Part shown: positions 1 to 64,000 of the stretch, piece after piece
Position numbering within the stretch: the first letter of the stretch is position 1
Layout: the number at the start of each line of letters is the position of its first letter
DNA from: Bacteroidales bacterium
GTDB lineage: Bacteria; Bacteroidota; Bacteroidia; Bacteroidales; TTA-H9
Reading direction: 5' to 3'
Assembly (NCBI GenBank): GCA_049969475.1
Contig: JBMFOU010000005.1
Coordinates: 2,034-66,033, forward strand
DNA: 64,000 bases
The notes under the pieces: generated by a model
Told to the model about the DNA's origin: nothing
The model's database searches: none
Seen by the model: the letters and a program-made list of their open reading frames with translations, nothing else
Position numbers and translations under genes: made by a program

Positions 1-76
1 AAAATTTACTAGCCTTGACCTTATAAACAGCTTCTGACGTAGATGCAAGGGTTAAAAACTCTGCTGACGATTTCAT
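1..76 (-). CDS. 5' end of a gene running off the left edge; possibly YigZ/IMPACT family
   Basis: A reverse-strand ATG at 76-74 opens a stop-free frame to position 1: MKSSAEFLTLASTSEAVYKVKASKF. The SE-x-x-YK-x-K-x-SKF stretch resembles YigZ/IMPACT N-termini. Only 25 codons are visible, and it is not in the ORF track. Confidence 0.35.
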   Translation of the reverse strand, partial: MKSSAEFLTLASTSEAVYKVKASKF

Positions 77-266
77 GCAACAAAATTAAAGTAAAATTAA
101 CATATAATTTTTTAACAATTTCCATTCAGGCCTTCCGAAATTATCATTTTGTTATTCAACATTTTAAATTTACTTTGCTTGTTAAATTAGCTTAAAAAGT
201 GAATAACTTTCTTAAAGAATGTTAATTTTTTTTTTGCAAAAGAGTACAAATTATCAAAAGACGTTG

Positions 267-274
267 TACATTTG
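267..274 (+). promoter_or_regulatory. Bacteroidota-type -7 promoter box (TACATTTG)
   Basis: Matches the TAnnTTTG consensus, 31 nt upstream of ATG 305, in an AT-rich divergent spacer. Confidence 0.45.
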
Positions 275-304
275 CATCGTCAAATTTAAAAATCCAAAAC
301 CGCT

Positions 305-556
305 ATGAAAAAACTCAATCTTCTCTTATTGGCAGGTGCAGTTGCCATGATCGCCGCTTGTGGCCCCAGCGCAAAAGAACTCGCAGAAAAAGCAAAACAG
401 GACAGCATTCGTATTGCTGACAGCCTTGCTAAGGTAAAAGCTTACGAAGACAGCGTTGCTGCTGCTCAGGCTGCTGCTGCTAAGGAACAGGCTCGTCTTG
501 ACAGCATTGCCAAGGCTGAAGAAGCTGCTAAAGCTGCTAAAGGAAAGAAAAAGTAA
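305..556 (+). CDS. small Ala/Lys-rich lipoprotein
   Basis: 83 aa. Signal peptide with lipobox (AMIAAC), then a helical low-complexity AEKAK/AAKA region. A strong terminator follows. Confidence 0.75.
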   Translation: MKKLNLLLLAGAVAMIAACGPSAKELAEKAKQDSIRIADSLAKVKAYEDSVAAAQAAAAKEQARLDSIAKAEEAAKAAKGKKK

Positions 557-575
557 TTTTAGCCTCAGTTAAACG

Positions 576-606
576 AAAAAAGGAGTGGAAACACTCCTTT
601 TTTTTA
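576..606 (+). terminator. rho-independent terminator
   Basis: Hairpin AGGAGTG-gaaa-CACTCCT (581-598), preceded by an A-run and followed by T8. Confidence 0.8.
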
Positions 607-631
607 TTTTAGCACCCCATCTCCCTCTATT

Positions 632-2659
632 ATGCCTTTTAAGCTCGTCTCAGATTATTCCCCGACTGGCGATCAACCAGAAGCCATCCGGCAACTTACT
701 GAAGGAATTCTGCGCGGAGATCTTGCACAGGTCTTACTCGGCGTTACGGGCTCAGGCAAGACATTTACAATAGCTAATGTTTTAGCCAACGTCAATCGGC
801 CTGCCCTTGTACTCAGTCATAACAAAACCCTGGCTGCACAGCTCTACGGTGAGTTCAAACAATTTTTCCCGGATAATGCTGTTGAATACTTTGTTTCATA
901 CTATGATTATTACCAACCTGAAGCTTATATCCCATCTACTAACACCTATATAGAAAAAGATCTTTCTATAAATGACGAGATCGAAAAGCTAAGGCTAAGT
1001 ACCACATCCGCATTGCTTTCGGGTAGAAGGGACGTGATTGTTGTCTCATCTGTATCTTGTATATACGGAATTGGCAATCCGGATGATTTCACACGTCAGG
1101 TAGTAGAATTACAGCAAGGCCAGGTATATGGTCGTAACCGATTTCTACTGGACCTCGTGGCTGGCCTTTATGCTAGAACTGAGACTGATTTTAAGCGCGG
1201 AACATTCAGAGTTAAAGGAGATACGGTTGATGTATTCCCTGCCTATGCCGATAAAGCATACAGAATAGTATTTTGGGGCGATGAGGTAGAATCGCTCAGC
1301 ACCTTCGATCCCTTGACGGGTTATCAGATGAGTGAGGAAGAATACCTGAAGATTTATCCTGCCAACATCTTTGTTACCTCTCATGAACAAATGAAGAGAG
1401 CTATAAAAGAAATACAGGAGGACCTGGGGAGGCAAGTGGAGTTTTTCAAACAGATGGGTAAGCATGAAGAGGCCAAACGGCTCTATGATCGTGTTACGTT
1501 TGATGTTGAAATGATGAAAGAGCTCGGATATTGCTCGGGAATTGAAAACTACTCACGCTACTTCGATGGACGAAAACCTGGAAGCAGACCTTTCTGCCTG
1601 ATAGACTACTTTCCTGATGATTTTATAATGGTTATAGATGAAAGCCATGTAACCGTTCCTCAAATTCGAGGAATGTATGGAGGTGATCGCTCGCGCAAGC
1701 AGGTTTTGGTGGATTACGGATTCAGACTTCCATCCGCCCTCGACAACCGCCCACTGAAGTTTGATGAGTTTGAAGCGATGATCAACCAGGTGATTTTTGT
1801 AAGTGCAACGCCAGCTGAATACGAACTTCAGCAGGCAGAAGGAGTTGTAGTTGAACAAATTATCAGACCCACAGGATTGCTCGATCCGGTAATTGAAGTG
1901 AGACCCACGCACAATCAGATTGACGACCTATTGGAAGAAATCCGGAAGACGATAGAGAGAAAAGAAAGAGTATTGGTAACCACACTTACCAAGCGAATGG
2001 CAGAAGAGCTGAGTAAATTTTTGCAAAGCGTAAATCTGAAGACACGGTACATTCATTCTGACGTAGAGACTCTGGAGCGTGTGGAAATAATGCGCGATTT
2101 ACGAATGGGTGAATTTGATGTGCTGGTTGGGGTCAATCTTTTGCGCGAGGGACTCGACCTGCCAGAAGTTTCGCTGGTAGCCATTCTCGATGCCGACAAA
2201 GAAGGTTTTTTGCGCTCGGAACGTTCGCTGACTCAGACTGCGGGCCGTGCAGCAAGAAATATTAACAGTAGAGTCATCATGTATGCCGATGAAATTACAG
2301 AAAGCATGCGTCGAACTATCGACGAAACCAATCGCCGGCGATTGAAGCAGATGGAATACAATCGCCAGCATGGTATAACTCCCACCCCCATCATTAAGTC
2401 CACAACATCAATCCTTACTCAAACTACGGTGGCCGATTCAAGGAAAGCTAAGGGTAAGCCATACATAGAAAAAGAAGAAATAGAAATTGCTGCCGACCCA
2501 GTAGTAGCTTACATGTCGAAGGCAGATATCGTTAAAGCAATTCAGCAGGCCCGCAAACAAATGGAATCTGCAGTAAAAGAACTCGATTTTATCAACGCGG
2601 CCCGCTATCGCGATGAAATCAAGCAACTCGAAAAAAGACTCGACTCCATGCTATCTTAA
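632..2659 (+). CDS. uvrB: excinuclease ABC subunit B
   Basis: 675 aa. N-terminus [19 protein letters not shown], Walker A GVTGSGKT, helicase motifs, and a C-terminal UVR motif ([11 protein letters not shown]). Confidence 0.97.
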
Positions 2660-2765
2660 AAATTAGAGAATTTATAGATCGAACGAAAATACTGTGCTTG
2701 GGTAAATCCATCGAATAAAATAATTTTATTATTTTCGTAAATGAACATTTTTCCAGAATTTGCGA

Positions 2766-2773
2766 TAAATTTG
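2766..2773 (+). promoter_or_regulatory. candidate -7 promoter box (TAAATTTG) for the polysaccharide locus
   Basis: TAnnTTTG match 50 nt upstream of ATG 2824. It is the only such box in the 164-nt gap after uvrB. Confidence 0.4.
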
Positions 2774-2823
2774 TAGAACCCAAAGCTTTTTACATAACTT
2801 TATTTCTTCAAAATTCATAAAAT

Positions 2824-3210
2824 ATGAAATCCAAAATTCTAGCCATAGACGACGAGCAGAGTATCAGATTATTACTTGAAAACTACCTTGGAAAAAACTA
2901 CGAGGTGGTTACTAAAAGTAATGGAGAAGAAGGTTTGATCTGGCTTGAAAAGAACATTCCCAACCTTATCATTTGCGACATTCAGATGCCTAAAATGGAT
3001 GGTTATGAGTTCATTGAAAAGGTGAGGGCCTCAGGCTTTCATAAACACACTCCCATCATCATGCTTTCAGGTGAAGAAAGCAGTGAAAGCAGGGTAAGAT
3101 GCTACCGGCTGGGAGCTCAGGACTTTTTGGTAAAACCTTTCAATGTACTTGAACTCGAGGAGCTTATCAAGAAGAACCTCAATCCTATACATTATGCCAT
3201 TGAATGGTAA
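2824..3210 (+). CDS. stand-alone response-regulator receiver (CheY-like)
   Basis: 128 aa, receiver domain only. D9-D10 acidic pair, acceptor D52 (IICDIQMP), S82 and K104 (LVKPF) are all present. Confidence 0.9.
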   Translation: MKSKILAIDDEQSIRLLLENYLGKNYEVVTKSNGEEGLIWLEKNIPNLIICDIQMPKMDGYEFIEKVRASGFHKHTPIIMLSGEESSESRVRCYRLGAQDFLVKPFNVLELEELIKKNLNPIHYAIEW

Positions 3211-3222
3211 AAAATACAGCCT

Positions 3223-4413
3223 ATGATACCCCTTAAAAAAGAACATTACACAATTCTTTATATAGGTGGCGATACGGGTATAAAGGAAGCTTTCGAGCGG
3301 GACCCCCGAATCAGTCATATTACGGTAGAAAATGGATTGGAAGCTTTGGACGCCTTGCAAAAACACAGCGAGATAGACGGAATAGTGTGTGAAATGTTCC
3401 TCCCGGGAGGCACTGGGTTGGAACTTTACGAATTCTTAAGCAAGTCTGAATTCGCCACTAAATTAAAACTTCCTTTTATCATTGTTGTACACGATTTTGA
3501 TCCCAATTTGTATAAAAAAGCCTTTTGGGCAGGGGTAGATGATTTTTATCTTGCCCCACTCAATCATGATAATCTTTTGTATCGACTTGATTTTATCAAA
3601 GAATACAAGGAGAAACATACCCAAAATCTGGGCCAGGAGGTGAAGCTGAAGCCCTACAAAATGGATTGGAAAAAACGGGCCTTCGATATTGTCTTTGCGA
3701 GCATTGCCCTGATCTTGGTCTCCCCTATTTTACTACTAGCAGCCTTGGCTATTTGGGTGGAGTCAGGGTTCAAAGGCAAAGTATATTACATCTCCAAAAG
3801 ATTTGGCAGATACGAAGTATTCGATTTCTATAAGTTGCGTACTATGTACCTTGATGCTGACAAAAGGTTAAAGGATCTCAAACACCTCAATCAATATGCT
3901 GACCTGATCGATGAGGACAAAGACGAGCCCTGTCCAAGATGTGCTCAATTACCAGCGGGGCAGTTTTGTTCGCAACCCCTCAACTATGGAAATTCTAAAA
4001 TATGTGAATACTGGTTCCTAGAAAAGAAAAAGAAGAAAAATCAGGCTGCATTCATAAAGATTAAAGACGATCCGCGCATTACCAAAGTTGGTAAAATACT
4101 CAGAAATACCAGTATTGATGAATTGCCCCAGCTTATCAATGTGTTAAAAGGCGATATGTCGATTGTGGGCAACCGTCCACTTCCCCTTTATGAAGCAAAC
4201 ATGTTGACTACTGATCAATATAGTAAACGTTTCGGTGCGCCCGCCGGAATTACCGGTCTCTGGCAAGTGGAGCTCAGAGGCAAAAAAGGGAAAATGTCGG
4301 AAGAAGAAAGAAAGATGCTCGACAACAACTATGCCGACAATCACTCTTTCTGGGGTGATATCAAACTCATTCTGAGAACCATCCCCGCACTTTTCCAGAA
4401 AGAAAACGTGTAA
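3223..4413 (+). CDS. degenerate receiver domain fused to a phosphoglycosyl transferase (bacterial sugar transferase family)
   Basis: 396 aa. Residues ~9-125 follow the receiver pattern, but E57 replaces the acceptor Asp (IVCEMFLPG) and Ala replaces the conserved Lys (YLAPL). Residues ~150-396 carry PGT hallmarks: a membrane helix (AFDIVFASIALILVSPILLLAALAIW), KLRTM, and DDPRITKVGKILRNTSIDELPQLINVLKGDMSIVGNRP. A Cys-bearing insert occupies residues ~222-278. Confidence 0.88.
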   Translation: MIPLKKEHYTILYIGGDTGIKEAFERDPRISHITVENGLEALDALQKHSEIDGIVCEMFLPGGTGLELYEFLSKSEFATKLKLPFIIVVHDFDPNLYKKAFWAGVDDFYLAPLNHDNLLYRLDFIKEYKEKHTQNLGQEVKLKPYKMDWKKRAFDIVFASIALILVSPILLLAALAIWVESGFKGKVYYISKRFGRYEVFDFYKLRTMYLDADKRLKDLKHLNQYADLIDEDKDEPCPRCAQLPAGQFCSQPLNYGNSKICEYWFLEKKKKKNQAAFIKIKDDPRITKVGKILRNTSIDELPQLINVLKGDMSIVGNRPLPLYEANMLTTDQYSKRFGAPAGITGLWQVELRGKKGKMSEEERKMLDNNYADNHSFWGDIKLILRTIPALFQKENV

Positions 4414-4414
4414 G

Positions 4415-5182
4415 ATGAACAAGATTTTTAGGATATGCCTTCTTTTCCTGGCCCTTGTGCCGGGCTTTAATTTATCAGGACAAAACAATGCGGGAGGGGG
4501 AGATTTTAGTTTCGACCCCATTATCGACGACATTGCCAAACATATCCCCCCGCTAGAAGCGCTTATAGATTCTGCCATCGCCAATTCTCCCTATCTGAAG
4601 TTCAGGGATGCGCAAATTGTGGTTAACCATTACAAATACATTATCGAAAAGAATCAGTTGCTTAGGGATATTGGTTTTAGCATAGAGGCCCGTTACGGAC
4701 GTTTCGACAATTGGTCTACCAACGAAGGAGCTGGAGGAATACCTGTATATGTTGGTAGCACCCGCGATGAGTGGAGATATGGAGCAGGTGCCTACATTAA
4801 AATTCCGTTGTTCGACATTACAAATCGTAAAACCACCATAAATTTGGCTAAAAAAGAAGTAGAGCAAGCCGTTAATCATCGCAACGAATTGATTCACGAA
4901 ATAAGAAAGGACGTTATCGTGCAATACAACGAACTGTTGATGCGACAACGCTTGATGAAAATAGCCAGTGATAATCAGATTACAGCCGAGATACAGTTGC
5001 GGATGGCAGAAAAGCAATTTCAGAATGGGCAACTACCCTTAGGCGAAATGGCCCGAATGATGGACATTATGGCACGGGCTAAAGCGGAATACGAACAGCA
5101 AAAAACTGCCTTTATTACTGCTTACAGTTTGCTTGAAATTACAACAGGTGTTAAATTTAACCTTTTAAATAAGCTTCAGTAA
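4415..5182 (+). CDS. half-length TolC-like (outer membrane efflux protein repeat) protein
   Basis: 255 aa. Signal peptide, then one copy of the OEP repeat (LEALIDSAIANSPYLKFRDAQI..., beta segment, then long helices to the C-terminus). About half the size of a normal TolC-family protomer. Confidence 0.7.
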   Translation: MNKIFRICLLFLALVPGFNLSGQNNAGGGDFSFDPIIDDIAKHIPPLEALIDSAIANSPYLKFRDAQIVVNHYKYIIEKNQLLRDIGFSIEARYGRFDNWSTNEGAGGIPVYVGSTRDEWRYGAGAYIKIPLFDITNRKTTINLAKKEVEQAVNHRNELIHEIRKDVIVQYNELLMRQRLMKIASDNQITAEIQLRMAEKQFQNGQLPLGEMARMMDIMARAKAEYEQQKTAFITAYSLLEITTGVKFNLLNKLQ

Positions 5183-5185
5183 GGT

Positions 5186-7858
5186 ATGAATCTGGTCAGA
5201 ATACTCAAGCTTTTTCAACGCAATCTGCCACTGCTCATTGGGGTGCCGCTAGTGCTGGTGGCAATTGCAAAATATCTGACCAGAAATCCCACCTTAAAGT
5301 ATGAATCAGAAACCACTATATACACAGGTCTGGCTTCAGGATATACTTTAGAGCAAAGTAAAGGCTTCAACTTATTTGCTACAAACAATGCTTTTGATAA
5401 TCTCATCAATATCATAAAAAGCCGTGAGGTAGCTTCTGAAACAGGGATTCGCCTGTTTACCATGTATCTCATGATGGATAAGCCCGATAGCAGGATTTTA
5501 AAAGTAAACTGGGAAAACCTTCAAAAAAGAACTCCGGCGCACATCAAGGCTCTTTTGATAAAAAAAGGGCAGATGGAACTTTCAGCCGGAACATTCGGAA
5601 ATCAATTCAGTGACACAATTTTTCTTGTAAACAACGATTTCGTTGTTGATGATAAATTATTTCATTTAGTCAAGCCTGATGAAACTATTTTCAGTATAGC
5701 CAAGCAATACAATGTATCGGTAAGCGAATTACTGAATATCAACAATTTAACAAGTTACTACTTAAATCCTGGAAGCAAAATCATTGTTAAAGATGTAAGC
5801 GATGGGAGCCCGGAAGAAAAGATGCAACTTTTCGATAGCGCCAATGTTCAGAAAAAAAGAGACCTCAACAAGGATTTATATGAAAAGAATGTGCAAAAGC
5901 TGATGCAATATGCATATGCTAATGACACAAACTATCTCTATGGTCTTTTGAATTCGGGCAATCCTTATTTCGGCATCAAAGCCATACAGTCAGTAACTGT
6001 AAAAAGAGTTCAGAGCAGTGATCTTATAAATATCAAATATACTTCGTTCGATCCCGGAATTTGTCAGCAGACTCTGATAATTCTCACCGAAGTATTTATT
6101 CGAAAATTTAAATCGGTTAATGAGAACCAATCAGATGCTGTTGTAAGATACTTTATTAACGAGGTTAATAAAGCTGCTGTTCGTTTGCGCCAAGCAGAAG
6201 ATCGTTTATTGGAGTTTAACAAGACGAACAATATTATCAATTACTATGAACAAAGTAAGGCAGTAGCCAACATGAAGGAAGACCTTGATCAAAAATACAG
6301 TGAATCGAGGATGAATTATGAGGCAGCGGCTGCTGTTCTTCAGAAACTTGAAGAAAAGCTGGGCGTTCAGGGGCAAATTCAGCTGAAAACCGATCAAATT
6401 GTCAAAACGCGCAATCGTCTATCAGAAATTACTTCTAATATCACATTGACAGAGGTTTATAACGATCCAGATCCCAAAAACCGGGCAAAACTTGAAGAAT
6501 TGAAAAGCGAAGCTGCACGGCTTAAAAAACAGTTGGAGGATTATGTTTCGCAACTTTATACTTACACCAACACTATCGATGGCCTCCCCTTGAATGACTT
6601 ACTTCAGCAATGGCTCGTAAATGTTATTAAATACGAGGAGAGTAAGGCCACCATGGAGGTTTTAGCTCAACGCATACAAGAATTTTACGAGTATTACAAA
6701 ACGTTTGCTCCTTTAGGTGCTACACAGAAACGCATTGAGCGCGAGATTAATGTTGCAGAGCAAGAATACCTCTCACTCCTGCACAGCCTGAACCTTTCCA
6801 AACTCAAACAACAAGACATAGAGCTTTCCTCTAACATCAAAGCTGTAGACCCGCCATATTATCCACTAAAACCCTTAAAAGGCAAAGAAGGCATTTTGGT
6901 AATTGTGGCGGGTTTGTTCGGTTTCATTTTCGTGGCCTTCCTCATAATAGCTCTTGAATACCTTGACAACACTATCCGAACGGCTGACCGACTCGAAGAA
7001 CTTTCAAAGCTCAGAATTGCCGGTGTCTTTCCCCGCATTATCAACCGCTATGCTGCATACAATTTACCTTTTATTACCAACCGCCTTATTGAACTTACTG
7101 TACACAATATACGCCTTAACGTAAGACAAAACCAAAAACACGTAGGGCCTGCGCTAGTCATTATTTTCAGCTCCCTAAAAAAAGAAGGCAAAACATTCAT
7201 GGGAGCACGGCTTGCAGAAAAGTTCAGGGAATTTGGTGAACAAACCGCATTTTTAACTTTCGTTACCTCCAATAACTTAAATGATAATGAATGGCTTACT
7301 CAGCCAGGTTTTTCTGGTGAGCCTGTTGAAGACAATTCATTACAGGACGACCTCAGAAAGAAAAGCACCAAGGGTAAAGCCAACTTGCGTTCACAAAAGA
7401 AAAAAACTGTTCGCAGGACAACTGCTGAAAAGTTGATTCCCATGCCCATTGCTCATGATGACAATTTCAGATATCTGGTAGATAAGAATTTTACCGAAGT
7501 TTCATCGCTCTCTGAACTGAATTATTTGGAAAGGAGACCTATATTTAGCGACTACAAATTCATTTTGCTCGAATTGCCGGGAACCATTTACAACCCCTAC
7601 CCCATCGATTTAGTTGCACAAGCTGACTCATCTTTAATGATCACACGAAGCAACCGATCGTGGAAAAAAGCTGACACATTAGCTTTATTCACTATGGTCA
7701 AGATTTTCAAAGAGAAACCATTGGCTTTCTTAAATGGGGTAGAAATAGAAGAAATAGAAAACATCTTAGGAGACCTTCCACGTCAAAGAAGTCGCCTTAG
7801 AAGAATATTTAAAAAATTGATTACATTGCAATTAAAAGATAGGACCGCTATAAAATAA
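5186..7858 (+). CDS. Wzc/GumC-like polysaccharide co-polymerase with an embedded LysM domain and a degenerate P-loop domain
   Basis: 890 aa. Wzz-type N-terminal TM, a LysM motif at residues 159-203 (FHLVKPDETIFSIAKQYNVSVSELLNINNLTSYYLNPGSKIIVKD, nt 5660-5794), and a long coiled coil. A Pro-rich PPYYPLKPLKGKE motif precedes a second TM. The C-terminal domain has a Walker-A-like SSLKKEGKT but no Tyr-rich tail. Confidence 0.8.
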   Translation: MNLVRILKLFQRNLPLLIGVPLVLVAIAKYLTRNPTLKYESETTIYTGLASGYTLEQSKGFNLFATNNAFDNLINIIKSREVASETGIRLFTMYLMMDKPDSRILKVNWENLQKRTPAHIKALLIKKGQMELSAGTFGNQFSDTIFLVNNDFVVDDKLFHLVKPDETIFSIAKQYNVSVSELLNINNLTSYYLNPGSKIIVKDVSDGSPEEKMQLFDSANVQKKRDLNKDLYEKNVQKLMQYAYANDTNYLYGLLNSGNPYFGIKAIQSVTVKRVQSSDLINIKYTSFDPGICQQTLIILTEVFIRKFKSVNENQSDAVVRYFINEVNKAAVRLRQAEDRLLEFNKTNNIINYYEQSKAVANMKEDLDQKYSESRMNYEAAAAVLQKLEEKLGVQGQIQLKTDQIVKTRNRLSEITSNITLTEVYNDPDPKNRAKLEELKSEAARLKKQLEDYVSQLYTYTNTIDGLPLNDLLQQWLVNVIKYEESKATMEVLAQRIQEFYEYYKTFAPLGATQKRIEREINVAEQEYLSLLHSLNLSKLKQQDIELSSNIKAVDPPYYPLKPLKGKEGILVIVAGLFGFIFVAFLIIALEYLDNTIRTADRLEELSKLRIAGVFPRIINRYAAYNLPFITNRLIELTVHNIRLNVRQNQKHVGPALVIIFSSLKKEGKTFMGARLAEKFREFGEQTAFLTFVTSNNLNDNEWLTQPGFSGEPVEDNSLQDDLRKKSTKGKANLRSQKKKTVRRTTAEKLIPMPIAHDDNFRYLVDKNFTEVSSLSELNYLERRPIFSDYKFILLELPGTIYNPYPIDLVAQADSSLMITRSNRSWKKADTLALFTMVKIFKEKPLAFLNGVEIEEIENILGDLPRQRSRLRRIFKKLITLQLKDRTAIK

Positions 7859-7872
7859 AGAATTACTGACTT

Positions 7873-9243
7873 ATGATTAAAGTCATCCTCAATAAAACTA
7901 TCTACAACAAAAACTTTCTTTCATTGGCAGGGAATGCCGTGTCGGCAGTTTTTGGTCTAATCGTATTTATGCTTCTGGCACGTACTTTCTCTGCCGATAT
8001 TTTTGGGGAATGGGTAATATATCTTTCTACTGCGACTTTTCTTGAAATGTTCAGGTTTGGGCTCACCCGAACCGGCCTCATCCGTTTTCTTTCTGGAGCC
8101 ACCGGAGAAGAACGTGCGCGACTGAAAGGCACCAATTACGTCGTTGGATTATCTATCACGGCATTAATTTTCATTGTATTATACATCTCCCTACTCATTT
8201 TCCACAAGCCCATCATGGCTTCGCCTTACCGGCTTTTTTTCCTGTGGTATCCCTTGCTGGCCCTAGTCAATTTACCCTTTAACAACGCGCTGAGTGTCTT
8301 GCAAGCAGAAGAAAAATTTCTACAGATACTGATTATTCGTGCGCTCAATGTGGCTTCTTTTGCGTTGCTTCTGGCTCTCAACTATTTCTTGCAATGGAAC
8401 TTGAGTCTTCAACATCTCATATGGTGGCATTTATTTCTCAATTTGTCTACTTCAATGTATGTCATCATAAAAAAATGGGATGGCCTGTTTGATTTGAAAT
8501 ATTTTAACAGGGATACCTTAAAAACCCTTCTAAGGTTCGGAAAATATACAACAGTAACGCTAATTGGCAGTAATTTGCTTCGCAGTGCTGATACCTTTAT
8601 TCTTAGCATTAGTCCCTTGGGAAGCGCCGCTGTGGCCACCTATTCCATCCCGCTCAAACTCATGGAGATGCTTCAGATTCCTTTGAGAAGCTTTGCTGCA
8701 ACGGCTTTTCCCAAACTTTCAAAGGCAAGTATCAATGAGGAATGGGGAAAATTTAAGTTCTTTTTTTATCACTACACAGGGGTGGTTACCTTTCTGTTTC
8801 TTCCGGTAATCATTTTAGGTTTCTTTTTTGCCAAATATTTTGTATGGCTGCTTGGAGGTGCAGAATATTTGAAGCCTTTCCCTGCCACCGGCGAAAGCAC
8901 CGTATTTTTATTTCAGGTATTTGTGCTTTATGGGTTTCTGCTTCCCCTCGATCGTATGACCGGTGTAGGTTTGGATGCCATCAACAAACCTGAAAAGAAC
9001 TTTTACAAAATCATTGCCATGGTAACGGCCAATGTCATCGGCGACCTTGTAGCTGTTTTTATTTTCAAAAAACTACTTTACGTTGCCTATGCCACTTGGC
9101 TATTTACATTTATAGGGGTTATTTTTGGTTATTCATATCTTAACAGGGAAGTTCCCCTCCATTTTATTAAAATCTTCTCTATAGGATGGAAGTCACTCAT
9201 ACAATATTTTTTCAGGAAACAAACCGAGTATGAACTAAAATGA
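7873..9243 (+). CDS. oligosaccharide flippase (Wzx-like, MOP superfamily)
   Basis: 456 aa and highly hydrophobic with about 12-14 TM segments. Its position and pattern are typical of polysaccharide biosynthesis flippases. Confidence 0.78.
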   Translation: MIKVILNKTIYNKNFLSLAGNAVSAVFGLIVFMLLARTFSADIFGEWVIYLSTATFLEMFRFGLTRTGLIRFLSGATGEERARLKGTNYVVGLSITALIFIVLYISLLIFHKPIMASPYRLFFLWYPLLALVNLPFNNALSVLQAEEKFLQILIIRALNVASFALLLALNYFLQWNLSLQHLIWWHLFLNLSTSMYVIIKKWDGLFDLKYFNRDTLKTLLRFGKYTTVTLIGSNLLRSADTFILSISPLGSAAVATYSIPLKLMEMLQIPLRSFAATAFPKLSKASINEEWGKFKFFFYHYTGVVTFLFLPVIILGFFFAKYFVWLLGGAEYLKPFPATGESTVFLFQVFVLYGFLLPLDRMTGVGLDAINKPEKNFYKIIAMVTANVIGDLVAVFIFKKLLYVAYATWLFTFIGVIFGYSYLNREVPLHFIKIFSIGWKSLIQYFFRKQTEYELK

Positions 9244-10763
9244 AACCCCCGGTCATAAAAGACACCGGTAGTGTGATTTTGCAAAAACCCCTAGTTATAA
9301 CAGGCATTTTTGCACTCTCGGTGGTTTTTGCCTATCTCATTGGCACTTATGGAATAGCATTGGGAGGCATGCTCATAAGTGCTATTATTTTTATAGTCTA
9401 CTTCACCATTCAGGTTAAATACCCTCAGCTGGGTTTATACACGGCAATCGCAGTTGGATTTGTGTTGCTGGGAAGCACACGCTATTTTAAAACAGATTTA
9501 CCCATAGGTATGCTGATGGATGCATTGCTGGTGCTTACATTTCTGGCTTTGTTCTTTCATCATTTTCCTCGTCGAATCGATTGGAGCCCGGCCCGCAACC
9601 TTGCCACACTTCTTGCCTTCATTTGGCTAATGTACTGCCTATTGCAAATTGCCAACCCAGAAGCCCGAAGTACAGCTGCATGGTTTTCGGCAGTAAGACC
9701 CCTGGCTTTTTATCATTTTTTCTTTGTTGTACTGGCATTAATGTTTCTAACAACTCCTCAGAGAATCAGGATGATTTTTATTGTTTGGGGAATTTTCTCA
9801 ATTCTTGGTACCCTAAAGGGAGCCATGCAGTTGTGGATAGGCGTTGACCCTTATGAAAAGGCCTGGCTCGATGGAGGAGGGGCTATTACACACGTTCTCT
9901 TTGGCCGTCTCAGGGTATTTTCGTTTTATAGCGATGCAGGGCAGTTTGGTGCCAATCAAGCATATACTGGGGCGGTTTTCACCATGATTGCCCTGGCTGC
10001 TAAAAATAAAAAGGATAAAATATTCTTCTGGATAGTAGCTCTGGCCGGATTTTACGGAATGTTCATCTCGGGTACCCGTGGTTCATTGTTTGTGCCTTTT
10101 GCAGCTTTCGCCCTTTATTTCTTTCAAAGAAAGAATATTTATGTATTGACCAGTGGAATGTTTTTCGTAGTGTTGATTTTCATTTTCTTTAAATATACTA
10201 CGATTGGTCAGGGAAATTATCAAATAAACCGTATGCGCACGGCTTTTAATCCCGATGATCCCTCCCTTCAGGTACGTTTGGAGAATCAACGTAAGCTTAA
10301 AGTTTACATGGCTACACGTCCTTTTGGCGGGGGCTTAGGACATGGTGGGGTGAAAGCACAAAAATATACACCCAATGCGTTTTTGGCCAATGTTCCTACC
10401 GATAGTTGGTATGTTCTCATTTGGGTAGAAACGGGCATTATTGGTTTGATCTTGCATCTTGCCATTCAATTCATTACGCTGGGGTTGGCTAGTTATTATC
10501 TTATGTTCAGGCTTCGCGATCCCATTCTCATTTCACAAATGAGCGCCCTTTCATCAGGAATGCTGGGTATTATGTTAGCATCCTATGGAAACGCCATCAT
10601 AGGTCAGTTACCCACTTCCCCGCTGATTTACACTTCCATGGGCTTGTTGCTAAATTCTCTTACAGTTGATAAATATATCCGAATTAAATTAAGAAAGAAA
10701 AACCTGAGCGATCGGTATAAAAATCGCATGCACAAGTGCAAGCGATTAAGTAAGGCTGCCTAA
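9240..10763 (+). CDS. O-antigen ligase/polymerase family membrane protein (Wzy-like)
   Basis: 507 aa polytopic protein with a Wzy_C-like block (FISGTRGSLFVPFAAFALYFF). ATGA start/stop overlap with the flippase gene. Confidence 0.72.
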   Translation: MKPPVIKDTGSVILQKPLVITGIFALSVVFAYLIGTYGIALGGMLISAIIFIVYFTIQVKYPQLGLYTAIAVGFVLLGSTRYFKTDLPIGMLMDALLVLTFLALFFHHFPRRIDWSPARNLATLLAFIWLMYCLLQIANPEARSTAAWFSAVRPLAFYHFFFVVLALMFLTTPQRIRMIFIVWGIFSILGTLKGAMQLWIGVDPYEKAWLDGGGAITHVLFGRLRVFSFYSDAGQFGANQAYTGAVFTMIALAAKNKKDKIFFWIVALAGFYGMFISGTRGSLFVPFAAFALYFFQRKNIYVLTSGMFFVVLIFIFFKYTTIGQGNYQINRMRTAFNPDDPSLQVRLENQRKLKVYMATRPFGGGLGHGGVKAQKYTPNAFLANVPTDSWYVLIWVETGIIGLILHLAIQFITLGLASYYLMFRLRDPILISQMSALSSGMLGIMLASYGNAIIGQLPTSPLIYTSMGLLLNSLTVDKYIRIKLRKKNLSDRYKNRMHKCKRLSKAA

Positions 10764-10815
10764 AGAGATTAGTTTTTTACAAGATTTATTGCTAATTTAG
10801 CTCAAATTTATATTT

Positions 10816-11742
10816 ATGGAAAGTCAATCATCATTCCCGTTGGTTTCCATCATATCTATTAATTATGACCATCCTGAGGTAACCTGCCAGATGCTTGATT
10901 CTCTGCGTAAGATTACCTATCCCAATATTGAAGTTATTGTAGTTGACAATGCATCGCCTAATGATGATCCTTCCATAATTCCTGCGCAATTTCCTGAGGT
11001 GAAATTCATACAATTGGATAAAAATCTTGGATTTGCCGGGGGCAATAACGTAGCCATCCGGCAAGCCAAAGGAAAATACATCCTGCTTCTTAATAACGAC
11101 ACAGAGGTTACACCAGATTTTTTGGAACCCTTAGTGTCTAAATTGGAAAGTAACCCAGAGATTGGCGTGGTAAGCCCTAAAATTAAATTTTATCATACGC
11201 CTGATACACTGCAATTTACTATTATCACTCCTATCAATAAACTCACCGGGCGTAGCACGGGATTGGGATTTGGTGTAAAAGACGAAGGCCAATGGGAGTT
11301 TGATGCAGAAACTGCATACGCACACGGTGCGGCGATGATGATACCGAGGCATGTCATCGAAAAAGTAGGCTTGATGGCCGAGATCTACTTTCTCTATTAC
11401 GAAGAACTCGACTGGTGCTATCGCATAAGGCAAGCTGGATATAAAATATTTTATGTGCATAACTCTCTGATTTATCATAAAGAGTCTATTTCAACAGGTA
11501 GGATGAGCCCTACCAAGATTTATTGGATGAATAGGGCCCGCCTGCTCTACATTCGTCGCAACGTCAGGCAACCCATTCTTACCCTCTCTCTTCTGTATCA
11601 ATTCGTAATAGCTATTCCCAAAAATGCCCTAATGTATTTGCTGAAAGGTCGTATAGATTTATTTAACGCCTATCATAAAGCCGTGATGTGGCATTTTAAA
11701 AATTGGAACAACCCTCAAATATTTGATAATCCCAAACTATGA
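10816..11742 (+). CDS. family 2 glycosyltransferase
   Basis: 308 aa. VSIISINYD..., VVDNAS, NLGFAGGNN, LLLNNDT (DxD region), and YYEELDWCYR typical of rhamnosyl-type GT2 enzymes. Confidence 0.9.
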   Translation: MESQSSFPLVSIISINYDHPEVTCQMLDSLRKITYPNIEVIVVDNASPNDDPSIIPAQFPEVKFIQLDKNLGFAGGNNVAIRQAKGKYILLLNNDTEVTPDFLEPLVSKLESNPEIGVVSPKIKFYHTPDTLQFTIITPINKLTGRSTGLGFGVKDEGQWEFDAETAYAHGAAMMIPRHVIEKVGLMAEIYFLYYEELDWCYRIRQAGYKIFYVHNSLIYHKESISTGRMSPTKIYWMNRARLLYIRRNVRQPILTLSLLYQFVIAIPKNALMYLLKGRIDLFNAYHKAVMWHFKNWNNPQIFDNPKL

Positions 11743-12509
11743 GAAAATTGCATTTTAACAACGTTACCGATTACAGGCAAGCAGAAGACCTCAAACGGCT
11801 GGGGTATATTCTGGATCAGATAGCAACGCTAGGCCGCAAGCCTCTAAACATTCTGGAAATTGGTTGTGGCAACGGAAATATATGCTATCAGTTAGCTTAC
11901 GAAGGTCATAAAGTAAAAGGTATCGATCATGACGAGGATTCTATTGCCTATGGGAAAAGTCATTTTCAACACGATAATCTGGTATTCGAGGTCAAAGCCG
12001 CTGAAGATGTGGTGAATGGAAATGCCTATGAGGTAATTATTTGCAGCGAAGTGCTTGAGCATCTTTACCATCCAGAAGAGGTTATGAAAACCATTCCTCA
12101 CTTATTGGCAAACGAGGGTGTAGTTATTATAACAACTCCCAATGGAGTAGGCCCCAGAGAGCTATTCATTACCCGGCCAGTGCAATGGATTAAACATAAC
12201 AGCCGACTGCTCTATGCTCTATTAAAATTCGTCAAACGCCTGATGGGATACACTGGGGCTACAATTCAATCGAGCAGTTACTCGCTAGAACACGTTCAAT
12301 TTTTCAAACTGAAGGATCTCAAAAAAATGGCTCAAGCCAGCGGTTTACGTATCGTTGACATGAAACCCGCTTGTTTTCTCGAAAAAGTATTTCCTTTTAG
12401 TCTCATAACCCGCTTTTTCGTCTCCTTGCAGTGGTTCGACTGTAGGATTGCAAACGCTTTGCCTATTACGATAAGTAGCGGGTTTATGCTCACTTTAAAA
12501 AAGAGTTGA
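11739..12509 (+). CDS. class I SAM-dependent methyltransferase
   Basis: 256 aa. Motif I ILEIGCGNGN and post-I/II motifs (ICSEVLEHL). ATGA overlap with the upstream GT2 gene. Confidence 0.85.
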   Translation: MRKLHFNNVTDYRQAEDLKRLGYILDQIATLGRKPLNILEIGCGNGNICYQLAYEGHKVKGIDHDEDSIAYGKSHFQHDNLVFEVKAAEDVVNGNAYEVIICSEVLEHLYHPEEVMKTIPHLLANEGVVIITTPNGVGPRELFITRPVQWIKHNSRLLYALLKFVKRLMGYTGATIQSSSYSLEHVQFFKLKDLKKMAQASGLRIVDMKPACFLEKVFPFSLITRFFVSLQWFDCRIANALPITISSGFMLTLKKS

Positions 12510-12521
12510 AAACCCTCCCAA

Positions 12522-13445
12522 ATGGGGAAAAAAAACTGGCCACTTGTCTCAATTGTAACCGTCAATTACAATCAGACCGACACCACGCTCGAGCTGATTG
12601 AATCCCTGATTAAAATTACCTATCCCAACATCGAATTGCTGGTGGTTGACAACGATTCACCGGAAGCCGATGCTATGCGTATCCGACAAAAGTACCCCAG
12701 GGTTATTTTAGTGCAAAGCCCCATAAATTATGGTTTTGCTGCGGGTAACAACCTGGGCATTATGCGGGCCCGGGGAAAGTATGTAATGATTTTGAACAAT
12801 GATGTAATAGTAACACCAGGTTTTCTTGAACCGCTGGTTGAACTATGTGAATCAAATGCACACATCGGAGCCATCAGCCCCAAAATTCGATTTTACTACG
12901 AACCACAGGTAATTCAATATGCCGGTTTCACTTCCATACATCCCATTACAATGAGAAATAAGGCTTTGGGGTGGAAGGAAAAAGACCGCGGACAATACGA
13001 CTCTGAGGGTACGACTGGATTTTGCCATGGTGCGGCCATGCTGGTTCCCATGGATGTGATTCGCAAGGTAGGCATGATGTCGTATATTTATTTTCTGTAT
13101 TATGAAGAAGCCGATTGGTGCGAGCGCATTAAAAGGGCTGGTTATGAGCTTTGGTACACACACCGTTCCATGGTTTACCATAAAGAGAGTATATCGACGG
13201 GTAAAGATAGCCCTCTAAAAGCTTATTATCTTACCAGAAACCGTATTATATTTTTAAGAAGAAATGCAAAGGGAAAAAATCTATGGTTAGGCGTTCTATA
13301 CCAGGTGTTGGTTGCTGTTCCTCGCAATGCATTGAAATACTTGATAAAAGGCAATTTCAACTATGTTTCAGCTTTTGTAAGGGGTGTTATGTGGCATTTT
13401 TTTCACCTAAAAGACCCCTCCATTTTTGAAAATCCAACTTTATAA
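12522..13445 (+). CDS. family 2 glycosyltransferase (paralog of 10816-11742)
   Basis: 307 aa, colinear with the 10816 product and roughly half the residues identical by eye (VSIVTVNYN, VVDNDS, NYGFAAGNN, ILNNDV, YYEEADWCER). Confidence 0.9.
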   Translation: MGKKNWPLVSIVTVNYNQTDTTLELIESLIKITYPNIELLVVDNDSPEADAMRIRQKYPRVILVQSPINYGFAAGNNLGIMRARGKYVMILNNDVIVTPGFLEPLVELCESNAHIGAISPKIRFYYEPQVIQYAGFTSIHPITMRNKALGWKEKDRGQYDSEGTTGFCHGAAMLVPMDVIRKVGMMSYIYFLYYEEADWCERIKRAGYELWYTHRSMVYHKESISTGKDSPLKAYYLTRNRIIFLRRNAKGKNLWLGVLYQVLVAVPRNALKYLIKGNFNYVSAFVRGVMWHFFHLKDPSIFENPTL

Positions 13446-13492
13446 TTTGTAATTTTAAAGGAAAAACCAGAATCCCTCCAAATTTTTCTTCC

Positions 13493-14698
13493 ATGGATGT
13501 ACTTACATTAATAATCAATATCTTGCAAACCGCCTTGTGGATTTACCTGGCCGTCATCGGGCTTTATTTGTTGCTATTTGCTCTATCCAGTCTTCTGCCT
13601 CACAAAAATGACTATCACGGCGATGATACACCCAAAAGAATAGCAGTGCTTATTCCTGGCTATAAAGAAGACAATATCATTGTAGAGATAGCACGACTGG
13701 CTTTGCAACAGAATTATCCCAAGGACAAGTACGACGTGGTAATCATTGCCGACTCGTTTAAACCAGAAACACTTGAGGCTTTGCGCAAACTGCCGATTAA
13801 AGTTATTGAGGTAAGTTTTGAAATTAGTACCAAGGCCAAGGCCCTTACAGAAGCAGTCAAGCAATTGCCCGACACCTATGACCTTTGCATAATACTGGAT
13901 GCAGATAATGTGATGGAGCCTGAATTTTTACAAAAAATTAGTAAGGCGTGGAAGCCTGGTATGCTTGCCATACAAGGACATCGGATTGCCAAAAATATGA
14001 ACACTCCGTTTGCTATTCTTGATGCTATCAGCGAAGAAATTAACAACCAAGTATTTCGCAAAGGCCATCGTCGGTTAGGCCTTTCGGCTGCTATTATTGG
14101 CAGCGGGGTGGCGTTCGACTATAAATATTTCAGGGATTTAATTCCCCAAGTTACGGCCGTGGGCGGCTTCGACAAAGAAATAGAGCTGAAAATGCTGCGC
14201 GACAGGCAAGTAATTTATTACCTTCACGATGCCTATGTGTATGATGAAAAGGTACAGAAGCCAGAAACCTTCCAGAATCAGCGACGCAGATGGTTGTCGG
14301 CTCAGCTTCATTACCTGAGAAAATACTTTCTACACTCTCTGGGTTACCTAATTTTTAAAGGGAATATAGAATATTTTAACAAAGCTTTTCAATTTCTCCA
14401 ATTACCACGAGTACTCTTATTAGGGATAGTGGTTACTTTATTCCCTTTAATTATTGTTCTCAATTTCGCAATCAACCAGCCTTTGTGGGTCAATCGTTGG
14501 ATTACTCTGGCCTTGATTATTATCTTTGCTATTTGGATTAGTGTTCCACGCAAATTTTACAACCGCAATCTATGGATTGCCCTCACCCACCTTCCCAAGG
14601 GTATTTTCATGATGTTCCTCAGTCTCATGAAGACTAAAGGAGCCAACAAGCGATTTATTCACACCGTCCACGAAACCACACATACCGAAATCCATTAA
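13493..14698 (+). CDS. membrane-embedded GT2, synthase-like (Q-x-x-R-W motif)
   Basis: 401 aa. N-terminal TM, GT-A core (VLIPGYKED, ILDADN), QNQRRRW motif, then about 4 C-terminal TM helices. Confidence 0.85.
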   Translation: MDVLTLIINILQTALWIYLAVIGLYLLLFALSSLLPHKNDYHGDDTPKRIAVLIPGYKEDNIIVEIARLALQQNYPKDKYDVVIIADSFKPETLEALRKLPIKVIEVSFEISTKAKALTEAVKQLPDTYDLCIILDADNVMEPEFLQKISKAWKPGMLAIQGHRIAKNMNTPFAILDAISEEINNQVFRKGHRRLGLSAAIIGSGVAFDYKYFRDLIPQVTAVGGFDKEIELKMLRDRQVIYYLHDAYVYDEKVQKPETFQNQRRRWLSAQLHYLRKYFLHSLGYLIFKGNIEYFNKAFQFLQLPRVLLLGIVVTLFPLIIVLNFAINQPLWVNRWITLALIIIFAIWISVPRKFYNRNLWIALTHLPKGIFMMFLSLMKTKGANKRFIHTVHETTHTEIH

Positions 14699-14712
14699 AA
14701 AATTCAACGACT

Positions 14713-16560
14713 ATGATCAGATTCATTGGATGCCTCGATCCCAAATGCAATATTTCCAACTGCGTGGGTCAACTTCCTATCATCATGACTTCTCATGGCC
14801 CAATAGCTCTCGACCAGGGACTACATTTCTGTGATTGCGATGAATACAACATCGTATGTTTTGGTGAGATATACAATTTAGATGACTTGCGAAAGCAATT
14901 CAACATTGCATCTGATCATCGCTGCAAAGTCATTCACGATCTTTTTGTAATTAAGGGAGATGATTGGATAAAACTTATCGACGGAGAATTTACCGTATTG
15001 ATGTACAATCAAGAAGAGATGTACATTTATCGTGACCGACATGGAGCCGGCCCTCAGGTGTATTATACCGGTACCCACTTTGCCAGTCATCCCGTTTTGC
15101 TGCGCAAAATCTCAGGATTTGAGGCCAAACCAAACCCTAATACTATTGCAACTTTTTTAGGCATCGGCTACATACCAGCACCTGAAACGGCCCTGGAAGG
15201 TGTAAAAAAAATACCTGCCGGTCACCTACTTTATCAGAAAAAAAATGAACAAAATCTCCGGCGCTTATATAGGTTCGAAGAGTTTTTATCTTCGACAGGC
15301 ACTTATAAAGGCACAATTGAAGAGGGAACAGAGCAATACAGGCAGCTGCATCAGCAGGTGATAAACGATAGGCTTGGGCAGGTTCAGAAAGTAGGTTTGC
15401 TTTTGAGCGGTGGCTACGACTCTGGTGGAAATATTTATTCGCTGCGACAAATATACTCCGGGCCAGCCGAAGCCATTTCCATTGGATTTAAAGACAATCC
15501 ATGGACAGAAATTCCCCTGGCTAAACTCATGGCCGATGAATTTAAAACTACCTTTCACAGCTATGAAATTGACGGCAGTGAAATAAAAGAACTACCATTG
15601 GCAGTCAAGCAATTAGGTGATCCTTTCCAGGAAGGTGGACTGATGGTGAACTTTATAGCCATGAAAACTGCCGCAGCTCTTGGATTCGACATCATATTGG
15701 GAGGAGATGGAAACGATCAGCACTTTGGTACTTCAGCCAAAGAATTGGGCCTCAATTGGCGAATCCGGAAAATGGGCTTACAATGGGCTCAGCAACTCTT
15801 CAGCCGCTTGGGAAAATGGAGCTTGTTCGACACGAGTCCTACCCTTTTCAGACTGCGTTTCCACAACGATAAGATTTTACACATCATCGAAAGCGATTGT
15901 TTTGGATTTCCGCTTCATCAGGCTCGTAAAATCATACCTTCCACTCAGTTAGCAGGTTATGAATATTCCAAAGTCTTTCCCAAAGATTTCGAAAGTTTCG
16001 ACCATTTTTATTTTGCAAGAAACTACCTAATTGATATAGAACAAGTTGTTAATGAGGTAATCCTTTTTAAAGCTAGCCGAATGGCTGAACTTTTTGGAAA
16101 CAAAATAACATTCCCCTACATGGCCACGCCTGTCTTCAATTTCTTAAAAACCCTTCCTAGATCTATGAAATGCAAAGGAACACCCGAAGAAATTTCGAAA
16201 GGGAAAGGTGTAGCCAAGTTTCTCCACAAAAACTATCTTAAGCCCGTGTTACCTGCTGAAATTACCTCACGGAAAAAGCAAGGTGGTTTTGCCCCTCTAC
16301 CCTTGTTTTTCAAAGATCCAACCCAGCGACAGCTCATCCAGGCTGTAATTCGCAAATCGGGCTTTTACCGGCAATTTGCGGATAAGCGTCTTATTGAAGC
16401 CTTTTTCAGAGAATATGAAGCCAAAGCACTTAACGAGCATGCCTGGTTCTGGTATCGTCAGTTGAGTGCCTTTAAATACTTCAACCTCTTGGTAATTGCC
16501 CTTTGGTGGGACATTCATATTGATGGAATGGAGGGAAATTTACTGACAGATTTCACCTAA
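14713..16560 (+). CDS. asparagine synthetase B-like amidotransferase/adenylating enzyme without the N-terminal Cys nucleophile
   Basis: 615 aa. PP-loop LLLSGGYDSGG and an AsnB-type C-terminal domain. The N-terminus is MIRFIGC rather than MCG. Confidence 0.8.
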   Translation: MIRFIGCLDPKCNISNCVGQLPIIMTSHGPIALDQGLHFCDCDEYNIVCFGEIYNLDDLRKQFNIASDHRCKVIHDLFVIKGDDWIKLIDGEFTVLMYNQEEMYIYRDRHGAGPQVYYTGTHFASHPVLLRKISGFEAKPNPNTIATFLGIGYIPAPETALEGVKKIPAGHLLYQKKNEQNLRRLYRFEEFLSSTGTYKGTIEEGTEQYRQLHQQVINDRLGQVQKVGLLLSGGYDSGGNIYSLRQIYSGPAEAISIGFKDNPWTEIPLAKLMADEFKTTFHSYEIDGSEIKELPLAVKQLGDPFQEGGLMVNFIAMKTAAALGFDIILGGDGNDQHFGTSAKELGLNWRIRKMGLQWAQQLFSRLGKWSLFDTSPTLFRLRFHNDKILHIIESDCFGFPLHQARKIIPSTQLAGYEYSKVFPKDFESFDHFYFARNYLIDIEQVVNEVILFKASRMAELFGNKITFPYMATPVFNFLKTLPRSMKCKGTPEEISKGKGVAKFLHKNYLKPVLPAEITSRKKQGGFAPLPLFFKDPTQRQLIQAVIRKSGFYRQFADKRLIEAFFREYEAKALNEHAWFWYRQLSAFKYFNLLVIALWWDIHIDGMEGNLLTDFT

Positions 16561-16572
16561 ACAGACACATGT

Positions 16573-17721
16573 ATGCGCATTGGTATAGAAGGGCAACGAC
16601 TCTTTCGTAAGAAGAAACACGGAATGGATATGGTTGCGCTGGAGTTGATACACAACCTCCAGAAAATAGACCGAGAGAATGAATATTTCATTTATGTGGC
16701 TCCTGATGAAGACACGGGTTGCCTCCAGGATACCTCCAACTTCCACATTCGGGTGCTCAAAGGGGGCTTTTATCCGAAATGGGAACAAATTGCGCTTCCC
16801 AAAGCCGCACGGGCTGACGGTGTGGAACTCCTGCATTGCACCAGCAACACTGCACCATTAAGGACCTCCATCCCACTGGTGGTTACAGTGCACGACATCA
16901 TTTACATGGAAAAATCTATCTTTCAGATACTTACGGGGAGAGGAACTCCTTACCAAAAATTTGGTAATGTCTATCGCCGCTTTGTAGTACCGCGCATCAT
17001 CCAGAAAAGTCAAATCATCATTACAGTTTCTCAATTCGAAAAGAAACGCATGGCTGAGTTTTTCGGGATGGACGACCACAAACTCCGGGCTGTTTACAAC
17101 GGTGTGAGTTCTCATTTCAAACCGGTTATCGATGAAAAGGTTCGCCAGCAGGCACGGGAAAAATATCATTTGCCCGAGAAATTCTTTTTCCACTTAGGTA
17201 ATACTGACCCAAAGAAAAATACTTTAGGGGTCATTAAGGCTTACGCAAGGTTTAGAGAGAGAACCGGCCTCGACATTCCGCTGGTCATGCTAGATTTCGA
17301 CCATGATGAGTTGCTGGCTATGGCGAAAGCCAGCGGTGATGTCCATATCATTGATCATATTCATCTTACGGGTTATGTGCCCAATAAGGAACTTCCTGCT
17401 ATTTATTCCATGTGCGAAATATTCCTCTATCCTTCACTGCGGGAAAGTTTTGGCATACCTATTTTAGAAGCCATGGCCTGCGGGGTACCTGTAATCACTT
17501 CAAACACCAGCAGTATGCCAGAGGTTTCTGGGGGAGCCGCGTTACTCGTAGACCCTTTCAAGCCTGATACCATTACCGAAGCAATGATTAATCTTCTCAA
17601 CAATCCAGTCTTACGTAACGACCTCATTCAAAGAGGATTTACTCAGGCTGCCCGGTTTACCTGGGAAGCTATGGCACAGCAAGTGCTAACCATTTACAAG
17701 GAAGTCGCTTCAATAAACTAA
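16573..17721 (+). CDS. GT4 (group 1) glycosyltransferase
   Basis: 382 aa. C-terminal E-x7-E region: RESFGIPILEAMACGVPVITSNTSSMPEV. Confidence 0.9.
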   Translation: MRIGIEGQRLFRKKKHGMDMVALELIHNLQKIDRENEYFIYVAPDEDTGCLQDTSNFHIRVLKGGFYPKWEQIALPKAARADGVELLHCTSNTAPLRTSIPLVVTVHDIIYMEKSIFQILTGRGTPYQKFGNVYRRFVVPRIIQKSQIIITVSQFEKKRMAEFFGMDDHKLRAVYNGVSSHFKPVIDEKVRQQAREKYHLPEKFFFHLGNTDPKKNTLGVIKAYARFRERTGLDIPLVMLDFDHDELLAMAKASGDVHIIDHIHLTGYVPNKELPAIYSMCEIFLYPSLRESFGIPILEAMACGVPVITSNTSSMPEVSGGAALLVDPFKPDTITEAMINLLNNPVLRNDLIQRGFTQAARFTWEAMAQQVLTIYKEVASIN

Positions 17722-17739
17722 AATATTCCTTATTCATCT

Positions 17740-18960
17740 ATGGCTAAGATTGAGGGAAAAAACATTATAGTAGTTGGCATTCAACCCTGGGACATCAAAA
17801 TAGGCAGCAATTGCAAAAATATAGCCCGGGAGTTTGCCCGGCACAACCGTGTGCTGTATGTAAACTTTCCACTCGACAGAGCTACGCTTTTTAAAGAAAG
17901 ACAAACAGAAAAGATTCAGAAACGCCTGGCCGCCCGTCGGGGCAAAATCCCCAGATTGGAGAAGGAGGAAGAAAACTTATGGGTTTATTATCCACCCACC
18001 ATCATAGAGTCGCTTAACTGGTTACCCTGGCCCTGGCTTTTCGACATACTCAATAAGCGCAATAGTCGACTTTTCGCTAAAGACATTAAAGCAGCCCTTA
18101 AAGAACTGGAATTTAATAACTATATAATATTCAATGATTCTTCAATGTTTTTGGGGCTTTATTTGAAGGAATATCTGCAGCCCAAGTTTTACATTTACTA
18201 CATGCGCGACTACCTGGTAAAAAATCCCTATTGGCGTAAACATGGTCTGAGGAACGAACCCCTGCTTATTGCCAAAGCCGATTTGGTAGTTTGCAATTCT
18301 ACGCTTTACGCAGAATATGGTGCCCAATATAACAAACATAGCTACATGGTGGGGCAGGGCTGTGACACAACTCTTTTTAACGATGATATTCAACCTATTG
18401 AAATTGCTGAAGAGCTCACAAAAATTCCTCGGCCCATCATAGGGTATGTGGGGGCTTTGGCTTCCAGACGGCTCGATATAGCCCTGATAGAGTATATAGC
18501 ACGGCAGCGCCCGCAGTGGAGCATCGTTTTGGTTGGTCCTGAGGATGACAATTTTAAAAACTCGGCTCTTCATAACCTTCCCAATGTGTACTTTTTGGGT
18601 CCCAAGCCGGAGCATATTCTCCCTACCTATATCAAAGGATTTGATGTTGCCATGAATCCTCAGCTGGTGAACGATGCTACCATGGGCAACTATCCCCGAA
18701 AAATCGATGAATACCTAGCCATGGGAAAACCCACCATCGCATCAGCTACCAAAGCCATGGAATATTTCGAAGGTTATGCTTACATTGCCCATTCTCACGA
18801 AGAATATATTACACTCATTGAAAAAGCGCTTAAGGAAGATTCTCCAGAGTTGCAGGCTCGTCGGAAAAGCTATGGTCGGAGTCATACATGGGAAAACAAT
18901 GTAGCGCTTATATATCATTACATCGAGCTCGTTTGCAGGGAAAAAGGTATTGAATTATAA
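17740..18960 (+). CDS. glycosyltransferase (GT-B fold, TuaH-like)
   Basis: 406 aa. IGYVGAL...LVGP...LGPKP...NYPRKIDEYLAMGKPTIAS pattern of GT-B enzymes found in polysaccharide loci. Confidence 0.7.
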   Translation: MAKIEGKNIIVVGIQPWDIKIGSNCKNIAREFARHNRVLYVNFPLDRATLFKERQTEKIQKRLAARRGKIPRLEKEEENLWVYYPPTIIESLNWLPWPWLFDILNKRNSRLFAKDIKAALKELEFNNYIIFNDSSMFLGLYLKEYLQPKFYIYYMRDYLVKNPYWRKHGLRNEPLLIAKADLVVCNSTLYAEYGAQYNKHSYMVGQGCDTTLFNDDIQPIEIAEELTKIPRPIIGYVGALASRRLDIALIEYIARQRPQWSIVLVGPEDDNFKNSALHNLPNVYFLGPKPEHILPTYIKGFDVAMNPQLVNDATMGNYPRKIDEYLAMGKPTIASATKAMEYFEGYAYIAHSHEEYITLIEKALKEDSPELQARRKSYGRSHTWENNVALIYHYIELVCREKGIEL

Positions 18961-18972
18961 AAAATTTTGGTT

Positions 18973-19599
18973 ATGAGTTTAAAACAACGTTTAAAATCAG
19001 ACCCCAGGATCAAAAAATTCGTTCTTTGGCTCATTACCCCGGCCAAACGCCCACGTCCCCGTTGGTGGGTCAGAATTTTCGTTAATCCATTTTTTCATAA
19101 AAGAGGAAAGGGTTCACTTATAAGGCGCTATACCCGGATGGATGTATTTCCCTGGAATAGATTTGAACTGGGCCGCGATAGTACCATTGAGAGCTTTTGT
19201 GTAGTAAACAACGGGGCTGGTGACGTAATCATTGGCGACGAATGTCGTGTAGGCATTGGTACGGTTATTATTGGTCCTGTGAAAATGGGCCATGGAAGTG
19301 GAACGGGTCAGCATGTATTCATTGGGGGATTTAACCATGGTTATAAGGATGGAACCCAAAATTCCAAGTATCAACCTCTGGATATTAAACCCGTGGTTAT
19401 TGAAGACGAAGCTCATATCGGGGCTAATTCCGTTGTTCTTGCAGGTGTAACCATAGGAAAACGCACCCAGATAGGAGCCGGAAGCGTGGTTACTAAAAGC
19501 ATTCCGTCCTTTTGCATTGCAGCTGGAAACCCATGCCGGGTTATCAAAAAATATAACTTTGAAACGGGCGAGTGGGAAAGAGTTGATAAAACTAACTAA
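18973..19599 (+). CDS. hexapeptide-repeat (left-handed beta-helix) acyl/acetyltransferase
   Basis: The ORF-track start at 18967 is TTG, so I used the ATG at 18973. Hexapeptide repeats are visible (IGDECRVGIGTVIIGPV, IGANSVVLAGVTIGKRTQIGAGSVV). Confidence 0.85.
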   Translation: MSLKQRLKSDPRIKKFVLWLITPAKRPRPRWWVRIFVNPFFHKRGKGSLIRRYTRMDVFPWNRFELGRDSTIESFCVVNNGAGDVIIGDECRVGIGTVIIGPVKMGHGSGTGQHVFIGGFNHGYKDGTQNSKYQPLDIKPVVIEDEAHIGANSVVLAGVTIGKRTQIGAGSVVTKSIPSFCIAAGNPCRVIKKYNFETGEWERVDKTN

Positions 19600-19613
19600 A
19601 AAAAATTCTGACC

Positions 19614-20807
19614 ATGCTTACACTGAAAGTGATCTTCTGGATATTATTGTTTATAGTTTTTTATGCTTACCTTGGTTATGGAATATTGCTTTTCATTCTG
19701 GTGAGGCTAAAGCGCATTTTTAAACGCAAACCCCACCCGAGCGACACGCATTACGAGCCAGAGGTAACCCTCTTGGTGGCTGCATATAACGAGCGCGAAT
19801 ATGTAGATGCCAAGGTGCAAAATTCACTCTCGCTCGACTATCCCAAAGAGAAGATTAAAATGGTTTGGGTAACCGACGGCTCGGATGATGGAACTCCTGA
19901 ACTTCTAAAAAAATATGAAAATCAGGGAGTAAGAGTTTATCACAAACCTGAGCGGGGTGGCAAAATCGGGGCCATGAACCGGGGTATGCAATTCGTAGAT
20001 ACTCCCATAGTGATATTTTCTGATGCCAACACTATGCTTGGACCGGAAAGTATTCGCCGCATAGTCAATCTATTTGCTGATCCAAAAGTGGGTTGTGTTT
20101 CGGGAGAAAAAAGGATTTTTCAAAAAGAAGCCCAGTCGGCAGCTGCTACCGAAGGAATTTACTGGAAATATGAGTCGAAACTCAAGAAATGGGATGCAGA
20201 GCTATACTCGGTAGTAGGGGCAGCCGGCGAACTATTTGCTATTCGCACCGATCTTTACCAAGAAGTTGAGCAGGACACCCTACTCGACGATTTTATCATT
20301 TCCCTGCGTATAGCCATGAATGGATATACCATTCAATACGACCCGGAAGCATATGCTATTGAGGCCCCTTCGGCCAATGTAAAAGAAGAACTAAAGCGAA
20401 AAATTCGCATTGCAGCCGGCGGCATTCAAAGTATAGTACGCCTGAAGCCTTTGCTTAATCCTTTTAAATATGGCCTACTTTCGTTCCAATACATTTCGCA
20501 TCGCGTCCTTCGCTGGACCCTTGCACCACTCTCTTTACCCCTGATTTTTATCCTGAACCTCATCGTTGCCATCCATGCAGGTTTTGCATCCAACGATCTC
20601 TATACTTGGCTCTTTTTAGCTCAGGTGCTTTTTTATGCTATGGCGCTATTAGGTTGGTTGCTCGAAAGTAAAAGCCTCAGAATTAAAATTCTATTTGTTC
20701 CTTATTACTTCCTTATTATGAATTATGCTGTTTTTCTTGGTTTTGCCAGATACCTGAAAAAACAGCAGTCGGTCAATTGGGAACGCGCTCAAAGGGCGAA
20801 AGCCTAA
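19614..20807 (+). CDS. membrane-embedded GT2, second synthase-like enzyme
   Basis: 397 aa. N-terminal TM, GT-A core (LLVAAYNE, FSDANT), a degenerate QxxRW position (RKIRIAAGG), and C-terminal TM helices. Confidence 0.85.
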   Translation: MLTLKVIFWILLFIVFYAYLGYGILLFILVRLKRIFKRKPHPSDTHYEPEVTLLVAAYNEREYVDAKVQNSLSLDYPKEKIKMVWVTDGSDDGTPELLKKYENQGVRVYHKPERGGKIGAMNRGMQFVDTPIVIFSDANTMLGPESIRRIVNLFADPKVGCVSGEKRIFQKEAQSAAATEGIYWKYESKLKKWDAELYSVVGAAGELFAIRTDLYQEVEQDTLLDDFIISLRIAMNGYTIQYDPEAYAIEAPSANVKEELKRKIRIAAGGIQSIVRLKPLLNPFKYGLLSFQYISHRVLRWTLAPLSLPLIFILNLIVAIHAGFASNDLYTWLFLAQVLFYAMALLGWLLESKSLRIKILFVPYYFLIMNYAVFLGFARYLKKQQSVNWERAQRAKA

Positions 20808-20847
20808 AGAGGCGTTCCCTCTTTTTTAAAAGCTGGGGCAGAAAAAC

Positions 20848-22506
20848 ATGAAAGCTCAATTCTTATTGGGGATTATCTTAGCTTTAATAGGTAGATATGC
20901 AGCGGCCCAGCCTTGTGATATAATTTTCAATCCTTCTCCTAAAAATACCCTATTAATCAAGGCTTCTGATTTCCCCAGCATAGGTCCAGGAAAAACCATT
21001 TGCCTGAAAGCTGGAAAATATTTTAATATCCGCTTCGAAAACTTACGGGGAACTGAGTCTAATCCCATCTTAATTCGTCCTTTGGAGGGTGACGTTATCA
21101 TCGATACAACAAGTCCGTATGGTATTAAATTTAGCGACTGTCAGTTCCTTAAAATCGATGGCCTGGACGAAGGTCAGCGAAAAATACGTATTCTTAAAAC
21201 CAATGGTACAGGGGTATCCATCGATGACCGCTCCACGGATATAGAAGTCGCCTGGTTGGAAATAGGAAATACTGGACTGGCCGGAATTGTTGCTAAATCT
21301 GACCCTGATTGCAGTTTTAACACTACCCGTGACAGTTTTTTAATGAAAAATATCACTATCAGGGACAATTTTCTGCATGATATCGGACTTGAAGGGATGT
21401 ATATTGGCAGTACCTATTTTTTCGGTCGTACCATACATTGCGGTAATCATGATACAACGGTGCTGCCACACGTCAATCACAATATTCATATTTATAATAA
21501 TTTTATATTTAAAACCGGCTACGACGGTATGCAGGTTTCAAGCACAGTTAAAAGTTGTTTTATACACGACAACACTATCTGGTACGATAGCCAACTGAAA
21601 CAGCCCGGACAAATGAGTGGAATTATTGTGGGAGCGGGAAATGCATTGGAATGTTATAATAATACTATCATAAACGGAGCCGGACATGGCATTGAAATCC
21701 ACAGTCAGGGGGGGAGAATATTTAACAATGTAATCGTAAACAACGGAAGAAGTTATAGACCCAACACACAGGGAGTCTACGTTAAACCGGGCATATTCGT
21801 GGGTTACAACCTTTACAATCCTGATAACCTGCCTTATAGAATATATAATAACACCATTTACCGACCAAAGAGTGAAGGAGTTAAATTTTCGAACACCAAC
21901 AGTCCTGTGAACGAGTTTATTAACAATATTATTGTCGATCCCGGGATATGGAAGTATTATGACAGTCTTAATATACCAGTAACAAGGAGCTTTCTCAATA
22001 TTGATCCTGGAATTAGTTATATAAGCCTGACCAACTATTTCACGCAGGATACCCTGGCCCCTCAGTTTGCAAATCCTGAATCGTATAATTTTATGCTACA
22101 AGAAAATAGTCCTTTAGTGGATGCAGGAACACACCTGGGAAATCAAGGGGTAGTTTTCGACCGTAATAACTCTCCCCGACCTCAGGGAAAAGGATACGAT
22201 ATAGGAGCCTTTGAATACTTTGCCCAGCAGGGTTTAGAGTCTCCTAAGGCGAAAGAGAGTTTCAGGTTGTTTTATGACATCAGTAGACAAACTTTGTTAT
22301 TGATGGGTGATGAATTCTCGGCCGAGATCACTGGCGTTGCAGTTTATAACTCCATGGGGCAATGTAACATAAAACAAAAATTCAACCATCAACAAGGAAG
22401 TAAAGTGTCATTGGATGTAAAACACCTGCCAGCAGGGATTTATGTGGTAAATATTGAAACAGCCGAAGGAACTTTTGGAAGATTGTGGATAAAAGGAACA
22501 AGATAA
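20848..22506 (+). CDS. secreted right-handed parallel beta-helix protein with a T9SS C-terminal sorting domain
   Basis: 552 aa. Signal peptide, repeated N-N/I-x-N beta-helix rungs (IYNNFIF, CYNNTIING, IFNNVIVNNG, IYNNTIY, FINNIIV). C-terminal 80 aa end GVAVYNSMGQ...LPAGIYVVNIETAEGTFGRLWIK. Confidence 0.8.
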   Translation: MKAQFLLGIILALIGRYAAAQPCDIIFNPSPKNTLLIKASDFPSIGPGKTICLKAGKYFNIRFENLRGTESNPILIRPLEGDVIIDTTSPYGIKFSDCQFLKIDGLDEGQRKIRILKTNGTGVSIDDRSTDIEVAWLEIGNTGLAGIVAKSDPDCSFNTTRDSFLMKNITIRDNFLHDIGLEGMYIGSTYFFGRTIHCGNHDTTVLPHVNHNIHIYNNFIFKTGYDGMQVSSTVKSCFIHDNTIWYDSQLKQPGQMSGIIVGAGNALECYNNTIINGAGHGIEIHSQGGRIFNNVIVNNGRSYRPNTQGVYVKPGIFVGYNLYNPDNLPYRIYNNTIYRPKSEGVKFSNTNSPVNEFINNIIVDPGIWKYYDSLNIPVTRSFLNIDPGISYISLTNYFTQDTLAPQFANPESYNFMLQENSPLVDAGTHLGNQGVVFDRNNSPRPQGKGYDIGAFEYFAQQGLESPKAKESFRLFYDISRQTLLLMGDEFSAEITGVAVYNSMGQCNIKQKFNHQQGSKVSLDVKHLPAGIYVVNIETAEGTFGRLWIKGTR

Positions 22507-22664
22507 GTTATTTTAAATCATTAAATTAAAACAAACTTGCATCTGGTTGGCAATGCCATGGCAAGCAGTCAGGCTTCGGTAGGAAAATTGTAAGCAATGG
22601 TTGCAGAGGGCTGTCAGACTGAGAACGCTGTCATCCTTTGAATAGAAAGATGATTTCTATTAAA

Positions 22665-22693
22665 TTTTCAAAACACTTGCTTCCGTTTGAAAA
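22665..22693 (+). promoter_or_regulatory. inverted repeat TTTTCAAA-N13-TTTGAAAA, candidate ArsR operator
   Basis: Perfect 8-bp arms at 22665-22672 and 22686-22693, just upstream of a near-consensus -7 box TATGTTTA (22702-22709) and the arsR ATG at 22728. Confidence 0.3.
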
Positions 22694-22727
22694 ATATGTC
22701 GTATGTTTACAACATTAAAAACAAGGA

Positions 22728-23084
22728 ATGAAAAAAGAAGAAAACTTCGATGAAGAATTGCAGGAATTGGCTCGCTTTGCCAAGGTAATCTCTCACCCTG
22801 CACGCCTTGCAATTTTGCAACACTTAGCTCAAACGCATACCTGCATTTCAGGGGATATCAGCGACTCAATACCCTTAAGTCGTACGACAGTTTCCCAACA
22901 TTTAAAAGAGCTTAGAGAAATAGGCTTAATTCAAGGTGAGGTGGAGGGTGTCAAAATCCATTATTGTCTTTGCTCCGAAAACCTGCACAAATTCATTGAT
23001 ATGTTTAATTCTTTCTTCAATCCTATCAAATATGCTTCTGTTGAGTGTAAAATTCGTAAACCATTAAAAAACAAAGAACTATGA
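22728..23084 (+). CDS. arsR: ArsR/SmtB-family metalloregulator
   Basis: 118 aa. Winged-HTH pattern (LARFAKVISHPARLAILQHLAQTHTCISGDISDSIPLSRTTVSQHLKELREIGLI). First gene of the ars cluster. Confidence 0.85.
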   Translation: MKKEENFDEELQELARFAKVISHPARLAILQHLAQTHTCISGDISDSIPLSRTTVSQHLKELREIGLIQGEVEGVKIHYCLCSENLHKFIDMFNSFFNPIKYASVECKIRKPLKNKEL

Positions 23085-23368
23085 GAATCACAACAAATGC
23101 CATGAATGCTTTTGAGCAAATATTGAAAAGTAATGAAACCGCTAATGGTATCCGGATTTTTATTGCCGGAGGTTGTTGCACTCCTGCGTTCCAGTTTGAA
23201 CTTGCTGAGAACCAAGATAAGGAAGAAGTGATCGAACCGGTGGATGGGATTAATTTCTTCTTCACCGAAGAAGTAAAAGAAATACTCGCCCCCGTTACCC
23301 TTGACCATAATGGTTTTGGCTTTTTAATGTCAGGCTTAGTGAAAAATGAGTGTGGTTGCTCGCACTAA
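23081..23368 (+). CDS. IscA/HesB-like small protein with CC...CGC cysteine motif
   Basis: 95 aa. It aligns by eye to A-type carriers (GGCCTPAFQF against GGGCSGFQY), with a C-terminal CGCSH. ATGA overlap with arsR. Confidence 0.7.
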   Translation: MRITTNAMNAFEQILKSNETANGIRIFIAGGCCTPAFQFELAENQDKEEVIEPVDGINFFFTEEVKEILAPVTLDHNGFGFLMSGLVKNECGCSH

Positions 23369-23404
23369 ACGAAACAAAATTATTAGCTTAACAATGATAT
23401 TGCT

Positions 23405-23833
23405 ATGAAAATTCTTGTCCTATGTACAGGTAATAGTTGTCGCAGTCAAATGGCCGAAGGTTTTCTTCGGTCATTTGATTCGAGACTTCATGTTGAATCG
23501 GCAGGAACCGAACCTGCTGCTGAAGTCCATCCTAAAGCCATTAAGGTAATGGCTGAAAAAGCGATCGATATTAGTCACCACAAACCCAAGCTTGCGGATC
23601 AGTTTATCAACGAAGAATGGGATTATGTAATTACAGTGTGCGACCACGCCAATGAGACGTGTCCAGCTTTTCTGGGCCCGGTTAAACATAGATTACATAT
23701 TGGGTTTGAGGACCCTGCAAAAGCCACAGGAACAGAAGAAGAGATTTTGGCTGAGTTTCGGCGTATCCGCGACCAAATCCAATCGGAATTTTATAGGTTG
23801 TTTGAAAAAGAAGTCAAACCTTTTCTTTCATAA
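23405..23833 (+). CDS. arsC: arsenate reductase, LMW-PTP/thioredoxin-coupled type
   Basis: 142 aa. CTGNSCRSQMAEG P-loop plus a downstream Cys pair (VCDHANETCP). Confidence 0.92.
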   Translation: MKILVLCTGNSCRSQMAEGFLRSFDSRLHVESAGTEPAAEVHPKAIKVMAEKAIDISHHKPKLADQFINEEWDYVITVCDHANETCPAFLGPVKHRLHIGFEDPAKATGTEEEILAEFRRIRDQIQSEFYRLFEKEVKPFLS

Positions 23834-23888
23834 AACTCTAATTTTCAGCAAGAAAACAATCACCAACCTATCATAAAACTTTTGCTGT

Positions 23889-24935
23889 ATGGCTAACAAC
23901 CATAAACTTTCCTTTTTCGACCGATATCTTACCCTTTGGATTTTTTTGGTGATGGGAGCTGGAGTTCTTACCGGCTCACTAGCCCCAAGCATTGCACAGT
24001 TTTGGGACTCAATGAGTTCGGGAACCACCAATATACCCATCGCTATGGGTCTGATTCTCATGATGTATCCACCCCTGGCCAAAGTAAAGTATGAAAAGTT
24101 ACCCCTGGTATTCAGCAATTTAAAATTATTAGGGCTATCACTAGCTCAAAACTGGATTGTGGGTCCGCTGGTTATGTTTTTTCTCGCCTTGATTTTCCTG
24201 CCCAACCATCCCTCACTCATGACGGGTGTAATCCTCGTGGGCCTGGCACGATGCATAGCCATGGTACTTGTATGGAACGACCTGGCCAAAGGCGATGCAG
24301 AATTGGCTGCCGGACTTGTAGCTTTTAATGCTCTTTTCCAGGTTTTTCTGTATTCAGTCTACGCATGGATATTTATCACCTTTTTACCCCCATTATTTGG
24401 TTTTCAGGGCAGCATTGTTAAAGTTTCTATTCAAGAAATAGCCATCACCGTGCTCATTTACCTGGGAATACCTTTTATTGCGGGGCTTCTTTCAAGTATC
24501 GTGTTTAGAAAGTTGAAAGGTGAAAACTGGTATTTTCAACGTTTCATTCCCACTGTATCCTGGTTGACGCCCATCGCATTGCTTTTTACCATTTTCGTCA
24601 TGTTCTCACTAAAAGGCGACAAAATTGTAGAATTACCCTTGGATGTTTTTAGGGTAGCGATTCCTTATTCAATATATTTTGCCTTAATGTTTTTCACCAC
24701 TTTCTTTTTGGCCCGAAAAATGGGAACCGGTTACGAACAGTCTACCACGCTGGCTTTTACGGCAGGAAGTAACGATTTCGAGCTAGCCATTGCAGTAGCT
24801 ATAGCAGTATTTGGAATCTCGTCAGGTGAGGCATTCGCAACTGTTATAGGGCCTCTGGTTGAAGTTCCGGTACTTATCCTGTTGGTAAATGTTGCACTGT
24901 GGTTCAGAAAGAAATATTTTGGAATTACATCCTGA
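23889..24935 (+). CDS. acr3: ACR3-family arsenite efflux permease
   Basis: 348 aa, about 10 TM segments. N-terminal [16 protein letters not shown] and ARCIAMV blocks are typical of Acr3. Confidence 0.9.
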
Positions 24936-24982
24936 TAATTCTCTCTCCGTAACCCTGTTTACAAAGGTTGCCGGTCGCGCCG

Positions 24983-24990
24983 TATTTTTG
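24983..24990 (+). promoter_or_regulatory. -7 promoter box (TATTTTTG)
   Basis: TAnnTTTG match 14 nt upstream of the pdxB ATG at 25005. Confidence 0.45.
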
Positions 24991-25004
24991 CAAAAATTTT
25001 ATGC

Positions 25005-26108
25005 ATGCCTGTAATACTTGCCGATCGGCATATTCCTTATCTGGATGTTTTGGCCCAGAGCGAGTTACAAGTTATTCCTTTAAGACCTGAAGAAATCACA
25101 AGGACAAAACTTTTAGAGACTCGGGCTGAAGGGTTATTAATCAGAACACGAACCAAGGTCAACTCAAATCTACTGGACGGGACAGCCGTTCATTTTATTG
25201 GCACAGCCACTATTGGCATGGACCATATCGATACGCTTTGGTGCAAATCCCGGGGAATAGAGGTTGTGTCAGCTCCTGGATGCAATGCGGGAGGCGTGAT
25301 GCAATACATCGCAGCAGCTCTGGCTCAATATTTCACAACTTCCCCAAAAAATCCCGATGGGCTAACGCTGGGCATTGTGGGATACGGGAATACCGGAAGA
25401 TTATCAGCAAAAGTGGGTAATGCGCTTGGAATGAGAATTTTAATAAACGACCCACCACTGGCCGATGCCGGTTACCTGAAGAACGACACTCCATTGAAGC
25501 AACTGCTTTCCGAATCTGATGTAGTTACCTTACACGTTCCATACACTTCCAGGGGAGCCCATCCTACCCGATACCTCCTCAATGAGGGAAATATCAAGTA
25601 CCTCAAGCCCACAAATCTTCTTATCAATACCTCAAGGGGTGGAGTTGTGGATGAAATGTCGCTCTTAAAATTCAAATCTGAACACCCAGCATTTCATTAT
25701 ATTTTGGATGTTTGGGAGAATGAGCCAGACCTCAATAAAGAGGTACTTTATGAGGCATTTCTGGCAACTCCACATATTGCAGGATACAGTCTGGATGGGA
25801 AACGCAATGCCAGTCAGGTGATTTTCAATGCAGTACTGAAACATTTTGGTTTTGGGGAAGATATAGTTTTACCTGATATTATCCCACGCACTCAGCCAGA
25901 AATCAATGCACGGCATCTTATGGAAGCGATTCTTGAGGTGTATCCAATAACTGCGGATGACCGGAGGCTGCGCAGGGAGCCCGGGAGCTTTGAAAAATTA
26001 AGATCAAACTACCCATTCAGGCATGAATTCCATCACTTTACCCTAAGTGGGTTAGATGAAGTGGAAAAGCGAAATGCCCAAGTGTTGGGGTTTAAAATCA
26101 AGGATTAA
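25005..26108 (+). CDS. pdxB: 4-phosphoerythronate dehydrogenase
   Basis: 367 aa. PdxB-like N-terminus (ADRHIPY...), FIGTATIGMDHID, APGCNAGGV, NAD-binding GIVGYGNTG. The size fits PdxB rather than other 2-hydroxyacid dehydrogenases. Confidence 0.8.
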   Translation: MPVILADRHIPYLDVLAQSELQVIPLRPEEITRTKLLETRAEGLLIRTRTKVNSNLLDGTAVHFIGTATIGMDHIDTLWCKSRGIEVVSAPGCNAGGVMQYIAAALAQYFTTSPKNPDGLTLGIVGYGNTGRLSAKVGNALGMRILINDPPLADAGYLKNDTPLKQLLSESDVVTLHVPYTSRGAHPTRYLLNEGNIKYLKPTNLLINTSRGGVVDEMSLLKFKSEHPAFHYILDVWENEPDLNKEVLYEAFLATPHIAGYSLDGKRNASQVIFNAVLKHFGFGEDIVLPDIIPRTQPEINARHLMEAILEVYPITADDRRLRREPGSFEKLRSNYPFRHEFHHFTLSGLDEVEKRNAQVLGFKIKD

Positions 26109-27964
26109 TAATCGAGATATTCCTGGAAAAGAGTTTGAAGAAAAGCCCGGGCATGTTTTTCATGCTTCAAATGAATACCCGAAGGAATAGTCATGCGGAA
26201 AGGTATTTGCAGCTTATGATCCCATATATATTCTCCTTCGGGAATTTTCCAACCTACGCCATAATCGAATGTAAGATACGTGAAATCAGGTGTGGCAGGA
26301 TTTAGCATGTCTCTTCCCCAAAAAAACTCCTGGGTAGAGACTCCAAGCATACTCAAAAGTGTGGTTCCTACATCGGTTTGCGAAACCAGCCTCGAAATTT
26401 GCCTTCCCCTCCATTCCGGTTTAATCACTTCACCATAAAAGAGAATGGGTATCCGGTTGTATTCGAAAGAATTAGGATGCCAGTTGCGATAGGAATTGTG
26501 GCTATGATCGGCTACGAGAATAAAAAGGGTATTAGCATACCATGGCTGCTTTCGCGCCTGCTCGAAGAAACGCCCCAGGCTCCAATCAGTATAAAAGGCT
26601 GAGTTGATATATTTACGTTCGTTGTTCCCCCAGTGTAATTTTTCCTCCATGGGCTGGTCGTAAGGGGAATGAGAAGACAGAGTAAACAAGGACGCAAAGA
26701 ATGGTTGAGGTTCGGTTTTAAGGTCATGCAGAAGTTCGTTGAGAGTAAACTCGTCGTGAATACCCAATTTGCCTTCCTTGCGGGGAAGTTTGAAATCATA
26801 AATCTCTTTAATACGATGAAACTCGTTGAAGATAATGTAGCTCTTTATGTTTCCGTAAATCAGTTGCCCTCCGAAGTAAAAGCTTGAATGGTATCCCAAA
26901 GCATTAATTTTCCGTACGATACTTGGTAAATGTCGGTACTTGTCAGGCTGGACAGTGATAGAAGTGTAAGGATGAGGGGGAAAGGCACTGAAAAGAGCAG
27001 CCATGCCCTGCTCCGAACGTTTTCCCCCGGCGTAGGCCTGAGTGAAAAGAATCCCATTTTTCTCCAATTTTCTGAATTCGGGAGTTATGCCAGGTTCTCC
27101 GCCCAGGCTTTCAATCAGATCGGCCGACCAACTCTCTAAAATGAGCATTACAATATTGGGGCGCTCGTTGATGAGAATTTGCGGGGGACTGATTATTGGC
27201 TTAGCAAATAAAGAGTCCACGATAGCTCTGGCCTCTTCATCAGGCATAAATCGGAATGGATTCTCGTCTTTAAATTGACGGTTTTCGAACCAACTGATAT
27301 AAAGGTTGAAAGCAGAGTTTACTGCGGTGTTGTTGAGTATTTCGTATTGCGAATAATAGCTCTGACTCTGGTTGATAGGAATTTGCTGCAAGCCTCCCCG
27401 AGCTCCTATAACCAGCAAGGGAAGAAATAAAACAAAGGCTAATAAGCCTTTCCACCAAACCCTTGCCTCTCCCACAGATCGAATGGCAACCCACCGATGG
27501 TAGATAAAGACTCCTACAGTGGTCAGTATCCCAAACATCGCAAAAAGCAGTACCAGATTGCTGGTTTGGGCTGAGTTGATAACCTCGGAAGGATGAGCCA
27601 GATATCTCAGAGCCTTAAAGCTGAGCTTGGTCTGCCACTCCTCATAAATACCTGCTTCACCAGCAATAAGGAGGGAATAACATACAATCAGTAAGTAATT
27701 AAAAATCAACAACAGTCGGTCGACCCAGGCTGATCGTGCATAATACTTAATCATAAGCAGGACTAATATTATAAAGGCAGGGTAGCAGAAAGTGGCCGTA
27801 TCGAGGCGAAGCGCAGAGGGGAAAGCCTTTAAAATTTCCATGAAAGGCATACCGGAATGAAACATCAAGCCTGCATAGTAAACAATAAACGCCACCCGCC
27901 CCAGGGCAAAAAAAATGAGCCAGAAAAAATAGTGGCGTAAAAGACTTTTGAATATGAATTTCAT
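26105..27964 (-). CDS. LTA-synthase-family (alkaline-phosphatase superfamily) membrane transferase
   Basis: 619 aa. About 5 N-terminal TM helices, then a sulfatase-type domain (IVMLILESWSADL..., GGKRSEQGM, LVADHS). The stop overlaps the pdxB stop (TTAA, convergent). Confidence 0.8.
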   Translation of the reverse strand: MKFIFKSLLRHYFFWLIFFALGRVAFIVYYAGLMFHSGMPFMEILKAFPSALRLDTATFCYPAFIILVLLMIKYYARSAWVDRLLLIFNYLLIVCYSLLIAGEAGIYEEWQTKLSFKALRYLAHPSEVINSAQTSNLVLLFAMFGILTTVGVFIYHRWVAIRSVGEARVWWKGLLAFVLFLPLLVIGARGGLQQIPINQSQSYYSQYEILNNTAVNSAFNLYISWFENRQFKDENPFRFMPDEEARAIVDSLFAKPIISPPQILINERPNIVMLILESWSADLIESLGGEPGITPEFRKLEKNGILFTQAYAGGKRSEQGMAALFSAFPPHPYTSITVQPDKYRHLPSIVRKINALGYHSSFYFGGQLIYGNIKSYIIFNEFHRIKEIYDFKLPRKEGKLGIHDEFTLNELLHDLKTEPQPFFASLFTLSSHSPYDQPMEEKLHWGNNERKYINSAFYTDWSLGRFFEQARKQPWYANTLFILVADHSHNSYRNWHPNSFEYNRIPILFYGEVIKPEWRGRQISRLVSQTDVGTTLLSMLGVSTQEFFWGRDMLNPATPDFTYLTFDYGVGWKIPEGEYIWDHKLQIPFRMTIPSGIHLKHEKHARAFLQTLFQEYLDY

Positions 27965-28060
27965 GCGATAATTTTTTTTACAGTGGATTCCATATTTTAT
28001 TTAAACAACCTGTGCATGGCTATCAGTGTATCCAGGCATCTACCCAAGGGAAAGTTGTTG

Positions 28061-28972
28061 CTAACATTTATTGAGTTGAAAATCAATAATATTAATCAAT
28101 GAATCTATCTCTTTCGGTGAGAACCATTGATACTGAGGGTCTTTTCGGAACCAGGTGAGCTGACGTTTGGCGTAACGCCGGGTATTGGTTTTAATTTTCT
28201 CAACAGCATCATCCAGCGAATACAAACCATCGAAGTGTGCAAATAATTCTTCGTAGCCCACAGTCCGTAGGGTATTCAAATAGCGGAGATGCTTCAGGGA
28301 GAGGGCTTCTTCTACCAATCCCTCTTCAATCATTGAGTCGGTGCGGTGAGCTATACGTAAAAAAAGTTCTTCACGAGGAAGGTTGAGCGCTAGTTTGAGA
28401 ACCCGGAAAGGACGATGCTTCGCAGTTCCAGTGCGAAGTGAGGAGTAAGGCTGGCCGGTGATAAGGCAAACTTCAATGGCTCGCATCAGCCGGGCTGGAT
28501 TATTAAGGTCAACGAGGGAATAGTAAACCGGGTCGAGCTGGCTAAGCCAGTTGCGAAGCCCATTCAGACCTTCTTTTTGGTAAAATTGGTGTACCTCTTC
28601 CCTAATACGGGGGTCGGGGTCGGGCAGCGTGTCGAAACCTTTACACACTGCATCAATGTAAAGTCCTGATCCACCCACCAAAAAAGCGCAGCGGTGATTT
28701 TTAAAAACATCATCCAGCCTGGCAAGTACTTCATTTTGGTATTGGGAAGCATTACAGGGTTGTGTGATACTTCTATCTCCCACGAAGAAGTGAGGCACTC
28801 TGGCTCTTTGTTCCGCGGTGGGAGCAGCCGAGCCAATAGGAATTTCAAAATACAACTGCCGGCTATCAGCCGAAAGAACCACTGACTGGAAATGAGAGGC
28901 CAGCTGGATGCCCACCTCGGTTTTGCCGGAAGCCGTGGGTCCGGCTACTACCACCAGGAGGGGTTCAGGCAT
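28061..28972 (-). CDS. miaA: tRNA dimethylallyltransferase
   Basis: 303 aa. P-loop VVVAGPTASGKT, SADSRQLY, and C-terminal YAKRQLTWFR. Confidence 0.95.
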   Translation of the reverse strand: MPEPLLVVVAGPTASGKTEVGIQLASHFQSVVLSADSRQLYFEIPIGSAAPTAEQRARVPHFFVGDRSITQPCNASQYQNEVLARLDDVFKNHRCAFLVGGSGLYIDAVCKGFDTLPDPDPRIREEVHQFYQKEGLNGLRNWLSQLDPVYYSLVDLNNPARLMRAIEVCLITGQPYSSLRTGTAKHRPFRVLKLALNLPREELFLRIAHRTDSMIEEGLVEEALSLKHLRYLNTLRTVGYEELFAHFDGLYSLDDAVEKIKTNTRRYAKRQLTWFRKDPQYQWFSPKEIDSLINIIDFQLNKC

Positions 28973-28996
28973 AATTCATGAAAAGGAAAACGGTTA

Positions 28997-29845
28997 TTAG
29001 TAATCGTCCTCATCGTATCCGCGACCTCCCCGGCCACGGCCTCCCGACCTGAAATCGTCCTCATCATCTTCTTCCTCAAAAAAGAAGTCATCGTCATCGG
29101 CAGGTAATTCTTCTTCTTCAAGGTCAGAATCTCCAGGGTCGTAAATTTCGGCAAATTCAGGCCCAAACTGCTCTGCAATTTCTTCGCGGGTCAGTTTTTT
29201 CTTCTTTTCCGGAGCAGGTGCCGGTACATCCTCGCCTTTTATAATGGCCCCGAAAGTTTCGTCATCCTCAAGTTTTTCGATTTCCATTGCTATTTCTTCA
29301 TCGCTAATTTCATCCAGCGATTTGCGCTGCTTGTTCTTTTCTTTATCCTTGCGCTCGAACCGACGAATTTCAATCTCCTGAATTAATTCAATGGGCTTCA
29401 AAGGAATTTCGCCCTCTGCATTCACACATTTGGGGAGGCCGGCCACATCGTCAGCCTGATAAATCTTCTGTAATTCGATGAAGAAGACAAAAGAATCGAC
29501 TCCATTGTATTCGAAAATAATTTTCTGGTGAGGATCCATGATGTAGTCGCGCAGACGGGCCACAGCAATATGCGTAAAAGGAATATTTATGCGACGGTTT
29601 TCTACTCTTATATCCTCATCCTCTTCATGCACTGTCTTCGATAAAAGAGGTTTCTCAGCAATTTCTCTGAGTTTTACCCAGCGGGCATTAGCAATATAAA
29701 ACCACATTTGCGCCTCGGCTCTCAAAGGGGCACACTCCAGAATGGCCTTTTGGAAATCTTCAAAAGTATGGGTGGGGGTAATATCAATTTCCCGCACGTA
29801 TTCGTCAATGGTATCGGTTTTGACCTTAAAACGATAGATATGCAT
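28997..29845 (-). CDS. hypothetical protein with an acidic tail ending in an RGG-type motif
   Basis: 282 aa. The N-terminal ~130 aa are globular (IYRFKVKTDTIDEYVREIDITPTHTFEDFQKAILECA, loosely reminiscent of pRiA4b ORF-3/MM3350-like domains). The C-terminal half is D/E-rich, ending SGGRGRGGRGYDEDDY. Confidence 0.65.
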   Translation of the reverse strand: MHIYRFKVKTDTIDEYVREIDITPTHTFEDFQKAILECAPLRAEAQMWFYIANARWVKLREIAEKPLLSKTVHEEDEDIRVENRRINIPFTHIAVARLRDYIMDPHQKIIFEYNGVDSFVFFIELQKIYQADDVAGLPKCVNAEGEIPLKPIELIQEIEIRRFERKDKEKNKQRKSLDEISDEEIAMEIEKLEDDETFGAIIKGEDVPAPAPEKKKKLTREEIAEQFGPEFAEIYDPGDSDLEEEELPADDDDFFFEEEDDEDDFRSGGRGRGGRGYDEDDY

Positions 29846-29901
29846 AAATAGCTAATATTGATAGAAGTAAAATTAAACGAATTTGCCCAAAACCGGGTGT
29901 G

Positions 29902-29909
29902 CAAAAATA
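29902..29909 (-). promoter_or_regulatory. -7 promoter box (TATTTTTG on the minus strand)
   Basis: Reverse complement of CAAAAATA, 57 nt upstream of the minus-strand ATG at 29845. It shares its T-run with the hemW terminator. Confidence 0.4.
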
Positions 29910-29928
29910 GCGAAAGGAAATTTTCGCT
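29909..29928 (-). terminator. rho-independent terminator after hemW
   Basis: Minus-strand AGCGAAA-atttcc-TTTCGCT followed by ATTTTTG, starting 9 nt after the hemW stop. Confidence 0.6.
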
Positions 29929-29936
29929 GGGAAAAA

Positions 29937-31064
29937 TCAAGCATCAAATTCAAGGAGTTCGCGGATGATGCCATCCGAAATCATGAAATTTCTTACGGGC
30001 ACGTAAATACCTTTATGGGTCAACAGGATACGACCACGGGGCAATTTCCCCACTTTTTGAAGTAAATGTTCCAGCGCTTGTTTTCCCCATCGTTGTTCAA
30101 AGTGATTGAACAGCATTCCTTCCCTGGTTCGAAGGCAAGTCATAAGATATTCATTGAGTTGCATAATGCGACTGAGTTGTTCTTCTTCCCTATCCTGTTT
30201 GTGCGTGACGATTTGCCTCCATTTCGAGATAGAAGCCGGATTCCACCAACGCTTTCTCCCATCAAAAGAATGGGCTGAAGGACCCAGGCCGAGATAAGGA
30301 ACCCCGGTCCAGTAGGAAGTATTATGCCTTGAATGGTATCCTGGTAGACTAAGATTAGAAACTTCGTAAAAGTGATAGCCATGGTGGCGGGCCATTCGCC
30401 TCAAGAGATGAAAATGAGCCAGAGCCAGGTCGTCTGGGGGAGCCGAAACCTGATTTCTGCGCACCCTGAAGTCATAAATCGTTTTTTCTTCCAATGTAAG
30501 GGCGTAGGCAGACATATGTTCTGGCCGGAATTCAAAAACCTGTTCCAGGGTTTTAAGCCAGGCCTGGCGGCTCAAGCCTGGAATGCCATAAATCAGATCC
30601 AGGGATAGGTTGGTAAAACCCACATTCCTTACAAGGCGCAACTTATTCAGCGATTCGCCAGCAGAGTGCAAACGTTCAAGAAAATCCAGGGCTGCTTCAT
30701 CCAGCGACTGAAGACCTACACTTAATCTATTAATTCCAAGGTCTTTCCACAATTTTAACGAGTCAAGCGTTATATCATCAGGGTTCACTTCAAGCGTAAT
30801 TTCAGCCTGAGGACTGATTTTAAATTGGGTTCGGAGGCCTTTAAACAAGGCTCTTAGCTCTTCTTCTGATAACAAAGAAGGTGTGCCCCCGCCCAAATAC
30901 AGTGTTGCCATGGTTTGATCCGACCAGTCTGAAGCAAAATGATTAGCCTCCGACAAAAGCAGTTCAATAAAATCGTTCCTTAATTTATCGGAAACCACCG
31001 AAAAGAAATTGCAGTACGGACACTTTTTGCGACAGAAGGGAACGTGTATATAAAGGCCGGCCAT
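29937..31064 (-). CDS. hemW: radical SAM heme chaperone HemW (HemN-like)
   Basis: 375 aa. LYIHVPFCRKKCPYCNF (CxxxCxxC), LGGGTPS, HemN_C-like tail. Confidence 0.9.
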   Translation of the reverse strand: MAGLYIHVPFCRKKCPYCNFFSVVSDKLRNDFIELLLSEANHFASDWSDQTMATLYLGGGTPSLLSEEELRALFKGLRTQFKISPQAEITLEVNPDDITLDSLKLWKDLGINRLSVGLQSLDEAALDFLERLHSAGESLNKLRLVRNVGFTNLSLDLIYGIPGLSRQAWLKTLEQVFEFRPEHMSAYALTLEEKTIYDFRVRRNQVSAPPDDLALAHFHLLRRMARHHGYHFYEVSNLSLPGYHSRHNTSYWTGVPYLGLGPSAHSFDGRKRWWNPASISKWRQIVTHKQDREEEQLSRIMQLNEYLMTCLRTREGMLFNHFEQRWGKQALEHLLQKVGKLPRGRILLTHKGIYVPVRNFMISDGIIRELLEFDA

Positions 31065-31065
31065 G

Positions 31066-32577
31066 TTATTTTTTTTTCAGAACAACTCTCAGGGTGGTTC
31101 CCTGGCCGAGCTGCGATGATTTCACGAAAATTCTGCCCCGGTGATATTCCTTAATGATGCGCCGGGCCAAAGACAAACCCAGGCCCCATCCTCGCTTTTT
31201 GCTGGTATACCCTGGCTTAAAAATGGTTTTGAATTTTGACCGGGGTATCCCTTTTCCGGTGTCAGTAAAATCTATTATTACACGATCATTTTCTTCCTCG
31301 ATAGCTACAATAAAGGTACCCACACCGCCCATGGCATCTACTGCGTTTTTTACCAGGTTTTCAATAACCCATTCCAGTAATGAGCTATTGCATGGGATTT
31401 GTAATGCTGAACGCCCCGTCTTGTTTTCTATAACATAATTCACTTTACGGGAAGTACGGTTTTTCAGGTATTCAATCGAATCATGGATAATCTTGAGAAT
31501 ATCATGATTTTCTAATTGGGGTCGTGAGCCGATTTTAGAAAACCTTTCCGTGATAATATCGAGCCGGCGGATATCTTTCTCCATTTCACCTATGGCAGGA
31601 TGCTCAATTTCTTCCAGTTTTAGCAGCTCTATCCAGGCCATGAGCGACGACATGGGAGTTCCCAGTTGATGTGCAGTTTCGCGGGCCATACCTACCCATA
31701 CCTGATTTTGCTCGCTCCGTCGTGCTGTGCTGAATAGAAAATAGGCGACCATCAAAAACAAGCCTATGATTCCCAGCTGAACAAATGGATAGTAACGCAA
31801 TTGAGTGAGCAGATAAGAGTCGCGGTAAAAGACATAACAAATACCGTACTGCGAAAGATTGATGCGTATGGGCTCATTTTCGCTTTGGAGGAAATCGGTA
31901 AGAACCTTTACAGAGGGATATTTTTTGAGCAATGCAGAATCAATATTTCCACTGGCAATGATGTGGCTGCGCGTACTATCGGTAATTAATACGGGCACAC
32001 TGGCCGAGTTGATCACCACTTCGTCGATAAACGACCGGTCGAGGTCGTCGAGTACATCCTGGAGCTCTGAAAAAAGCCGGCTATCCGTATAGTAGAGATA
32101 GTGCGTGCGCCCTCTCAGGTATTCAAAAGGGATAGGAGGATACTTGTTGAATTTTTCCAATAATTCTCCCTCGAGTCGTTTCACCTTTTTTACATCAAAA
32201 TCAACATTGGCGGCCCCCTGAATATTCCCTTGGGCATCGGTGAGAACCACAGGAATGGTCTTGTTTTTTTCAATCATTTCAAGAAAAAACGTCAGGTCGG
32301 CCATATCTTCAGAATTGGCCAGTCGGCGATAGGCTCCAGCCAATAATTCGACCCTGCGACGCTCCTCTTCCTTTATCTGCCGGAAAAAAGTTTCTGTATA
32401 GCTCACCATCTGAGCTTTGCGATTCACCGCATCTACCCACAGCCTCAGGTTTTTTTGCTCTTCAAATCTGACTTTTTCTACCAGATGGGCTGTGTAAAGA
32501 AAGGTCCCACCAAAAATCATAAAGGCAGCCAAAAGTAGCAGCCATTTCCATCGTCGTTTTCTGGTGTAAAGTTCCAT
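31066..32577 (-). CDS. sensor histidine kinase (no cognate regulator adjacent)
   Basis: 503 aa. TM1, an extracytoplasmic domain of ~230 aa, TM2, H-box ETAHQLGTPMSSL, N/G boxes (NLVKNAVDAM, DTGKGI, GWGLGLS). The stop lies 1 nt before the hemW start. Confidence 0.9.
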   Translation of the reverse strand: MELYTRKRRWKWLLLLAAFMIFGGTFLYTAHLVEKVRFEEQKNLRLWVDAVNRKAQMVSYTETFFRQIKEEERRRVELLAGAYRRLANSEDMADLTFFLEMIEKNKTIPVVLTDAQGNIQGAANVDFDVKKVKRLEGELLEKFNKYPPIPFEYLRGRTHYLYYTDSRLFSELQDVLDDLDRSFIDEVVINSASVPVLITDSTRSHIIASGNIDSALLKKYPSVKVLTDFLQSENEPIRINLSQYGICYVFYRDSYLLTQLRYYPFVQLGIIGLFLMVAYFLFSTARRSEQNQVWVGMARETAHQLGTPMSSLMAWIELLKLEEIEHPAIGEMEKDIRRLDIITERFSKIGSRPQLENHDILKIIHDSIEYLKNRTSRKVNYVIENKTGRSALQIPCNSSLLEWVIENLVKNAVDAMGGVGTFIVAIEEENDRVIIDFTDTGKGIPRSKFKTIFKPGYTSKKRGWGLGLSLARRIIKEYHRGRIFVKSSQLGQGTTLRVVLKKK

Positions 32578-32679
32578 GGGGTAAAATTAACTTCTTTCTC
32601 GCAGACTTATTGTATACCCGGAGAAGACTAAAACATAGCTTTCGAATGGGCTAATTTTTATGATTTGCCTTCATTGCCC

Positions 32680-32687
32680 TACCTTTG
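32680..32687 (+). promoter_or_regulatory. -7 promoter box (TACCTTTG)
   Basis: TAnnTTTG match 27 nt upstream of the tkt ATG. Confidence 0.4.
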
Positions 32688-32714
32688 CGCTCAAAACTAA
32701 AACATTAATTCATA

Positions 32715-34763
32715 ATGACTGATTATTCTATCGACAGGCGGGTAGCCAATAACATTAGGGCTCTGGTTGTAGCTATGGTAGAGAAAGCCCAGTCGGGGCA
32801 TCCGGGTGGGGCCATGGGAGCCGCCGAATTTATCCATATTCTTTACAGCGATTTTTTAAAATTCGATCCTGATGACCCTTTCTGGCCTGCCCGCGACCGA
32901 TTCTTTCTTGATCCGGGACACATGTCGCCCATGCTGTATGCGCAATTGGCTCTTCTGGGAAAACTCTCCATGGAAGACCTTATGAATTTCAGGCAATTGC
33001 ACTCTCCAACCCCTGGCCATCCTGAAGTGGATGTAGCAAGAATGATTGAGAACACCTCTGGTCCTCTGGGGCAAGGACACGTAATGGCCGTGGGTGCCGC
33101 CATTGCTGAACGTTTTTTGGTAGCCAGGCTGGGAAAGGTTGCAGAGCACAAAACGATAGCCTTCCTTTCTGATGGAGGAATTCAGGAGGAAATTGCCCAG
33201 GGAGCTGGACGAATAGCAGGATTTCTGGGACTGCATAATCTTATTTTGTATTATGATGCTAATAAAGTTCAGCTATCAACGCGAGTGGAGGAGGTAACCT
33301 GCGAAGATACGGCCATGAAATATCGCGCCTGGGGCTGGAAGGTTATAGAGATTGATGGAAACGATCCTCAACAAATCAGGGAAGCTTTGACCCTGGCATG
33401 GAATGAGACCCAATCTCCTACCCTGATTATTGGTCACAGTGTGATGGGCAAAGGTATTAAAGCTTCCGATGGCACTCCCCTTGAAGGGCTTACGAGTACT
33501 CACGGACAGCCCATCAGCAAAGCTGGTGCAGATGTTGGGCTCACCCTCCAATCATTAGGAGCTGATCCCCTTCATCCTTTTATTATTTATGATGATGTAA
33601 AGACCTACTATCAGCAGATTTTACAGAAAAAAGTAGCTCAGGCACGCCAGGCAAAAGCAGATGAGAAAGCCTGGGCCAAAGCAAACCCCGGTCTGGCAGC
33701 CGACTGGATAAATTGGTTGGAAAACCGATTACCCGAAATCAGCTGGAATGATATAGTACTGAAGCCCAAGGCAGCCACCCGTGTTAGCTCAGCTGAGATG
33801 CTAGCCCATTTCAGTGGCCGACTTAAAAACATGCTGGTGATGTCGGCCGACCTGGCCAACAGCGACCGTACCGATGGTTTCCTGAAAAATACCCAACCCA
33901 TACGTAAGGATGATTTTAGCGGGGGCTTCCTTCACGTAGGGGTTTCTGAGCTTACCATGGCAGCCCTGGCCAATGGTATGGCTTTGCATGGAGGGATTAT
34001 TCCAGTTTGCGGCACCTTCTTCGTATTTTCAGATTATATGAAACCGGCTATTCGATTGGCTGCCCTTATGCAATTGCATGTAATATATGTGTGGACCCAC
34101 GATTCCTTCAGAGTTGGAGAAGATGGACCTACACATCAGCCCATTGAGCAGGAAGCACAGATTCGTTTAATGGAAAGCCTTAAAAATCATAAAAATCAAC
34201 ACAGTCTTATTGCATTGCGTCCTGCCGACTGGGCTGAAACCCTCCAGGCCTGGAAATACGCTCTGGAAAATACGCAACGGCCCACGGCTTTAATTTTATC
34301 TCGTCAGGATGTTAACGAATTGCCTGTGGCTGAGGGAACTCGCCGAAGGGAAGAAGCCGCTCAGACTGTTCGGGGAGCGTATCTCCTGTCTATCTCAGAC
34401 CCTGATCCTGAGATTATTCTATTAGGCAATGGTTCTGATGTGGGCCTGATGACCCAGGCAGCCCTAATTCTGAAAGAACAAAACCGTCGGGTGGCGATTG
34501 TATCTTGTCCATCCATTGGGCTTCTTATGGAACATATAGAAACAAACCCCACTGCCAAGGCATCCCTGCTTCCGGCTGGTGTTCCCATTCTGGCTGTTAC
34601 AGCAGGTCTTCCTGATACGTGGTTCAGGTTCACCGATCATGTAATGGGGATGGAAACCTTTGGCTTCTCAGCCCCATCCTCCGCTTTGGATGCTTATCTG
34701 GGCTTTACCCCGGAAAAAATTGCCGAAAAAGCCTCCTCAATACTGCAGGCCCAGGCTGTCTGA
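32715..34763 (+). CDS. tkt: transketolase
   Basis: 682 aa. SGHPGGAMGAAE, the ThDP motif region (LSDGGIQEEIAQGA), and GEDGPTHQPIEQ. Confidence 0.97.
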   Translation: MTDYSIDRRVANNIRALVVAMVEKAQSGHPGGAMGAAEFIHILYSDFLKFDPDDPFWPARDRFFLDPGHMSPMLYAQLALLGKLSMEDLMNFRQLHSPTPGHPEVDVARMIENTSGPLGQGHVMAVGAAIAERFLVARLGKVAEHKTIAFLSDGGIQEEIAQGAGRIAGFLGLHNLILYYDANKVQLSTRVEEVTCEDTAMKYRAWGWKVIEIDGNDPQQIREALTLAWNETQSPTLIIGHSVMGKGIKASDGTPLEGLTSTHGQPISKAGADVGLTLQSLGADPLHPFIIYDDVKTYYQQILQKKVAQARQAKADEKAWAKANPGLAADWINWLENRLPEISWNDIVLKPKAATRVSSAEMLAHFSGRLKNMLVMSADLANSDRTDGFLKNTQPIRKDDFSGGFLHVGVSELTMAALANGMALHGGIIPVCGTFFVFSDYMKPAIRLAALMQLHVIYVWTHDSFRVGEDGPTHQPIEQEAQIRLMESLKNHKNQHSLIALRPADWAETLQAWKYALENTQRPTALILSRQDVNELPVAEGTRRREEAAQTVRGAYLLSISDPDPEIILLGNGSDVGLMTQAALILKEQNRRVAIVSCPSIGLLMEHIETNPTAKASLLPAGVPILAVTAGLPDTWFRFTDHVMGMETFGFSAPSSALDAYLGFTPEKIAEKASSILQAQAV

Positions 34764-34792
34764 TTCTAAATAAGATGTTTTTATGAAATAAC

Positions 34793-35662
34793 ATGGTTAT
34801 GAAAGGGTGGCTGGCTCACGTAGTTAAATCACTGCTTGGGTTCGTTTTAATGGTAACGCAGAATCCCCTACAAGCTCAAACCGAACGGGAGGAAAGCCCG
34901 GAATTAGGCTGGCATTATGGGCTTAATACAGGGTTGATTCTTCCCTACGGCAAACCCGCTTCCTTCTACAACGGTTCACCTCAGAATGATAATAAAATTT
35001 CGTTAATTCTTGATAATCAGTACTACAAAACAATTATTGTTCAGAATATCGGATATAATTACACGGGATATGAACTTCCCGGCCACATGGTTTATCAACC
35101 CAATTTCAGCGTAGGATTTTTTGCCAGGTATCAGTACTCAACTCATTCATCTCTATTTGCGCAAACCTCATACAGTCGTTTGACCGCTACAGATGTGTTT
35201 TTACTAAATTTAGATTTACCCCAGGGCTATAGTTTTGAGCCAACTTATCTGGAATGCGATATTATGGGCCAGGAAAGCCGCACTTACATTGATTTGGGGT
35301 ATAGGCACGATTTTCCGTCCAGCACGGCCCATCATCTATTCCTGGATGTGGGTTTTAGTATGAATAACGTCAAGGTGCTCAAAAATATGATTCGAATAAA
35401 AAATCTGGAATACAACATAAAGTATTCCGGAGAGCATCCCACAGGTCCCTATTCACAGGATCCGCGCTACGATATTTTTCAAGGGGGGATTGGTGTGGGA
35501 GGCTTTGTTAATGTGGGATACGACTTGCAATTCAACGATAATGTCTCGCTTGAGCCTCTTTTAGGAGTGAACTATAGTCAGACGCATCTGGAAGGATACA
35601 CCAAGCCAGGGCCCTCGTGGTACTTTCTGGTTAGATTCAGCTTTCGGAGCTTCAATTTCTGA
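34793..35662 (+). CDS. putative outer-membrane beta-barrel protein
   Basis: 289 aa. Signal peptide (LMVTQNPLQAQ), alternating aromatic/Gly-rich strands, and a C-terminal aromatic residue (SFNF). Confidence 0.55.
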   Translation: MVMKGWLAHVVKSLLGFVLMVTQNPLQAQTEREESPELGWHYGLNTGLILPYGKPASFYNGSPQNDNKISLILDNQYYKTIIVQNIGYNYTGYELPGHMVYQPNFSVGFFARYQYSTHSSLFAQTSYSRLTATDVFLLNLDLPQGYSFEPTYLECDIMGQESRTYIDLGYRHDFPSSTAHHLFLDVGFSMNNVKVLKNMIRIKNLEYNIKYSGEHPTGPYSQDPRYDIFQGGIGVGGFVNVGYDLQFNDNVSLEPLLGVNYSQTHLEGYTKPGPSWYFLVRFSFRSFNF

Positions 35663-35714
35663 AGATTTTAAACTTAATAAACCTTCAATGGTTTAGTAAT
35701 GAAAATCTGCTGAA

Positions 35715-36314
35715 ATGAGAATAGACAGGCAAAAGGCTATCCAACTGATTGATAAATATTTCCCTAAGAGTCATCCGGCACGTGATTATTACATGGTCCA
35801 TGTGGAAGCAGTGGCACATGCTGCCCGGCTCATACTCACTCACAATGCCCATCTAAACCTCGATCCGGATAAAATTGAAGCTATGGCTCTGCTTCATGAT
35901 ATAGGCATTGTAAAAGTGCATGCTCCCGAAATCGGGTGCAATGGAGAATTTCCATACATCTGCCATGGTTACCTGGGCAGAGAAATACTTGAAAAGGAAG
36001 GACTTTTTGAAATTGCTCCTATATGTGAAAGGCACACAGGTGTTGGAATAACTATTCAGGATATCGACAACCAGAAGCTTCCCCTGCCCAGGAGGGATAT
36101 GATTCCACTTACAGCTGAAGAGCGGTTGATTTGTTATGCAGATAAATTTTTCTCAAAATCGGCTCAACAACCCGACCAACCCAAACCCTTGGAGAAAATT
36201 CTCAAGAGTTTGGCTAAATACGGACCTGATAAGCCGGAAAAGTTCATGGAATTGGCCCGTGAATTCGGGTACGATTACATTTATGAGAACTTCCCAAGCT
36301 ATAGGCAAAAATAA
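35715..36314 (+). CDS. HD-domain phosphohydrolase
   Basis: 199 aa. H...HD (ALLHDIG) and later His/Asp ligands (CERHTGVG, CYADKF). Confidence 0.8.
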   Translation: MRIDRQKAIQLIDKYFPKSHPARDYYMVHVEAVAHAARLILTHNAHLNLDPDKIEAMALLHDIGIVKVHAPEIGCNGEFPYICHGYLGREILEKEGLFEIAPICERHTGVGITIQDIDNQKLPLPRRDMIPLTAEERLICYADKFFSKSAQQPDQPKPLEKILKSLAKYGPDKPEKFMELAREFGYDYIYENFPSYRQK

Positions 36315-36378
36315 TTTGCCTCTGGTGTGGAGCTATGTTAACCAGGATTCAAGAAGGGGTGAATAAAACCATTTTTGC

Positions 36379-37512
36379 CTAATCCCACTCCAGACAATAA
36401 AGCCTCAGGCCTCCAAACCACAGTCGCTTCTCCTCAAGCCAGGCTGAAGAACGAATGATGTCGGGAGTGGAGTATTGCCAGAGCTGTTGTCCATCGCTGA
36501 GTTTAAGGGCATACAAAATTCCATCGTCGCAGCCAAACAAGACCCTATTTCCCATAATACTTGGCGAAGAATGAATGGCTCTTTTAAACTTGGTTTTCCA
36601 CAGAAGTCTGCCGGTATTTGGTTCGAGGCAAGTTAATTCGCCCTTTCGATTTCCGAAAACACAATACGATTCACAAACGGCTGCCGAGGAGAAAATAGCT
36701 CCTTCGCTGACATAATTCCATGCTACGGAACCATCCTCTACCTTCAGGCTAAAAAAATGGCCGCGGGTATCACCTACTAAAACCTGTCGCTGATGAATAG
36801 CCGCCGTAGCATGAACAGGCCCCTGCATTTGTTTTTTCCAAATCACGCTACCTGTGTGGGCATCGAGTGCATATAAAAAACCGTCCCTACTACCTATGAA
36901 TACTTTGCCTTCAAACAAAGTAGGACTGGATATCATCCAGCTATCCGTGGTCAATTTCCAGACTAACTTTCCAGTAAACGCATCCAGCGCATAAATACTG
37001 CCATCCATACCTGCCAGATAAACGAGTCCTCCCTGCAGGGCCGGGGAAGAAAAAATCCAGTCGGCCGTGGGAAATTTCCAACGCAAATGTCCCGTATCTG
37101 CATTCAGGCAATAGAAATTGTGATCAAAGCATCCAAAATAAACCGAGGCGTTGCTCACCAGTGGGGTTGAGCGAACCTCGGCCTGCGTTTTAAACCGCCA
37201 GAGTTCTTGACCAGTATTTGCATCAAGACAGAAAAGGGCTTTACTATCAGCCCCAAAAAATACCTTACCCTGAGCGACTACCGGAGAGGAATGCACAGTG
37301 TAAAGGTCATAGAAAGAATAGGCTAAACGAGGCGTGGTGAAAGATTCCTTTCCTTCGAAACATCCTTTTCTCATAGCACTGCCCCTGAACATAGGTAAGG
37401 TTTCAGGCTGGCGCTCCATCGCCCTGATTAGAACCTTTTCCGTAATCTGCACCAGGTTATTGGCATGAAAAAGATCCAGTTCATAAGGCTTTTTCTCCAG
37501 TTTCCCGCTCAT
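36379..37512 (-). CDS. PQQ-like 8-bladed beta-propeller protein without a signal peptide
   Basis: The ORF-track start at 37518 is TTG, so I used the ATG at 37512. An alternative ATG at 37419 would remove the overlap with the upstream gene. Eight repeats of the form G-x-V-(Y/F)-x-G-x-x-D-G-x-(L/F)-Y-A-L-D-x-x-T-G-x-x-x-W. Confidence 0.8.
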   Translation of the reverse strand: MSGKLEKKPYELDLFHANNLVQITEKVLIRAMERQPETLPMFRGSAMRKGCFEGKESFTTPRLAYSFYDLYTVHSSPVVAQGKVFFGADSKALFCLDANTGQELWRFKTQAEVRSTPLVSNASVYFGCFDHNFYCLNADTGHLRWKFPTADWIFSSPALQGGLVYLAGMDGSIYALDAFTGKLVWKLTTDSWMISSPTLFEGKVFIGSRDGFLYALDAHTGSVIWKKQMQGPVHATAAIHQRQVLVGDTRGHFFSLKVEDGSVAWNYVSEGAIFSSAAVCESYCVFGNRKGELTCLEPNTGRLLWKTKFKRAIHSSPSIMGNRVLFGCDDGILYALKLSDGQQLWQYSTPDIIRSSAWLEEKRLWFGGLRLYCLEWD

Positions 37513-38410
37513 ATTCAAGCTTTAAGGCATCATATTCTTGTTGAAATTTTTTTCTTAACCCGGCAAAATAAGCATCGAAATCCGAGATCTGGCGCAGCGT
37601 CTGGTATACAGGGCTTGATATTAGTTCCCTAATTTCATCTTCTACTCTCCTGATTTCTGCATCCAGTCTGCGGATACGGGCTTCGAGTAATGCTGCTTCA
37701 CTCCGCTCATCATCAGAGACTTGAGTAAAAATATTTTGAGAGAGCATGCGGTAGATTTCTTCCACCTTGCGAATATCGTTGAATAAATAGGCGTTATTTA
37801 ATTCCATGAACCACTGCCGGGCTTCTTCGCGCAATTCCTCCGATACCATATCAGGATGGCACCGTTTACTGGCCTCCCGGTATAGTTTTCTCAGGCGATT
37901 TCGCTCTTCCCGGCTGATCTCATGAATGGGTCTTTCCTTTGAGATGTGTTTCCTTTGCTGTTCAAAAGAGGCGTAATCTTTTTTGGCCTGACGATAAGCC
38001 TCCGCATGTCGTTGATCCTTTTGTTGTCGCAGGTAAAAAAGGTCCATCTGCAACCTGAGAATATCGCCCAACAGCATGCCGAGTTCACTGTTGTGTTTAT
38101 GTCTGAAAAAGTTGATTTGTCTCTGAATTTCTGCTTTTTTATTGAGAGCAACAGAAAGATGCGTACTTAAAAGTGACACACTGGTTTTCAAACCCACAAG
38201 CAAGGGTTCCCCCCGGGAAGGCAGAGACAAGTGGTGAATATGACTTTCGAGAAGAGCCTCCAAAGTTTCAAAATCACGGATTTGCAATAAATGCAGCAAT
38301 TTTTCCTTTAAATCTCCCTTATCTTCTTCCAGGGCTGCCACTTCTTCACCCGCTTCCTTCAACTGGCGTTGAGAAACCAGGAACTGAATAGTTTTCAATC
38401 GTTTAATCAT
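37481..38410 (-). CDS. coiled-coil J-domain protein
   Basis: The ORF-track start at 38455 is TTG; the ATG at 38410 (MIKRLK) overlaps the upstream stop as ATGATTAA. The J-domain core is RLRKLYREASKRCHPDMVSEELREEARQWFMELNNAY, with the HPD tripeptide. Confidence 0.75.
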   Translation of the reverse strand: MIKRLKTIQFLVSQRQLKEAGEEVAALEEDKGDLKEKLLHLLQIRDFETLEALLESHIHHLSLPSRGEPLLVGLKTSVSLLSTHLSVALNKKAEIQRQINFFRHKHNSELGMLLGDILRLQMDLFYLRQQKDQRHAEAYRQAKKDYASFEQQRKHISKERPIHEISREERNRLRKLYREASKRCHPDMVSEELREEARQWFMELNNAYLFNDIRKVEEIYRMLSQNIFTQVSDDERSEAALLEARIRRLDAEIRRVEDEIRELISSPVYQTLRQISDFDAYFAGLRKKFQQEYDALKLEYERETGEKAL

Positions 38411-40061
38411 TCGAAGCTCTTTTAAAAACGCATTCTCCTTCAATCCATGTTTCAAGGATGCGAGCTTTAAGAACTTCTTCGCGGGATGCAGTTCTTAGAT
38501 CGGTATCGAGCACAACAAAATCCGCTTTCTTACCCTGAGTAATGCTACCTATTTCATTCTCAAGAAATGAAGCCCTGGCGGCCCAAAGGGTCATACCCCA
38601 AAGGGTTTGATCGCGGGATAGGGCATTTTCTGGTTGAAAACCGCCCCGGGGATAGCCCTCGGAATCGGTGCGAAAGACGGCTGCATGGAAAGTGAGAAAC
38701 GGATTTACTTCCTCAATGGGAAAATCGGTTCCCAAAGGCATCCAGCCATTTTGCTGAAGCAAGTTCTGGTAAGCATATGCATGGCGAATACGATCACCCA
38801 GGCGGGCTGCAGCCCAACTCATATCGGATGTGGCATGTGTAGGTTGAACCGAAGGAATGACGGAAAACTTGCCGAACTTTGAGAGATCATCCGGGTCCAC
38901 TACCTGAGCGTGCTCAATGCGCCAGCGCAAATCATTTGGGCCTTTGAGAAATTCACCATAAATATTCAAAACCAGTCGATTGGCTGAGTCGCCGATAGCA
39001 TGCGTGCAGACCTGGTAACCTGCCTCCAGCGCCCGCTGGCAAATCCTTCGGATTTCATCAGGTGAAGTAACCGCTATTCCATAAGTTTGAGGAAAATCGC
39101 TATAAGGCCTGAGCAAAAGAGCTCCCCGGCTGCCTAACGCTCCATCTGCGTAAAGCTTAATGGCTGTAACCGACAACCGGCCGTTGAAATATTTCCCTTG
39201 AGGTAAAAATTCATGCAAGGTCTCCTCTGATGGGTCGAGCATGGCGGATACTCGAATTTTTAGTTTGCCTTCCCGCTGCATCTCTTCCATCACGCGTATT
39301 ACCTGGGCGTCGAGACCTGCGTCGCATACGGCGGTCAGCCCATTGCGCAGACACTCTTCCTGAGCGGTAAGAAGTGACCCCTCCAGCTCCTGCCGGCTCA
39401 TGGCGGGAATGAGGGAACGAACGGGTTCCATAGCATTGTCAATCAAAACCCCCGTTGGTTTTCCCCCGGCTATCATCATCTGTCCCCCGTCCTGTTGGGT
39501 TTTCCTTTCAAGCCCGGCTCTTCTCAGGGCTTCATCACTTACCAGCGCGGCATGTCCATCAATTCGTACTAGATAGACAGGGACATCAGGGAAAGCTTTG
39601 TTTAATAATTGATTATCAGGAAACTGGCCTCCAGGGAAAAGATTCTGGTCCCATCCCCTACCCAGCAACCATTCCGCTTTATGCGTTTTTCTGAATTCCT
39701 GTAATCTATCCACCACCTCCTCCATGGAACGGCAACCTCTAAGATCAGCCCAACGATACATCATTTCACCGAGTCCCTTGAAATGACAATGGGCATCCAT
39801 AAACCCCGGGTATAGGGATGCACCCTGTAAATCAATTATTTTTTCCGCATGAAATTTCCCTTTGATCTCTTCATTACTTCCAATCCCCACAAACTTTCCA
39901 TCCTTCACAGCCAGGGCATTGGCATCTATAAGGGTTGAATCAGCGGTAAAAATCCTGGCATTCCACACAATGAAATCTGCCGGTTGTTTCATTGTACAAG
40001 ATTGAAAAAGAATAATTAACAAGAACAGGCCAAGGGGCCCTGTGCTTTGTTTCATGGTCAT
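38403..40061 (-). CDS. amidohydrolase-family (YtcJ-like) metal hydrolase, lipoprotein
   Basis: 552 aa. Lipobox LFQSC, metal ligands (GFMDAHCHF ... IEHAQV ... HAIGD) and TDFP near the C-terminus. ATGA overlap with the upstream EEP gene. Confidence 0.85.
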   Translation of the reverse strand: MTMKQSTGPLGLFLLIILFQSCTMKQPADFIVWNARIFTADSTLIDANALAVKDGKFVGIGSNEEIKGKFHAEKIIDLQGASLYPGFMDAHCHFKGLGEMMYRWADLRGCRSMEEVVDRLQEFRKTHKAEWLLGRGWDQNLFPGGQFPDNQLLNKAFPDVPVYLVRIDGHAALVSDEALRRAGLERKTQQDGGQMMIAGGKPTGVLIDNAMEPVRSLIPAMSRQELEGSLLTAQEECLRNGLTAVCDAGLDAQVIRVMEEMQREGKLKIRVSAMLDPSEETLHEFLPQGKYFNGRLSVTAIKLYADGALGSRGALLLRPYSDFPQTYGIAVTSPDEIRRICQRALEAGYQVCTHAIGDSANRLVLNIYGEFLKGPNDLRWRIEHAQVVDPDDLSKFGKFSVIPSVQPTHATSDMSWAAARLGDRIRHAYAYQNLLQQNGWMPLGTDFPIEEVNPFLTFHAAVFRTDSEGYPRGGFQPENALSRDQTLWGMTLWAARASFLENEIGSITQGKKADFVVLDTDLRTASREEVLKARILETWIEGECVFKRASND

Positions 40062-41542
40062 TTCGATTTTGAGTCGACAATTTTAAAATCGGCCACCAGG
40101 GGCAGATGGTCGGAACAACGCTTCATAATGTTTCCATCGAGCCCGAGGGCCGAAAGAGTATCTACATCCAGCATAGAGGTATTCAATATAAAGGAATGAA
40201 CAGGATGAAGGTTCACCGGCGAATAAAAAATATAATCGAGACGGGCTGGCGAAAAGAGCTTTTGTGGATCTCTCCAGGTGATGGCAACCGGGTGATCCAC
40301 CTGTATGGGCACCAGATCTCGGAGCACGGGTTTCTGGCTAAGGTGCAGACTGCCGGTGGTAAGGTTACGATAAGGTATATCGGAGCCCACAATATTGAAA
40401 TCGCCCGCCAGTATGACCGGCATCTTGAGGTTTCCGTCGTTGAAAGTGGCTACCTTATTGATAATAGCCATAAGGGCCTGGGTTTCCATTATCCGCTCCT
40501 GGTCGAAGTAGCAGCAGCTCAGATGACAACTGAAAAACATGATGTCGCGTTTCCCTATCCTAAGTCGAAAGCCGGCAATATTTTCGTTGGCTCCGGGCCG
40601 CACCGGAATAATTTCTTCGATTTTAAAACGGGAGGCCAGAATAACTCCTTCACCGTATTTAACTACATGCCAGGTACCGGGCAATAGTTCTGAAAGGGTT
40701 TGCTTTACTTCATCTGCCGTACTTTTCCAGCATTCAATTAAATTGATGATGTCTGGGTTAAGAAGACGAATGACTCTGTTAAAATCATATTGGCGAATGG
40801 AATCGGTAATCCCATCATTAAAAACATTCCAGCTTAGCAATCTGAAACCATCTTCAGGCTTAGGAGTAATAGCAGGCAGTTTCAGAGAATTTCGACAATC
40901 GCGCTGAATTACGTAGGTAAAGGTTTTTCCCTTGTCAGGAGCCATGTCGCCCCCTTCGGTTCGGTCCCATAGCAATATTTTTACAGTATCTGAGCTAAAC
41001 AGCTTTTTCCCGGGTCGGGGCTCTGCCTCAAGCGAAATCGTGACTTCATATTCCGACGAAGTGAATGGAGGTACATACAAAAAACCCAACCCAAGATGTC
41101 TAACAAAATCAGCCACTTCCGAGTCTTTGTAGTAGCCCCAGCGCTGACCAAACTGCCATCCCAACTCAGCTCCTATCCCGTTGATGAAATAGCCCGTATG
41201 AGGATCATTGTCTGTGTCCAGTTCTAGAAATAATGTATTGTTTTCGCCCAAGGGATAGGGTTTCTGAAGAATCAATCTGAAATACAAATTTTTATCGTCA
41301 TTGGTTACCTGAAGACCCACGATGTCAATATCTTTTCCATCCCCAGGAGCATCCGTCAGAGTGCTAACCCGGTTGTCGTTATTAACTGCTGACTTCCAAT
41401 CGGGCCATTCATGGGTGAATCCATCCACGACCACTGGCAAACATAATTTCTCGTTTTGGGCATAAATGGTCTGAATGAGCAGGAGAAAATACAGAAGTAT
41501 CTTCATCCTAAAGAAATGAGAATTGCGAAAATTTTTAGCCAT
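40058..41542 (-). CDS. secreted endonuclease/exonuclease/phosphatase (EEP) family protein with an N-terminal extra domain
   Basis: 494 aa. Signal peptide (alternative ATG at 41506 gives MKILLYFLLLIQTIYAQ). The C-terminal ~260 aa carry EEP motifs (LLSWNV, LIECW, GDFN, SDHLP). Confidence 0.8.
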   Translation of the reverse strand: MAKNFRNSHFFRMKILLYFLLLIQTIYAQNEKLCLPVVVDGFTHEWPDWKSAVNNDNRVSTLTDAPGDGKDIDIVGLQVTNDDKNLYFRLILQKPYPLGENNTLFLELDTDNDPHTGYFINGIGAELGWQFGQRWGYYKDSEVADFVRHLGLGFLYVPPFTSSEYEVTISLEAEPRPGKKLFSSDTVKILLWDRTEGGDMAPDKGKTFTYVIQRDCRNSLKLPAITPKPEDGFRLLSWNVFNDGITDSIRQYDFNRVIRLLNPDIINLIECWKSTADEVKQTLSELLPGTWHVVKYGEGVILASRFKIEEIIPVRPGANENIAGFRLRIGKRDIMFFSCHLSCCYFDQERIMETQALMAIINKVATFNDGNLKMPVILAGDFNIVGSDIPYRNLTTGSLHLSQKPVLRDLVPIQVDHPVAITWRDPQKLFSPARLDYIFYSPVNLHPVHSFILNTSMLDVDTLSALGLDGNIMKRCSDHLPLVADFKIVDSKSK

Positions 41543-42596
41543 GACGAAGAAAACGACTAAGGAATTTCAGACTTTCAAATGTAATGATTTTGCTATTTCC
41601 ATGCAAAACAAAGGAACCATCGCTTTCGGCAGAAATCACCCAGGCTGGAGCTTCACCAGGGATGGCATGCCGCAGGCAGTGCCTCAGCATAAACAATTCC
41701 CAAGCTGGGTGGGGTGTACCTGCCCAATGAATTTTCACAGGTTTAAAGTCCTTGCTCTCTGGTTCAAAATCCTGGATTTGTGAATTATATACCCAGTCTG
41801 CCCGTTGAAAATAATCAGGAATGATTCCTGTGCCGACCGCCTCCTCGGGCGAAATCATGATAAAAGGTCGCTGATGCCCGGCCACAATCAATTCGTCACA
41901 TAGGCGGAGCGCAAGGGCCACATCGTGTGTGGAAAGGAGTATAGTTTTGTTTTGCGATCGAGTGAGCTGCAGCAACATGTGCATCAATTCAGAACGGCTA
42001 GGAAAATCGAGAAAGGCAGAAGGTTCATCAAGCAAAATGAGGGGTGTTTGTTGCGTAAGTGCCGAGGCAATCCATACTTTTTGCTTTTCTCCGTCGCTTA
42101 GCCGATCAAAAAATTTATGAGCTAGGTGACCTATTCCCACCAAATGCAATGATTGCATAACCCATTCTTTATCGGCCTTCGACATGCGCCCCCAAAATCC
42201 ACTATAAGGATATCGACCCGAGGCTGCCACCTCGAAAGCAGTCATCGAAGGCATGGCTGTGCCGGTAGGAAAAACTACGGCTACTTTTGAAGCCAATTCT
42301 CTACGGCTAAAATGCTGTAGTGTCTTACCCTGCATAAAAATCTCTCCGCCAAGAGGGGGCAGAAGTCCTGCCAGGGTACGTATGAGGGTTGATTTTCCGC
42401 AGCCATTGGGTCCTATTAAGCAGTACAGATAACCCTGTTTCAAATCCAGGTTTATTTGTTCCGATACCACGAAACGTGGGCTGCTATAGCCAATGGCTAA
42501 CTCATGAATAACAACAATATCCTTTATATCAGTAAGAGAAGGCGGTTGTTCAAAGGGGATAGTCATTGCGGGGAGGATTGTTACAGATTTCTCCAT
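41535..42596 (-). CDS. ABC transporter ATP-binding protein (FecE/BtuD type) with a C-terminal extension of ~100 aa
   Basis: The ORF-track entry extends to 42926, but the first ~110 codons overlap the permease gene in another frame. I chose the ATG at 42596 (MEKSV); the ATG at 42566 is an alternative. Walker A GPNGCGKST, signature LSDGEKQKV, Walker B LILLDEPS, H-loop STHD. Confidence 0.9.
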   Translation of the reverse strand: MEKSVTILPAMTIPFEQPPSLTDIKDIVVIHELAIGYSSPRFVVSEQINLDLKQGYLYCLIGPNGCGKSTLIRTLAGLLPPLGGEIFMQGKTLQHFSRRELASKVAVVFPTGTAMPSMTAFEVAASGRYPYSGFWGRMSKADKEWVMQSLHLVGIGHLAHKFFDRLSDGEKQKVWIASALTQQTPLILLDEPSAFLDFPSRSELMHMLLQLTRSQNKTILLSTHDVALALRLCDELIVAGHQRPFIMISPEEAVGTGIIPDYFQRADWVYNSQIQDFEPESKDFKPVKIHWAGTPHPAWELFMLRHCLRHAIPGEAPAWVISAESDGSFVLHGNSKIITFESLKFLSRFLRHG

Positions 42597-43630
42597 TTCC
42601 AAAGAAAAACGATAACCACCGGAGCCCCCACCAGGGCAGTAAGGGCGTTCACGGGAAGAGCACCCCCAAAAATTGGTAAGCGCGAAACGAGGTGTACAGC
42701 GAGGGCCAGCCCTGCTCCCAGCAAGGCAGATAATGGAATGAGTACAAAATGGTCGGCTGAGGCGGTAAGAGATCGGGCTAGATGAGGAACAGCCAACCCG
42801 ATAAAGGCTATAGGACCGCAAAAAGCTGTTACAACTGCCGTAAGAAAACCTGAAACCCAAATAATGTTCATTCTTGTACGGCGTACATTCAAACCCAACG
42901 CTGCGGCTGTTGTTTCTCCCAACCACAACATATTAAGTGGTTTAACTAAGAAAAAGGAAGCCACCAATGCTAACGCCACCGATGACCCTAAAATGCCCAG
43001 ATGGTTACGACTCACGGCTGAAAAACTTCCAAGTCCCCAAACCACATAATATTTCAAATCGTCAGAAAGACTAAAGAACTTTAACAAGCTGATGGCTGAA
43101 AAACTCAGGTAACCTATCATCACACCTAATATGAGCAAGCGGGTGGCTGATTGCATGCGAAGGGCAAAGCTCAATATAACAAGCATGACCCCCATAGCTC
43201 CTAAGAACGAAGCTGCAATGATTCCCAATTGTCCCTGAAAACCGGAGTTAATCAGAGAAAAACCCAGGAGTTTCCCTCCGGTAAGAGTTAAAAGAGCCAC
43301 GCCCAGGCCGGCCCCGGAACTAACCCCCAAAATAGAAGGATCGGCCAGGGGATTTCGAAAAAGGGTCTGCATTAGCAATCCTCCGACAGCAAGGGCCGCT
43401 CCGGCCCATAAAGCAGCCATGGCTCCAGGAAACCGAATCTCTTGTAAAATCATTCGTTGCGTTTCGTTTCCACCACCCTCCATGGCTTCCATCAGTGCCT
43501 TCCAACCCAAATTCACAGTCCCAACTTTCAAATTGAAAAAGAAAAGTACCACGACAACGCTCGTAAGACTGCCAAAAAGCAACCATCGATATGACTTGCG
43601 CCGTCGGATGGGAGGATGAACAGTACTCAT
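42581..43630 (-). CDS. FecCD/BtuC-family ABC permease
   Basis: 349 aa, about 9-10 TM segments. Blocks typical of iron-siderophore/B12 permeases (RNPLADPSILGVSSGAGLG, GPIAFIGLAVPH). Confidence 0.9.
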   Translation of the reverse strand: MSTVHPPIRRRKSYRWLLFGSLTSVVVVLFFFNLKVGTVNLGWKALMEAMEGGGNETQRMILQEIRFPGAMAALWAGAALAVGGLLMQTLFRNPLADPSILGVSSGAGLGVALLTLTGGKLLGFSLINSGFQGQLGIIAASFLGAMGVMLVILSFALRMQSATRLLILGVMIGYLSFSAISLLKFFSLSDDLKYYVVWGLGSFSAVSRNHLGILGSSVALALVASFFLVKPLNMLWLGETTAAALGLNVRRTRMNIIWVSGFLTAVVTAFCGPIAFIGLAVPHLARSLTASADHFVLIPLSALLGAGLALAVHLVSRLPIFGGALPVNALTALVGAPVVIVFLWKWRNL

Positions 43631-44772
43631 GGTAACAGATGATAAAAATAGGGCTGGTAATCAGAATCAAGCCCTGGATGCGTTAGGTGAATCAAGTCAG
43701 AGAGAACTAGATCTGGACGAGCATTGCCTACTTCGTATAAGGGAACTTCCGATACGTTGCAGTACAATATTTTACTGTTGGTAAAAACGGGTAAAAGTTT
43801 GTATCTGGGGTCAAGGTTGAGCAAGTCGCTACGGTTGTTCAGGTTCTTATTGGCCAGCAATAGCCGCCAATATTCTGCCTTTGATGAACGACTCACTATT
43901 TCTTCAAAACTCACAGGTATACTGCCAGGTCCGGGCTTATCTGAAAAAACATAATTCAATCCCGCATCTCTGTAAAGCTCTGCCATATAACTCTGAGATG
44001 CCGATACATACCAGGTATCACCCTGCAGCATTCCATCTATAATTGAGGGCTTATCGTTTATGCTGAGGGCTAACTCTTTCATTCGAAGATAATTAGTTTT
44101 TATTTCTTTGAAAATACTATCGGCTTCATGCTCCTTGCCTAAAAAAATACCGATGAACCGAATCCATTCCGCTCTGCCCAGTGGGGTTGATTCCAGGTAA
44201 TCGGCCAGGGGAAGGGCAACGATTCCTACACTTCTAAAACGTTCAAAATCAGTACCAGGGAATAATGAAAAGAAAGCTGCGTCAGGATCGCAGGCAATGA
44301 GCTGCTCATTGAAGATTCGATCTCCCTGCCCAATTTCAACGATCAAACCTTTTTTTATACGTTTCTTGACTGTTGGATTTATAATAAAGGCCGAATCAGA
44401 AACACCAGTTAGCCTTTGCATGCATCCCAGGCTCTGCAAGGAACTGAAAAGAGTGGATGAGGTGGTAGCCAGCGTTCTGATGGGTTGATAAACGAGCGTG
44501 TAGCCCTTAGGAACTTTATAGTTTTCCTTTCGTGATGCCAGAATATATCGGCCCCACACCTGGTTAGTGTCCCAGGGATTCAAAACGATGACTGCGCGAT
44601 GTCCATCCCTGGTTCCCACCTTAAAGAGCCGGGCATGCTGGGGTGAATAAGCAGTATCAGGGATAAAATTCGGGTCTACGTCGGAAGGACTCTTGTTTCC
44701 GCAGGCATTTAAAAGTGCCAGGGAAATAATGAACATCCCCGTTATCCATAAATTAATCGAAAAGCTCTTCAT
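43627..44772 (-). CDS. periplasmic-binding-protein (BtuF/FhuD-like) lipoprotein
   Basis: The ORF-track start at 44823 is GTG, so I used the ATG at 44772 (MKSFSINLW...LLNAC lipobox). The ABC class III SBP pattern is present. ATGA overlap with the permease start. Confidence 0.85.
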   Translation of the reverse strand: MKSFSINLWITGMFIISLALLNACGNKSPSDVDPNFIPDTAYSPQHARLFKVGTRDGHRAVIVLNPWDTNQVWGRYILASRKENYKVPKGYTLVYQPIRTLATTSSTLFSSLQSLGCMQRLTGVSDSAFIINPTVKKRIKKGLIVEIGQGDRIFNEQLIACDPDAAFFSLFPGTDFERFRSVGIVALPLADYLESTPLGRAEWIRFIGIFLGKEHEADSIFKEIKTNYLRMKELALSINDKPSIIDGMLQGDTWYVSASQSYMAELYRDAGLNYVFSDKPGPGSIPVSFEEIVSRSSKAEYWRLLLANKNLNNRSDLLNLDPRYKLLPVFTNSKILYCNVSEVPLYEVGNARPDLVLSDLIHLTHPGLDSDYQPYFYHLLP

Positions 44773-45127
44773 CGCGTTCGAGTAACAGAATGGAATGATG
44801 GGAGACCACAAAATATTTCTCACCGTCTATCACCACCTCTACGGCTCCTTTTTGCATAAAAACGGCCAGGTCGCCGGGACGAGCCTGCAGAGGGATATAC
44901 ATGGGCTGTTCTTCATGCTTTTTCCAGGGCTCACCATCACTCTCACGAGGTGAAGGTATGGGGTAGCCAGGCCCGGTTTTGATGACATAACCCGTCTGTA
45001 TCTCTTCTTTTTCAGAATAACCGGGAGGCAATACCAACCCACCCCGTGTAGTAGCTTTGGCAGTCTTGAGTTTGATAAGCACCCTGTCTCCTACTACAAT
45101 AATATTTTTTAAGCGTTCAGAGATCAT
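44753..45127 (-). CDS. GroES/Cpn10-like protein (paralog with an insertion; no groEL adjacent)
   Basis: ATG at 45127 (MISERLKNIIVVGDRVLIKLKTAKATTRGGLVLP...), matching the GroES pattern (DRVLIK...T.GGI.LP). 124 aa against about 95 for canonical GroES. The upstream part of the 169-aa ORF-track entry contains the promoter. Confidence 0.75.
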   Translation of the reverse strand: MISERLKNIIVVGDRVLIKLKTAKATTRGGLVLPPGYSEKEEIQTGYVIKTGPGYPIPSPRESDGEPWKKHEEQPMYIPLQARPGDLAVFMQKGAVEVVIDGEKYFVVSHHSILLLERDEELFD

Positions 45128-45143
45128 GCAGTTAAAGTTTCTG

Positions 45144-45151
45144 CAAAAATA
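45144..45151 (-). promoter_or_regulatory. -7 promoter box (TATTTTTG, minus strand) for the eight-gene operon
   Basis: Reverse complement of CAAAAATA, 17 nt upstream of ATG 45127. Confidence 0.45.
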
Positions 45152-45201
45152 CAGAAATGCAATGGGTGGATTGATGTTTCTGCCCCTCCTGAGGTTTTGT
45201 G

Positions 45202-45209
45202 TATCTTTG
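45202..45209 (+). promoter_or_regulatory. -7 promoter box (TATCTTTG) for the small ORF and mutL
   Basis: TAnnTTTG match 24 nt upstream of ATG 45234. Confidence 0.45.
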
Positions 45210-45233
45210 CAGAAGCAAAGAAGACAGTAACAA

Positions 45234-45479
45234 ATGCGACTTAAATTTCTGCATACACCCAAACCCCGGGGCTATAGTTATCAGCCGGTTTATTACAATC
45301 CAGAACAGGAAAAACCAACTGTTGAAAAAAAAGAAACCGAGGGCAGCGACCGCTTGCGACGTGAGATGGAAGCACGATGGAGGGCCAATCGGCGAAAAAA
45401 CCGGGCAAGCACTATCCAGCTTGCGGTTTACCTCCTAATAATACTTGCAGTGCTCTACTTTATTTTCTTTGTGTGGTAA
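45234..45479 (+). CDS. small tail-anchored membrane protein, translationally coupled to mutL
   Basis: 81 aa. Charged N-terminal region, then one C-terminal TM (IQLAVYLLIILAVLYFIFFVW). Its stop overlaps the mutL start as TAATG. Confidence 0.5.
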   Translation: MRLKFLHTPKPRGYSYQPVYYNPEQEKPTVEKKETEGSDRLRREMEARWRANRRKNRASTIQLAVYLLIILAVLYFIFFVW

Positions 45480-47287
45480 TGACAGGTATCATTCAGTTGC
45501 TGCCAGAGGCTGTTGCCAACCAAATTGCTGCGGGAGAAGTAATTCAGCGCCCGGCTTCTGCTGTAAAAGAATTGCTTGAAAATGCGGTGGATGCAGGAGC
45601 AGGCAATATTCAACTCATTATTAAAGACGCAGGAAAAACCCTGATTCAGGTGGTGGACGATGGCTGCGGTATGAGCCCTACAGATGCACGCCTCTGTTTT
45701 GAACGCCATGCAACCAGTAAAATCAGGTCAGCGAATGACCTTTTTGCCATCCGTACCCTGGGATTCAGAGGTGAAGCGCTGGCCAGTATAGCCGCTATTG
45801 CCCAGGTTGAGCTGCGAACTCGCAGGCACGAAGACGAACTGGGTACGCTGGTTATTATAGAAGGGACAGAAGTTAAGAATCAACAACCCGTCCAGTGCCA
45901 GGCTGGAAGTTCATTCGCAGTAAAAAACCTGTTCTACAATGTCCCTGCCCGCAGAGCATTCCTTAAGTCCGAACAGGTTGAAATGCGGCATATAATCGAA
46001 GAATTTCAACGGGTAGCCTTTGTTTATCCACAAATTCAGTTCAGCCTGGTAAGCAATGGCCGCACTATTTACAACTTGCAGAAGGGAAATCTTCGTCAGC
46101 GTATTATTCAACTAATGGGAAACCCAATTAATACAAAAATTATCCCCGTTGAAGAAAAGACACAGCTCGTTACTGTAAGAGGATTCGTGTCGAAACCTGA
46201 ACATTCGCGGAAAATCCGTGGCGAACAATTCCTTTTTACCAATGGCCGCTTTGTTAAGATTCCCTACTTCCAACATGCCATCGAGGCTGCTTACGAAGGT
46301 CTCATCCCACAGGGAAATCTCCCCTCCTACTTCATCTACCTTGAGGTAGATCCGGCTCGTATCGATATTAATATACACCCTACCAAAACCGAGGTAAAAT
46401 TCATAGATGAACAGGCTATTTATGGAATCATTAAGGCAGCCGTACGTAAATCGATAGGGCAGGTAAGTCTGGCCAGCCAATTGGAATTCGACAACCTCCC
46501 ATCGTTCGAGATTCCCGAACCCAAACCCGGTGCCCCCATACGACCACCGGAAATCAAAATCAATCCTGACTATAATCCTTTTCATTCGCCAGTAAAAACA
46601 GGCGACCCCCGAAATCAATCGCAATGGCAGCAATTGTATCAGCCGCCAAAGTCAGAATTGCCAGCCGAATCCCCTTCCCATGAATTGCCATCTTTTTTAA
46701 ATCGGACGAATGACGACAATCCCCAAGAAAAGCCTTTTTTGCAAATATCTTTGGCTTTCATACTCACCAGCGTGAAATCGGGGTTGATGGTGATTGATGC
46801 AGAAAAGGCCTGGGAAAGAATATATTATGATGAAATAATCGCAGCGCTTGATAAACGGGGAATGGCCTCGCAGCAGTTGCTCTTTCCCCATAATGTGTAT
46901 TTTAATGAAGCAGAGGCAGAAATAGTCGCTCAGCTGAAGCCCTTGCTCAGTCAGATGGGTTTTACGCTCGACAACCTCAGTCCCACCACATTGGTTATTC
47001 AAGGCATACCGCAGGGCATGTCGGCTGCTGATGCTCAGGGGGCGTTGGAGCAAATACTGCAATCTGTGCTTCATCAGGGCGATGCGGAAGTAGCTGATGT
47101 TCGCTTACCCGCTGCACGTTCGCTGGCTGCCACCATGGCTGCCCGGCAACTTAAAACTATGACGCAAAACGAAATGCGCTCGCTCACCGACCGCCTTTTT
47201 GCCTCGTCCATGCCTTCTGTGAGCCCATCAGGCAAGAACATTGTAAAAATTCTCAGTGAAGAAGAGCTTCGACAACTTTTCAAATAA
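45479..47287 (+). CDS. mutL: DNA mismatch repair protein MutL
   Basis: Start moved to the ATG at 45479 (MTGIIQLLPEAVANQIAAGEVIQRPASAVKELLENAVDAGA), which is the canonical MutL N-terminus. The ORF-track start at 45377 lies inside the small upstream ORF. Confidence 0.95.
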   Translation: MTGIIQLLPEAVANQIAAGEVIQRPASAVKELLENAVDAGAGNIQLIIKDAGKTLIQVVDDGCGMSPTDARLCFERHATSKIRSANDLFAIRTLGFRGEALASIAAIAQVELRTRRHEDELGTLVIIEGTEVKNQQPVQCQAGSSFAVKNLFYNVPARRAFLKSEQVEMRHIIEEFQRVAFVYPQIQFSLVSNGRTIYNLQKGNLRQRIIQLMGNPINTKIIPVEEKTQLVTVRGFVSKPEHSRKIRGEQFLFTNGRFVKIPYFQHAIEAAYEGLIPQGNLPSYFIYLEVDPARIDINIHPTKTEVKFIDEQAIYGIIKAAVRKSIGQVSLASQLEFDNLPSFEIPEPKPGAPIRPPEIKINPDYNPFHSPVKTGDPRNQSQWQQLYQPPKSELPAESPSHELPSFLNRTNDDNPQEKPFLQISLAFILTSVKSGLMVIDAEKAWERIYYDEIIAALDKRGMASQQLLFPHNVYFNEAEAEIVAQLKPLLSQMGFTLDNLSPTTLVIQGIPQGMSAADAQGALEQILQSVLHQGDAEVADVRLPAARSLAATMAARQLKTMTQNEMRSLTDRLFASSMPSVSPSGKNIVKILSEEELRQLFK

Positions 47288-47329
47288 ATCCTATTTGCTT
47301 AATTTTGTTTCACACCATAAAATATATCG

Positions 47330-48160
47330 ATGAGTAATGGATATTACCGGCCTTCCGGTTTCGGGGGACTTACCCCGGTAGTTAAGAATTTATTGATAAT
47401 CAATGCTCTATTTTTCTTAGGGACCTTTTCTTTATTATCCTTCAGCCGGGGCCAGATTGACCTCACCGAATGGCTTGCCCTGTATTATCCGGCTTCTGAT
47501 AAGTTTAGAACCTGGCAGATTGTAACCTACATGTTCATGCATGCCAACTTCGCCCATATCTTTTTCAATATGTTTGCCCTGTGGATGTTTGGCAATATTT
47601 TGGAACAGGTATGGGGGCCCAAAAGATTCTTAACTTATTATTTGGTAACCGGCATAGGGGCAGCTATCGTTCATATACTGGTGATGTATTACCAATTTTG
47701 GACTCTTGACGCCGAAGTCAGCCGTTTTATCTCCCATCCCAATCCGGTTGATTTTGAAATGCTCATAGAAAAGTATTTTGCAGGGATGTACAATCCGCTG
47801 TGGTTACAGGAAATGGTTAATGCATGGAGTTTATCGCCCCATGATGCCGGAATGACGCATGAAGCAATGCAAGCTATTGGGAAACTCATTTCAACCAAAA
47901 TGGACATACCCACAGTGGGTGCCAGTGGTGCTGTATTCGGTATTTTGCTGGCCTACGGTATGTTGTTTCCTAACACACTGCTCTACATTTATTTCCTTTT
48001 CCCCATAAAAGCTAAATGGTTTGTAATCATCTATGGAGCCCTTGAATTTTATTTTGGCATCAGCGGACATGGAGATAACGTGGCTCATTTTGCCCACTTA
48101 GGCGGAATGATTTTTGGCTATTTCATGATTCGACGGTGGAGAAGACACATGTATTATTAA
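47330..48160 (+). CDS. rhomboid-family intramembrane serine protease
   Basis: 276 aa. HANFAHIFFNM (TM2), GASGAVFG (catalytic Ser), AHFAHLGG (catalytic His). Confidence 0.9.
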   Translation: MSNGYYRPSGFGGLTPVVKNLLIINALFFLGTFSLLSFSRGQIDLTEWLALYYPASDKFRTWQIVTYMFMHANFAHIFFNMFALWMFGNILEQVWGPKRFLTYYLVTGIGAAIVHILVMYYQFWTLDAEVSRFISHPNPVDFEMLIEKYFAGMYNPLWLQEMVNAWSLSPHDAGMTHEAMQAIGKLISTKMDIPTVGASGAVFGILLAYGMLFPNTLLYIYFLFPIKAKWFVIIYGALEFYFGISGHGDNVAHFAHLGGMIFGYFMIRRWRRHMYY

Positions 48161-48174
48161 ATGTAGTTCAAATT

Positions 48175-49068
48175 ATGTACGGAAGTTTCAACGAAAATAC
48201 CCCCTGGCAACAGTTTAAAGCATTTATTAGAAGAAGGGAAATCTTACCCCGACTTATCCTTATCAATGTCGCAATTTGGATTATTATTAGCTTTCTCAGG
48301 GTTCTGGGATTGCTATCAGGAAAAGCTTTCCCCCACTGGACAGGGTTTTTCCTCGATTGGCTCGGAGCTCCAGCCAATCCTATGCTTATTCCTTCCCGTT
48401 TCTGGACCCTTATCACCTATAATTTTGTTCATTTCGATTTTATTCACCTGCTTTTCAATTTATTGTGGCTCTACTGGATGGGGCTGCTTTTTACCGAATA
48501 CCTATCAGGCCGCCGATTACTTTGGGTGTATTTGCTTGGCGGTATCAGTGGCTATCTTGTTTACTTGCTCGCATTCAACATTTTTCCCGGATTACTACCC
48601 ATGGCCGGAAGCGCCCGTCTCATTGGAGCCTCGGCGGCGGTAATGGCAGTGGTCAGCGCACTGGCCTTCTATCTTCCCAACTATACTATTTACCTGCTTT
48701 TCCTGGGTCGAATCCGACTCATTTGGCTGGCTATCGGCCTCTTCGTGCTTGATTTTCTTATGATTAGTTCGAGTAATCCGGGTGGGCATCTGGCACATAT
48801 GGGGGGGTTCTTGTTTGGCTACGTTTACATTGTGCTTTTTAAACACAATCTACTCCCCCGTGTTGATCCGGTAGCCTGGTTCAGACCCAAACCCAAAGTA
48901 ACTTATCGGAGCAGCACCATCAAAACCGACGAAAAATATAATGAAGAAAAAAAGCAGCGTCAGGAAGAAATCGACCGAATACTCGATAAAATCAAAGATT
49001 CGGGCTACCAAAGCTTGACGGAACGGGAAAAAGAAATTCTTTTCAGAGCCAGTCAAAGCAACAACTGA
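48175..49068 (+). CDS. second rhomboid-family protein with a charged C-terminal tail
   Basis: The ORF-track start at 48136 is GTG, so I used the ATG at 48175. HFDFIHLLFNL, GASAAV (Ser retained, following Gly changed to Ala), HLAHMGG. Lys/Glu-rich cytoplasmic tail of ~70 aa. Confidence 0.85.
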   Translation: MYGSFNENTPWQQFKAFIRRREILPRLILINVAIWIIISFLRVLGLLSGKAFPHWTGFFLDWLGAPANPMLIPSRFWTLITYNFVHFDFIHLLFNLLWLYWMGLLFTEYLSGRRLLWVYLLGGISGYLVYLLAFNIFPGLLPMAGSARLIGASAAVMAVVSALAFYLPNYTIYLLFLGRIRLIWLAIGLFVLDFLMISSSNPGGHLAHMGGFLFGYVYIVLFKHNLLPRVDPVAWFRPKPKVTYRSSTIKTDEKYNEEKKQRQEEIDRILDKIKDSGYQSLTEREKEILFRASQSNN

Positions 49069-49071
49069 TAT

Positions 49072-50205
49072 ATGGTTGCAAAGCGAAAAAATTCGACCCG
49101 GAGTAAACATAAACCCTCGGCAGGTGGTGCGGTGCTTCGCATTATTTCGATAGTTTTTGTGACCGGGTTTTTCATATCCTTACTCGCTCCTTATGTGCCC
49201 CCTGACCAGTTCTGGGTGCCGGCTTTTGCAGGCCTCGCCTTTCCTGTATTTTTCATCCTCAATGTTTTTTTTCTGCTTTTATGGATTTTCCGTAGGCGAT
49301 GGTTCAGCCTCTTTCATCTGGCACTTTTTCTTTGGTCGTTGCCCATAGCCTCGAGGCATTTGCAACTGAGAAGTGACCAACCCCAGAGCTACGATTTTTA
49401 TACCACTATCATAAGTTATAATGTGAAAACCCTTTTGGGTGAAGATGGAAAATCGAGTCTGCCTCAGCTTCTCGAATTAATAACCCACGAGAAGCCCGAT
49501 ATTCTCTGTTTACAGGAATTTCGCGACAACTGGTGGCAGAAAGACGACAATACGTTAAAAATCATGCAAAGAGGGGGGTTTATCGACAAAAAATTCGAAT
49601 CCTACTACCCTGTAAAATCTGATCGTAAAGTTGTAGGAATAGCCATTTTCAGCAAGTATCCTATTGTGGGTTCTGGTTCCATAAGGGCAGGTCAACGCCT
49701 GATGGCTATATATGCTGATGTAATTTTAAATCATGACACAATACGCATATTCAGCATGCATCTGCAATCCATTGCTTTCCAAAAAGAAGACTATCAGCTG
49801 GTGGAAGGCATTATGGAAACGAGTAAATCCGTAAACGGGGAGTTAGAGACCGGATCGCGGCAGCTTATGTGGAAATTGAGAAAAGCCTTCATTAAAAGAG
49901 CTTACCAGTCGCGTCTACTAAGTGAGGCCATTGCCCAATCGCCTTATCCGGTAGTGGTTTGCGGCGATATGAACGATACACCTTCCTCGTATGCCTACCG
50001 GAAAGTGCGAGGAAATCTGCAGGATGCTTTTCAGCAGGCCGGCCATGGCGTGGGCAACACATACCTGGGTAAGCTTCCCAAAATAAGAATTGACTATATC
50101 TTTTTGGGTCCCCAGTTTAAATGCCTCTATTTCGATGTTCTTCTCTACCATTTCAGTGACCACTATCCGGTTAGCAGTAAGTTTTACCTGAAAAAGTATG
50201 ACTGA
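49072..50205 (+). CDS. membrane-anchored endonuclease/exonuclease/phosphatase family protein
   Basis: 377 aa. About 3 N-terminal TM helices, then EEP motifs (ISYNV, LCLQEF, CGDMNDTP, SDHYPV). Confidence 0.8.
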   Translation: MVAKRKNSTRSKHKPSAGGAVLRIISIVFVTGFFISLLAPYVPPDQFWVPAFAGLAFPVFFILNVFFLLLWIFRRRWFSLFHLALFLWSLPIASRHLQLRSDQPQSYDFYTTIISYNVKTLLGEDGKSSLPQLLELITHEKPDILCLQEFRDNWWQKDDNTLKIMQRGGFIDKKFESYYPVKSDRKVVGIAIFSKYPIVGSGSIRAGQRLMAIYADVILNHDTIRIFSMHLQSIAFQKEDYQLVEGIMETSKSVNGELETGSRQLMWKLRKAFIKRAYQSRLLSEAIAQSPYPVVVCGDMNDTPSSYAYRKVRGNLQDAFQQAGHGVGNTYLGKLPKIRIDYIFLGPQFKCLYFDVLLYHFSDHYPVSSKFYLKKYD

Positions 50206-50987
50206 TGCAGTTCGATGCCAAAAACCCTGAACCTTTCCGGCAATGGTTTGAAGAACAAGTTAAAAGATACAACCAGCCTGCCTTTATCATACACGATCCC
50301 ATAAGCATTCCCCATAGGTTCACTCGTAAAGAAGACATTGAAATTGCAGGATTTTTTGCTGCCTTGCTGGCCTGGGGCAATCGGACGACTATTTTGCGCA
50401 AGGCCTCTGAATTGATGGAGCGGATGGACAACGCCCCGGCTGAGTATGTTTTATCTACTGATGATAGCAAGTATATTAGCCTACAGGGTTTTGTACACCG
50501 CACCTTCAATGCCGACGATATCATTTTTCTTGTAGAGGGACTTCACCGCATTTATCAAAACGAGGGTGGTCTGGAGGCTGTACTAACCCCTAAAACCGAT
50601 GAAGAATCGACATTTTCGGGGATAATCAGGTTTCGTCAGTGGATGTTAAAAGAAGCCTTTTTGCCGCGTCATAAACGTCTAATACCGAATCCTGCACAGG
50701 GTTCGGCGGCCAAACGCCTAAACATGTTTCTTCGGTGGGTGATAAGAAAGGACAGGCAGGGAGTTGACTTTGGCCTTTGGCAGGCTTCTCCTTCCTCTTT
50801 GATGTGTCCCCTTGACGTTCACAGTGGGCGAATGGCCCGGCAATTAGGGCTTCTGCATCGCAAACAAGACGATTGGAAAGCCGTGGAGGAACTCACTGAA
50901 AACCTGCGCCTGCTCGACCCCGATGATCCTGTTAAATACGATTTTGCCCTATTCGGGTTAAGCACAGATTCTTTCTACGATTCTTAG
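50205..50987 (+). CDS. TIGR02757/DUF2400-like protein
   Basis: 260 aa. Blocks I associate with this family (GFFAALLAWGNR, AAKRLNMFLRWVIRKD..GVDFGLW, PLDVHSGRMARQLGLL). The start overlaps the upstream stop (TGATG). Confidence 0.6.
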   Translation: MQFDAKNPEPFRQWFEEQVKRYNQPAFIIHDPISIPHRFTRKEDIEIAGFFAALLAWGNRTTILRKASELMERMDNAPAEYVLSTDDSKYISLQGFVHRTFNADDIIFLVEGLHRIYQNEGGLEAVLTPKTDEESTFSGIIRFRQWMLKEAFLPRHKRLIPNPAQGSAAKRLNMFLRWVIRKDRQGVDFGLWQASPSSLMCPLDVHSGRMARQLGLLHRKQDDWKAVEELTENLRLLDPDDPVKYDFALFGLSTDSFYDS

Positions 50988-51132
50988 TAGAAAACATGTA
51001 AATCTTTAACTCTAATATTGTGAAAGTTTATTCGTAATGCGGACAATCTGTTGCTTACGAATAATCCTCAAAAAGTCACTGTAATTCTTGAAAATAAAGA
51101 TAAATCGTCTAAGGCTTGATAACTAATTATCA

Positions 51133-52941
51133 TCAATTTTTCACCACTAATCGCCCCCGCGAAAAGGGTACTACCCGGGCCGAAACAATGCCATATCTGT
51201 CGCTAATGTATTCGCGATAGGCTTGCGCAATTTCTTCTTTTACAAATCTACCAGCAAAATAATAATAAACTCCCTCATGATATACCTCTGTGATAGGTTC
51301 AGGAGTTTCGAATAGGGCTTGTAACTCATTTGTTTTCAACCTTATGCCTTCACTTTTACGTATCTCAACCCTATATTCTTCCGCACGCTGGGGTCTGGAT
51401 TCAGTCTGCGTTACGAGTTTCTCTCTCCTCGTTGGCTCATTGACTCGCCAATAGGATGGGCCGGTTTCTGCTCCTTTAAATGAACTGATACGTGTGCCAT
51501 TTTGAAAAAACACTACGTACAAATCATTAATTCCTAGTTCATTACTAAGTTTTTCCTTGAATTTATCAGCCTCCTGAGATGTTTTGAAGCTACCGGCAGT
51601 GTATTGGTAAAATCCATCAGAGAAATCTTCGAATATTTTTTCCTTTATGGGATACAATTGGGCTAGTTTATCCATAGGTATGCGGGCAGGGCTGGCAGTA
51701 AGCTGAACCCGAAATTCCACTCCCATCATCCTATCGGCCAGGGGACGTCCTCCGTCCGGAGAATACATCAGGTCCTTTTCCACATAGTACAGCTTTTTAT
51801 CTCCAGTAGTTTCACCGGCTGCATCAATCACCTTATACCCTATATAAAAAGGATGCGACCCTACGGGTGCTTGCCCCGAGAAAACGGTAAGAACCATTTG
51901 AAGGCTGGTATCGCTGGGAGGTAACGTTGTATAGATATTACCCACCAAATCAGCCGACTCAGAGATCAGTCCTGGGGACTTGGGTAATTTCACCGTAAAT
52001 CCCTGGGGTATTACTACATCAATATCGGCAACGCCACTAACTCCATCATTTCTAAGTTTCAACACAATATTGAAACTGTCTACCACCCCAATTTTGGCGG
52101 GGATTTCCACAGCGAGCATGGGTTTTGCTCCATCGCGCAGTTGACGACTCTTACCTTGCTGAAAACTTAAATTTTTGTATTTATAAGAGATTTTATCAGC
52201 TGAGGTCTGATAATTCAGGGGCTCAAAATGTTTGATGCGCCCCAGATTGAATCGGTACGAAAAGCCCAGAGAAGAATAAAGACCCCGGTCTTTTCCGGTA
52301 AAAACATCCGTGGCGTCCAGTTTGTCAGTACCTATAAAATAATAAATAGTTTCGAGGTTAAGGTTGAATCCTCCATAGAAATTCCACATGAAGCCTAAAC
52401 CAGTCGGAAAGATCCATTCGCGAGTATATCCTTTAATTCCTTTACCATATCCATGACCAAAACCTCCAAGCCATTCCTGGGTATTATTATCCCACACATC
52501 GGATTGAAAATCAATTAAACCAGTACCCGTTAAAGCATATAAATCGATCTTACGATGGACATCATAGCCTCTGAACACGGTAGGAATGCTGAAAATACCT
52601 ATAAGTTGATAACTATAAAATTTCGCCTTGCTGTAAGTGAATAAATCCTGTCCCTTGAAGGTTCCACTTATCAGATTTCCACGCAATGATAACCAGGGTA
52701 AAACCTGCTTCCCCATAAAAATGGAAGTGGCAGTCCCCAGGGTTTTGCCATTTCCCCCAAAACCACTAAGCTCACCCAATTGAAGGGTAGAGCCCGCATT
52801 AAGACCGACTGTCCAATTATCCTTAAATTTATAGCTAAAACTCTCCTGAGCTGTTAACTGAATAGCGTGAAAGAGCATCAACAACAGAGGACAAGAGAAA
52901 ATAAATTTCAATATATGATTTTTATGTCTCATTTTCTGCAT
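51133..52941 (-). CDS. outer-membrane beta-barrel protein with an Ig-like middle region and two C-terminal SPOR-like repeats
   Basis: 602 aa. An alternative ATG at 52932 gives an ATGA overlap with the TPR gene. Signal peptide, an N-terminal ~230-aa barrel-like region, and two SPOR-like segments (FRVQLTAS...YQYTAGSFKTSQEADKF and YRVEIRKS...YYYFAGRFVKEEIAQAY). Confidence 0.7.
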   Translation of the reverse strand: MQKMRHKNHILKFIFSCPLLLMLFHAIQLTAQESFSYKFKDNWTVGLNAGSTLQLGELSGFGGNGKTLGTATSIFMGKQVLPWLSLRGNLISGTFKGQDLFTYSKAKFYSYQLIGIFSIPTVFRGYDVHRKIDLYALTGTGLIDFQSDVWDNNTQEWLGGFGHGYGKGIKGYTREWIFPTGLGFMWNFYGGFNLNLETIYYFIGTDKLDATDVFTGKDRGLYSSLGFSYRFNLGRIKHFEPLNYQTSADKISYKYKNLSFQQGKSRQLRDGAKPMLAVEIPAKIGVVDSFNIVLKLRNDGVSGVADIDVVIPQGFTVKLPKSPGLISESADLVGNIYTTLPPSDTSLQMVLTVFSGQAPVGSHPFYIGYKVIDAAGETTGDKKLYYVEKDLMYSPDGGRPLADRMMGVEFRVQLTASPARIPMDKLAQLYPIKEKIFEDFSDGFYQYTAGSFKTSQEADKFKEKLSNELGINDLYVVFFQNGTRISSFKGAETGPSYWRVNEPTRREKLVTQTESRPQRAEEYRVEIRKSEGIRLKTNELQALFETPEPITEVYHEGVYYYFAGRFVKEEIAQAYREYISDRYGIVSARVVPFSRGRLVVKN

Positions 52942-54104
52942 CTTTTTTTCACCATTTGCTCAGCTTCGGGCAGTCCATACACAGCCGCTCTATGCCAATC
53001 GTCGCAGGCTTGATTGCGGTCATCGAGCTCATAATGCGTCAAGCCCCGATTATATACGGCCCTTACCCAATCGTTTATAAATTCATTATCGGCAGGTTTG
53101 GAGTCTACAGCATCATTATATGCCTGTAAAGCTTTCTGATATTGTTTGAGGTGGAAGTAACAGTTTCCAAGATATGCGTGGACTAGAAAAATCCGTTCCA
53201 ATGGCGCCAGTTTTATAGCTTGCTCAAAATCGTTGATGGCAGCATAAAAATTTTTGCGGTTGAAAAATGCAATGCCTCTTCGATAAAACTCCATGAAGGT
53301 TTGTGGATTGGCTATCAGATCCTCATATACCGGCGCCCTCCTTATAAACTGAGTAAATTCAGCATACGGGATTTCATAATAAAATTTACTTAAGAGATTG
53401 GGCAAATATTCAGGTAAAAAATATCGTTGATAAATGCTTTTTTTATTGAAAACTTCTATTAATCGAAACCTAATCACTTTTCCCTGCCGGGAATCGACAG
53501 GCATAATGGCAAGCAAAAGCGTAAATTGCGAAGGATACATAAGCACAGCCTGTCGCTGTATATGATTGGCTATCTTTTGCAAATAAGTTTTTTTGTCATA
53601 GGCTTTGATGTTGCCCATGCAAAATAGATCGAGATTAATTACATAAGTGAGGCCCGCTCTGGCTGTGTCAGGAAGAATCTGACGAAGTTTGGATGCCTTG
53701 AATACATAGTAGACGACGTCTTCCTGCGATTTCCAGCCTTCGCGAAGCGTTTCGAATTCAAAATATCCCCCTTTGCTATATACTATCATAACCATATATT
53801 GCTCGCTCTTAACGAGCACTTCACGTAATTCGATCTTTTGAAAATTATGTTTCCCAAGCTTATTTTCAGGGTCATTGGTACGATTGAAATCAGCATTCTC
53901 GTTGGGTATATAATTTTTTCCGGATATCCATATACCATTGTCCTGTAGGGTCCAGCCCGTTGCTTTCTCCAAAACGGTAAGAGGCTCAGAAATTTCTGGC
54001 AAATTGGCTGTGGTGCGCTCAAGCGACTGGCCATCAAGATTTAAAGTCGCTTTAAGCCATATAAAAAAGATGACAACTGTTAGTCGAAAATAATTTTTAT
54101 TCAT
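52929..54104 (-). CDS. TPR-repeat protein with an N-terminal uncharacterised domain
   Basis: The ORF-track start at 54113 is TTG, so I used the ATG at 54104 (MNKNYFRLTVVIFFIWL). C-terminal TPR units are present (FYAAINDFEQAIKLAP, AYLGNCYFHLKQYQKALQAYNDAV). A minus-strand TATTTTTG box sits at 54111-54118. Confidence 0.8.
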   Translation of the reverse strand: MNKNYFRLTVVIFFIWLKATLNLDGQSLERTTANLPEISEPLTVLEKATGWTLQDNGIWISGKNYIPNENADFNRTNDPENKLGKHNFQKIELREVLVKSEQYMVMIVYSKGGYFEFETLREGWKSQEDVVYYVFKASKLRQILPDTARAGLTYVINLDLFCMGNIKAYDKKTYLQKIANHIQRQAVLMYPSQFTLLLAIMPVDSRQGKVIRFRLIEVFNKKSIYQRYFLPEYLPNLLSKFYYEIPYAEFTQFIRRAPVYEDLIANPQTFMEFYRRGIAFFNRKNFYAAINDFEQAIKLAPLERIFLVHAYLGNCYFHLKQYQKALQAYNDAVDSKPADNEFINDWVRAVYNRGLTHYELDDRNQACDDWHRAAVYGLPEAEQMVKKRCRK

Positions 54105-54476
54105 ACGCTCCAAAAATAAGTCACTCGGAGCTTTTCATTATATATGTGTTATTAATTATCAGCTGATTTGTTGAAAAGAATTCAACCATCTAAAATGAAC
54201 CCAAAAAATAACTTCAGTAGAGATTTCTTAAGAAATTATATTAAAAATTTAAAAAATTGATAATCAATACTATAAAAAAGATAAATAAAAAAAATTGAAA
54301 TAATAATATTTTATCTATACTTTTTGTTATACATATAAAAAGTATTTTCATATATATTAAACTCATTATCTATACAGACAGGCATATAAAATACTGTTAT
54401 CCAGCGACTAAAGAATAATAAAATAAATAAAGTTATTAACAATCGATAAATATAGTTTATTAACATGTATCTATAA

Positions 54477-54854
54477 ATGGAAAGTTATAACTTTGGGCCA
54501 AAAAGAATGAATCGAATAATTCGCTCGAGGTATCTGACGCTGGTAGGTTTTATAACACTTATTATCAGCGTTTTATTCTTTTTAATGCACAATGAGCTAA
54601 AAAATGCCTTTCTTCAAAGGCATATTCTTCACGTGGCAGGCCTTACAATAGCGATAATAGCAATCGGTTGGATGCTATCTATTAAACACAACCGGGACGG
54701 CGGCACTATCGTCCTTTTTGGAAGCTTAATTATGCTGGCAGAGGCTTTCTATTCAAGTATTTCTTTGCCTATGTTGTTTATTGTCAATAACTTGATGTCT
54801 GCCATTGCCGGGCTTGGTTTAGTACTATGGGCAAGAAACAAGCATAGCGATTAA
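54477..54854 (+). CDS. small 4-TM membrane protein, unknown function
   Basis: 125 aa with four hydrophobic segments. It follows the very AT-rich 363-bp spacer. Confidence 0.55.
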   Translation: MESYNFGPKRMNRIIRSRYLTLVGFITLIISVLFFLMHNELKNAFLQRHILHVAGLTIAIIAIGWMLSIKHNRDGGTIVLFGSLIMLAEAFYSSISLPMLFIVNNLMSAIAGLGLVLWARNKHSD

Positions 54855-54966
54855 AAAACGATATTCCATACTTACCCCAATCTGAACAAATTCCGGGGAA
54901 GCTCAGCACCTTAACAATAGATGTAGAGACTCTGATTGTACTAAAATGTGAAAGATCTACAAATTC

Positions 54967-56043
54967 TTACACATTGAACCGAATATGCAGGATATCCCCG
55001 TCCTGCACGATATAGTTTTTCCCTTCTACATAAAACTTTCCGGCTTCGCGACAGGCATGTTCCGAGCCCAGTGTTATAAAATCTTGATATTTAATAACTT
55101 CAGCACGAATAAAACCTCTTTCCAAATCGGAATGGATTACACCTGCAGCCTGGGGTGCTGTAGCTCCGGCCGGAATGGTCCATGCCCTAACCTCTTTTGG
55201 ACCTGCTGTAAAGAAAGTCTGCAAATTAAGCATACGATAGGCTGAACGTATGAGCTTATTCACGCCGGGCTCCTCAAGACCCACATCTGCCAGGAAAGCC
55301 TTTCTGTCTTCCGGATCATCAAGTTCAGCTATTTCAGCCTCGAGTTTTCCGGCAATAATTAACACTTCCGTAGGTGAACCTTTGAAAAGTTCCCTCACTT
55401 TTTCGCTATAAGCGTTACCGTTAACAGCCGCCTCATCATCTACATTGCAAACATACATAACAGGTTTAGCGCTCAGTAGAAAAATATCGGCTATAAAATG
55501 CCGGTCTTCATCTTTAACCGGAGCAGTGCGAGCAGGTTTGAAATCTTCGAGATGCTGTTTATAAACATGCAACACCTCGATACCTCTTTTGGCCTCTTTA
55601 TCTCCGCTTTTGGCCACTTTTTCGAGCCGGGCGATTTTCTTTTCCAGTGACTCGAGGTCACGGGCAATAAGCTCAAGCTCTACTATTTCGATATCACGCA
55701 CTGGATCGATGCTTCCTTCGGGATGCGGAACCGTTGGGTCGTCGAAGCAGCGAAGCACATGGATCAAGGCATCGGTATTACGAATATCGGACAGGAAACG
55801 GCTTCCGGCTGTAGAGCCCTTTACAAGTCCAGGAATATCAACAATTTCTACAGTTGTGGGGACTACCCGGGCCGATTTAACGAGTGCATCAATTTTATAC
55901 AACCTTTCGTCAGGCACACTGATCATGCCCAGGTTACTTTTTCCTCCACCCGGCGTTGTCTGTGCCCGGCTGCTCGACAAACAATTAAAAATAGTGGTTT
56001 TCCCAACCCCGGCTAATCCTACAATGCCACACTGCAGTCCCAT
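54967..56043 (-). CDS. ychF: redox-regulated ATPase YchF
   Basis: The ORF-track start at 56109 is TTG; the ATG at 56043 gives MGLQCGIVGLAGVGKTTIFN, the canonical YchF start. A -7 box lies inside the longer ORF version. C-terminal TGS-like domain (VRAWTIPAGATAPQAAGVIHSD). Confidence 0.93.
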   Translation of the reverse strand: MGLQCGIVGLAGVGKTTIFNCLSSSRAQTTPGGGKSNLGMISVPDERLYKIDALVKSARVVPTTVEIVDIPGLVKGSTAGSRFLSDIRNTDALIHVLRCFDDPTVPHPEGSIDPVRDIEIVELELIARDLESLEKKIARLEKVAKSGDKEAKRGIEVLHVYKQHLEDFKPARTAPVKDEDRHFIADIFLLSAKPVMYVCNVDDEAAVNGNAYSEKVRELFKGSPTEVLIIAGKLEAEIAELDDPEDRKAFLADVGLEEPGVNKLIRSAYRMLNLQTFFTAGPKEVRAWTIPAGATAPQAAGVIHSDLERGFIRAEVIKYQDFITLGSEHACREAGKFYVEGKNYIVQDGDILHIRFNV

Positions 56044-56063
56044 ACGATGTTTAGTTTTACCGG

Positions 56064-56071
56064 CAAAATTA
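56064..56071 (-). promoter_or_regulatory. -7 promoter box (TAATTTTG, minus strand) for ychF
   Basis: Reverse complement of CAAAATTA, 20 nt upstream of ATG 56043. Confidence 0.45.
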
Positions 56072-56126
56072 CAAAAGCCTTCACGACTCACGAAAACAGG
56101 CTTGGCCAATTTACGGGACGATTCAT

Positions 56127-56134
56127 TAACTTTG
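56127..56134 (+). promoter_or_regulatory. -7 promoter box (TAACTTTG)
   Basis: TAnnTTTG match 25 nt upstream of ATG 56160. Confidence 0.45.
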
Positions 56135-56159
56135 CCATCCTATTAAAAAGGATGAAATC

Positions 56160-56840
56160 ATGAAAGCATCCGGTGTATTCACAGTTCTGTTATTACTTTT
56201 AGCTCTCTCGATTTCCACCACTTCTTGCGTTAAAGAAGTGGAGGACAATGCAAAACCTTACATCATTGTTTTGGGAGCCAATCCTACATACGTCCGACTT
56301 AATGGAACATTTCAGGACACGGGTGTAATGGTAACCGACAATTACGGGGTTTTCAAAGTCTGGTCAGATACTTCACAACTCAATCTGAAGCAGGCTGGCC
56401 GATATAAAGTGCTATACTACGCTGAAGATTTTGCCGGAAATGTGGGTACGGCTGAAAGAACGGTGATCGTAAGAATTGAAGGAGCCAACCTCAAGGGCAC
56501 ATGGAATGGAACGCGCACTTTCCCTTATCCCAGCGGGCAGCAAACGTCTTTCAGCGACTCGTTGGTAAAACCCTCAACCCGCAAAATTTATTTTACAAAC
56601 TTCGGAGGCATCTATCCAGCAGAAATCAGAGCCGACATTTTAGGTGCACTGGGTGATACGCTGGCCCTTGCCAAACAAATTTTATACACCCAGGACTCCA
56701 GCACTTTTTACCTATCCGGATTAGGTACCATTGCCCATGATGGTCAATCTTTCACAATCTACTATCACCTTATTCAGATTAATCCCTCGGGCTCCGACAC
56801 CTTAGCCGGAGAAATTAAGTATTTAAAACCCAGCAGATAA
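56160..56840 (+). CDS. lipoprotein with an Ig-like (DUF5011-type) N-terminal domain
   Basis: 226 aa. Lipobox ISTTSC. KPYIIVLGANPTYVRLNGTFQDTGVMVTDNYG resembles DUF5011 Ig-like domains. Confidence 0.65.
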   Translation: MKASGVFTVLLLLLALSISTTSCVKEVEDNAKPYIIVLGANPTYVRLNGTFQDTGVMVTDNYGVFKVWSDTSQLNLKQAGRYKVLYYAEDFAGNVGTAERTVIVRIEGANLKGTWNGTRTFPYPSGQQTSFSDSLVKPSTRKIYFTNFGGIYPAEIRADILGALGDTLALAKQILYTQDSSTFYLSGLGTIAHDGQSFTIYYHLIQINPSGSDTLAGEIKYLKPSR

Positions 56841-56848
56841 ATTATAAG

Positions 56849-58774
56849 ATGCGCTTGCGATTGGATTTCCGGAGCAGTATCTTACCCCTGGTGTTCTACA
56901 GGATTTTTCTCGCCCTGGCTTTTATAAGCCTAACGAGGCTCATGCTTTATTTTTTCCAGAAACCTTTGTTCAATTTTCCCGATTTTCCAGGATTAAAGAG
57001 CATTTGGCTTTCAGGTTTGCGTTTCGACCTTTCGGCCGTTTTCATGCTAAATCTCCCATATTTGGCCTGGGCGCTCTTCCCCTTCCCTATCCGAAATTCG
57101 GGGCCCTGGCAAAAGACGGGCAACTTCTTGTACTACGCTGCCAACATCGCGGGTATTTTACTGAACATGGTGGATACAGCCTACTACCCTTTCAACCTCA
57201 AAAGACTTACTGCCGACATTTTTTCATTCCTGGGTGCCAACAACAATATCTTTATCCTTATTCCCCAACTTTTATACGATTTTGTACTTAATCTGCTGGT
57301 GTTCCTGCTCATTGTCATTATGTTTATAGTTTTAATAAAAAGAGTCAAACATGGAAAGGAACTCTTTTACCGATCCACTGTTCATTTCGTTTTCTGGAAC
57401 CTCCTGATATGGATGTTCATGATTGCTGGAGCGGTGATTTTTATTAGAGGAGGTTGGCAGCGGAGGCCTATTACCCTCATCAATGCCAGTGAAAAGGTTC
57501 AGCCCCAATTCTCTGCATTGGTTCTCAACACACCCTTTACCATTATAAAAACCTGGAAAAAAGAAGGTTTGCCTGAAAAACATTATTTTACCTCTGAAGA
57601 TCAGGCAACTAAGATTTTTAATCCGGTACAGACCTATTACCGGCCCGATCGGCCTGTAAAAAAAGACAATATCGTAATAATTATCCTGGAGAGCTTTGGG
57701 AGTGAACATTCGGCCTATCTCAATGAGGGATTATATCCTCCACCCTCTCGTGGATACACTCCTTTTCTGGACTCGCTGATGAAAACGGGGCTTACCTTCA
57801 GGGCTTACGCCAACGGAAAACGCAGCATTGAGGGCATCCCGGCCGTAGTAGCAGGCATACCACACCTGCTGCCAATTGAATTTATCAACTCACCTTATGC
57901 CTCCAACGATATAGAATCTCTTCCCGCCATTTTAAAAAATCATGGCTACCAATCGGTTTTTTACCATGGAGGGATAAATGGTACGATGCACTTCGATGCA
58001 TTTGCCAGCAAAGCAGGTTTCGACGCTTATAAAGGAATGAATGAGTACGAAGGGCCACCTGCCTTCGACGGGCAATGGGGCATTTTTGACGAACCCTACC
58101 TTCGATACGTGGCGCGTGAAATGGACCACCTCAAAGAACCTTTCCTTGTAACCATCTTCACCCTTTCTTCGCATCACCCCTATCAAGTTCCCGATAGTTT
58201 GAAGAATCAATTACCCGCCGGCCCATTGAAAATTCAACAAAGCATCGCATACGCCGACCATGCCCTTCGGAGATTTTTTCAAACGATTCGCAATAAAACC
58301 TGGTTCCCTCACACCCTTTTTATCCTAACTGCCGATCATACTTCAGAAGGATACCATCCATTCTATAAAACCTTAGCGGGGCAGTTTAGCATTCCACTCA
58401 TATTTTTAAAACCTGGTGACAGTCTGCCACCGGCTCGCCAAACCCTGGCCCAGCAAATTGATATCCTGCCATCGGTCTGCCAATATCTAAATCTCTACGA
58501 TACCATCATCTCGTTTGGAAAAAGTGTATTCGCCCCTCAAAAACCCGCCTTTGCCATCAACTATCTCAATGGCATCTATAACTTATTCACTGACGGGCGT
58601 CTTTTGCTTTTCGACGGAGACAAAACCACGGGCTGGTACGATTTGAGGGCAGACAGCCTGCAGTTAAAACTTAATAAAAACAGAGATATAAAGCTGGAAG
58701 CTGACGAAATGCTTGTCAAAAGCATCATCCAGCAATTCAATCACCGGATGCGGACCAATCATTTGAAACACTAA
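56849..58774 (+). CDS. LTA-synthase-family membrane transferase (paralog of 26105-27964)
   Basis: 641 aa. About 5 TM helices plus a sulfatase-type domain (IVIIILESFGSEHS, NGKRSIEGIP, LTADHTSEG). Confidence 0.85.
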   Translation: MRLRLDFRSSILPLVFYRIFLALAFISLTRLMLYFFQKPLFNFPDFPGLKSIWLSGLRFDLSAVFMLNLPYLAWALFPFPIRNSGPWQKTGNFLYYAANIAGILLNMVDTAYYPFNLKRLTADIFSFLGANNNIFILIPQLLYDFVLNLLVFLLIVIMFIVLIKRVKHGKELFYRSTVHFVFWNLLIWMFMIAGAVIFIRGGWQRRPITLINASEKVQPQFSALVLNTPFTIIKTWKKEGLPEKHYFTSEDQATKIFNPVQTYYRPDRPVKKDNIVIIILESFGSEHSAYLNEGLYPPPSRGYTPFLDSLMKTGLTFRAYANGKRSIEGIPAVVAGIPHLLPIEFINSPYASNDIESLPAILKNHGYQSVFYHGGINGTMHFDAFASKAGFDAYKGMNEYEGPPAFDGQWGIFDEPYLRYVAREMDHLKEPFLVTIFTLSSHHPYQVPDSLKNQLPAGPLKIQQSIAYADHALRRFFQTIRNKTWFPHTLFILTADHTSEGYHPFYKTLAGQFSIPLIFLKPGDSLPPARQTLAQQIDILPSVCQYLNLYDTIISFGKSVFAPQKPAFAINYLNGIYNLFTDGRLLLFDGDKTTGWYDLRADSLQLKLNKNRDIKLEADEMLVKSIIQQFNHRMRTNHLKH

Positions 58775-58783
58775 AACCCATTC

Positions 58784-59662
58784 ATGCAAAGTATTACTTT
58801 TATTATCAATCCCATATCCGGTGTGCACCATCAGCGCAAAAAAAAGTTGGTGGAACTTATTCCCCAAATTCTACCAGCTCCGGCCTATGAATGCGAGATC
58901 CATTACACTCAGGGTCCTGGTGATGGAATCCGCTTAGCTGGTGAAGCAGTGAAAAGAGGGGCAGATAAGATAATTGCTGTAGGCGGCGATGGTACGGTAA
59001 ATGAGGTAGCACAGGCACTCGTTGGAACAGAAATCCCCATGGGAATCATTCCCTATGGGTCGGGCAATGGACTGGCCAATCATTTAAAGCTACCCCGTCA
59101 CCCTGAGGAAGCCTTGAGGCTTATGGCTAATGGAAAAATAATTGCCATGGATACCCTGAGGATCAACGAGCATTTAGCCGTGAGTATTGCTGGTTTGGGA
59201 TTCGATGCCCGGGTGGCGCGCGAATATGCCCGCGAATCTCAGCGAGGTTTTCTTACCTATGCCCGCATCGCCATAAAAGAATACATCACCTTCAGGCAAA
59301 GGGAATTTCATATCACTGCTCCTGGCATCGACATCCGCCAAAAAGCTATGCTACTGAGTATTGCCAACAGCGACCAGTTTGGCTACAACACCACGATAGC
59401 TCCCGATGCCTCCATAAGCGACGGCCTGGCTGACCTGACCATCATTCGCAAAGTTCCATTCACTACTTTACTGCTCACAGCTTTTTTGCTGTTCACGAGA
59501 AAGATAAATAAAAGCCGTTATGTAAGCACGCTGCGGCTCAGCGAGTGCACCATCACGCGGGAAAAAGGTAAGTATATTAACATTGATGGCGAGCCCATCA
59601 GGATGCCCTACACTATACATTTGAAGGTTGTACCTGCATCGCTTAAAATAATTGTACCTTAG
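58784..59662 (+). CDS. diacylglycerol-kinase-family lipid kinase (YegS/BmrU/DgkB-like)
   Basis: 292 aa. IINPISG, IIAVGGDGTVNEV, PYGSGNGLA motifs. Confidence 0.88.
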   Translation: MQSITFIINPISGVHHQRKKKLVELIPQILPAPAYECEIHYTQGPGDGIRLAGEAVKRGADKIIAVGGDGTVNEVAQALVGTEIPMGIIPYGSGNGLANHLKLPRHPEEALRLMANGKIIAMDTLRINEHLAVSIAGLGFDARVAREYARESQRGFLTYARIAIKEYITFRQREFHITAPGIDIRQKAMLLSIANSDQFGYNTTIAPDASISDGLADLTIIRKVPFTTLLLTAFLLFTRKINKSRYVSTLRLSECTITREKGKYINIDGEPIRMPYTIHLKVVPASLKIIVP

Positions 59663-59680
59663 CTAAGGAAAAACTTTCCT

Positions 59681-60436
59681 ATGGATAAGCCATTCAGTTC
59701 TGATTTCTGGAGTCAGGAAGATTTCATAAAGTTTATTGGCGAAAACGATGATAGACTAAGAGTTGTAGAAGACATCATCAGCCTGAAGACGCAAAATAAA
59801 GCGATGCAGCTGGCTGAAAAATTCAAAGCAGCCTCCATCCCCGATGAAAAAGCCCTGGAGATGGCAGAGCAACTTTGGAATCCCTACACTAAACTTAAGG
59901 AAATTCACAAAATTTTGGTGATACTAGCTTTCAGAAGCAATGTACAAGCCTTTAGGATAATAGAGAAATACAAAGAAAATCCTCATCCCAGGGCAGAAGA
60001 AATGGTCCGCTTTTGTTACCACATTTCAAAAATAAGTCTCGAAGGAGAGCTCACCGATCAGCCCCTGGGACTCATTGCCACCGGTTTGGGAGGGAAAAAA
60101 ACGAAACTCAGGTTTTTGCTGGTGATTTTTCCTGAAAATCCCGTTCCTCTTACTAAAGCCCAGCAAAAGATTATTCAAAACGAGTGGAAGGAAATCTGTG
60201 CAAAATACGACATCGAAACCGAGAGCAAATACTCCTGCCCCGAATATGTTCTATTCAGGTTATTATCGCCCTTGAGGGTCGATTTTGCCGAAGTGGCAAG
60301 AGAATTTGTCACGGAATGCAACCTATACGGCAACTTCCTATCAAATAAAATATTGATAACCAACGTTAGGCTTCTTAAGAAATGGGAAATCTTATCAGCT
60401 CTTGAGCAAATAAGGTCTGAAAAAAAAGGGGGTTGA
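59681..60436 (+). CDS. hypothetical cytoplasmic protein
   Basis: 251 aa with no motif I recognise. It lies 18 nt after the lipid kinase gene, on the same strand. Confidence 0.6.
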   Translation: MDKPFSSDFWSQEDFIKFIGENDDRLRVVEDIISLKTQNKAMQLAEKFKAASIPDEKALEMAEQLWNPYTKLKEIHKILVILAFRSNVQAFRIIEKYKENPHPRAEEMVRFCYHISKISLEGELTDQPLGLIATGLGGKKTKLRFLLVIFPENPVPLTKAQQKIIQNEWKEICAKYDIETESKYSCPEYVLFRLLSPLRVDFAEVAREFVTECNLYGNFLSNKILITNVRLLKKWEILSALEQIRSEKKGG

Positions 60437-60474
60437 GTTAATCCCTTTACGCGTCGAAATTGACCCTAAGCGTC

Positions 60475-60482
60475 TAACTTTG
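60475..60482 (+). promoter_or_regulatory. -7 promoter box (TAACTTTG)
   Basis: TAnnTTTG match 35 nt upstream of ATG 60518. Confidence 0.45.
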
Positions 60483-60517
60483 CGATTAGGATAAAATGAA
60501 ATAACCCATTAATAATT

Positions 60518-62494
60518 ATGAAAAAATATCTCACACTTTTCCTCCTGGCAGGTACTTTGCTATTGACAGTCTATCTACCTGCTCAGCAGTTATTTGAAAA
60601 GGGTTCCTGGCACTGCAGTCAGAAATCTTTACACACTTACAGGCATTTACCCTCTGCAGAGGATGGATATTTCCCCAAATCTTTCGATATCATTAAATAC
60701 GATCTGGATATCGATATCTGGCATTGTTACCAGTTTCCATACCCCCACAATTTCAATGGTTATTTGATAGTTACCCTGAGGGCCGATAGTGCCTTGAACA
60801 TGATTAAACTGGATGCGGTGAATGCTTCCATGGATATATTGGAGGTTGATAGGGCAGGGACCAGTTTTAGTCATACTAATGATAAACTGACTATTAACCT
60901 TAATAGAGTGTATCAGCCGGCTGAGGAATTTCAGGTGGGAATCAAATACTTTCACAAAAATATAGAGGACTATGCCTTTTACGTAAAAAATGGTTGGGTT
61001 TTTACCGATTGCGAACCTGAAGGGGCTCGTAAGTGGTTTCCATGCTACGACCGTCCTTCCGACAAAGCCCAATGGAAACTCAGGGCGAAAGTGCCGAGCA
61101 GCGTTAAACTGGGCAGTAACGGTATCCTGGCCGATTCCACCCGAGTGGGCGATAGCATCTGGTACACCTGGAGCAGCGAAGAAAACGTGGCCACTTATCT
61201 TATGGTGATCTCTTCTAGGGTTAATTATAATCTCGACATTGTTAACTGGACCAATCCCAATAATGCCTCACAGACAGTACCTATAAGGTTTTATTACAAT
61301 CCGGGGGAGGATCCATCCTTTATTAAAAGTATTATTGGAGACATGACCTCATTTTACAGTCAAACCTTTTGCGACCACCCGTTTAGTAAAAACGGTTTTG
61401 CCACACTCAACGATGAATTTGCTTGGGGTGGAATGGAAAACCAGACCCTTACAAGTCTTTGTCAGGGGTGCTGGAGCGAAATGCTGGTGGCTCACGAATA
61501 TGCCCATCAGTGGTTTGGCGACATGATAACATGTGCCACATGGGCCGACATTTTCCTGAACGAAGGCTTTGCCACCTACTCCGAAAGCTTATGGCTCGAA
61601 AACACCCAGGGTTATGCTGCCTACAAGCAAGATGTATTGTCGAATGCCAACTATTACCTGAGTGCCAATCCCGGTTGGGCCATTTCCAATCCTTCCTGGG
61701 CCACCACCACTCCTTCTACAAGTGTACTCTTCAATTACGCTATTACCTATTGCAAAGGAGCAGCCGTTTTGCATATGCTGCGATACACCATCGGAGATTC
61801 GCTTTTCTTTGAAGTTTTGCATCAATATGCATCCAACCCTCTGCTAAAGTACGAGTCTGCCACGATCCCCGACTTCATTAATGTTGTAAACAGCGTTACC
61901 GGTCAGGATTACCAATGGTTTTTCGACCAATGGATTTACGCTCCGAATCATCCGCTTTACGCTAACACCTATAGTTTCGATCAATTACCCGACGGGAAAT
62001 GGGCTGTATATTTCCAGGTAACCCAAACCCAGACCAACACCGTGTTTTTCAAGATGCCGATTGAGATTCGCATTCTGGGACAAGATGGATTGGACACCAC
62101 CGTTCGCGTCTTCAACGAATACAACAATCAGTCTTTCATGTTTGTGGTAGATAAAAAACCTCTTATGGTAAAATTTGATCCCAACAACGACATTGTTCTC
62201 AAGCAGTCAGGCTTGATGGTCGGCACGGAGGAATTAGAAAACAAGGGTTTCAGGGCATATATCGCAGATAACGGAAACCCTCAGAAAGATGTTCTATTAG
62301 TGGTAGAAACAGGAAAAGCTTCACCTTGTAAAGTGACTCTTATGGATCTCATGGGAAAACAGATAGATATACCCTATGCAGGAATGCTCTCGCCTGGATT
62401 GAACGAAATCAAGATAAAGGTCCCCGAAACCAGAAGTTTATATATTATTAATGTAGAAACCGCTGAAAACACTCAAAAAATAAAAGTCTGGTAA
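60518..62494 (+). CDS. M1-family zinc aminopeptidase with a T9SS C-terminal sorting domain
   Basis: 658 aa. GGMENQ exopeptidase motif, HEYAHQWFGD...E zinc site, and a C-terminal ~80 aa beta-sandwich ending LYIINVETAENTQKIKVW. Confidence 0.92.
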   Translation: MKKYLTLFLLAGTLLLTVYLPAQQLFEKGSWHCSQKSLHTYRHLPSAEDGYFPKSFDIIKYDLDIDIWHCYQFPYPHNFNGYLIVTLRADSALNMIKLDAVNASMDILEVDRAGTSFSHTNDKLTINLNRVYQPAEEFQVGIKYFHKNIEDYAFYVKNGWVFTDCEPEGARKWFPCYDRPSDKAQWKLRAKVPSSVKLGSNGILADSTRVGDSIWYTWSSEENVATYLMVISSRVNYNLDIVNWTNPNNASQTVPIRFYYNPGEDPSFIKSIIGDMTSFYSQTFCDHPFSKNGFATLNDEFAWGGMENQTLTSLCQGCWSEMLVAHEYAHQWFGDMITCATWADIFLNEGFATYSESLWLENTQGYAAYKQDVLSNANYYLSANPGWAISNPSWATTTPSTSVLFNYAITYCKGAAVLHMLRYTIGDSLFFEVLHQYASNPLLKYESATIPDFINVVNSVTGQDYQWFFDQWIYAPNHPLYANTYSFDQLPDGKWAVYFQVTQTQTNTVFFKMPIEIRILGQDGLDTTVRVFNEYNNQSFMFVVDKKPLMVKFDPNNDIVLKQSGLMVGTEELENKGFRAYIADNGNPQKDVLLVVETGKASPCKVTLMDLMGKQIDIPYAGMLSPGLNEIKIKVPETRSLYIINVETAENTQKIKVW

Positions 62495-62504
62495 CTGGCG
62501 TGTT

Positions 62505-62535
62505 TTTGGAAATATAAATCTATGCTGTATCTTTG
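62505..62535 (+). promoter_or_regulatory. promoter with -33 TTTG and -7 TATCTTTG
   Basis: TTTG at 62505-62508 and TATCTTTG at 62528-62535 with a 19-nt spacer. This places the transcription start at about the first base of the riboswitch. Confidence 0.6.
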
Positions 62536-62540
62536 CCGCG

Positions 62541-62656
62541 TATTCTTCAGGGCAGGGTGAAATTCCCGATCGGCGGTATAGTCCGCGACTCCCGCATCAG
62601 GGACTGAACCGGTGAAACTCCGGTACCGACAGTTAAAGTCTGGATGGAAGAAGGAT
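62541..62656 (+). promoter_or_regulatory. FMN riboswitch (RFN element) aptamer
   Basis: TTCTTCAGGGCAGGGTGAAATTCCCGATCGGCGGTATAGTCCGCGAC...CCGGTGAAACTCCGGTACCGACAGTTAAAGTCTGGATGGAAGAAGGA. All conserved RFN blocks are present, and P1 is closed by TTCTTC/GAAGAA. Confidence 0.93.
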
Positions 62657-62709
62657 ACGTTCAGAAAATCAGGCAAACAGTGTCTGGGTTTTTGAAGGTA
62701 TTGTGCTTT

Positions 62710-62741
62710 GCCCTGAGGAATCGACTCAGGGCAATTCTTTT
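62710..62741 (+). terminator. riboswitch expression-platform terminator
   Basis: GCCCTGAG-gaatcga-CTCAGGGC (8-bp stem) followed by AATTCTTTT. It ends 15 nt before the ATG. Confidence 0.75.
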
Positions 62742-62755
62742 AAAAACACAATACT

Positions 62756-64000
62756 ATGCGTTACAGACATTGGATTTTAACTGCACTGCTACTCGCGCTA
62801 CTTTTCAATGTTAAAAGTCAGGTAAGGATTGAAGGCCGCATTATCGATGCACTTACCAACAAACCGGTTTACGATGCTAGCATTACAATTTTGGGAAGCT
62901 CAGCAGGCACCGTAGCCGCCAAAGACGGTAGTTTTAGTCTGCAAACTAATCTTAGTGACGGCACCCTTCAAATTACACATGTAAGTTATAAAAATCTAGC
63001 AATCAATTTTAAGACAAAAAACCAGGACTTAATTAATTTAGGGACTCTTGTATTAGAGCCCAAATCGTACACATTGGGAACGACCGACATTCGTGCTTTC
63101 CGTGCAGAGGAAGGGAAAAGCCCGTTGAATGTAAGAAACATCAGTCAAAGGGAGATAAGGCAGTACAACACCGGCCTTTCGTATCCCGAACTTATGCGGA
63201 ATATTCCTGGTATATATGCGAGTGGTCTTGGAGGCGGCGTGGGCGATGCAGCCATCAATATCAGAGGGTTTAAACAGGAGAACCTGGCTCTTACGCTCAA
63301 TGGAATACCCATCGGAAGTGTTGAAAACGGCTTGGTTTATTGGTCAAACTGGGATGGATTGCAGGAAGCCACTCAAAGTCTGCAGGTACAAAAAGGGATG
63401 GGAAGCGCAGAATTGGCGTTCAACGCTCTGGGAGGCACCATAAACATATCTACACATGCGCCAGCAACAGAAGAAGGAGGTCAGATTAGCTACTACACCA
63501 CCGATTATGGGCTGCAGCGTACCTCATTAAGCCTTTCTACAGGAAATCTCAGCAATGGCTGGCGATTCAGCTTTGTGGGTTCGCGCACGGTTGGTAAAGG
63601 ATATGCCGATGGAACACAGGTAAATACCTGGTCCTATTTCCTTTTTGGTGAAAAAGTTTTTAATGCCCGCCATCGTATCATCGTTAGCTTGATAGGTTCA
63701 CCCGACCGCCATGGGCAAAGAGCATCGAAACTATCATTCAACGATATTAAAAGCAGAGGAATCCGATATAATCCTGACTGGGGAACATACTATGGACGGG
63801 CCATCAATTTGCAAGAAAATTTCTACCACAAACCCTTGTTATCGATAAGTCATTACTGGACCCTTGATGAAAAATCGCAGCTAGCCACGAGCCTGTATGC
63901 TAGTTATGGTTCGGGAGGTGGTCGGTGGGCTGAAAACTTCAGCGGAGCCCCTGTTTTTGCCTACAGAACTCTCTCCGGCCAAATCGACTGGGATGCCCTG
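62756..64000 (+). CDS. TonB-dependent outer-membrane receptor (partial, continues past the window)
   Basis: Absent from the ORF track because it has no stop codon in the window. From ATG 62756, 415 codons stay open to 64000. Signal peptide MRYRHWILTALLLALLFNVKSQ, a carboxypeptidase-regulatory-like domain (VRIEGRIIDALTNKPVYDASITILG), and plug motifs (PELMRNIPGIY, DAAINIRGF, LNGIPIG, GGTINI). Confidence 0.88.
   Translation, partial: MRYRHWILTALLLALLFNVKSQVRIEGRIIDALTNKPVYDASITILGSSAGTVAAKDGSFSLQTNLSDGTLQITHVSYKNLAINFKTKNQDLINLGTLVLEPKSYTLGTTDIRAFRAEEGKSPLNVRNISQREIRQYNTGLSYPELMRNIPGIYASGLGGGVGDAAINIRGFKQENLALTLNGIPIGSVENGLVYWSNWDGLQEATQSLQVQKGMGSAELAFNALGGTINISTHAPATEEGGQISYYTTDYGLQRTSLSLSTGNLSNGWRFSFVGSRTVGKGYADGTQVNTWSYFLFGEKVFNARHRIIVSLIGSPDRHGQRASKLSFNDIKSRGIRYNPDWGTYYGRAINLQENFYHKPLLSISHYWTLDEKSQLATSLYASYGSGGGRWAENFSGAPVFAYRTLSGQIDWDAL

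What the first reader, a model, noticed from the sequence alone, without database searches (positions are those of the whole stretch)
2824..4413. Polysaccharide initiation enzyme fused to a pseudo-receiver domain, preceded by a canonical single-domain receiver
The locus opens with a fully canonical CheY-like receiver (D9/D10, D52, S82, K104). Twelve nt later comes a second receiver-like domain fused to the priming phosphoglycosyl transferase. In the fused copy the acceptor Asp is Glu (IVCEMFLPG), the first acidic-pair residue is Gly (IGGD) and the conserved Lys is Ala (YLAPL), so it probably cannot be phosphorylated. The PGT catalytic domain also carries about 35 extra residues between KLRTM and DDPRIT. 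These contain four cysteines (CPRC-x8-C-x11-C, nt 3931-4005), which looks like a small zinc-ribbon insert. Together this suggests that the first committed step of repeat-unit synthesis is gated post-translationally, for example by the phosphorylatable receiver docking on the pseudo-receiver. That differs from the UpxY/invertible-promoter control known for Bacteroides capsules. No kinase is encoded in the locus.
Basis: partly seen in the sequence, partly recalled or inferred. Interest (0 to 1): 0.65.

Follow-up and report, generated by a model that had tools for sequence, protein, structure and literature searches.

The report
Response regulator paired with pseudo-receiver sugar-priming enzyme
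A polysaccharide gene cluster from a Bacteroidales bacterium opens with a normal phospho-signalling protein followed by the pathway's first enzyme carrying a dead copy of the same signalling domain; this pairing is conserved across the phylum Bacteroidota and suggests that sugar-coat synthesis is switched on or off at the enzyme itself.

Summary
Gene 2824-3210 is a canonical single-domain response regulator. Gene 3223-4413 is a small monotopic phosphoglycosyl transferase (PGT) with an N-terminal receiver-fold domain lacking four of the five catalytic residues (G15, G16, E57, V89, A111). Its catalytic domain carries a roughly 44-residue insert with four cysteines.

None of this is private to the window:
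- G15 and all four Cys are invariant in 121 close homologues.
- The N-terminal domain is receiver-derived in every subgroup of the Bacteroidota clade.
- In 41 Bacteroidota loci, a stand-alone regulator lies directly upstream of every PGT with a pseudo-receiver (36 of 36).
- Some relatives have a phosphorylatable receiver of the same regulator family fused directly to the PGT, with no separate regulator in the two with readable upstream DNA.
- Several relatives encode a hybrid kinase just upstream.

The likeliest mechanism is that the phosphorylated regulator binds the PGT and gates the first committed step of a Wzx/Wzy pathway. Binding through the pseudo-receiver is plausible but unproven.

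The general idea is known from EpsW/EpsZ in Myxococcus and from STAS-PGT in Anabaena. Receiver-PGT fusions have been catalogued. I found no description of the conserved pseudo-receiver-plus-regulator pair or of the all-or-none Cys4 module. I rate it a new variant of a known kind. "Zinc ribbon" is not supported as a fold assignment.

The parts
2824..3210 (+). Stand-alone single-domain response regulator (128 aa), canonical D9/D10, D52, S82, K104, KPFN motif
   Evidence: ORF; Response_reg 97.4 bits; orthologues directly upstream of the PGT in 38 of 41 related loci, catalytic residues conserved in most.
3223..3618 (+). Pseudo-receiver domain of the fusion protein (res 1-132): (beta-alpha)5 fold with G15, G16, E57, V89, A111 at the five catalytic positions
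   Evidence: G15 is invariant in 121/121. Position 57 is E in 99 and D in 21 of 121. No Lys is conserved at position 111.
3619..3762 (+). Linker (res 133-148) and re-entrant membrane helix of the monotopic PGT (res 149-180, with S167-P168)
   Evidence: helix 149-180; P168 invariant; start of the Bac_transf match at residue 151.
3763..4413 (+). PGT catalytic domain (res 181-396) with intact K204/R206, D283-P-R285, D299-E300 dyad, R318-P319
   Evidence: Bac_transf 182.7 bits; WbaP and PglC structures, E 1e-27 to 3e-23; these residues invariant in 65 sequences; PglC is the top Foldseek hit, E 1.8e-10.
3898..4026 (+). Insert in the catalytic domain (about res 226-268) holding the Cys4 module C237-x2-C240-x8-C249-x11-C261-E262 (Cys codons nt 3931-4005)
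   Evidence: four Cys invariant in 121/121. (across 150 cluster representatives: 63 with 4 or more Cys, 44 with a long insert and no Cys, 39 with no insert, 4 intermediate). (only the 4 Cys plus the following Glu are conserved). (module alone folds at pLDDT 84).
4415..5182 (+). Half-size TolC/OEP-like outer-membrane protein, conserved next gene of the module
   Evidence: OEP 63 bits; same position in many related loci.
5186..7858 (+). Wzz/GNVR chain-length-determinant-like protein with an inserted LysM domain (890 aa), conserved fourth gene of the module
7873..20807 (+). Rest of the Wzx/Wzy-dependent polysaccharide operon: Wzx flippase, Wzy polymerase, GT2 and GT4 glycosyltransferases, methyltransferase, Asn-synthase-like protein, hexapeptide acyltransferase
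31066..32577 (-). Orphan histidine kinase (503 aa); only a candidate phosphodonor, with no evidence linking it to the regulator
   Evidence: HATPase_c 73 bits, HisKA 21 bits, below the gathering score.

Best explanation
The locus encodes a two-protein switch on the first committed step of a Wzx/Wzy-dependent exopolysaccharide pathway.

The components are:
- The 128-aa protein is a genuine phosphorylatable single-domain response regulator with no output domain of its own.
- Its target is the enzyme encoded 12 nt downstream. This is a small monotopic phosphoglycosyl transferase that transfers a sugar-1-phosphate to undecaprenyl phosphate.
- The enzyme's N-terminus is a receiver domain that has lost phosphotransfer chemistry (a pseudo-receiver).

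The proposed sequence is as follows. A histidine kinase or Hpt phosphorelay phosphorylates the regulator. This relay is encoded elsewhere in this genome but sits directly upstream in several relatives. The phosphorylated regulator then binds the transferase. The most likely mode is a receiver:pseudo-receiver heterodimer on the cytoplasmic face of the membrane. Binding changes the enzyme's activity.

The four-cysteine insert in the catalytic domain is a separate small folded module. It probably binds a metal ion and is not required for the regulator link.

Shown: the domain identities, the loss of catalytic residues, conserved adjacency across the phylum, the existence of direct receiver-PGT fusions from the same regulator family, and neighbouring kinases in relatives.

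Inferred: physical binding, the docking surface, the sign of regulation, and metal binding.
For: Domain identities and register.

Family-wide conservation of the degenerate state: G15 is invariant in 121/121, G16 is present in 100/121, position 57 is E in 99 and D in 21, and there is no conserved Lys. The N-terminal domains of all three clade subgroups are receiver-derived (hhalign 99.4-99.7%).

Gene-neighbourhood evidence:
- A canonical stand-alone regulator lies immediately upstream in 38 of 41 Bacteroidota loci. These span Bacteroidales, Flavobacteriales, Cytophagales, Chitinophagales and Sphingobacteriales.
- A regulator is upstream in 36 of 36 loci with a pseudo-receiver, against 2 of 5 without one. 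Fisher p is about 0.001, computed by hand from those counts; the loci are not phylogenetically independent.

Rosetta-stone evidence:
- P0183, P0191, P0234 and P0243 carry a canonical receiver (75-92 bits) fused to the same PGT subfamily.
- These receivers score 76-100 bits to the window regulator, against 41-58 bits for unrelated receivers from the same loci.
- The two whose upstream region could be read have no separate small regulator. Instead they have nearby hybrid kinases and sigma-54 regulators.

Kinase and phosphorelay neighbours:
- Hybrid HisKA-HATPase-REC-Hpt kinases lie directly upstream of the regulator in L019, L032 and L036, and about 3.4 kb upstream in L024.
- HK-REC proteins are upstream in L004 (adjacent) and L011 (about 2 kb).
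- An Hpt-like ORF is found in L013.

The operon is tightly packed, with gaps of 12, 1 and 3 nt.

Precedents from the literature:
- The phosphorylated single-domain regulator EpsW activates the PGT EpsZ by direct interaction (PMC12802240).
- The N-terminal STAS domain of the Anabaena PGT All4160 gates it by phosphorylation (PMC13555669).
- Receiver:pseudo-receiver heterodimers are a discussed mechanism (PMC12632262).
Against: - No binding, phosphorylation or activity data exist for any member.
- No multimer model could be made with the tools available.
- Gene adjacency and fusions show functional linkage, not the docking surface.
- In L038, and possibly L032, the regulator precedes a PGT with no pseudo-receiver. 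In the canonical fusions the receiver takes the pseudo-receiver's place. The regulator could therefore act on the catalytic domain or membrane-proximal region, with the pseudo-receiver doing something else.
- Small monoPGTs are reported to work as monomers (PMC12802240, discussion). The dimerisation logic proposed for EpsZ may therefore not transfer.
- No kinase is linked to the regulator in this genome.
Confidence: 0.55

Rival explanations
1. The regulator and the PGT are co-transcribed, but the regulator acts on another target. Candidates are the Wzz/LysM co-polymerase-like protein, the flippase, or a protein outside the locus; it could also act as a phosphate sink. The pseudo-receiver would then be a constitutive structural or oligomerisation domain of the PGT that no longer takes part in signalling.
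For: - The OEP-like and Wzz-LysM genes are also conserved in the module, so adjacency alone does not single out the PGT.
- The pseudo-receiver lacks all phosphotransfer chemistry.
- Pseudo-receivers that act constitutively are known (PMC12632262).
Against: - Direct fusions of the regulator-family receiver to the PGT point to the PGT specifically.
- The regulator stays next to the PGT in loci where no OEP or Wzz homologue was detected downstream, for example L015 and L016.
- The regulator accompanies every pseudo-receiver PGT, 36 of 36.
Confidence: 0.2
2. The regulator binds the PGT catalytic domain or its membrane-proximal region directly. This is the position the fused canonical receiver presumably contacts in the fusion variants. 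The pseudo-receiver would then be an autoinhibitory or competing intramolecular mimic that the phosphorylated regulator displaces.
For: - L038, and possibly L032, has the regulator upstream of a short PGT with no pseudo-receiver.
- In P0183, P0191, P0234 and P0243 a single receiver sits directly before the re-entrant helix.
- Glu at the acceptor position with Ser/Thr retained in most family members fits a locked, active-like mimic. Glu as a phosphomimetic is discussed in PMC12632262.
Against: - There is no structural or interaction evidence either way.
- L032 may be a mis-called or truncated ORF in a metagenome bin.
- Receiver-receiver pairing through the alpha4-beta5-alpha5 face is the commonest receiver interaction (general knowledge, not tested here).
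Confidence: 0.2
3. The Cys4 insert is the main regulatory element. It would be a redox or metal sensor that switches the enzyme, and the receiver domains would be secondary.
For: - The four Cys are invariant in 121/121 close homologues.
- Across the clade they are kept or lost as a set: 63 representatives have 4 or more, 44 have none, and 4 are intermediate.
- The module folds confidently on its own, at pLDDT 84.
Against: - The module occurs without regulator or pseudo-receiver (L026, L029, L031).
- It is absent from many regulator-plus-pseudo-receiver loci (L009, L011-L013, L020-L023, L030-L042). The two features are therefore independent.
- The all-or-none pattern fits a structural metal site equally well.
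- There is no match to any known sensor.
Confidence: 0.1

Closest known systems
EpsW / EpsZ of Myxococcus xanthus (Schwabe et al., mBio 2025, PMC12802240)
   Same: A phosphorylatable single-domain response regulator controls Wzx/Wzy exopolysaccharide synthesis post-translationally by acting on the initiating Bac_transf-family PGT.
   Different: - EpsZ is a large monoPGT, with a four-helix membrane bundle and a cytoplasmic DUF, and is proposed to be activated by regulator-assisted dimerisation.
- The enzyme here is a small monoPGT whose only extra domain is a pseudo-receiver.
- EpsW is fed by the Dif chemosensory kinase. Here, relatives show hybrid HK-Hpt phosphorelays.
- The lineages differ (Myxococcota versus Bacteroidota), and the regulator gene here is fixed immediately upstream of the PGT.
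Receiver-domain fusions of small monoPGTs catalogued by sequence-similarity network (O'Toole, Imperiali & Allen, PNAS 2021; known to me only as cited in PMC12802240, since the paper itself was not held)
   Same: The Response_reg + Bac_transf architecture on one polypeptide.
   Different: As far as I could read, that catalogue notes the architecture only.
All4160 (STAS-Bac_transf) with HenR and Alr3423 in Anabaena PCC 7120 (Mol Microbiol 2026, PMC13555669)
   Same: A small PGT with an N-terminal signalling domain whose state gates polysaccharide synthesis post-translationally.
   Different: - The regulatory domain there is STAS, phosphorylated on Ser by a partner-switching kinase.
- Here it is a receiver fold that cannot be phosphorylated, and it is paired with a His-Asp regulator.
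Bacterial pseudo-receivers and receiver:pseudo-receiver heterodimers such as WhiI/BldM and CmrT/CmrR (review: Bourret et al., J Bacteriol 2025, PMC12632262)
   Same: - A receiver fold lacking catalytic residues.
- Glu at the acceptor position, which is the commonest substitution.
- A canonical partner encoded alongside.
   Different: The reviewed cases are transcription factors. Here the pseudo-receiver is attached to a membrane enzyme, and no glycosyl transferase is mentioned in that review.
PglC of Campylobacter and the catalytic domain of WbaP (PDB 8e37, 8g1n, 8t53)
   Same: The catalytic core: re-entrant helix, K-x-R-x-M, DPR, Asp-Glu dyad and PRP-like motif.
   Different: Those enzymes have no receiver-like domain. 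They also lack the roughly 44-residue Cys4 insert between the KxRxM helix and the DPR motif.

Membership tests
Canonical response-regulator receiver (the 2824-3210 protein) | Pfam Response_reg match above the gathering score, in a single-domain protein | tested here: met
   97.4 bits against a cut-off of 30.2, covering residues 5-115 of 128.
Canonical response-regulator receiver (the 2824-3210 protein) | Catalytic quintet: acidic pair, acceptor Asp, Ser/Thr, Lys | tested here: met
   D9, D10, D52, S82 and K104, read from the translation. All five are conserved in about 30 of the 38 upstream orthologues; D52 is kept in 34, S/T and K in all 38.
Canonical response-regulator receiver (the 2824-3210 protein) | Phosphorylated by a cognate kinase or Hpt | not testable with these tools
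   There is no kinase in the locus. An orphan HK lies at 31066-32577. Hybrid HK-Hpt genes lie upstream of the regulator in L019, L024, L032 and L036 (adjacent except L024, about 3.4 kb away).
Pseudo-receiver (N-terminal domain of the 3223-4413 protein) | Receiver (beta-alpha)5 fold | tested here: met
   AF2 model with five strand-helix units over residues 9-132 at pLDDT 82-95, except 66 for residues 71-80. Foldseek matches receiver domains at TMt up to 0.82. hhalign against the regulator family gives 99.7%. The Pfam hit is 30.1 bits, just below the cut-off.
Pseudo-receiver (N-terminal domain of the 3223-4413 protein) | Lacks residues needed for phosphotransfer | tested here: met
   G15, G16, E57, V89 and A111 stand at the five positions. 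G15 is invariant in 121/121, and Lys is never conserved.
Small monotopic phosphoglycosyl transferase (PglC-like, Bac_transf) | Bac_transf domain with one re-entrant membrane helix and no N-terminal four-helix bundle | tested here: met
   Bac_transf at 182.7 bits. There is a single long helix at 149-180 containing S167-P168. PglC is the top structural match.
Small monotopic phosphoglycosyl transferase (PglC-like, Bac_transf) | Catalytic Asp-Glu dyad and conserved K/R and DPR motifs | tested here: met
   D299-E300, K204, R206, D283-P284-R285 and R318-P319 are invariant in 65 sequences. Assigning these residues a catalytic role rests on published PglC work recalled from memory.
EpsW/EpsZ-type regulator-PGT system | Single-domain phosphorylatable regulator associated with the initiating PGT of a Wzx/Wzy pathway | tested here: met
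   Wzx and Wzy present; adjacency conserved.
EpsW/EpsZ-type regulator-PGT system | The PGT is a large monoPGT whose cytoplasmic DUF lacks the dimerisation beta-hairpin | tested here: not met
   The enzyme is a small monoPGT with a pseudo-receiver in place of a membrane bundle plus DUF. It may work in a similar way, but it is not a member of that system.
EpsW/EpsZ-type regulator-PGT system | Direct, phosphorylation-enhanced interaction that stimulates PGT activity | not testable with these tools
   This needs interaction and activity assays or a multimer model with interface confidence.
Zinc ribbon | Two CxxC-type knuckles on beta-hairpins, and similarity to known zinc ribbons | tested here: not met
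   There is one CxxC plus two single Cys (C-x2-C-x5-8-C-x10-11-C-E). The model shows a short helix at the CxxC, a hairpin and a helix. There is no PDB sequence hit (E 5.6) and no significant fold hit (best are LIM and ClpX at E about 9). Metal binding itself was not tested.
Bacteroides capsule locus with UpxY/UpxZ and an invertible promoter | Inverted repeats flanking the promoter; UpxY/UpxZ as the first genes | tested here: not met
   No inverted repeats flank the 2660-2823 intergenic region. The first genes after uvrB are the regulator and the PGT.

The most novel reading that the evidence does not exclude
Across Bacteroidota, exopolysaccharide synthesis may be gated at the priming enzyme by a dedicated receiver:pseudo-receiver heterodimer switch. 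A phosphorelay-fed single-domain regulator would pair with a catalytically dead paralogue tethered to a monotopic membrane enzyme. In about four in ten of the sampled clusters, a lineage-specific Cys4 metal or redox module inside the catalytic domain would provide a second, independent input. This would be the first case of a pseudo-receiver acting as the docking adaptor of a membrane enzyme rather than of a transcription factor.
Probability: 0.3. Interest if true: 0.7.

Novelty: new variant of a known kind. Interest (0 to 1): 0.55.

Why it matters
- How bacteria ration undecaprenyl phosphate and nucleotide sugars among competing glycan pathways is an open question. Post-translational control of the priming PGT has only recently been shown, in one myxobacterium and one cyanobacterium.
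- This family would extend that control to small monoPGTs and to a whole phylum that includes gut, oral and marine Bacteroidota.
- The family offers a natural experimental series: split regulator plus pseudo-receiver, direct canonical fusion, and no receiver at all. These variants make the mechanism directly testable.
- It also gives bacterial pseudo-receivers, whose mechanisms are called 'a mystery' in a 2025 review (PMC12632262), a concrete enzyme-linked case with an obvious read-out.

Tried and rejected
- Reading O'Toole et al. 2021, the catalogue of PGT fusions: not held by PMC id or by DOI. My knowledge of it is second-hand from PMC12802240.
- Modelling the regulator-PGT complex: no multimer tool is available, and the structure tool returns no PAE or coordinates. 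An interface could not be judged, so I did not attempt a linker-fusion model.
- First kinase search: phmmer with two hybrid kinases against the window ORFs found none. Pfam later found an HK at 31066-32577, so the phmmer negative was a false negative.
- Naming the Cys4 fold: a profile search of PDB sequences and Foldseek of the isolated module gave nothing significant. I rejected 'zinc ribbon' as a fold assignment.
- Promoter: a Bacteroidetes -7-like TAnnTTTG lies at 2766-2773, but the motif occurs at chance frequency in the window (59 observed against 61 expected). It is only a positional lead.
- Invertible promoter: no flanking inverted repeats.
- Literature searches for a characterised Bacteroidota regulator-PGT pair found none.
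- Linkage between the Cys4 insert and the regulator or pseudo-receiver: rejected, because each occurs without the other.
Full report
**What is in the window**

The window has two tightly packed plus-strand ORFs directly after uvrB (632-2659): 2824-3210 (128 aa) and 3223-4413 (396 aa), 12 nt apart.

- The first protein is a strong Response_reg match at 97.4 bits. It has all five catalytic residues: D9, D10, D52, S82 and K104.
- The second protein carries Bac_transf at 182.7 bits (residues 151-391 on profile positions 1-178). It also has a Response_reg match at 30.1 bits, a hair under the 30.2 cut-off.
- Downstream, with gaps of 1-3 nt, come a half-size OEP/TolC-like protein and an 890-aa Wzz/GNVR protein with an inserted LysM domain.
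- After these come Wzx, Wzy, several GT2 and GT4 transferases, a methyltransferase, an Asn-synthase-like protein and an acyltransferase, up to about 20.8 kb.
- A beta-helix protein with a T9SS sorting tail closes the locus at 22.5 kb.

This is a Wzx/Wzy-dependent polysaccharide locus. The nearest homologues are from Bacteroidales metagenome bins, at 93% identity.

**The fused receiver-like domain**

An AlphaFold2 model built on 65 homologues gives a clean five-fold beta-alpha alternation over residues 9-132 at pLDDT 82-95, except 66 for residues 71-80. A linker follows, then a long re-entrant helix at 149-180, then the PglC-like catalytic domain. Foldseek returns PglC first (E 1.8e-10) and then many receiver domains, for example 3t6k at TMt 0.82.

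A profile-profile alignment of 121 fused domains against 39 stand-alone regulators (99.7%, E 4.6e-26) fixes it:

| Fused domain | Regulator |
|---|---|
| G15 / G16 | D9 / D10 |
| E57 | D52 |
| V89 | S82 |
| A111 | K104 |

. The domain is therefore a pseudo-receiver as defined in the review PMC12632262.

This state is conserved, not an accident of this genome. Among 121 sequences of at least 51% identity:

- G15 is invariant and G16 is present in 100.
- Position 57 is Glu in 99 and Asp in 21.
- The Lys position is never a conserved Lys.
- The Ser/Thr position is kept in 88. The window protein has Val there.

**The cysteine insert**

Relative to S. enterica WbaP, query residues 221-277 (57 aa) replace 13 residues.

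- C237, C240, C249 and C261 are invariant in 121 of 121 sequences.
- Over 150 cluster representatives at 50% identity, the region falls into four classes: a long insert with four or more Cys (63), a long insert with none (44), no insert (39), and intermediates (4).
- The cysteines are therefore kept or lost as a set.
- In 41 diverse modules averaging 32% column identity, only the four Cys and the Glu after the last one are conserved.
- Modelled alone, the module folds at pLDDT 84 as a CxxC turn with a short helix, a beta-hairpin and a helix.
- It has no significant sequence match in the PDB. It also has no significant fold match; the best hits are LIM and ClpX zinc domains at E about 9.

A structural metal site is a fair inference. 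'Zinc ribbon' is not a supported classification.

The module is independent of the receiver system:

- L026, L029 and L031 have it with neither regulator nor pseudo-receiver.
- Many regulator-plus-pseudo-receiver loci lack it.

**Comparative evidence linking the regulator to the enzyme**

A pattern scan of one genome per species returned 40 Bacteroidota loci. They include Flavobacterium, Winogradskyella, Draconibacterium, Sediminibacterium, Cyclobacterium, Mucilaginibacter, Hymenobacter, Rufibacter, Dawidia, Chitinophaga, Prevotella and Bacteroides bins. One more locus came from a protein look-up.

- In 38 of the 41 loci, a small canonical regulator lies immediately upstream of the PGT. Most show the DD...D...S...KPFNP signature.
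- Every PGT with an N-terminal domain has the regulator upstream (36 of 36), against 2 of 5 without one. Fisher p is about 0.001, but the loci are not phylogenetically independent.
- The N-terminal domains of the no-Cys and no-insert subgroups are also receiver-derived (99.4-99.5%). The pseudo-receiver is therefore old in this clade.

Four representatives (P0183, P0191, P0234, P0243) instead carry a fully canonical receiver fused straight to the PGT, at 75-92 bits. These receivers score 76-100 bits to the window regulator, against 41-58 bits for unrelated receivers from the same loci. Where the upstream DNA is available (L084, L086), there is no separate small regulator. Hybrid kinases and sigma-54 regulators lie nearby, and L086 also has an H-NOX gene. 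This is a classic gene-fusion argument that the stand-alone regulator works with the PGT.

**Where the phosphate comes from**

The window has no kinase in the polysaccharide locus. Pfam does find an orphan HisKA/HATPase_c kinase at 31066-32577 on the minus strand. Nothing links it to the regulator.

In relatives, the source is encoded beside the regulator:

- HisKA-HATPase-REC-Hpt hybrid kinases lie directly upstream in L019, L032 and L036, and about 3.4 kb upstream in L024.
- HK-REC proteins are upstream in L004 (adjacent) and L011 (about 2 kb).
- An Hpt-like ORF abuts the regulator in L013.

This supports the regulator being the terminal acceptor of a phosphorelay.

**Mechanism**

The best-supported reading is that the phosphorylated regulator binds the PGT and changes the rate of the first committed step.

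- Docking on the pseudo-receiver as a receiver:pseudo-receiver heterodimer is attractive. The two domains are homologous, and the pseudo-receiver keeps a conserved Glu at the acceptor position plus Ser/Thr in most members. Such heterodimers are also discussed for other pseudo-receivers (PMC12632262).
- This docking is not shown. L038, and perhaps L032, pairs the regulator with a PGT lacking the domain. The canonical fusions put a single receiver in the pseudo-receiver's place. A direct contact with the catalytic or membrane-proximal part, with the pseudo-receiver as an internal mimic, therefore remains a live rival.
- The sign of regulation is unknown.

**Comparison with what is known**

- Schwabe et al. 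(PMC12802240) showed that phosphorylated EpsW activates the large monoPGT EpsZ in M. xanthus by direct interaction. They also noted, citing O'Toole et al. 2021, that small monoPGTs can carry receiver domains.
- The Anabaena STAS-Bac_transf protein All4160 is gated by phosphorylation of its N-terminal domain (PMC13555669).

The concept and the bare architecture are therefore known. I found no description of three things:

- that the fused receiver of the Bacteroidota clade is a conserved pseudo-receiver;
- that it is invariably partnered with a separate canonical regulator, with canonical fusions as a minority alternative;
- the all-or-none Cys4 module.

I could not read O'Toole et al. directly, so some of this may be covered there.

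**Verdict**

The finding is a new variant of a known kind, of moderate interest. A good natural series of variants makes the mechanism testable.

Noticed in passing
window 4415-5182 (+): A 255-aa protein made of a single OEP/TolC-type repeat (63 bits, full profile), about half the size of TolC, with no PDB sequence match. It sits directly after the PGT in a majority of the related Bacteroidota loci (23 of 41). It may replace Wza as the outer-membrane exporter of this pathway.
   Followed up: partly
window 5186-7858 (+): An 890-aa Wzz/GNVR co-polymerase-like protein with a LysM peptidoglycan-binding domain inserted at residues 160-202. Its C-terminal region of about 250 aa has a Walker-A-like SSLKKEGKT motif but no Pfam hit and no terminal tyrosine cluster. 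It is conserved as the fourth gene of the module.
   Followed up: partly
window 31066-32577 (-): An orphan histidine kinase (HATPase_c 73 bits, weak HisKA) with no adjacent response regulator, next to a radical-SAM gene at 29937-31064. It is a candidate partner for the orphan regulator, but no evidence links them.
   Followed up: partly
window 20848-22506 (+): A right-handed beta-helix protein with a type IX secretion C-terminal sorting domain closes the polysaccharide locus. It may be a secreted glycanase or lyase for the same polymer.
   Followed up: no
window 22728-24935 (+): An arsenic-resistance-like operon: an ArsR-family HTH protein, a small ORF with no Pfam hit, a low-molecular-weight phosphatase/ArsC-type protein, and an SBF/ACR3-type transporter.
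   Followed up: no
L086:429-3468 and L084:1-4873: In genomes where a canonical receiver is fused to the PGT, the neighbouring genes are PAS hybrid kinases and a divergently transcribed sigma-54 activator. L086 adds an H-NOX gene, and L084 a FIST sensor gene. This hints at gas or small-molecule control of polysaccharide priming.
   Followed up: no
window 2824-4413: The regulator and the PGT are in the same reading frame, separated only by TAA plus four codons. Read-through would give a regulator-pseudo-receiver-PGT protein. This is probably coincidence, since orthologous pairs overlap or use other frames.
   Followed up: partly
window 2766-2773: A TAAATTTG sequence matching the Bacteroidetes -7 promoter consensus TAnnTTTG lies 50 nt upstream of the regulator start codon. 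The motif is at chance frequency window-wide (59 observed, 61 expected).
   Followed up: yes
window 51133-52941 (-) and 37481-38455 (-): Two sizeable ORFs (602 aa and 324 aa) gave no Pfam hit at E <= 1e-5.
   Followed up: no

What the first reader, a model, noticed from the sequence alone, without database searches (positions are those of the whole stretch)
4415..7858. Export module without Wza: a half-length TolC-like protein plus a LysM-containing, kinase-dead Wzc-like co-polymerase
Wzx/Wzy-dependent export in diderm bacteria normally uses an OPX (Wza) channel with a PCP (Wzc). I could not recognise any Poly_export/SLBB-type protein among the 16 genes. Directly after the priming enzyme (1-nt gap) lies a 255-aa secreted protein made of a single TolC/OEP repeat. 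Canonical TolC protomers carry two such repeats and trimerise. It is followed 3 nt later by an 890-aa PCP. That PCP has a LysM peptidoglycan-binding motif inserted in its periplasmic domain (nt 5660-5794). Its cytoplasmic domain keeps a Walker-A-like SSLKKEGKT, has Glu in the Walker-B-like position (FILLELPG), and lacks any C-terminal tyrosine cluster. A half-TolC would need a different oligomeric state, for example a hexamer, to build a channel. Together with a PG-anchored, non-phosphorylatable PCP, this would be an export route unlike the Wza-Wzc paradigm.
Basis: partly seen in the sequence, partly recalled or inferred. Interest (0 to 1): 0.62.

Follow-up and report, generated by a model that had tools for sequence, protein, structure and literature searches.

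The report
Half-TolC paired with Wzc-like co-polymerase
In a sugar-polymer gene cluster of an uncultured Bacteroidales bacterium, the place where an outer-membrane exporter (Wza) is expected holds a protein that is one half of a TolC exit duct; it is always encoded next to a Wzc-like inner-membrane partner with no tyrosine tail, which suggests an undescribed route for exporting polysaccharide, though this is untested.

Summary
Window 4415-5182 encodes a 255-aa secreted protein with one OEP (TolC) repeat. Its AlphaFold model matches only TolC-family channels, over half their length. Window 5186-7858 encodes an 890-aa protein with a Wzc-like fold. It has a LysM insert in the periplasmic part and a tyrosine-kinase-like cytoplasmic domain. 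That domain keeps the Walker A Lys, has lost Walker A', has Glu in Walker B and has no tyrosine tail. No Poly_export/SLBB protein is in the locus.

- **Not a pseudogene.** The half-TolC is a family of about 250-aa proteins (181 clusters at E<1e-30).
- **Distribution.** It occurs in 22% of 401 sampled Bacteroidales genomes, in other Bacteroidota, and in cultured Algoriphagus. It was single-copy in nearly every genome.
- **Pairing.** It co-occurs with this co-polymerase subfamily (87 both, 1 and 2 alone, 311 neither) and lay directly upstream wherever adjacency could be checked.
- **LysM is accessory.** About half of the close homologues lack it.

Caveat: the genome has one separate Wza-Wzc pair on another contig. 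So do 92% of genomes that carry the module, against 89% of those without it. Wza acting in trans cannot be excluded.

Best reading (about 0.55): six or eight half-TolC copies form an outer-membrane duct that docks on the co-polymerase. I found no paper describing this.

The parts
2824..3210 (+). Single-domain response regulator (128 aa), the first gene of the conserved module
   Evidence: Pfam Response_reg, E 7e-28. It lies upstream of the PGT in all related loci.
3223..4413 (+). Priming phosphoglycosyl transferase with an N-terminal receiver-like domain (396 aa)
   Evidence: Bac_transf, E 6e-54. Response_reg scores 30.1 bits, just under the 30.2-bit cut-off. TIGR03025, E 4e-63.
4415..5182 (+). 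Half-size TolC-like outer-membrane protein (255 aa): signal peptide plus one OEP repeat
   Evidence: One OEP hit covering the full profile. AF2 model with pLDDT 82: short helices 47-84, beta-hairpin 86-103/111-128, a 66-residue helix 138-203 and a helix 209-244. The top 38 Foldseek PDB hits are all TolC-family channels, aligned over 198-233 columns of 402-493-residue chains.
5186..7858 (+). Wzc-like polysaccharide co-polymerase (890 aa) with a LysM insert and a degenerate tyrosine-kinase-like domain
   Evidence: AF2 model with pLDDT 79.5: TM1 14-31, periplasmic helices 290-548, TM2 568-593, alpha/beta domain 611-880. Top Foldseek hits are full-length E. coli Wzc and the kinase domains of Wzc, Etk, BceF and CapAB.
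5663..5791 (+). LysM domain (PCP residues 160-202), inserted between disordered linkers
   Evidence: Pfam LysM, 45.7 bits against a cut-off of 20.9. PDB LysM matches 4uz2 and 4xcm. The flanking segments 132-142 and 217-224 have pLDDT below 50. The insert is absent from about half of the close homologues.
7016..7825 (+). Cytoplasmic P-loop domain (residues 611-880): Walker A SSLKKEGKT at nt 7169-7195, Walker B Glu796 at nt 7571-7573, a disordered K-rich insert at 710-744, and a basic C-terminal helix without a Tyr cluster
   Evidence: Family alignment: G668 is invariant and K669 and E796 are conserved in at least 90% of sequences; the Walker A' Asp positions are lost; there is no Tyr cluster in about 120 homologues. 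It aligns with the genome's canonical Wzc at Walker A.
7873..9243 (+). Wzx-type flippase (456 aa)
   Evidence: Polysacc_synt, E 3e-14. Syntenic in most related loci; tblastn found no match in L011-L014 and L045.
9240..10763 (+). Wzy-like polymerase (507 aa); an O-antigen-ligase role is not excluded
   Evidence: Wzy_C, E 2e-10. Syntenic in related loci.
10816..20807 (+). Glycan-building genes: GT2 x4, methyltransferase, AsnB-like amidotransferase, GT4 x2, hexapeptide acyltransferase
   Evidence: Pfam hits. GT2c, GT4a and GT4b are conserved even in loci from other orders and classes.
20848..22506 (+). T9SS-sorted beta-helix protein (552 aa) at the end of the locus; candidate secreted glycan-processing enzyme
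   Evidence: Beta_helix and Por_Secre_tail. choice_anch_Q and TIGR04183. A 42%-identical copy lies in locus L015.

Best explanation
The 255-aa protein and the 890-aa protein are the two envelope-spanning parts of a dedicated export apparatus for a polysaccharide made by the Wzx/Wzy pathway.

**Proposed mechanism**
1. The half-TolC is secreted by Sec and inserts into the outer membrane as a homo-oligomer.
2. Each copy gives two beta-strands and one pair of long helices. Six copies would therefore rebuild the 12-strand, 12-helix TolC duct. Eight copies would give a wider 16-strand duct with the eight-fold symmetry known for Wzc.
3. The periplasmic helix-turn-helix tips of this duct dock on the top of the helical periplasmic domain of the oligomeric co-polymerase, much as TolC docks on its membrane-fusion adaptors.
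4. Polymer made by Wzy at the inner membrane then passes through a continuous channel.
5. The cytoplasmic domain of the co-polymerase probably still binds nucleotide, but it cannot cycle through tyrosine autophosphorylation. It would act as a phosphorylation-independent assembly scaffold or switch.
6. Where present, the LysM insert tethers the complex to peptidoglycan or binds a GlcNAc-containing glycan.

**Shown here by computation:** gene order and spacing, domain content, folds, motif conservation, family size and strict co-occurrence.

**Inferred:** oligomeric state, docking, passage of polymer, the role of LysM and the role of the P-loop domain.
For: - **Fold.** There is one OEP repeat. 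The AF2 model is half a TolC protomer, with a 66-residue helix about as long as TolC's tunnel helices (my estimate, roughly 100 Å). All 38 significant PDB fold matches are TolC-family channels.
- **Real family.** A profile search of 1.84 billion representatives gives 181 clusters at E<1e-30 and 684 at E<1e-10. The 150 best hits have one matched stretch (one fragment has two) and, apart from 13 fragments under 200 aa, are about 216-302 aa long. The own genome has about seven full-length two-repeat TolC genes and only this one single-repeat gene.
- **Coupling.** In 401 Bacteroidales genomes the half-TolC occurs in 88 and the PCP subfamily in 89, with 87 in common (Fisher p about 1e-85). It lay directly upstream of the PCP on the same strand in every locus and genome where I checked. 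One apparent exception, G374, has a divergent half-TolC directly upstream of its PCP.
- **Pairing without LysM and beyond the order.** The pair persists where the PCP lacks LysM and in other orders and classes of the phylum.
- **PCP fold.** The top Foldseek hits are full-length Wzc. The periplasmic helices run to 58-80 residues. I estimate a reach of roughly 90-120 Å, which together with a TolC-like tunnel would about span a periplasm.
- **No other outer-membrane channel.** The locus holds no OPX or known beta-barrel exporter.
- **The distant Wza-Wzc pair has other possible clients.** The genome has 4 PGT genes and 5 Wzx-like genes but only one Wza.
- **Precedents.** Full-length TolC is needed for a rhizobial beta-glucan (PMC13438883). 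Phosphorylation-independent PCP-2 systems with tyrosine pseudokinases are described (PMC12004946).
Against: - No experiment and no multimer model exist; the oligomeric state is a geometric argument only.
- A Wza-Wzc pair is encoded elsewhere in this genome. A Wza is present in 71 of 77 high-quality genomes with the module and in every genus that has it. Genomes with the module show no depletion of Wza relative to those without it (92% against 89%, p = 0.53). A trans-acting Wza therefore cannot be excluded.
- The half-TolC scores far below the NCBIfam TolC and NodT cut-offs.
- It has no sequence-level match to any PDB chain.
- PF04932 also covers O-antigen ligases, so the product could be a cell-bound glycan rather than a secreted polymer.
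Confidence: 0.55

Rival explanations
1. The distant Wza acts in trans as the real outer-membrane exporter, as happens where one Wza serves several loci. The half-TolC would then be an accessory, for example an outer-membrane anchor, a gate or a chain-release factor working with the co-polymerase.
For: There is one Wza-Wzc pair in the genome. A Wza is present in 92% of high-quality genomes with the module and in all 57 genera. The Wza ends in a hydrophobic segment, YTLLFSTITTTLLILNYF, that might span the outer membrane.
Against: The Wza comes with its own canonical Wzc, which has a (YG)n tail. It has other candidate client loci. Wza presence is not associated with the module (p = 0.53), and six carriers lack any hit, one of them rated 100% complete. 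A TolC-type periplasmic tunnel would occupy the space where a Wza ring docks on a PCP. An accessory role would not obviously explain the strict 1:1 adjacency across the phylum.
Confidence: 0.2
2. The locus makes a cell-bound glycan, such as an O-antigen-like chain or a glycan ligated by the Wzy_C protein. The co-polymerase would act only as a chain-length regulator. The half-TolC would have a role other than polymer export, for example export of a small molecule or structural bridging of the envelope.
For: PF04932 covers ligases as well as polymerases. The locus is conserved next to uvrB like a housekeeping cluster across many genera. The PCP's best NCBIfam match is a chain-length determinant, TIGR03007.
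Against: The PCP has the full Wzc-type architecture with a cytoplasmic P-loop domain, which is typical of capsule and EPS systems rather than of Wzz. No efflux pump or membrane-fusion protein that could feed a TolC-like duct is in the locus. The full-length TolC examined in this genome (contig C25) sits in a classic TetR-TolC-MFP-RND operon instead.
Confidence: 0.12
3. The half-TolC does not form its own channel. It co-assembles with, or caps, one of the genome's full-length TolC proteins.
For: About seven full-length TolC genes are present in the genome. The two repeats of TolC are structurally near-equivalent (established knowledge of the TolC structure).
Against: It is linked to the PCP, not to any TolC, MFP or pump gene. 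It is single-copy in all but two of the 88 carriers, where the two matches are the halves of one gene split by assembly. A 2:1 or similar mixed barrel has no precedent.
Confidence: 0.05

Closest known systems
E. coli Wza-Wzc (group 1 capsule; PCP-2a plus Class 1 OPX)
   Same: It is part of a Wzx/Wzy-dependent locus. The co-polymerase has the Wzc fold: two TM helices, a long helical periplasmic domain and a BY-kinase-like cytoplasmic domain. The outer-membrane partner gene lies directly beside the PCP gene.
   Different: The partner is a TolC-family half-protomer, not a Poly_export/SLBB protein. The PCP lacks Walker A' and the Tyr cluster and has Glu in Walker B. It carries a LysM insert.
TolC / outer membrane factor family in tripartite pumps (AcrAB-TolC, HlyBD-TolC; Pfam OEP, TCDB 1.B.17)
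   Same: It has the OEP sequence signature, the beta-hairpin plus long-helix fold and a conserved helix-turn tip motif (FxNG at residues 202-205). The presumed logic is the same: an outer-membrane duct that meets a periplasmic helical adaptor.
   Different: It has one repeat instead of two: 255 aa against the 472±30 aa given for the family in PMC4827864. It therefore cannot be a trimer of the usual kind. Its neighbours are a PGT and a PCP rather than an MFP and a pump. It falls far below the NCBIfam TolC and NodT cut-offs.
Myxococcus xanthus EPS pathway (EpsZ/EpsW, EpsV/EcpK, Class 3 OPX plus beta-barrel; PMC9603273, PMC9601211, PMC12004946, PMC12802240)
   Same: It is a Wzx/Wzy pathway whose outer-membrane step departs from Wza alone. 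Its PCP-2 works without tyrosine phosphorylation, and the C-terminus is a basic helix without Tyr, as in EcpK. A single-domain response regulator lies next to the PGT.
   Different: Here there is no OPX in the locus, and the candidate pore is TolC-like rather than PgaA-like. The pseudokinase-like domain is fused to the PCP and keeps the Walker A Lys, whereas EcpK is a separate protein with no Walker motifs.
Sinorhizobium meliloti BgsA/BgsB-TolC (mixed-linkage beta-glucan; PMC13438883)
   Same: A TolC-family outer-membrane protein is implicated in production or export of a polysaccharide.
   Different: That system uses the cell's full-length housekeeping TolC with a synthase and an MFP-like partner. 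It is synthase-dependent, not Wzx/Wzy-dependent, and has no PCP.

Membership tests
TolC / OMF (Pfam OEP PF02321) | OEP repeat sequence signature above the gathering score | tested here: met
   63 bits against a cut-off of 22, E 4e-17, profile positions 1-187 of 187.
TolC / OMF (Pfam OEP PF02321) | Two tandem OEP repeats in a protomer of about 430-500 aa | tested here: not met
   One repeat in 255 aa. Full-length relatives are about 216-302 aa with one matched stretch. The genome's other TolC genes have two repeats in open frames of 445-508 aa.
TolC / OMF (Pfam OEP PF02321) | TolC fold: a transmembrane beta-hairpin followed by long antiparallel tunnel helices | tested here: met
   AF2 model, pLDDT 82. 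The top 38 Foldseek hits are OprM, CmeC, TolC, CusC and similar channels, with a query-normalised TM-score of 0.51-0.61 over about half of each target.
TolC / OMF (Pfam OEP PF02321) | Homotrimer forming a 12-stranded barrel | not testable with these tools
   No multimer prediction was available. Strand counting implies that 6 copies would be needed for 12 strands.
TolC / OMF (Pfam OEP PF02321) | Genomic and functional partnership with an MFP and an inner-membrane pump | tested here: not met
   The neighbours are a PGT and a PCP in every locus checked. A full-length TolC in this genome sits in a TetR-TolC-MFP-RND operon.
TolC / OMF (NCBIfam TIGR01844 and TIGR01845) | Score above the subfamily cut-off | tested here: not met
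   26.3 bits against 225.15, and 20.5 bits against 210.05.
PCP-2a (Wzc-type co-polymerase with BY-kinase) | Two TM helices flanking a large helical periplasmic domain | tested here: met
   TM1 at 14-31, helices 290-548, TM2 at 568-593. Top Foldseek hits are full-length Wzc entries 9r68, 9r62 and 7nhr, E about 1e-17.
PCP-2a (Wzc-type co-polymerase with BY-kinase) | Wzz (PF02706) and GNVR (PF13807) sequence motifs | tested here: inconclusive
   20.7 bits against 25.5, and 22.6 bits against 27.7. Both are in the expected places but fall below the gathering scores.
PCP-2a (Wzc-type co-polymerase with BY-kinase) | Walker A P-loop with GK[ST] | tested here: met
   SSLKKEGKT at residues 662-670. G668 is invariant and K669 is conserved in at least 90% of family members. 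It aligns with Walker A of the genome's canonical Wzc.
PCP-2a (Wzc-type co-polymerase with BY-kinase) | Walker A' (hydrophobic stretch followed by DxD and R) | tested here: not met
   The aligned segment reads TAFLTFVTS here and L-N-F-S in the family consensus, against VLVGFDLRKP in the canonical Wzc.
PCP-2a (Wzc-type co-polymerase with BY-kinase) | Walker B Asp (hhhhDTPP) | tested here: not met
   FILLELPG. Glu796 is conserved in at least 90% of the family, against IVIDTPP in the canonical Wzc.
PCP-2a (Wzc-type co-polymerase with BY-kinase) | C-terminal tyrosine cluster | tested here: not met
   There are 0 Tyr in the last 40 residues here, and 0-3 scattered Tyr in about 120 homologues. The genome's canonical Wzc has a long (YG)n tail.
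PCP-2a (Wzc-type co-polymerase with BY-kinase) | Adjacent OPX (Wza) partner | tested here: not met
   No Poly_export or SLBB protein in the locus or the window. The only one in the genome is on contig C1.
Phosphorylation-independent PCP-2 with BY pseudokinase (EpsV/EcpK, HfsA/HfsB; PMC12004946) | BY-kinase fold that lacks the catalytic motifs and the Tyr tail and has a basic C-terminal helix | tested here: inconclusive
   The BY-kinase fold is present. Walker A' and the Tyr tail are absent, and a basic terminal helix spans residues 870-880. But the Walker A Lys and an acidic Walker B residue are conserved, and the domain is fused to the PCP rather than separate.
OPX (Wza; Poly_export PF02563 plus SLBB) | Poly_export and SLBB domains in any product of the locus | tested here: not met
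   No hit at E up to 0.1 in 20 products.
LysM (PF01476) | LysM domain signature | tested here: met
   45.7 bits against a cut-off of 20.9, at residues 160-202. It matches the LysM repeats of PDB entries 4uz2 and 4xcm.

The most novel reading that the evidence does not exclude
This is a further, OPX-independent outer-membrane route for polysaccharides made by the Wzx/Wzy pathway. A single-repeat TolC homologue assembles as a six- or eight-fold ring into an exit duct. It docks 1:1 on the helical crown of a Wzc-like co-polymerase that works without tyrosine phosphorylation. The half-TolC would also be a living example of the single-repeat form from which two-repeat TolC is thought to have arisen.
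Probability: 0.45. Interest if true: 0.88.

Novelty: new variant of a known kind. Interest (0 to 1): 0.72.

Why it matters
Export of capsules and exopolysaccharides across the outer membrane is explained today by Wza-type OPX proteins, alone or with a beta-barrel partner. If a TolC-derived duct works directly with a co-polymerase, that adds another solution and links two of the best-studied envelope machines.

A TolC built from half-size subunits would also bear on how the TolC fold evolved and on how wide such ducts can be made.

The module is common: 22% of sampled Bacteroidales genomes have it, as do other Bacteroidota. It sits in a conserved locus next to uvrB. It also occurs in cultured Algoriphagus species, which may make the idea testable at the bench.

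Tried and rejected
- **Pseudogene idea rejected.** Length is conserved across hundreds of clusters, with open frames.
- **'LysM is core to the system' rejected.** The pair persists with PCPs that lack LysM.
- **Wza association test.** If the module replaced Wza, carriers might lack Wza more often. They do not (92% against 89%, p = 0.53), so the test decides nothing either way.
- **Six carriers without a Poly_export hit.** Most are fragmented assemblies, and every genus has a member with Wza. I did not count these as evidence.
- **Sequence search of the half-TolC against PDB chains.** Nothing meaningful came back; only fold comparison worked.
- **Promoter and terminator scan of 2500-11000.** Counts equal those in shuffled sequence.
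- **A Wzx-like gene near a full-length TolC on contig C25.** This looked like a second TolC-polysaccharide link, but the TolC belongs to an ordinary TetR-TolC-MFP-RND operon.
- **Literature.** Seven full-text searches, using terms for half-size or single-repeat TolC and for TolC-like proteins in Wzx/Wzy loci, found no description. The library lacks most subscription journals, so this is not proof of absence.
- **Multimer modelling and access to model coordinates were not available.** LysM-to-membrane distances and oligomer geometry could therefore not be computed.
- **One call failed.** It gave 87 handles where the limit is 80.

Full report
**1. What is in the sequence**

The ORF list and the junction sequences confirm a tightly packed plus-strand operon. 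The order is: uvrB (632-2659), a single-domain response regulator (2824-3210), a receiver-fused priming transferase (3223-4413), a 255-aa ORF (4415-5182, 1 nt after the preceding stop), an 890-aa ORF (5186-7858, 3 nt after the stop), Wzx (7873-9243) and Wzy-like (9240-10763). Glycosyltransferases, a methyltransferase, an AsnB-like enzyme and an acyltransferase follow. The last gene is a T9SS-sorted beta-helix protein (20848-22506).

Pfam scans of 20 products give these results:
- The 255-aa protein has one OEP hit spanning the whole 187-position profile.
- The 890-aa protein has LysM at residues 160-202, plus weak Wzz and GNVR hits.
- No product hits Poly_export, SLBB or any known polysaccharide beta-barrel.

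**2. The 255-aa protein is a true half-TolC**

An AlphaFold2 model built on 27 homologues has pLDDT 82. After a signal peptide it shows two short helices (47-84), a beta-hairpin (86-103 and 111-128), a 66-residue helix (138-203) and a return helix (209-244). That is the layout of one TolC repeat.

Foldseek against the PDB returns only TolC-family channels among its 38 significant hits, including OprM, CmeC, TolC, CusC, VceC, MtrE and OprN. Each aligns over 198-233 columns of chains 402-493 residues long. Plain sequence search against PDB chains finds nothing, and the protein lies far below the NCBIfam TolC and NodT cut-offs.

It is not a broken gene:
- Word-based search finds 27 relatives of 237-261 aa at 34-96% identity.
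- A profile search of 1.84 billion representatives finds 181 clusters at E<1e-30 and 684 at E<1e-10. The 150 best hits have one matched stretch (one fragment has two), and apart from 13 fragments they are about 216-302 aa long.
- In its own genome, about seven TolC genes have two repeats in open frames of 445-508 aa, and only this one has a single repeat.
- One of those full-length genes sits in an ordinary TetR-TolC-MFP-RND operon.
- The TolC family is listed at 472±30 aa (PMC4827864), so a 255-aa member is atypical.

**3. The 890-aa protein is a Wzc-like co-polymerase with a degenerate kinase domain**

The AlphaFold2 model (pLDDT 79.5) has these parts:
- TM1 at residues 14-31.
- A membrane-proximal alpha/beta region.
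- A LysM domain between two disordered linkers (132-142 and 217-224).
- Long periplasmic helices at 290-347, 353-392, 398-424, 430-457 and 469-548.
- TM2 at residues 568-593.
- An alpha/beta domain at 611-880 with a disordered lysine-rich insert (710-744).

The top fold matches are full-length E. coli Wzc and the kinase domains of Wzc, Etk, BceF and CapAB.

I aligned about 120 homologues together with the genome's own canonical Wzc. The results:
- Walker A: the GK[ST] motif is conserved. G668 is invariant, and K669 is conserved in at least 90% of sequences.
- Walker A': the Asp positions are lost.
- Walker B: the Asp is replaced by Glu796, which is conserved in at least 90% of sequences.
- The tail is a basic segment (LGDLPKKRSxxRR...) with no tyrosine cluster.

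By contrast, the genome's canonical Wzc ends in a long (YG)n run.

This fits the recently described phosphorylation-independent PCP-2 systems with tyrosine pseudokinases (EcpK, HfsB; PMC12004946). EcpK likewise ends in a basic, Tyr-free helix. Two differences stand out: here the domain is fused to the PCP, and the conserved Lys and Glu suggest that it still binds nucleotide.

**4. The pair is a conserved module**

All 23 genome loci found through a half-TolC peptide pattern, plus three found by exact protein look-up, conserve the order uvrB, RR, REC-PGT, half-TolC, PCP, Wzx, Wzy, GT2 as far as each contig extends. tblastn found no Wzx match in four of them, L011-L014.

PCP homologues that lack LysM (787, 796 and 841 aa) are also preceded by the half-TolC. 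About half of the 120 closest PCP homologues lack the insert. LysM is therefore accessory.

In an even sample of 401 Bacteroidales genomes:
- The half-TolC profile hits 88 genomes in 60 of 237 genera. There is one copy per genome; two genomes show two matches that are the halves of a gene split by assembly.
- The PCP-subfamily profile hits 89 genomes.
- 87 genomes have both, and in the genomes whose coordinates I compared the two genes are adjacent on the same strand (Fisher p about 1e-85).
- The three mismatches are a 73%-complete genome, a PCP at a contig edge, and G374, which does have a divergent half-TolC directly upstream of its PCP.

A phylum-wide sample of 381 genomes adds carriers in other orders and classes, with the same gene order. 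The carrier behind locus L042 is Algoriphagus kandeliae, and close homologues are named in A. limi, A. litoralis, A. marinus and A. namhaensis.

**5. Is Wza really absent?**

Wza is absent from the locus and the window, but not from the cell.

The genome has one Poly_export gene, on contig C1. It encodes a short Wza (a 301-aa ORF with Poly_export and one SLBB domain). Directly after it comes a canonical 835-aa Wzc. The pair lies between a pyrophosphatase gene and cysD/cysN.

The same pattern recurs in other carriers. 16 of the 18 genomes behind my loci have a Wza; in the four complete chromosomes it lies far from the module (about 1.9-3.9 Mb away). So do 71 of 77 high-quality carriers and all 57 of their genera.

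Carriers are no poorer in Wza than non-carriers: 92% against 89%, p = 0.53. This test therefore neither supports nor excludes a trans-acting Wza.

Some evidence points the other way. The genome has four PGT genes and five Wzx-like genes but only one Wza-Wzc pair. That pair therefore has other plausible clients, whereas this locus brings its own PCP and its own outer-membrane protein.

**6. Most likely mechanism**

Each half-TolC offers two strands and one helical pair. By the known geometry of TolC, whose two repeats are near-equivalent, six copies would rebuild a 12-strand duct. Eight copies would give a wider duct with the eight-fold symmetry of Wzc, and one helix-turn tip per PCP subunit.

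The lengths are compatible. The tunnel helix has 66 residues, and the PCP helices have 58-80 residues. By my estimate that is roughly 100 Å plus roughly 90-120 Å, enough to meet across a periplasm.

I therefore favour (about 0.55) a dedicated duct-on-co-polymerase export apparatus. All of the steps beyond fold, motifs and co-occurrence are inference.

The role of LysM is open. It sits in the membrane-proximal part of the fold on short flexible linkers. It might reach peptidoglycan, or it might instead bind a GlcNAc-containing glycan.

The rivals are a trans-acting Wza with the half-TolC as an accessory (0.2), a cell-bound glycan with the half-TolC in another role (0.12), and mixed assembly with a full-length TolC (0.05).

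**7. Comparison with what is known, and novelty**

The parts belong to known superfamilies: OMF (TolC) and PCP-2 (Wzc). The half-size architecture fails the two-repeat criterion of TolC, and the PCP fails three BY-kinase criteria.

The nearest published ideas are:
- Composite OPX plus beta-barrel translocons (PMC9603273, PMC9601211).
- Pseudokinase-dependent PCP-2 systems (PMC12004946).
- TolC-dependent production of a rhizobial beta-glucan (PMC13438883).

None of these describes a single-repeat TolC or a TolC-family protein paired with a PCP. My full-text searches found no such description, within the limits of the held library.

Earlier notes of this scan recorded the same module in other genomes. 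I treated them as leads and re-tested the claims here. What this report adds is the order- and phylum-wide co-occurrence counts, the Wza-in-trans test, the motif conservation analysis and the cultured carriers.

I rate the finding a new variant of a known kind, with a substantial chance that it is a distinct export route.

Noticed in passing
own genome, contig C1:131973-135417 (L005:6974-10418): A stand-alone Wza-Wzc pair lies between a pyrophosphatase gene and cysD/cysN, outside any glycan locus. The Wza ORF is 301 aa, with Poly_export, one SLBB domain and a hydrophobic C-terminal segment. The Wzc is 835 aa and canonical, and ends in a run of about 20 YG repeats. A single short Wza far from the module recurs in most related genomes.
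   Followed up: partly
window 2824-4413: A canonical single-domain response regulator lies directly upstream of a PGT that carries a receiver-like N-terminal domain scoring just under the Pfam cut-off. The arrangement is conserved in every related locus and resembles EpsW/EpsZ of M. xanthus (PMC12802240).
   Followed up: partly
window 20848-22506: The locus ends with a 552-aa right-handed beta-helix protein that has a choice-of-anchor-Q segment and a T9SS C-terminal sorting domain. It could be a secreted glycanase, lyase or epimerase acting on the polymer. A 42%-identical copy sits in the related locus L015.
   Followed up: no
window 14713-16560: An AsnB-like glutamine amidotransferase lies inside the glycan locus and is conserved in distant loci (L030, L032). 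This suggests an amidated sugar or uronamide in the repeat unit.
   Followed up: no
window 22728-24935: Immediately downstream is an unrelated arsenic-resistance set: an ArsR-type regulator (22728-23084), an LMW-phosphatase-type ArsC (23405-23833) and an Acr3/SBF-type carrier (23889-24935). It marks the end of the polysaccharide locus.
   Followed up: no
window 632-2659 and loci L002-L032: The whole polysaccharide module sits directly downstream of uvrB in many genera, with rhomboid and endonuclease genes further upstream in several. This is unusually stable placement for a surface-glycan locus.
   Followed up: partly
PCP residues 710-744 (window 7313-7417): A disordered, lysine- and arginine-rich insert interrupts the P-loop domain between Walker A and Walker B. 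It varies in length across homologues and is absent from the short Algoriphagus form (678 aa).
   Followed up: no
own genome, contig C25:11796-19877 (L046): A Wzx/MurJ-like flippase gene and a DegT aminotransferase gene lie next to a TetR-TolC-MFP-RND efflux operon. The closeness of a flippase to a full-length TolC appears coincidental.
   Followed up: yes

What the first reader, a model, noticed from the sequence alone, without database searches (positions are those of the whole stretch)
36379..45151. Eight-gene, largely overlapping operon bracketed by two co-chaperone-like modules with no chaperone
From one -7 box (45144-45151) the minus strand encodes eight genes. In order: a GroES-like protein, a BtuF-like binding lipoprotein, a FecCD permease, an ATPase, a secreted EEP hydrolase, a lipoprotein amidohydrolase, a J-domain protein and a cytoplasmic PQQ-like propeller. 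With the starts I chose, the junctions are overlaps of 20, 4 (ATGA), 16, 8, 4 (ATGA), 8 and 32 nt. Alternative ATGs would turn three of them into gaps of 14-61 nt. The set combines a type II ABC importer of the B12/heme/siderophore class with two exported hydrolases. It also has a Cpn10-like protein at the front and a J-domain protein at the back, although neither GroEL nor an Hsp70 is encoded here. I found no cobalamin riboswitch or Fur-box-like repeat in the 106-nt leader. I know of no described pathway with this composition. Tight coupling argues for functional linkage, for example import plus processing of a phosphorylated or amidated metallophore-like substrate with dedicated folding or assembly factors.
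Basis: partly seen in the sequence, partly recalled or inferred. Interest (0 to 1): 0.62.

Follow-up and report, generated by a model that had tools for sequence, protein, structure and literature searches.

The report
Composite importer operon with borrowed co-chaperones
The eight tightly packed genes are real and are kept together in one group of uncultured Bacteroidales, but relatives carry them in many partial combinations, so this is a patchwork of separable modules (nutrient importer, two exported hydrolases, a phylum-wide extra GroES, a J-domain/propeller pair) and not one new pathway with its own folding factors.

Summary
All eight domain calls, the gene order and the seven overlaps (20, 4, 16, 8, 4, 8, 32 nt) are correct. 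The -7 box upstream of the first gene is conserved in relatives. The same eight genes, in the same order and with junction gaps of at most about 53 nt (mostly overlaps or gaps under 15 nt), occur in at least eight other metagenome-assembled genomes from three or more genera, even where the flanks differ.

- **GroES-like protein:** a single-copy Cpn10 paralog found in 202 of 301 sampled Bacteroidota genomes, in many gene contexts.
- **J-domain protein:** a patchy family (12 of 401 genomes of the class). It is paired with the propeller in five other Bacteroidales families and fused to a PLD nuclease elsewhere.
- **Sister genera of the same family:** one has importer, EEP and amidohydrolase with no GroES-like gene and no J/propeller pair. 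Another has GroES-like, importer and amidohydrolase without EEP. A third has six genes without J/propeller.
- **Chaperones:** groES-groEL, a second groES and dnaK are encoded elsewhere in this genome.

Most likely reading: a composite operon holding a metal-chelate-class ABC importer with two exported hydrolases, plus two co-chaperone modules that use the housekeeping GroEL and DnaK. The substrate is unknown. Interest is moderate.

The parts
45144..45151 (-). Bacteroidota-type -7 promoter box (TATTTTTG), 16 nt upstream of the g1 ATG
   Evidence: Pattern match. A TAnnTTTG box lies about 16-65 nt upstream of the orthologous start in 11 of 13 related loci.
44753..45127 (-). g1: 124-aa Cpn10/GroES paralog with a roughly 20-residue insertion in the roof hairpin and a short C-terminal extension
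   Evidence: Pfam Cpn10, 49 bits. NCBIfam GroES models score far below their cut-offs. AF2 model pLDDT 70.7, with loop 23-33 disordered. The top 35 Foldseek hits are all GroES/Cpn10/gp31. Alignment with canonical GroES.
43627..44772 (-). g2: lipoprotein substrate-binding protein of the Peripla_BP_2 class (siderophore/heme/B12 type)
   Evidence: Pfam, 65 bits. Lipobox LLNAC conserved. The ortholog profile best matches PDB 4HN9, 4M7O and FeuA 2PHZ.
42581..43630 (-). g3: FecCD-family permease of a type II ABC importer
   Evidence: Pfam FecCD, 244 bits. The best NCBIfam hit is BtuC at 194 bits, below the cut-off of 334.
41535..42596 (-). g4: ABC ATPase with an unassigned C-terminal extension of about 100 aa
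   Evidence: Pfam ABC_tran, 105 bits. The extension has no Pfam hit even at E<=5. It is poorly conserved or absent in genus g5 (coverage 0.68-0.78).
41576..41583 (-). Possible internal -7 box (TACATTTG), 34 nt upstream of the EEP start and inside the ATPase 3' end
   Evidence: A TAnnTTTG box lies 12-54 nt upstream of the EEP start in 5 of 8 complete loci and at no other internal junction. It lies in coding sequence, so this is a lead only.
40058..41542 (-). g5: exported two-domain EEP phosphoesterase (N-terminal beta-rich domain plus EEP catalytic domain)
   Evidence: Pfam, 64 bits. The conserved EEP motifs are invariant in orthologs, which I read as the catalytic residues. AF2 pLDDT 89.8. The closest folds are TDP2, PDE12, ANGEL2, nocturnin and CNOT6L. 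Distant full-length homologs carry a T9SS sorting domain.
38403..40061 (-). g6: YtcJ-like Amidohydro_3 metallohydrolase, lipoprotein
   Evidence: Pfam, 310 bits. Matches PDB 3IGH and 3ICJ, both uncharacterised. Lipobox conserved in 10 orthologs, and the HxH motif (DAHCH) is present in 8 of the 10 N-termini shown. Orthologs at about 50% identity in 65 of 151 sampled genomes of the order.
37481..38410 (-). g7: cytoplasmic coiled-coil protein with a central J-domain (HPD at residues 185-187)
   Evidence: Pfam DnaJ, 24 bits. HPD invariant. The profile hits J-domain structures at E=7.7e-7. The family has 313 representative clusters at E<=1e-30.
36379..37518 (-). g8: cytoplasmic PQQ-like beta-propeller. 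Its start overlaps g7 by 32-38 nt
   Evidence: Pfam PF13570, 245 bits, and PQQ_2, 173 bits. No signal peptide in 7 orthologs. A J homolog sits directly upstream in four further Bacteroidales families where the neighbourhood could be read.
36303..36380 (.). Spacer between the convergent g8 and the HD-domain gene, bounded by the inverted repeat AGGCAAAAAT / ATTTTTGCCT. It is a possible two-way terminator
   Evidence: Sequence. The fold z-score is only -1.0, so this is not significant.

Best explanation
This is a composite operon specific to one lineage. It was assembled in a conserved chromosomal slot next to mutL and is transcribed from a conserved housekeeping-type promoter in front of the Cpn10-like gene. 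It holds three kinds of module whose distributions across genomes are independent.

1. **Working core.** A type II (FecCD/BtuCD-class) ABC importer with a lipoprotein binding protein, plus one or two exported hydrolases: a YtcJ-like amidohydrolase lipoprotein and, in this family, an EEP phosphoesterase of the TDP2/CCR4 branch. I infer that the hydrolases trim a compound in the periplasm or at the surface, and that the importer takes up a metal-chelate or cofactor-like product.
2. **Third GroES paralog.** It is conserved across Bacteroidota. It keeps the Cpn10 fold and a flexible loop with the hydrophobic L-x-L triplet, so it most likely caps the housekeeping GroEL encoded elsewhere.
3. **J-domain and propeller pair.** These are two overlapping genes for a coiled-coil J-domain protein and a cytoplasmic PQQ-like propeller. 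The J-domain with its intact HPD motif most likely recruits the single housekeeping DnaK, and the propeller acts as the partner that binds the client or target.

Shown: the anatomy, the conservation of the block, the separability of the modules, and the presence of GroEL and DnaK elsewhere in the genome. Inferred: co-transcription, the substrate class, and which chaperone partners are used.
For: **Block conserved:** all eight genes occur in the same order in L015, L017-L020, L033 and L036. Junctions are short, and the block survives where the flanks differ.

**Promoter:** the box position is conserved. There is no riboswitch, and terminator-like sites do not exceed chance (16 found against 11.4 +/- 4.2 expected).

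**Modules separable:**
- Cpn10, ABC and amidohydrolase without EEP, J or propeller: L021-L025.
- Cpn10 and amidohydrolase without ABC: G130, G137, G134, G066, G129.
- Amidohydrolase, J and propeller without Cpn10, ABC or EEP: G053, G153.
- J and propeller alone: G070, G078.
- Within the family: g6 lacks Cpn10 and J/propeller, g4 lacks EEP and J/propeller, g3 lacks J/propeller.

**Cpn10 paralog:** present in 58 of 151 genomes sampled across the order and 202 of 301 genomes of the phylum, one copy each. It also lies in unrelated contexts. Fold and loop features.

**Partner chaperones:** groESL, a second groES and dnaK are present elsewhere.

**Importer class:**

**Hydrolases:** export signals are conserved. 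The EEP motifs are invariant and the fold is TDP2/CCR4-like.
Against: - Co-transcription is therefore inferred from spacing and conservation only.
- A -7-like box in front of the EEP gene in 5 of 8 loci may split the unit.
- The block stayed intact through at least two flank rearrangements. Amidohydrolase, J and propeller are also adjacent in three separate families. Both facts could reflect a tighter functional link than 'co-housed modules'.
- In the order-wide sample, only about 6 of about 58 genomes with the amidohydrolase ortholog have FecCD next to it. Even the importer-hydrolase link is therefore a minority arrangement.
- No ligand, GroEL binding or DnaK stimulation was tested.
Confidence: 0.55

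Rival explanations
1. One reading: one dedicated pathway. The Cpn10-like protein and the J/propeller pair would be specific folding or assembly factors for the importer and its two exported hydrolases, which together process and take up a phosphorylated or amidated metallophore.
For: - There are seven consecutive overlaps.
- The whole block is retained as a unit in three or more genera despite changed flanks.
- The Cpn10-like gene heads FecCD-type importer plus amidohydrolase clusters in other families, including one (L025) whose FecCD and ATPase are only 29-31% identical and whose binding protein gave no tblastn hit. That could mean an independent recruitment.
- Amidohydrolase, J and propeller are adjacent in three families.
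Against: - Genera of the same family keep the importer and hydrolases with no Cpn10-like gene anywhere in the genome and no J/propeller (G007, G011).
- The Cpn10 paralog is in two thirds of Bacteroidota genomes, mostly away from any such cluster.
- The J family is patchy and sits in unrelated contexts or is fused to PLD nucleases.
- The three exported proteins fold outside the cytoplasm, where GroES and J-proteins do not act.
Confidence: 0.12
2. A corrinoid (cobamide) salvage and remodelling locus. The BtuFCD-like importer would take up corrinoids, and the amidohydrolase and phosphodiesterase would cut the amide and phosphodiester links of the nucleotide loop. This would be functionally analogous to CbiZ and CbiR (my own knowledge of those enzymes).
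For: - The permease's best named relative is BtuC (194 bits).
- The binding-protein profile reaches BtuF structures at E about 6e-6.
- The combination of amide hydrolase, phosphodiesterase and type II importer fits the chemistry.
- The source genomes are labelled as Bacteroidales metagenome-assembled genomes. That they come from anaerobic-digester or wastewater habitats, where cobamides are abundant, is my recollection of those MAG series and is not shown by any tool output.
Against: - There is no cobalamin riboswitch or any other Rfam hit in the locus.
- BtuC and BtuD equivalog cut-offs are not met.
- The binding protein is closer to siderophore-type binders than to BtuF.
- Neither hydrolase belongs to the CbiZ or CbiR family, and both are exported, whereas known remodelling is cytoplasmic.
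- There is no BtuB-type receptor in the operon.
Confidence: 0.08
3. Gene packing with no functional meaning. The eight genes share a strand and have short junctions only because the genome is compact and this slot next to mutL tolerates insertions. The products have nothing to do with one another, and their expression is not coordinated beyond read-through.
For: - Every module occurs without the others.
- Short gaps and overlaps are common elsewhere in the window (for example 31064/31066, 48136/48160, 50205).
- The Cpn10-like and amidohydrolase genes co-occur only slightly more often than chance. My count is 28 shared genomes against about 23 expected.
Against: - The complete block survived at least two rearrangements of its flanks.
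- Junction gaps are at most about 53 nt in every complete locus, most of them overlaps or gaps under 15 nt, at 36-80% protein identity.
- The same sub-combinations recur in different families: Cpn10-ABC-amidohydrolase, amidohydrolase-J-propeller, and the overlap of the J and propeller genes.
Confidence: 0.2

Closest known systems
Type II ABC importers for metal chelates (BtuCD-F, FecBCDE, FhuBCD, HmuTUV)
   Same: It has a FecCD-family permease, a Peripla_BP_2 binding protein and a FecE/BtuD-like ATPase encoded side by side.
   Different: - No equivalog cut-off is met.
- There is no riboswitch, and I did not test for a Fur-type operator.
- There is no TonB-dependent receptor in the operon.
- The binding protein has an extra N-terminal segment of about 70 aa, and the ATPase has an unassigned C-terminal domain of about 100 aa.
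- Two exported hydrolases are embedded in the operon.
GroES / Cpn10 co-chaperonin, including extra or phage copies such as T4 gp31
   Same: It has the Cpn10 Pfam domain, the predicted Cpn10 fold, and a disordered mobile loop with a conserved hydrophobic triplet (GGLVLPPG against GGIVLTG in E. coli).
   Different: - It is 124 aa, with a nearly invariant insertion of about 20 residues (GPGYPIPxPxExDxEPWKK) in the roof hairpin and a conserved C-terminal LLERDEELF tail.
- It is never next to groEL in the loci I inspected.
- It fails all NCBIfam GroES equivalog cut-offs (43 against 96-142 bits).
- It is a third copy, beside canonical groES-groEL and a solo groES.
Specialised bacterial J-domain proteins that direct Hsp70 to particular clients or sites (DjlA, CbpA, HscB, DjlB/DjlC; my own knowledge)
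   Same: It has a J-domain with an intact HPD motif set in a protein without the DnaJ zinc-finger or C-terminal domains. This implies that it recruits an Hsp70 encoded elsewhere.
   Different: - The J-domain is central and flanked by coiled coils.
- The gene is tightly paired with a cytoplasmic PQQ-like propeller in Bacteroidales.
- Other members are fused to a PLD-type nuclease domain (PADLOC DrmC-like hit).
- I found no described member.
YtcJ-like Amidohydro_3 metallohydrolases (PDB 3IGH, 3ICJ)
   Same: It gives a full-length match (E=2e-60 to 3IGH) and has the HxH metal motif.
   Different: It is a lipoprotein, and the structural relatives are themselves uncharacterised, so no substrate can be transferred.
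EEP phosphodiesterases of the TDP2 / CCR4 / PDE12 / nocturnin branch
   Same: It has the catalytic-domain fold and invariant copies of the conserved EEP motifs.
   Different: - It is exported and carries an unassigned N-terminal beta-rich domain of about 190 aa.
- Distant homologs are T9SS-secreted.
- The substrate is unknown.

Membership tests
Cpn10/GroES co-chaperonin | Match to the Cpn10 domain model above the curated cut-off | tested here: met
   PF00166 scores 49.2 bits against a cut-off of 21.1.
Cpn10/GroES co-chaperonin | Cpn10 beta-barrel fold | tested here: met
   AF2 model pLDDT 70.7. Foldseek ranks 1-35 are all Cpn10/GroES/gp31, with the best at E=1.8e-7.
Cpn10/GroES co-chaperonin | Flexible mobile loop carrying a hydrophobic triplet that binds GroEL | tested here: met
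   Residues 23-33 have pLDDT below 50. L31, L33, P34 and G36 are invariant in 57 homologs. The loop aligns with GGIVLTG of E. coli GroES. Binding itself was not tested.
Cpn10/GroES co-chaperonin | Orthology to canonical GroES (NCBIfam equivalog score) | tested here: not met
   The best score is 43 bits against a cut-off of 136. It is a distinct paralog, since the genome has canonical groES at 118 bits.
Cpn10/GroES co-chaperonin | Forms a heptameric lid on GroEL | not testable with these tools
   This needs biochemistry or a multimer model.
Type II ABC importer (BtuCD/FecCDE class) | FecCD permease, Peripla_BP_2 binding protein and ABC ATPase in one cluster | tested here: met
   Scores are 244, 65 and 105 bits, all above the cut-offs.
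Vitamin B12 importer BtuFCD | Equivalog-level match to BtuC/BtuD, and a cobalamin riboswitch | tested here: not met
   BtuC scores 194 bits against a cut-off of 334. There is no Rfam hit at E<=1.
J-domain protein (Hsp40 class) | HPD tripeptide between helices II and III | tested here: met
   H185, P186 and D187 are invariant or nearly so in alignments of 5, 7 and 28 sequences.
J-domain protein (Hsp40 class) | Match to the DnaJ domain model above the curated cut-off | tested here: inconclusive
   The window protein scores 24.1 bits against a cut-off of 27.8. Many homologs carry a precomputed PF00226 hit. The family profile hits J-domain structures at E=7.7e-7.
J-domain protein (Hsp40 class) | Stimulates the ATPase of an Hsp70 | not testable with these tools
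   One DnaK gene is present in the genome.
PQQ-dependent dehydrogenase / BamB | Equivalog-level score, and export (signal peptide or lipobox) | tested here: not met
   The PQQ alcohol dehydrogenase model scores 103 against 480, and BamB TIGR03300 scores 176 against 285. There is no signal peptide in 7 orthologs. It shares the propeller fold class only.
EEP (endonuclease/exonuclease/phosphatase) superfamily | Domain match plus the conserved EEP metal-binding and catalytic motifs | tested here: met
   PF03372 scores 64 bits. N239, E270, H340, D381, N383, D436, D478 and H479 are invariant in 7 orthologs, and I read these as the catalytic residues from my knowledge of EEP motifs.
Amidohydro_3 (YtcJ-like) metallohydrolase | Full-length domain match and the HxH metal motif | tested here: met
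   310 bits over 74-546. The DAHCH motif is present in 8 of the 10 ortholog N-termini shown. In L025 it reads DAHAH, which keeps HxH, and in L043 the displayed sequence ends before the motif.
Single operon (one transcription unit) | Continuous transcript from one promoter | not testable with these tools
Indirect support comes from junctions of -32 to -4 nt and a conserved upstream -7 box. A possible internal box lies before g5.

The most novel reading that the evidence does not exclude
The J-domain protein and its cytoplasmic PQQ-like propeller would form an undescribed adaptor that recruits DnaK and works together with the exported YtcJ-like amidohydrolase. These three genes are adjacent in three separate Bacteroidales families. 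The roof-insertion GroES paralog would be a second, client-specialised lid for GroEL. On this reading the locus would be a small proteostasis-plus-uptake unit and not a patchwork.
Probability: 0.15. Interest if true: 0.6.

Novelty: new variant of a known kind. Interest (0 to 1): 0.4.

Why it matters
The eight-gene cluster looks exotic at first sight, but it resolves into recognisable parts, so it should not be catalogued as a new pathway.

Two of the parts are still genuinely uncharacterised and easy to test:
- A third GroES paralog with a nearly invariant roof insertion is present in about two thirds of sampled Bacteroidota genomes. If it caps GroEL, it would change the folding chamber for a whole phylum.
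- The J-domain/propeller gene pair belongs to a patchy family that is elsewhere fused to PLD nucleases.

The importer-plus-exported-hydrolase core is also a candidate for an unknown nutrient-scavenging route in Bacteroidales, possibly those of anaerobic digesters if my recollection of the MAG sources is right.

Tried and rejected
- **Sigma-70 promoter and terminator scan:** it gave no more hits than shuffled sequence and does not suit Bacteroidota.
- **Riboswitch or other RNA:** none at E<=1.
- **Heat-shock control:** there is no CIRCE element in the genome. A TGGCAY-N5-YTGA motif shared by the groES and dnaK upstream regions is absent from the g1 upstream region and occurs 33 times genome-wide, which I judge to be about chance level. 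No conclusion is possible.
- **Ligand from the binding protein:** a single-sequence PDB search found nothing. The profile search placed it only in the broad siderophore/heme/B12 class.
- **Defence-system reading of J/propeller:** no PADLOC hit for any of the five locus proteins tested (Cpn10-like, EEP, amidohydrolase, J, propeller). Only the PLD domain of a fused relative resembles DrmC.
- **Unassigned domains:** no Pfam family for the ATPase C-terminal extension, the EEP N-terminal domain or the J-protein N-terminal half.
- **Literature:** five full-text searches found no description of the GroES paralog, the J/propeller pair or the cluster.
- **DUF6580 membrane protein:** it recurs near these genes in other genomes but is absent from this genome.
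- **Remnants of a deleted importer** between Cpn10 and the amidohydrolase in G130 and G137: none found.

Full report
**1. What is there**

The minus strand between 36379 and 45127 holds eight consecutive ORFs.
- Cpn10, 49 bits
- Peripla_BP_2, 65 bits
- FecCD, 244 bits
- ABC_tran, 105 bits
- Exo_endo_phos, 64 bits
- Amidohydro_3, 310 bits
- DnaJ, 24 bits (just under the cut-off of 27.8)
- PQQ-like propeller, PF13570 at 245 bits

The alternative ATGs fall at +16, +14, +28 and +61. The TATTTTTG box at 45144-45151 is present. No Rfam family matches the region at E<=1.

Two details need correcting:
- The '106-nt leader' is really the whole divergent spacer to the small ORF in front of mutL. The box ends 16 nt before the ATG.
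- The chaperones are missing only from the locus. The genome has groES-groEL on C30, a second solo groES on C1, and one dnaK on C6.

**2. The block is conserved, but narrowly**

The window belongs to an uncultured Bacteroidales metagenome-assembled genome (record titles).

- The J-domain protein is found in 7 of 12 other genomes of the same family, and in no other family among the 40 relatives searched except for one marginal hit (E=3.4e-4).
- tblastn with all eight proteins shows the complete order g1-g8 in L015, L017, L018, L019 and L020 (genera g1, g2, g5) and in two further metagenomic contigs, L033 and L036. L016 holds the distal part on a short contig.
- In L019 and L020 the flanks differ, and in L033 the mutL cluster lies on the other side. 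The block therefore moved or was retained as a unit.
- Junction gaps are at most about 53 nt in every complete locus, and most are overlaps or gaps under 15 nt. The J/propeller overlap (26-62 nt) is always present.
- A TAnnTTTG box sits about 16-65 nt upstream of the Cpn10-like start in 11 of 13 loci, including distant ones.

**3. The block breaks into modules**

Other Bacteroidales show partial sets at the same slot, which lies divergent from a conserved cluster of small ORF, mutL, rhomboid, rhomboid, EEP(DUF8431) and DUF2400.

| Genes present | Where |
|---|---|
| Cpn10, binding protein, FecCD, ATPase, amidohydrolase | L021-L025. In L025 the FecCD and ATPase are only 29-31% identical to ours and the binding protein gave no tblastn hit. 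|
| Cpn10, amidohydrolase (no importer) | G130, G137, G134, G066, G129 |
| Amidohydrolase, J, propeller, then two thioredoxin/AhpC-like genes | G053, G153 |
| J, propeller only | G070, G078 |

Sister genera within the window's own family:

| Genus | Genomes | Genes present |
|---|---|---|
| g3 | G004 (locus read); G009 and G012 inferred from the same 4.7-kb Cpn10-to-amidohydrolase spacing | Cpn10, ABC, EEP, amidohydrolase. No J. |
| g4 | G005 | Cpn10, ABC, amidohydrolase |
| g6 | G007, G011 | ABC, EEP, amidohydrolase. No Cpn10-like gene anywhere in the genome, and no J. |

Both 'brackets' are therefore dispensable for the importer/hydrolase core, and the core is dispensable for them.

In the order-wide sample the amidohydrolase ortholog is in 65 of 151 genomes. 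A FecCD gene lies next to it in only about six. The Cpn10-like and amidohydrolase genes co-occur only slightly more often than expected. My count is 28 shared genomes against about 23 expected.

**4. The parts**

- **Cpn10-like protein.**
  - Distribution: more than 1,800 database clusters, many named 'co-chaperone GroES family protein'. It is present as a single copy in 58 of 151 genomes sampled across the order and in 202 of 301 genomes across the phylum. It also lies in unrelated neighbourhoods.
  - Sequence: it is the most conserved gene of the block, at 69-81% identity where the J protein is 36-43%. Against canonical GroES it has an insertion of about 20 residues in the roof hairpin and a conserved C-terminal tail. 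It keeps the loop motif GGLxLPPG.
  - Structure: the AF2 model (pLDDT 70.7) has a disordered loop at 23-33, and its top 35 structural matches are all Cpn10 proteins.
- **Importer.** It is of the FecCD/BtuCD class, but no NCBIfam equivalog cut-off is met. A profile of the binding protein reaches siderophore-type binders best (4HN9, 4M7O, FeuA) and BtuF more weakly.
- **EEP protein.** It has a signal peptide and invariant copies of the conserved EEP motifs. The confident model (pLDDT 89.8) has a catalytic domain closest to TDP2, PDE12, ANGEL2, nocturnin and CNOT6L. Distant full-length homologs end in a T9SS sorting domain.
- **Amidohydrolase.** It is a conserved lipoprotein with the HxH motif. 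Its nearest structures are uncharacterised.
- **J protein.**
  - Features: the HPD motif is invariant, and the family profile hits J-domain structures.
  - Distribution: the family has 313 representative clusters at E<=1e-30 but is patchy, in 12 of 401 genomes of the class.
  - Variants: the one long variant I inspected (P0145, 460 aa) carries an N-terminal PLD-type nuclease domain, and many other family members have the same length. In Chitinophagaceae the protein sits in unrelated contexts without a propeller.
- **Propeller.** It has no signal peptide and fails the quinoprotein and BamB equivalog cut-offs.

**5. Most likely mechanism**

I read the locus as a composite operon. The core is an uptake unit. 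The exported amidohydrolase, and in this family the exported phosphoesterase too, act outside the cytoplasm. The lipoprotein binding protein hands a metal-chelate or cofactor-like compound to the FecCD/ATPase importer.

The Cpn10 paralog, with its own conserved promoter, is a phylum-wide gene that happens to head the unit here. From its fold and loop, it most likely acts on the housekeeping GroEL. The J/propeller pair is an accessory two-gene module appended at the 3' end, and its J-domain most likely recruits the single DnaK.

The anatomy, the conservation and the separability are shown. Co-transcription, the substrate class and the chaperone partners are inferred. Confidence is 0.55.

The rivals are:
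- a corrinoid salvage and remodelling locus (0.08)
- packing without functional meaning (0.20)

**6. Comparison and novelty**

Each part belongs to a known superfamily, and the core resembles ordinary type II importer operons. What is not described, as far as five full-text searches could tell, is the roof-insertion GroES paralog, the J/propeller pair and this particular combination. I class the finding as a new variant of a known kind, of moderate interest.

**7. Limits**

- I had no signal-peptide predictor, so export was judged from the N-terminal sequences.
- All relatives are metagenome-assembled genomes, some of them fragmented.
- A -7-like box 12-54 nt upstream of the EEP start in 5 of 8 loci lies in coding sequence and may not be a promoter.

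Noticed in passing
window 45234-45479 (+); L021:9669-9929, L025:9536-9832, L033:15646-16047: A small ORF (81-133 codons) directly upstream of mutL is called in several distant Bacteroidales loci. The small-ORF/mutL arrangement is therefore conserved and not peculiar to this genome.
   Followed up: partly
L029:948-2330 (P0145), and other 440-476 aa hits: Many relatives of the J-domain coiled-coil protein are about 460 aa long. In the ones inspected, an N-terminal PLDc_2 nuclease-like domain (with a PADLOC DrmC-like hit) is fused to the same J module. Enterobacter relatives of 389 aa are labelled 'DNA repair protein'.
   Followed up: partly
L037:1837-2934 (-) and L039:12802-13984 (+): In two other Bacteroidales families the amidohydrolase/J/propeller trio is followed by two thioredoxin-like or AhpC/TSA-family genes in the same order.
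   Followed up: partly
L039:8442-8999 (-), L043:8833-9387 (+), L034:6995-7519, L035:16025-16549: A DUF6580 membrane protein of about 180 aa recurs next to or near the Cpn10-like or amidohydrolase genes in other genomes. It has no homolog in this genome (tblastn).
   Followed up: yes
L025:10716-13391: In one complete genome the slot between the Cpn10-like gene and the amidohydrolase holds a different FecCD-type importer. Its FecCD and ATPase are 29-31% identical to ours and its 276-aa binding protein gave no tblastn hit. This may mean a separate recruitment or strong divergence.
   Followed up: no
window 41576-41583 (-): A TACATTTG -7-like box lies 34 nt upstream of the EEP start, inside the ATPase gene. 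An equivalent box is present in L015, L018, L033 and L036, and at no other internal junction.
   Followed up: partly
genome contig C1:189042-189329 (outside the window): A second solo 95-aa GroES (Cpn10, 84 bits) lies downstream of a 195-aa ORF whose product I did not identify. The genome therefore has three Cpn10-family genes.
   Followed up: no
genome C30:3895 and C6:67956 (outside the window): The upstream regions of canonical groES and of dnaK share a TTTGGCAYAAT...YTGA motif that is absent upstream of the Cpn10-like gene. The looser pattern occurs 33 times genome-wide, so its significance is unclear.
   Followed up: partly
window 41538-41840 (-): The C-terminal extension of about 100 aa on the ABC ATPase has no Pfam match even at E<=5. 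It is poorly conserved or missing in genus g5 orthologs.
   Followed up: partly
window 36303-36380: The 64-nt spacer between the convergent propeller and HD-domain genes is bounded by the inverted repeat AGGCAAAAAT/ATTTTTGCCT. The fold is not significantly more stable than shuffled sequence (z = -1.0).
   Followed up: yes
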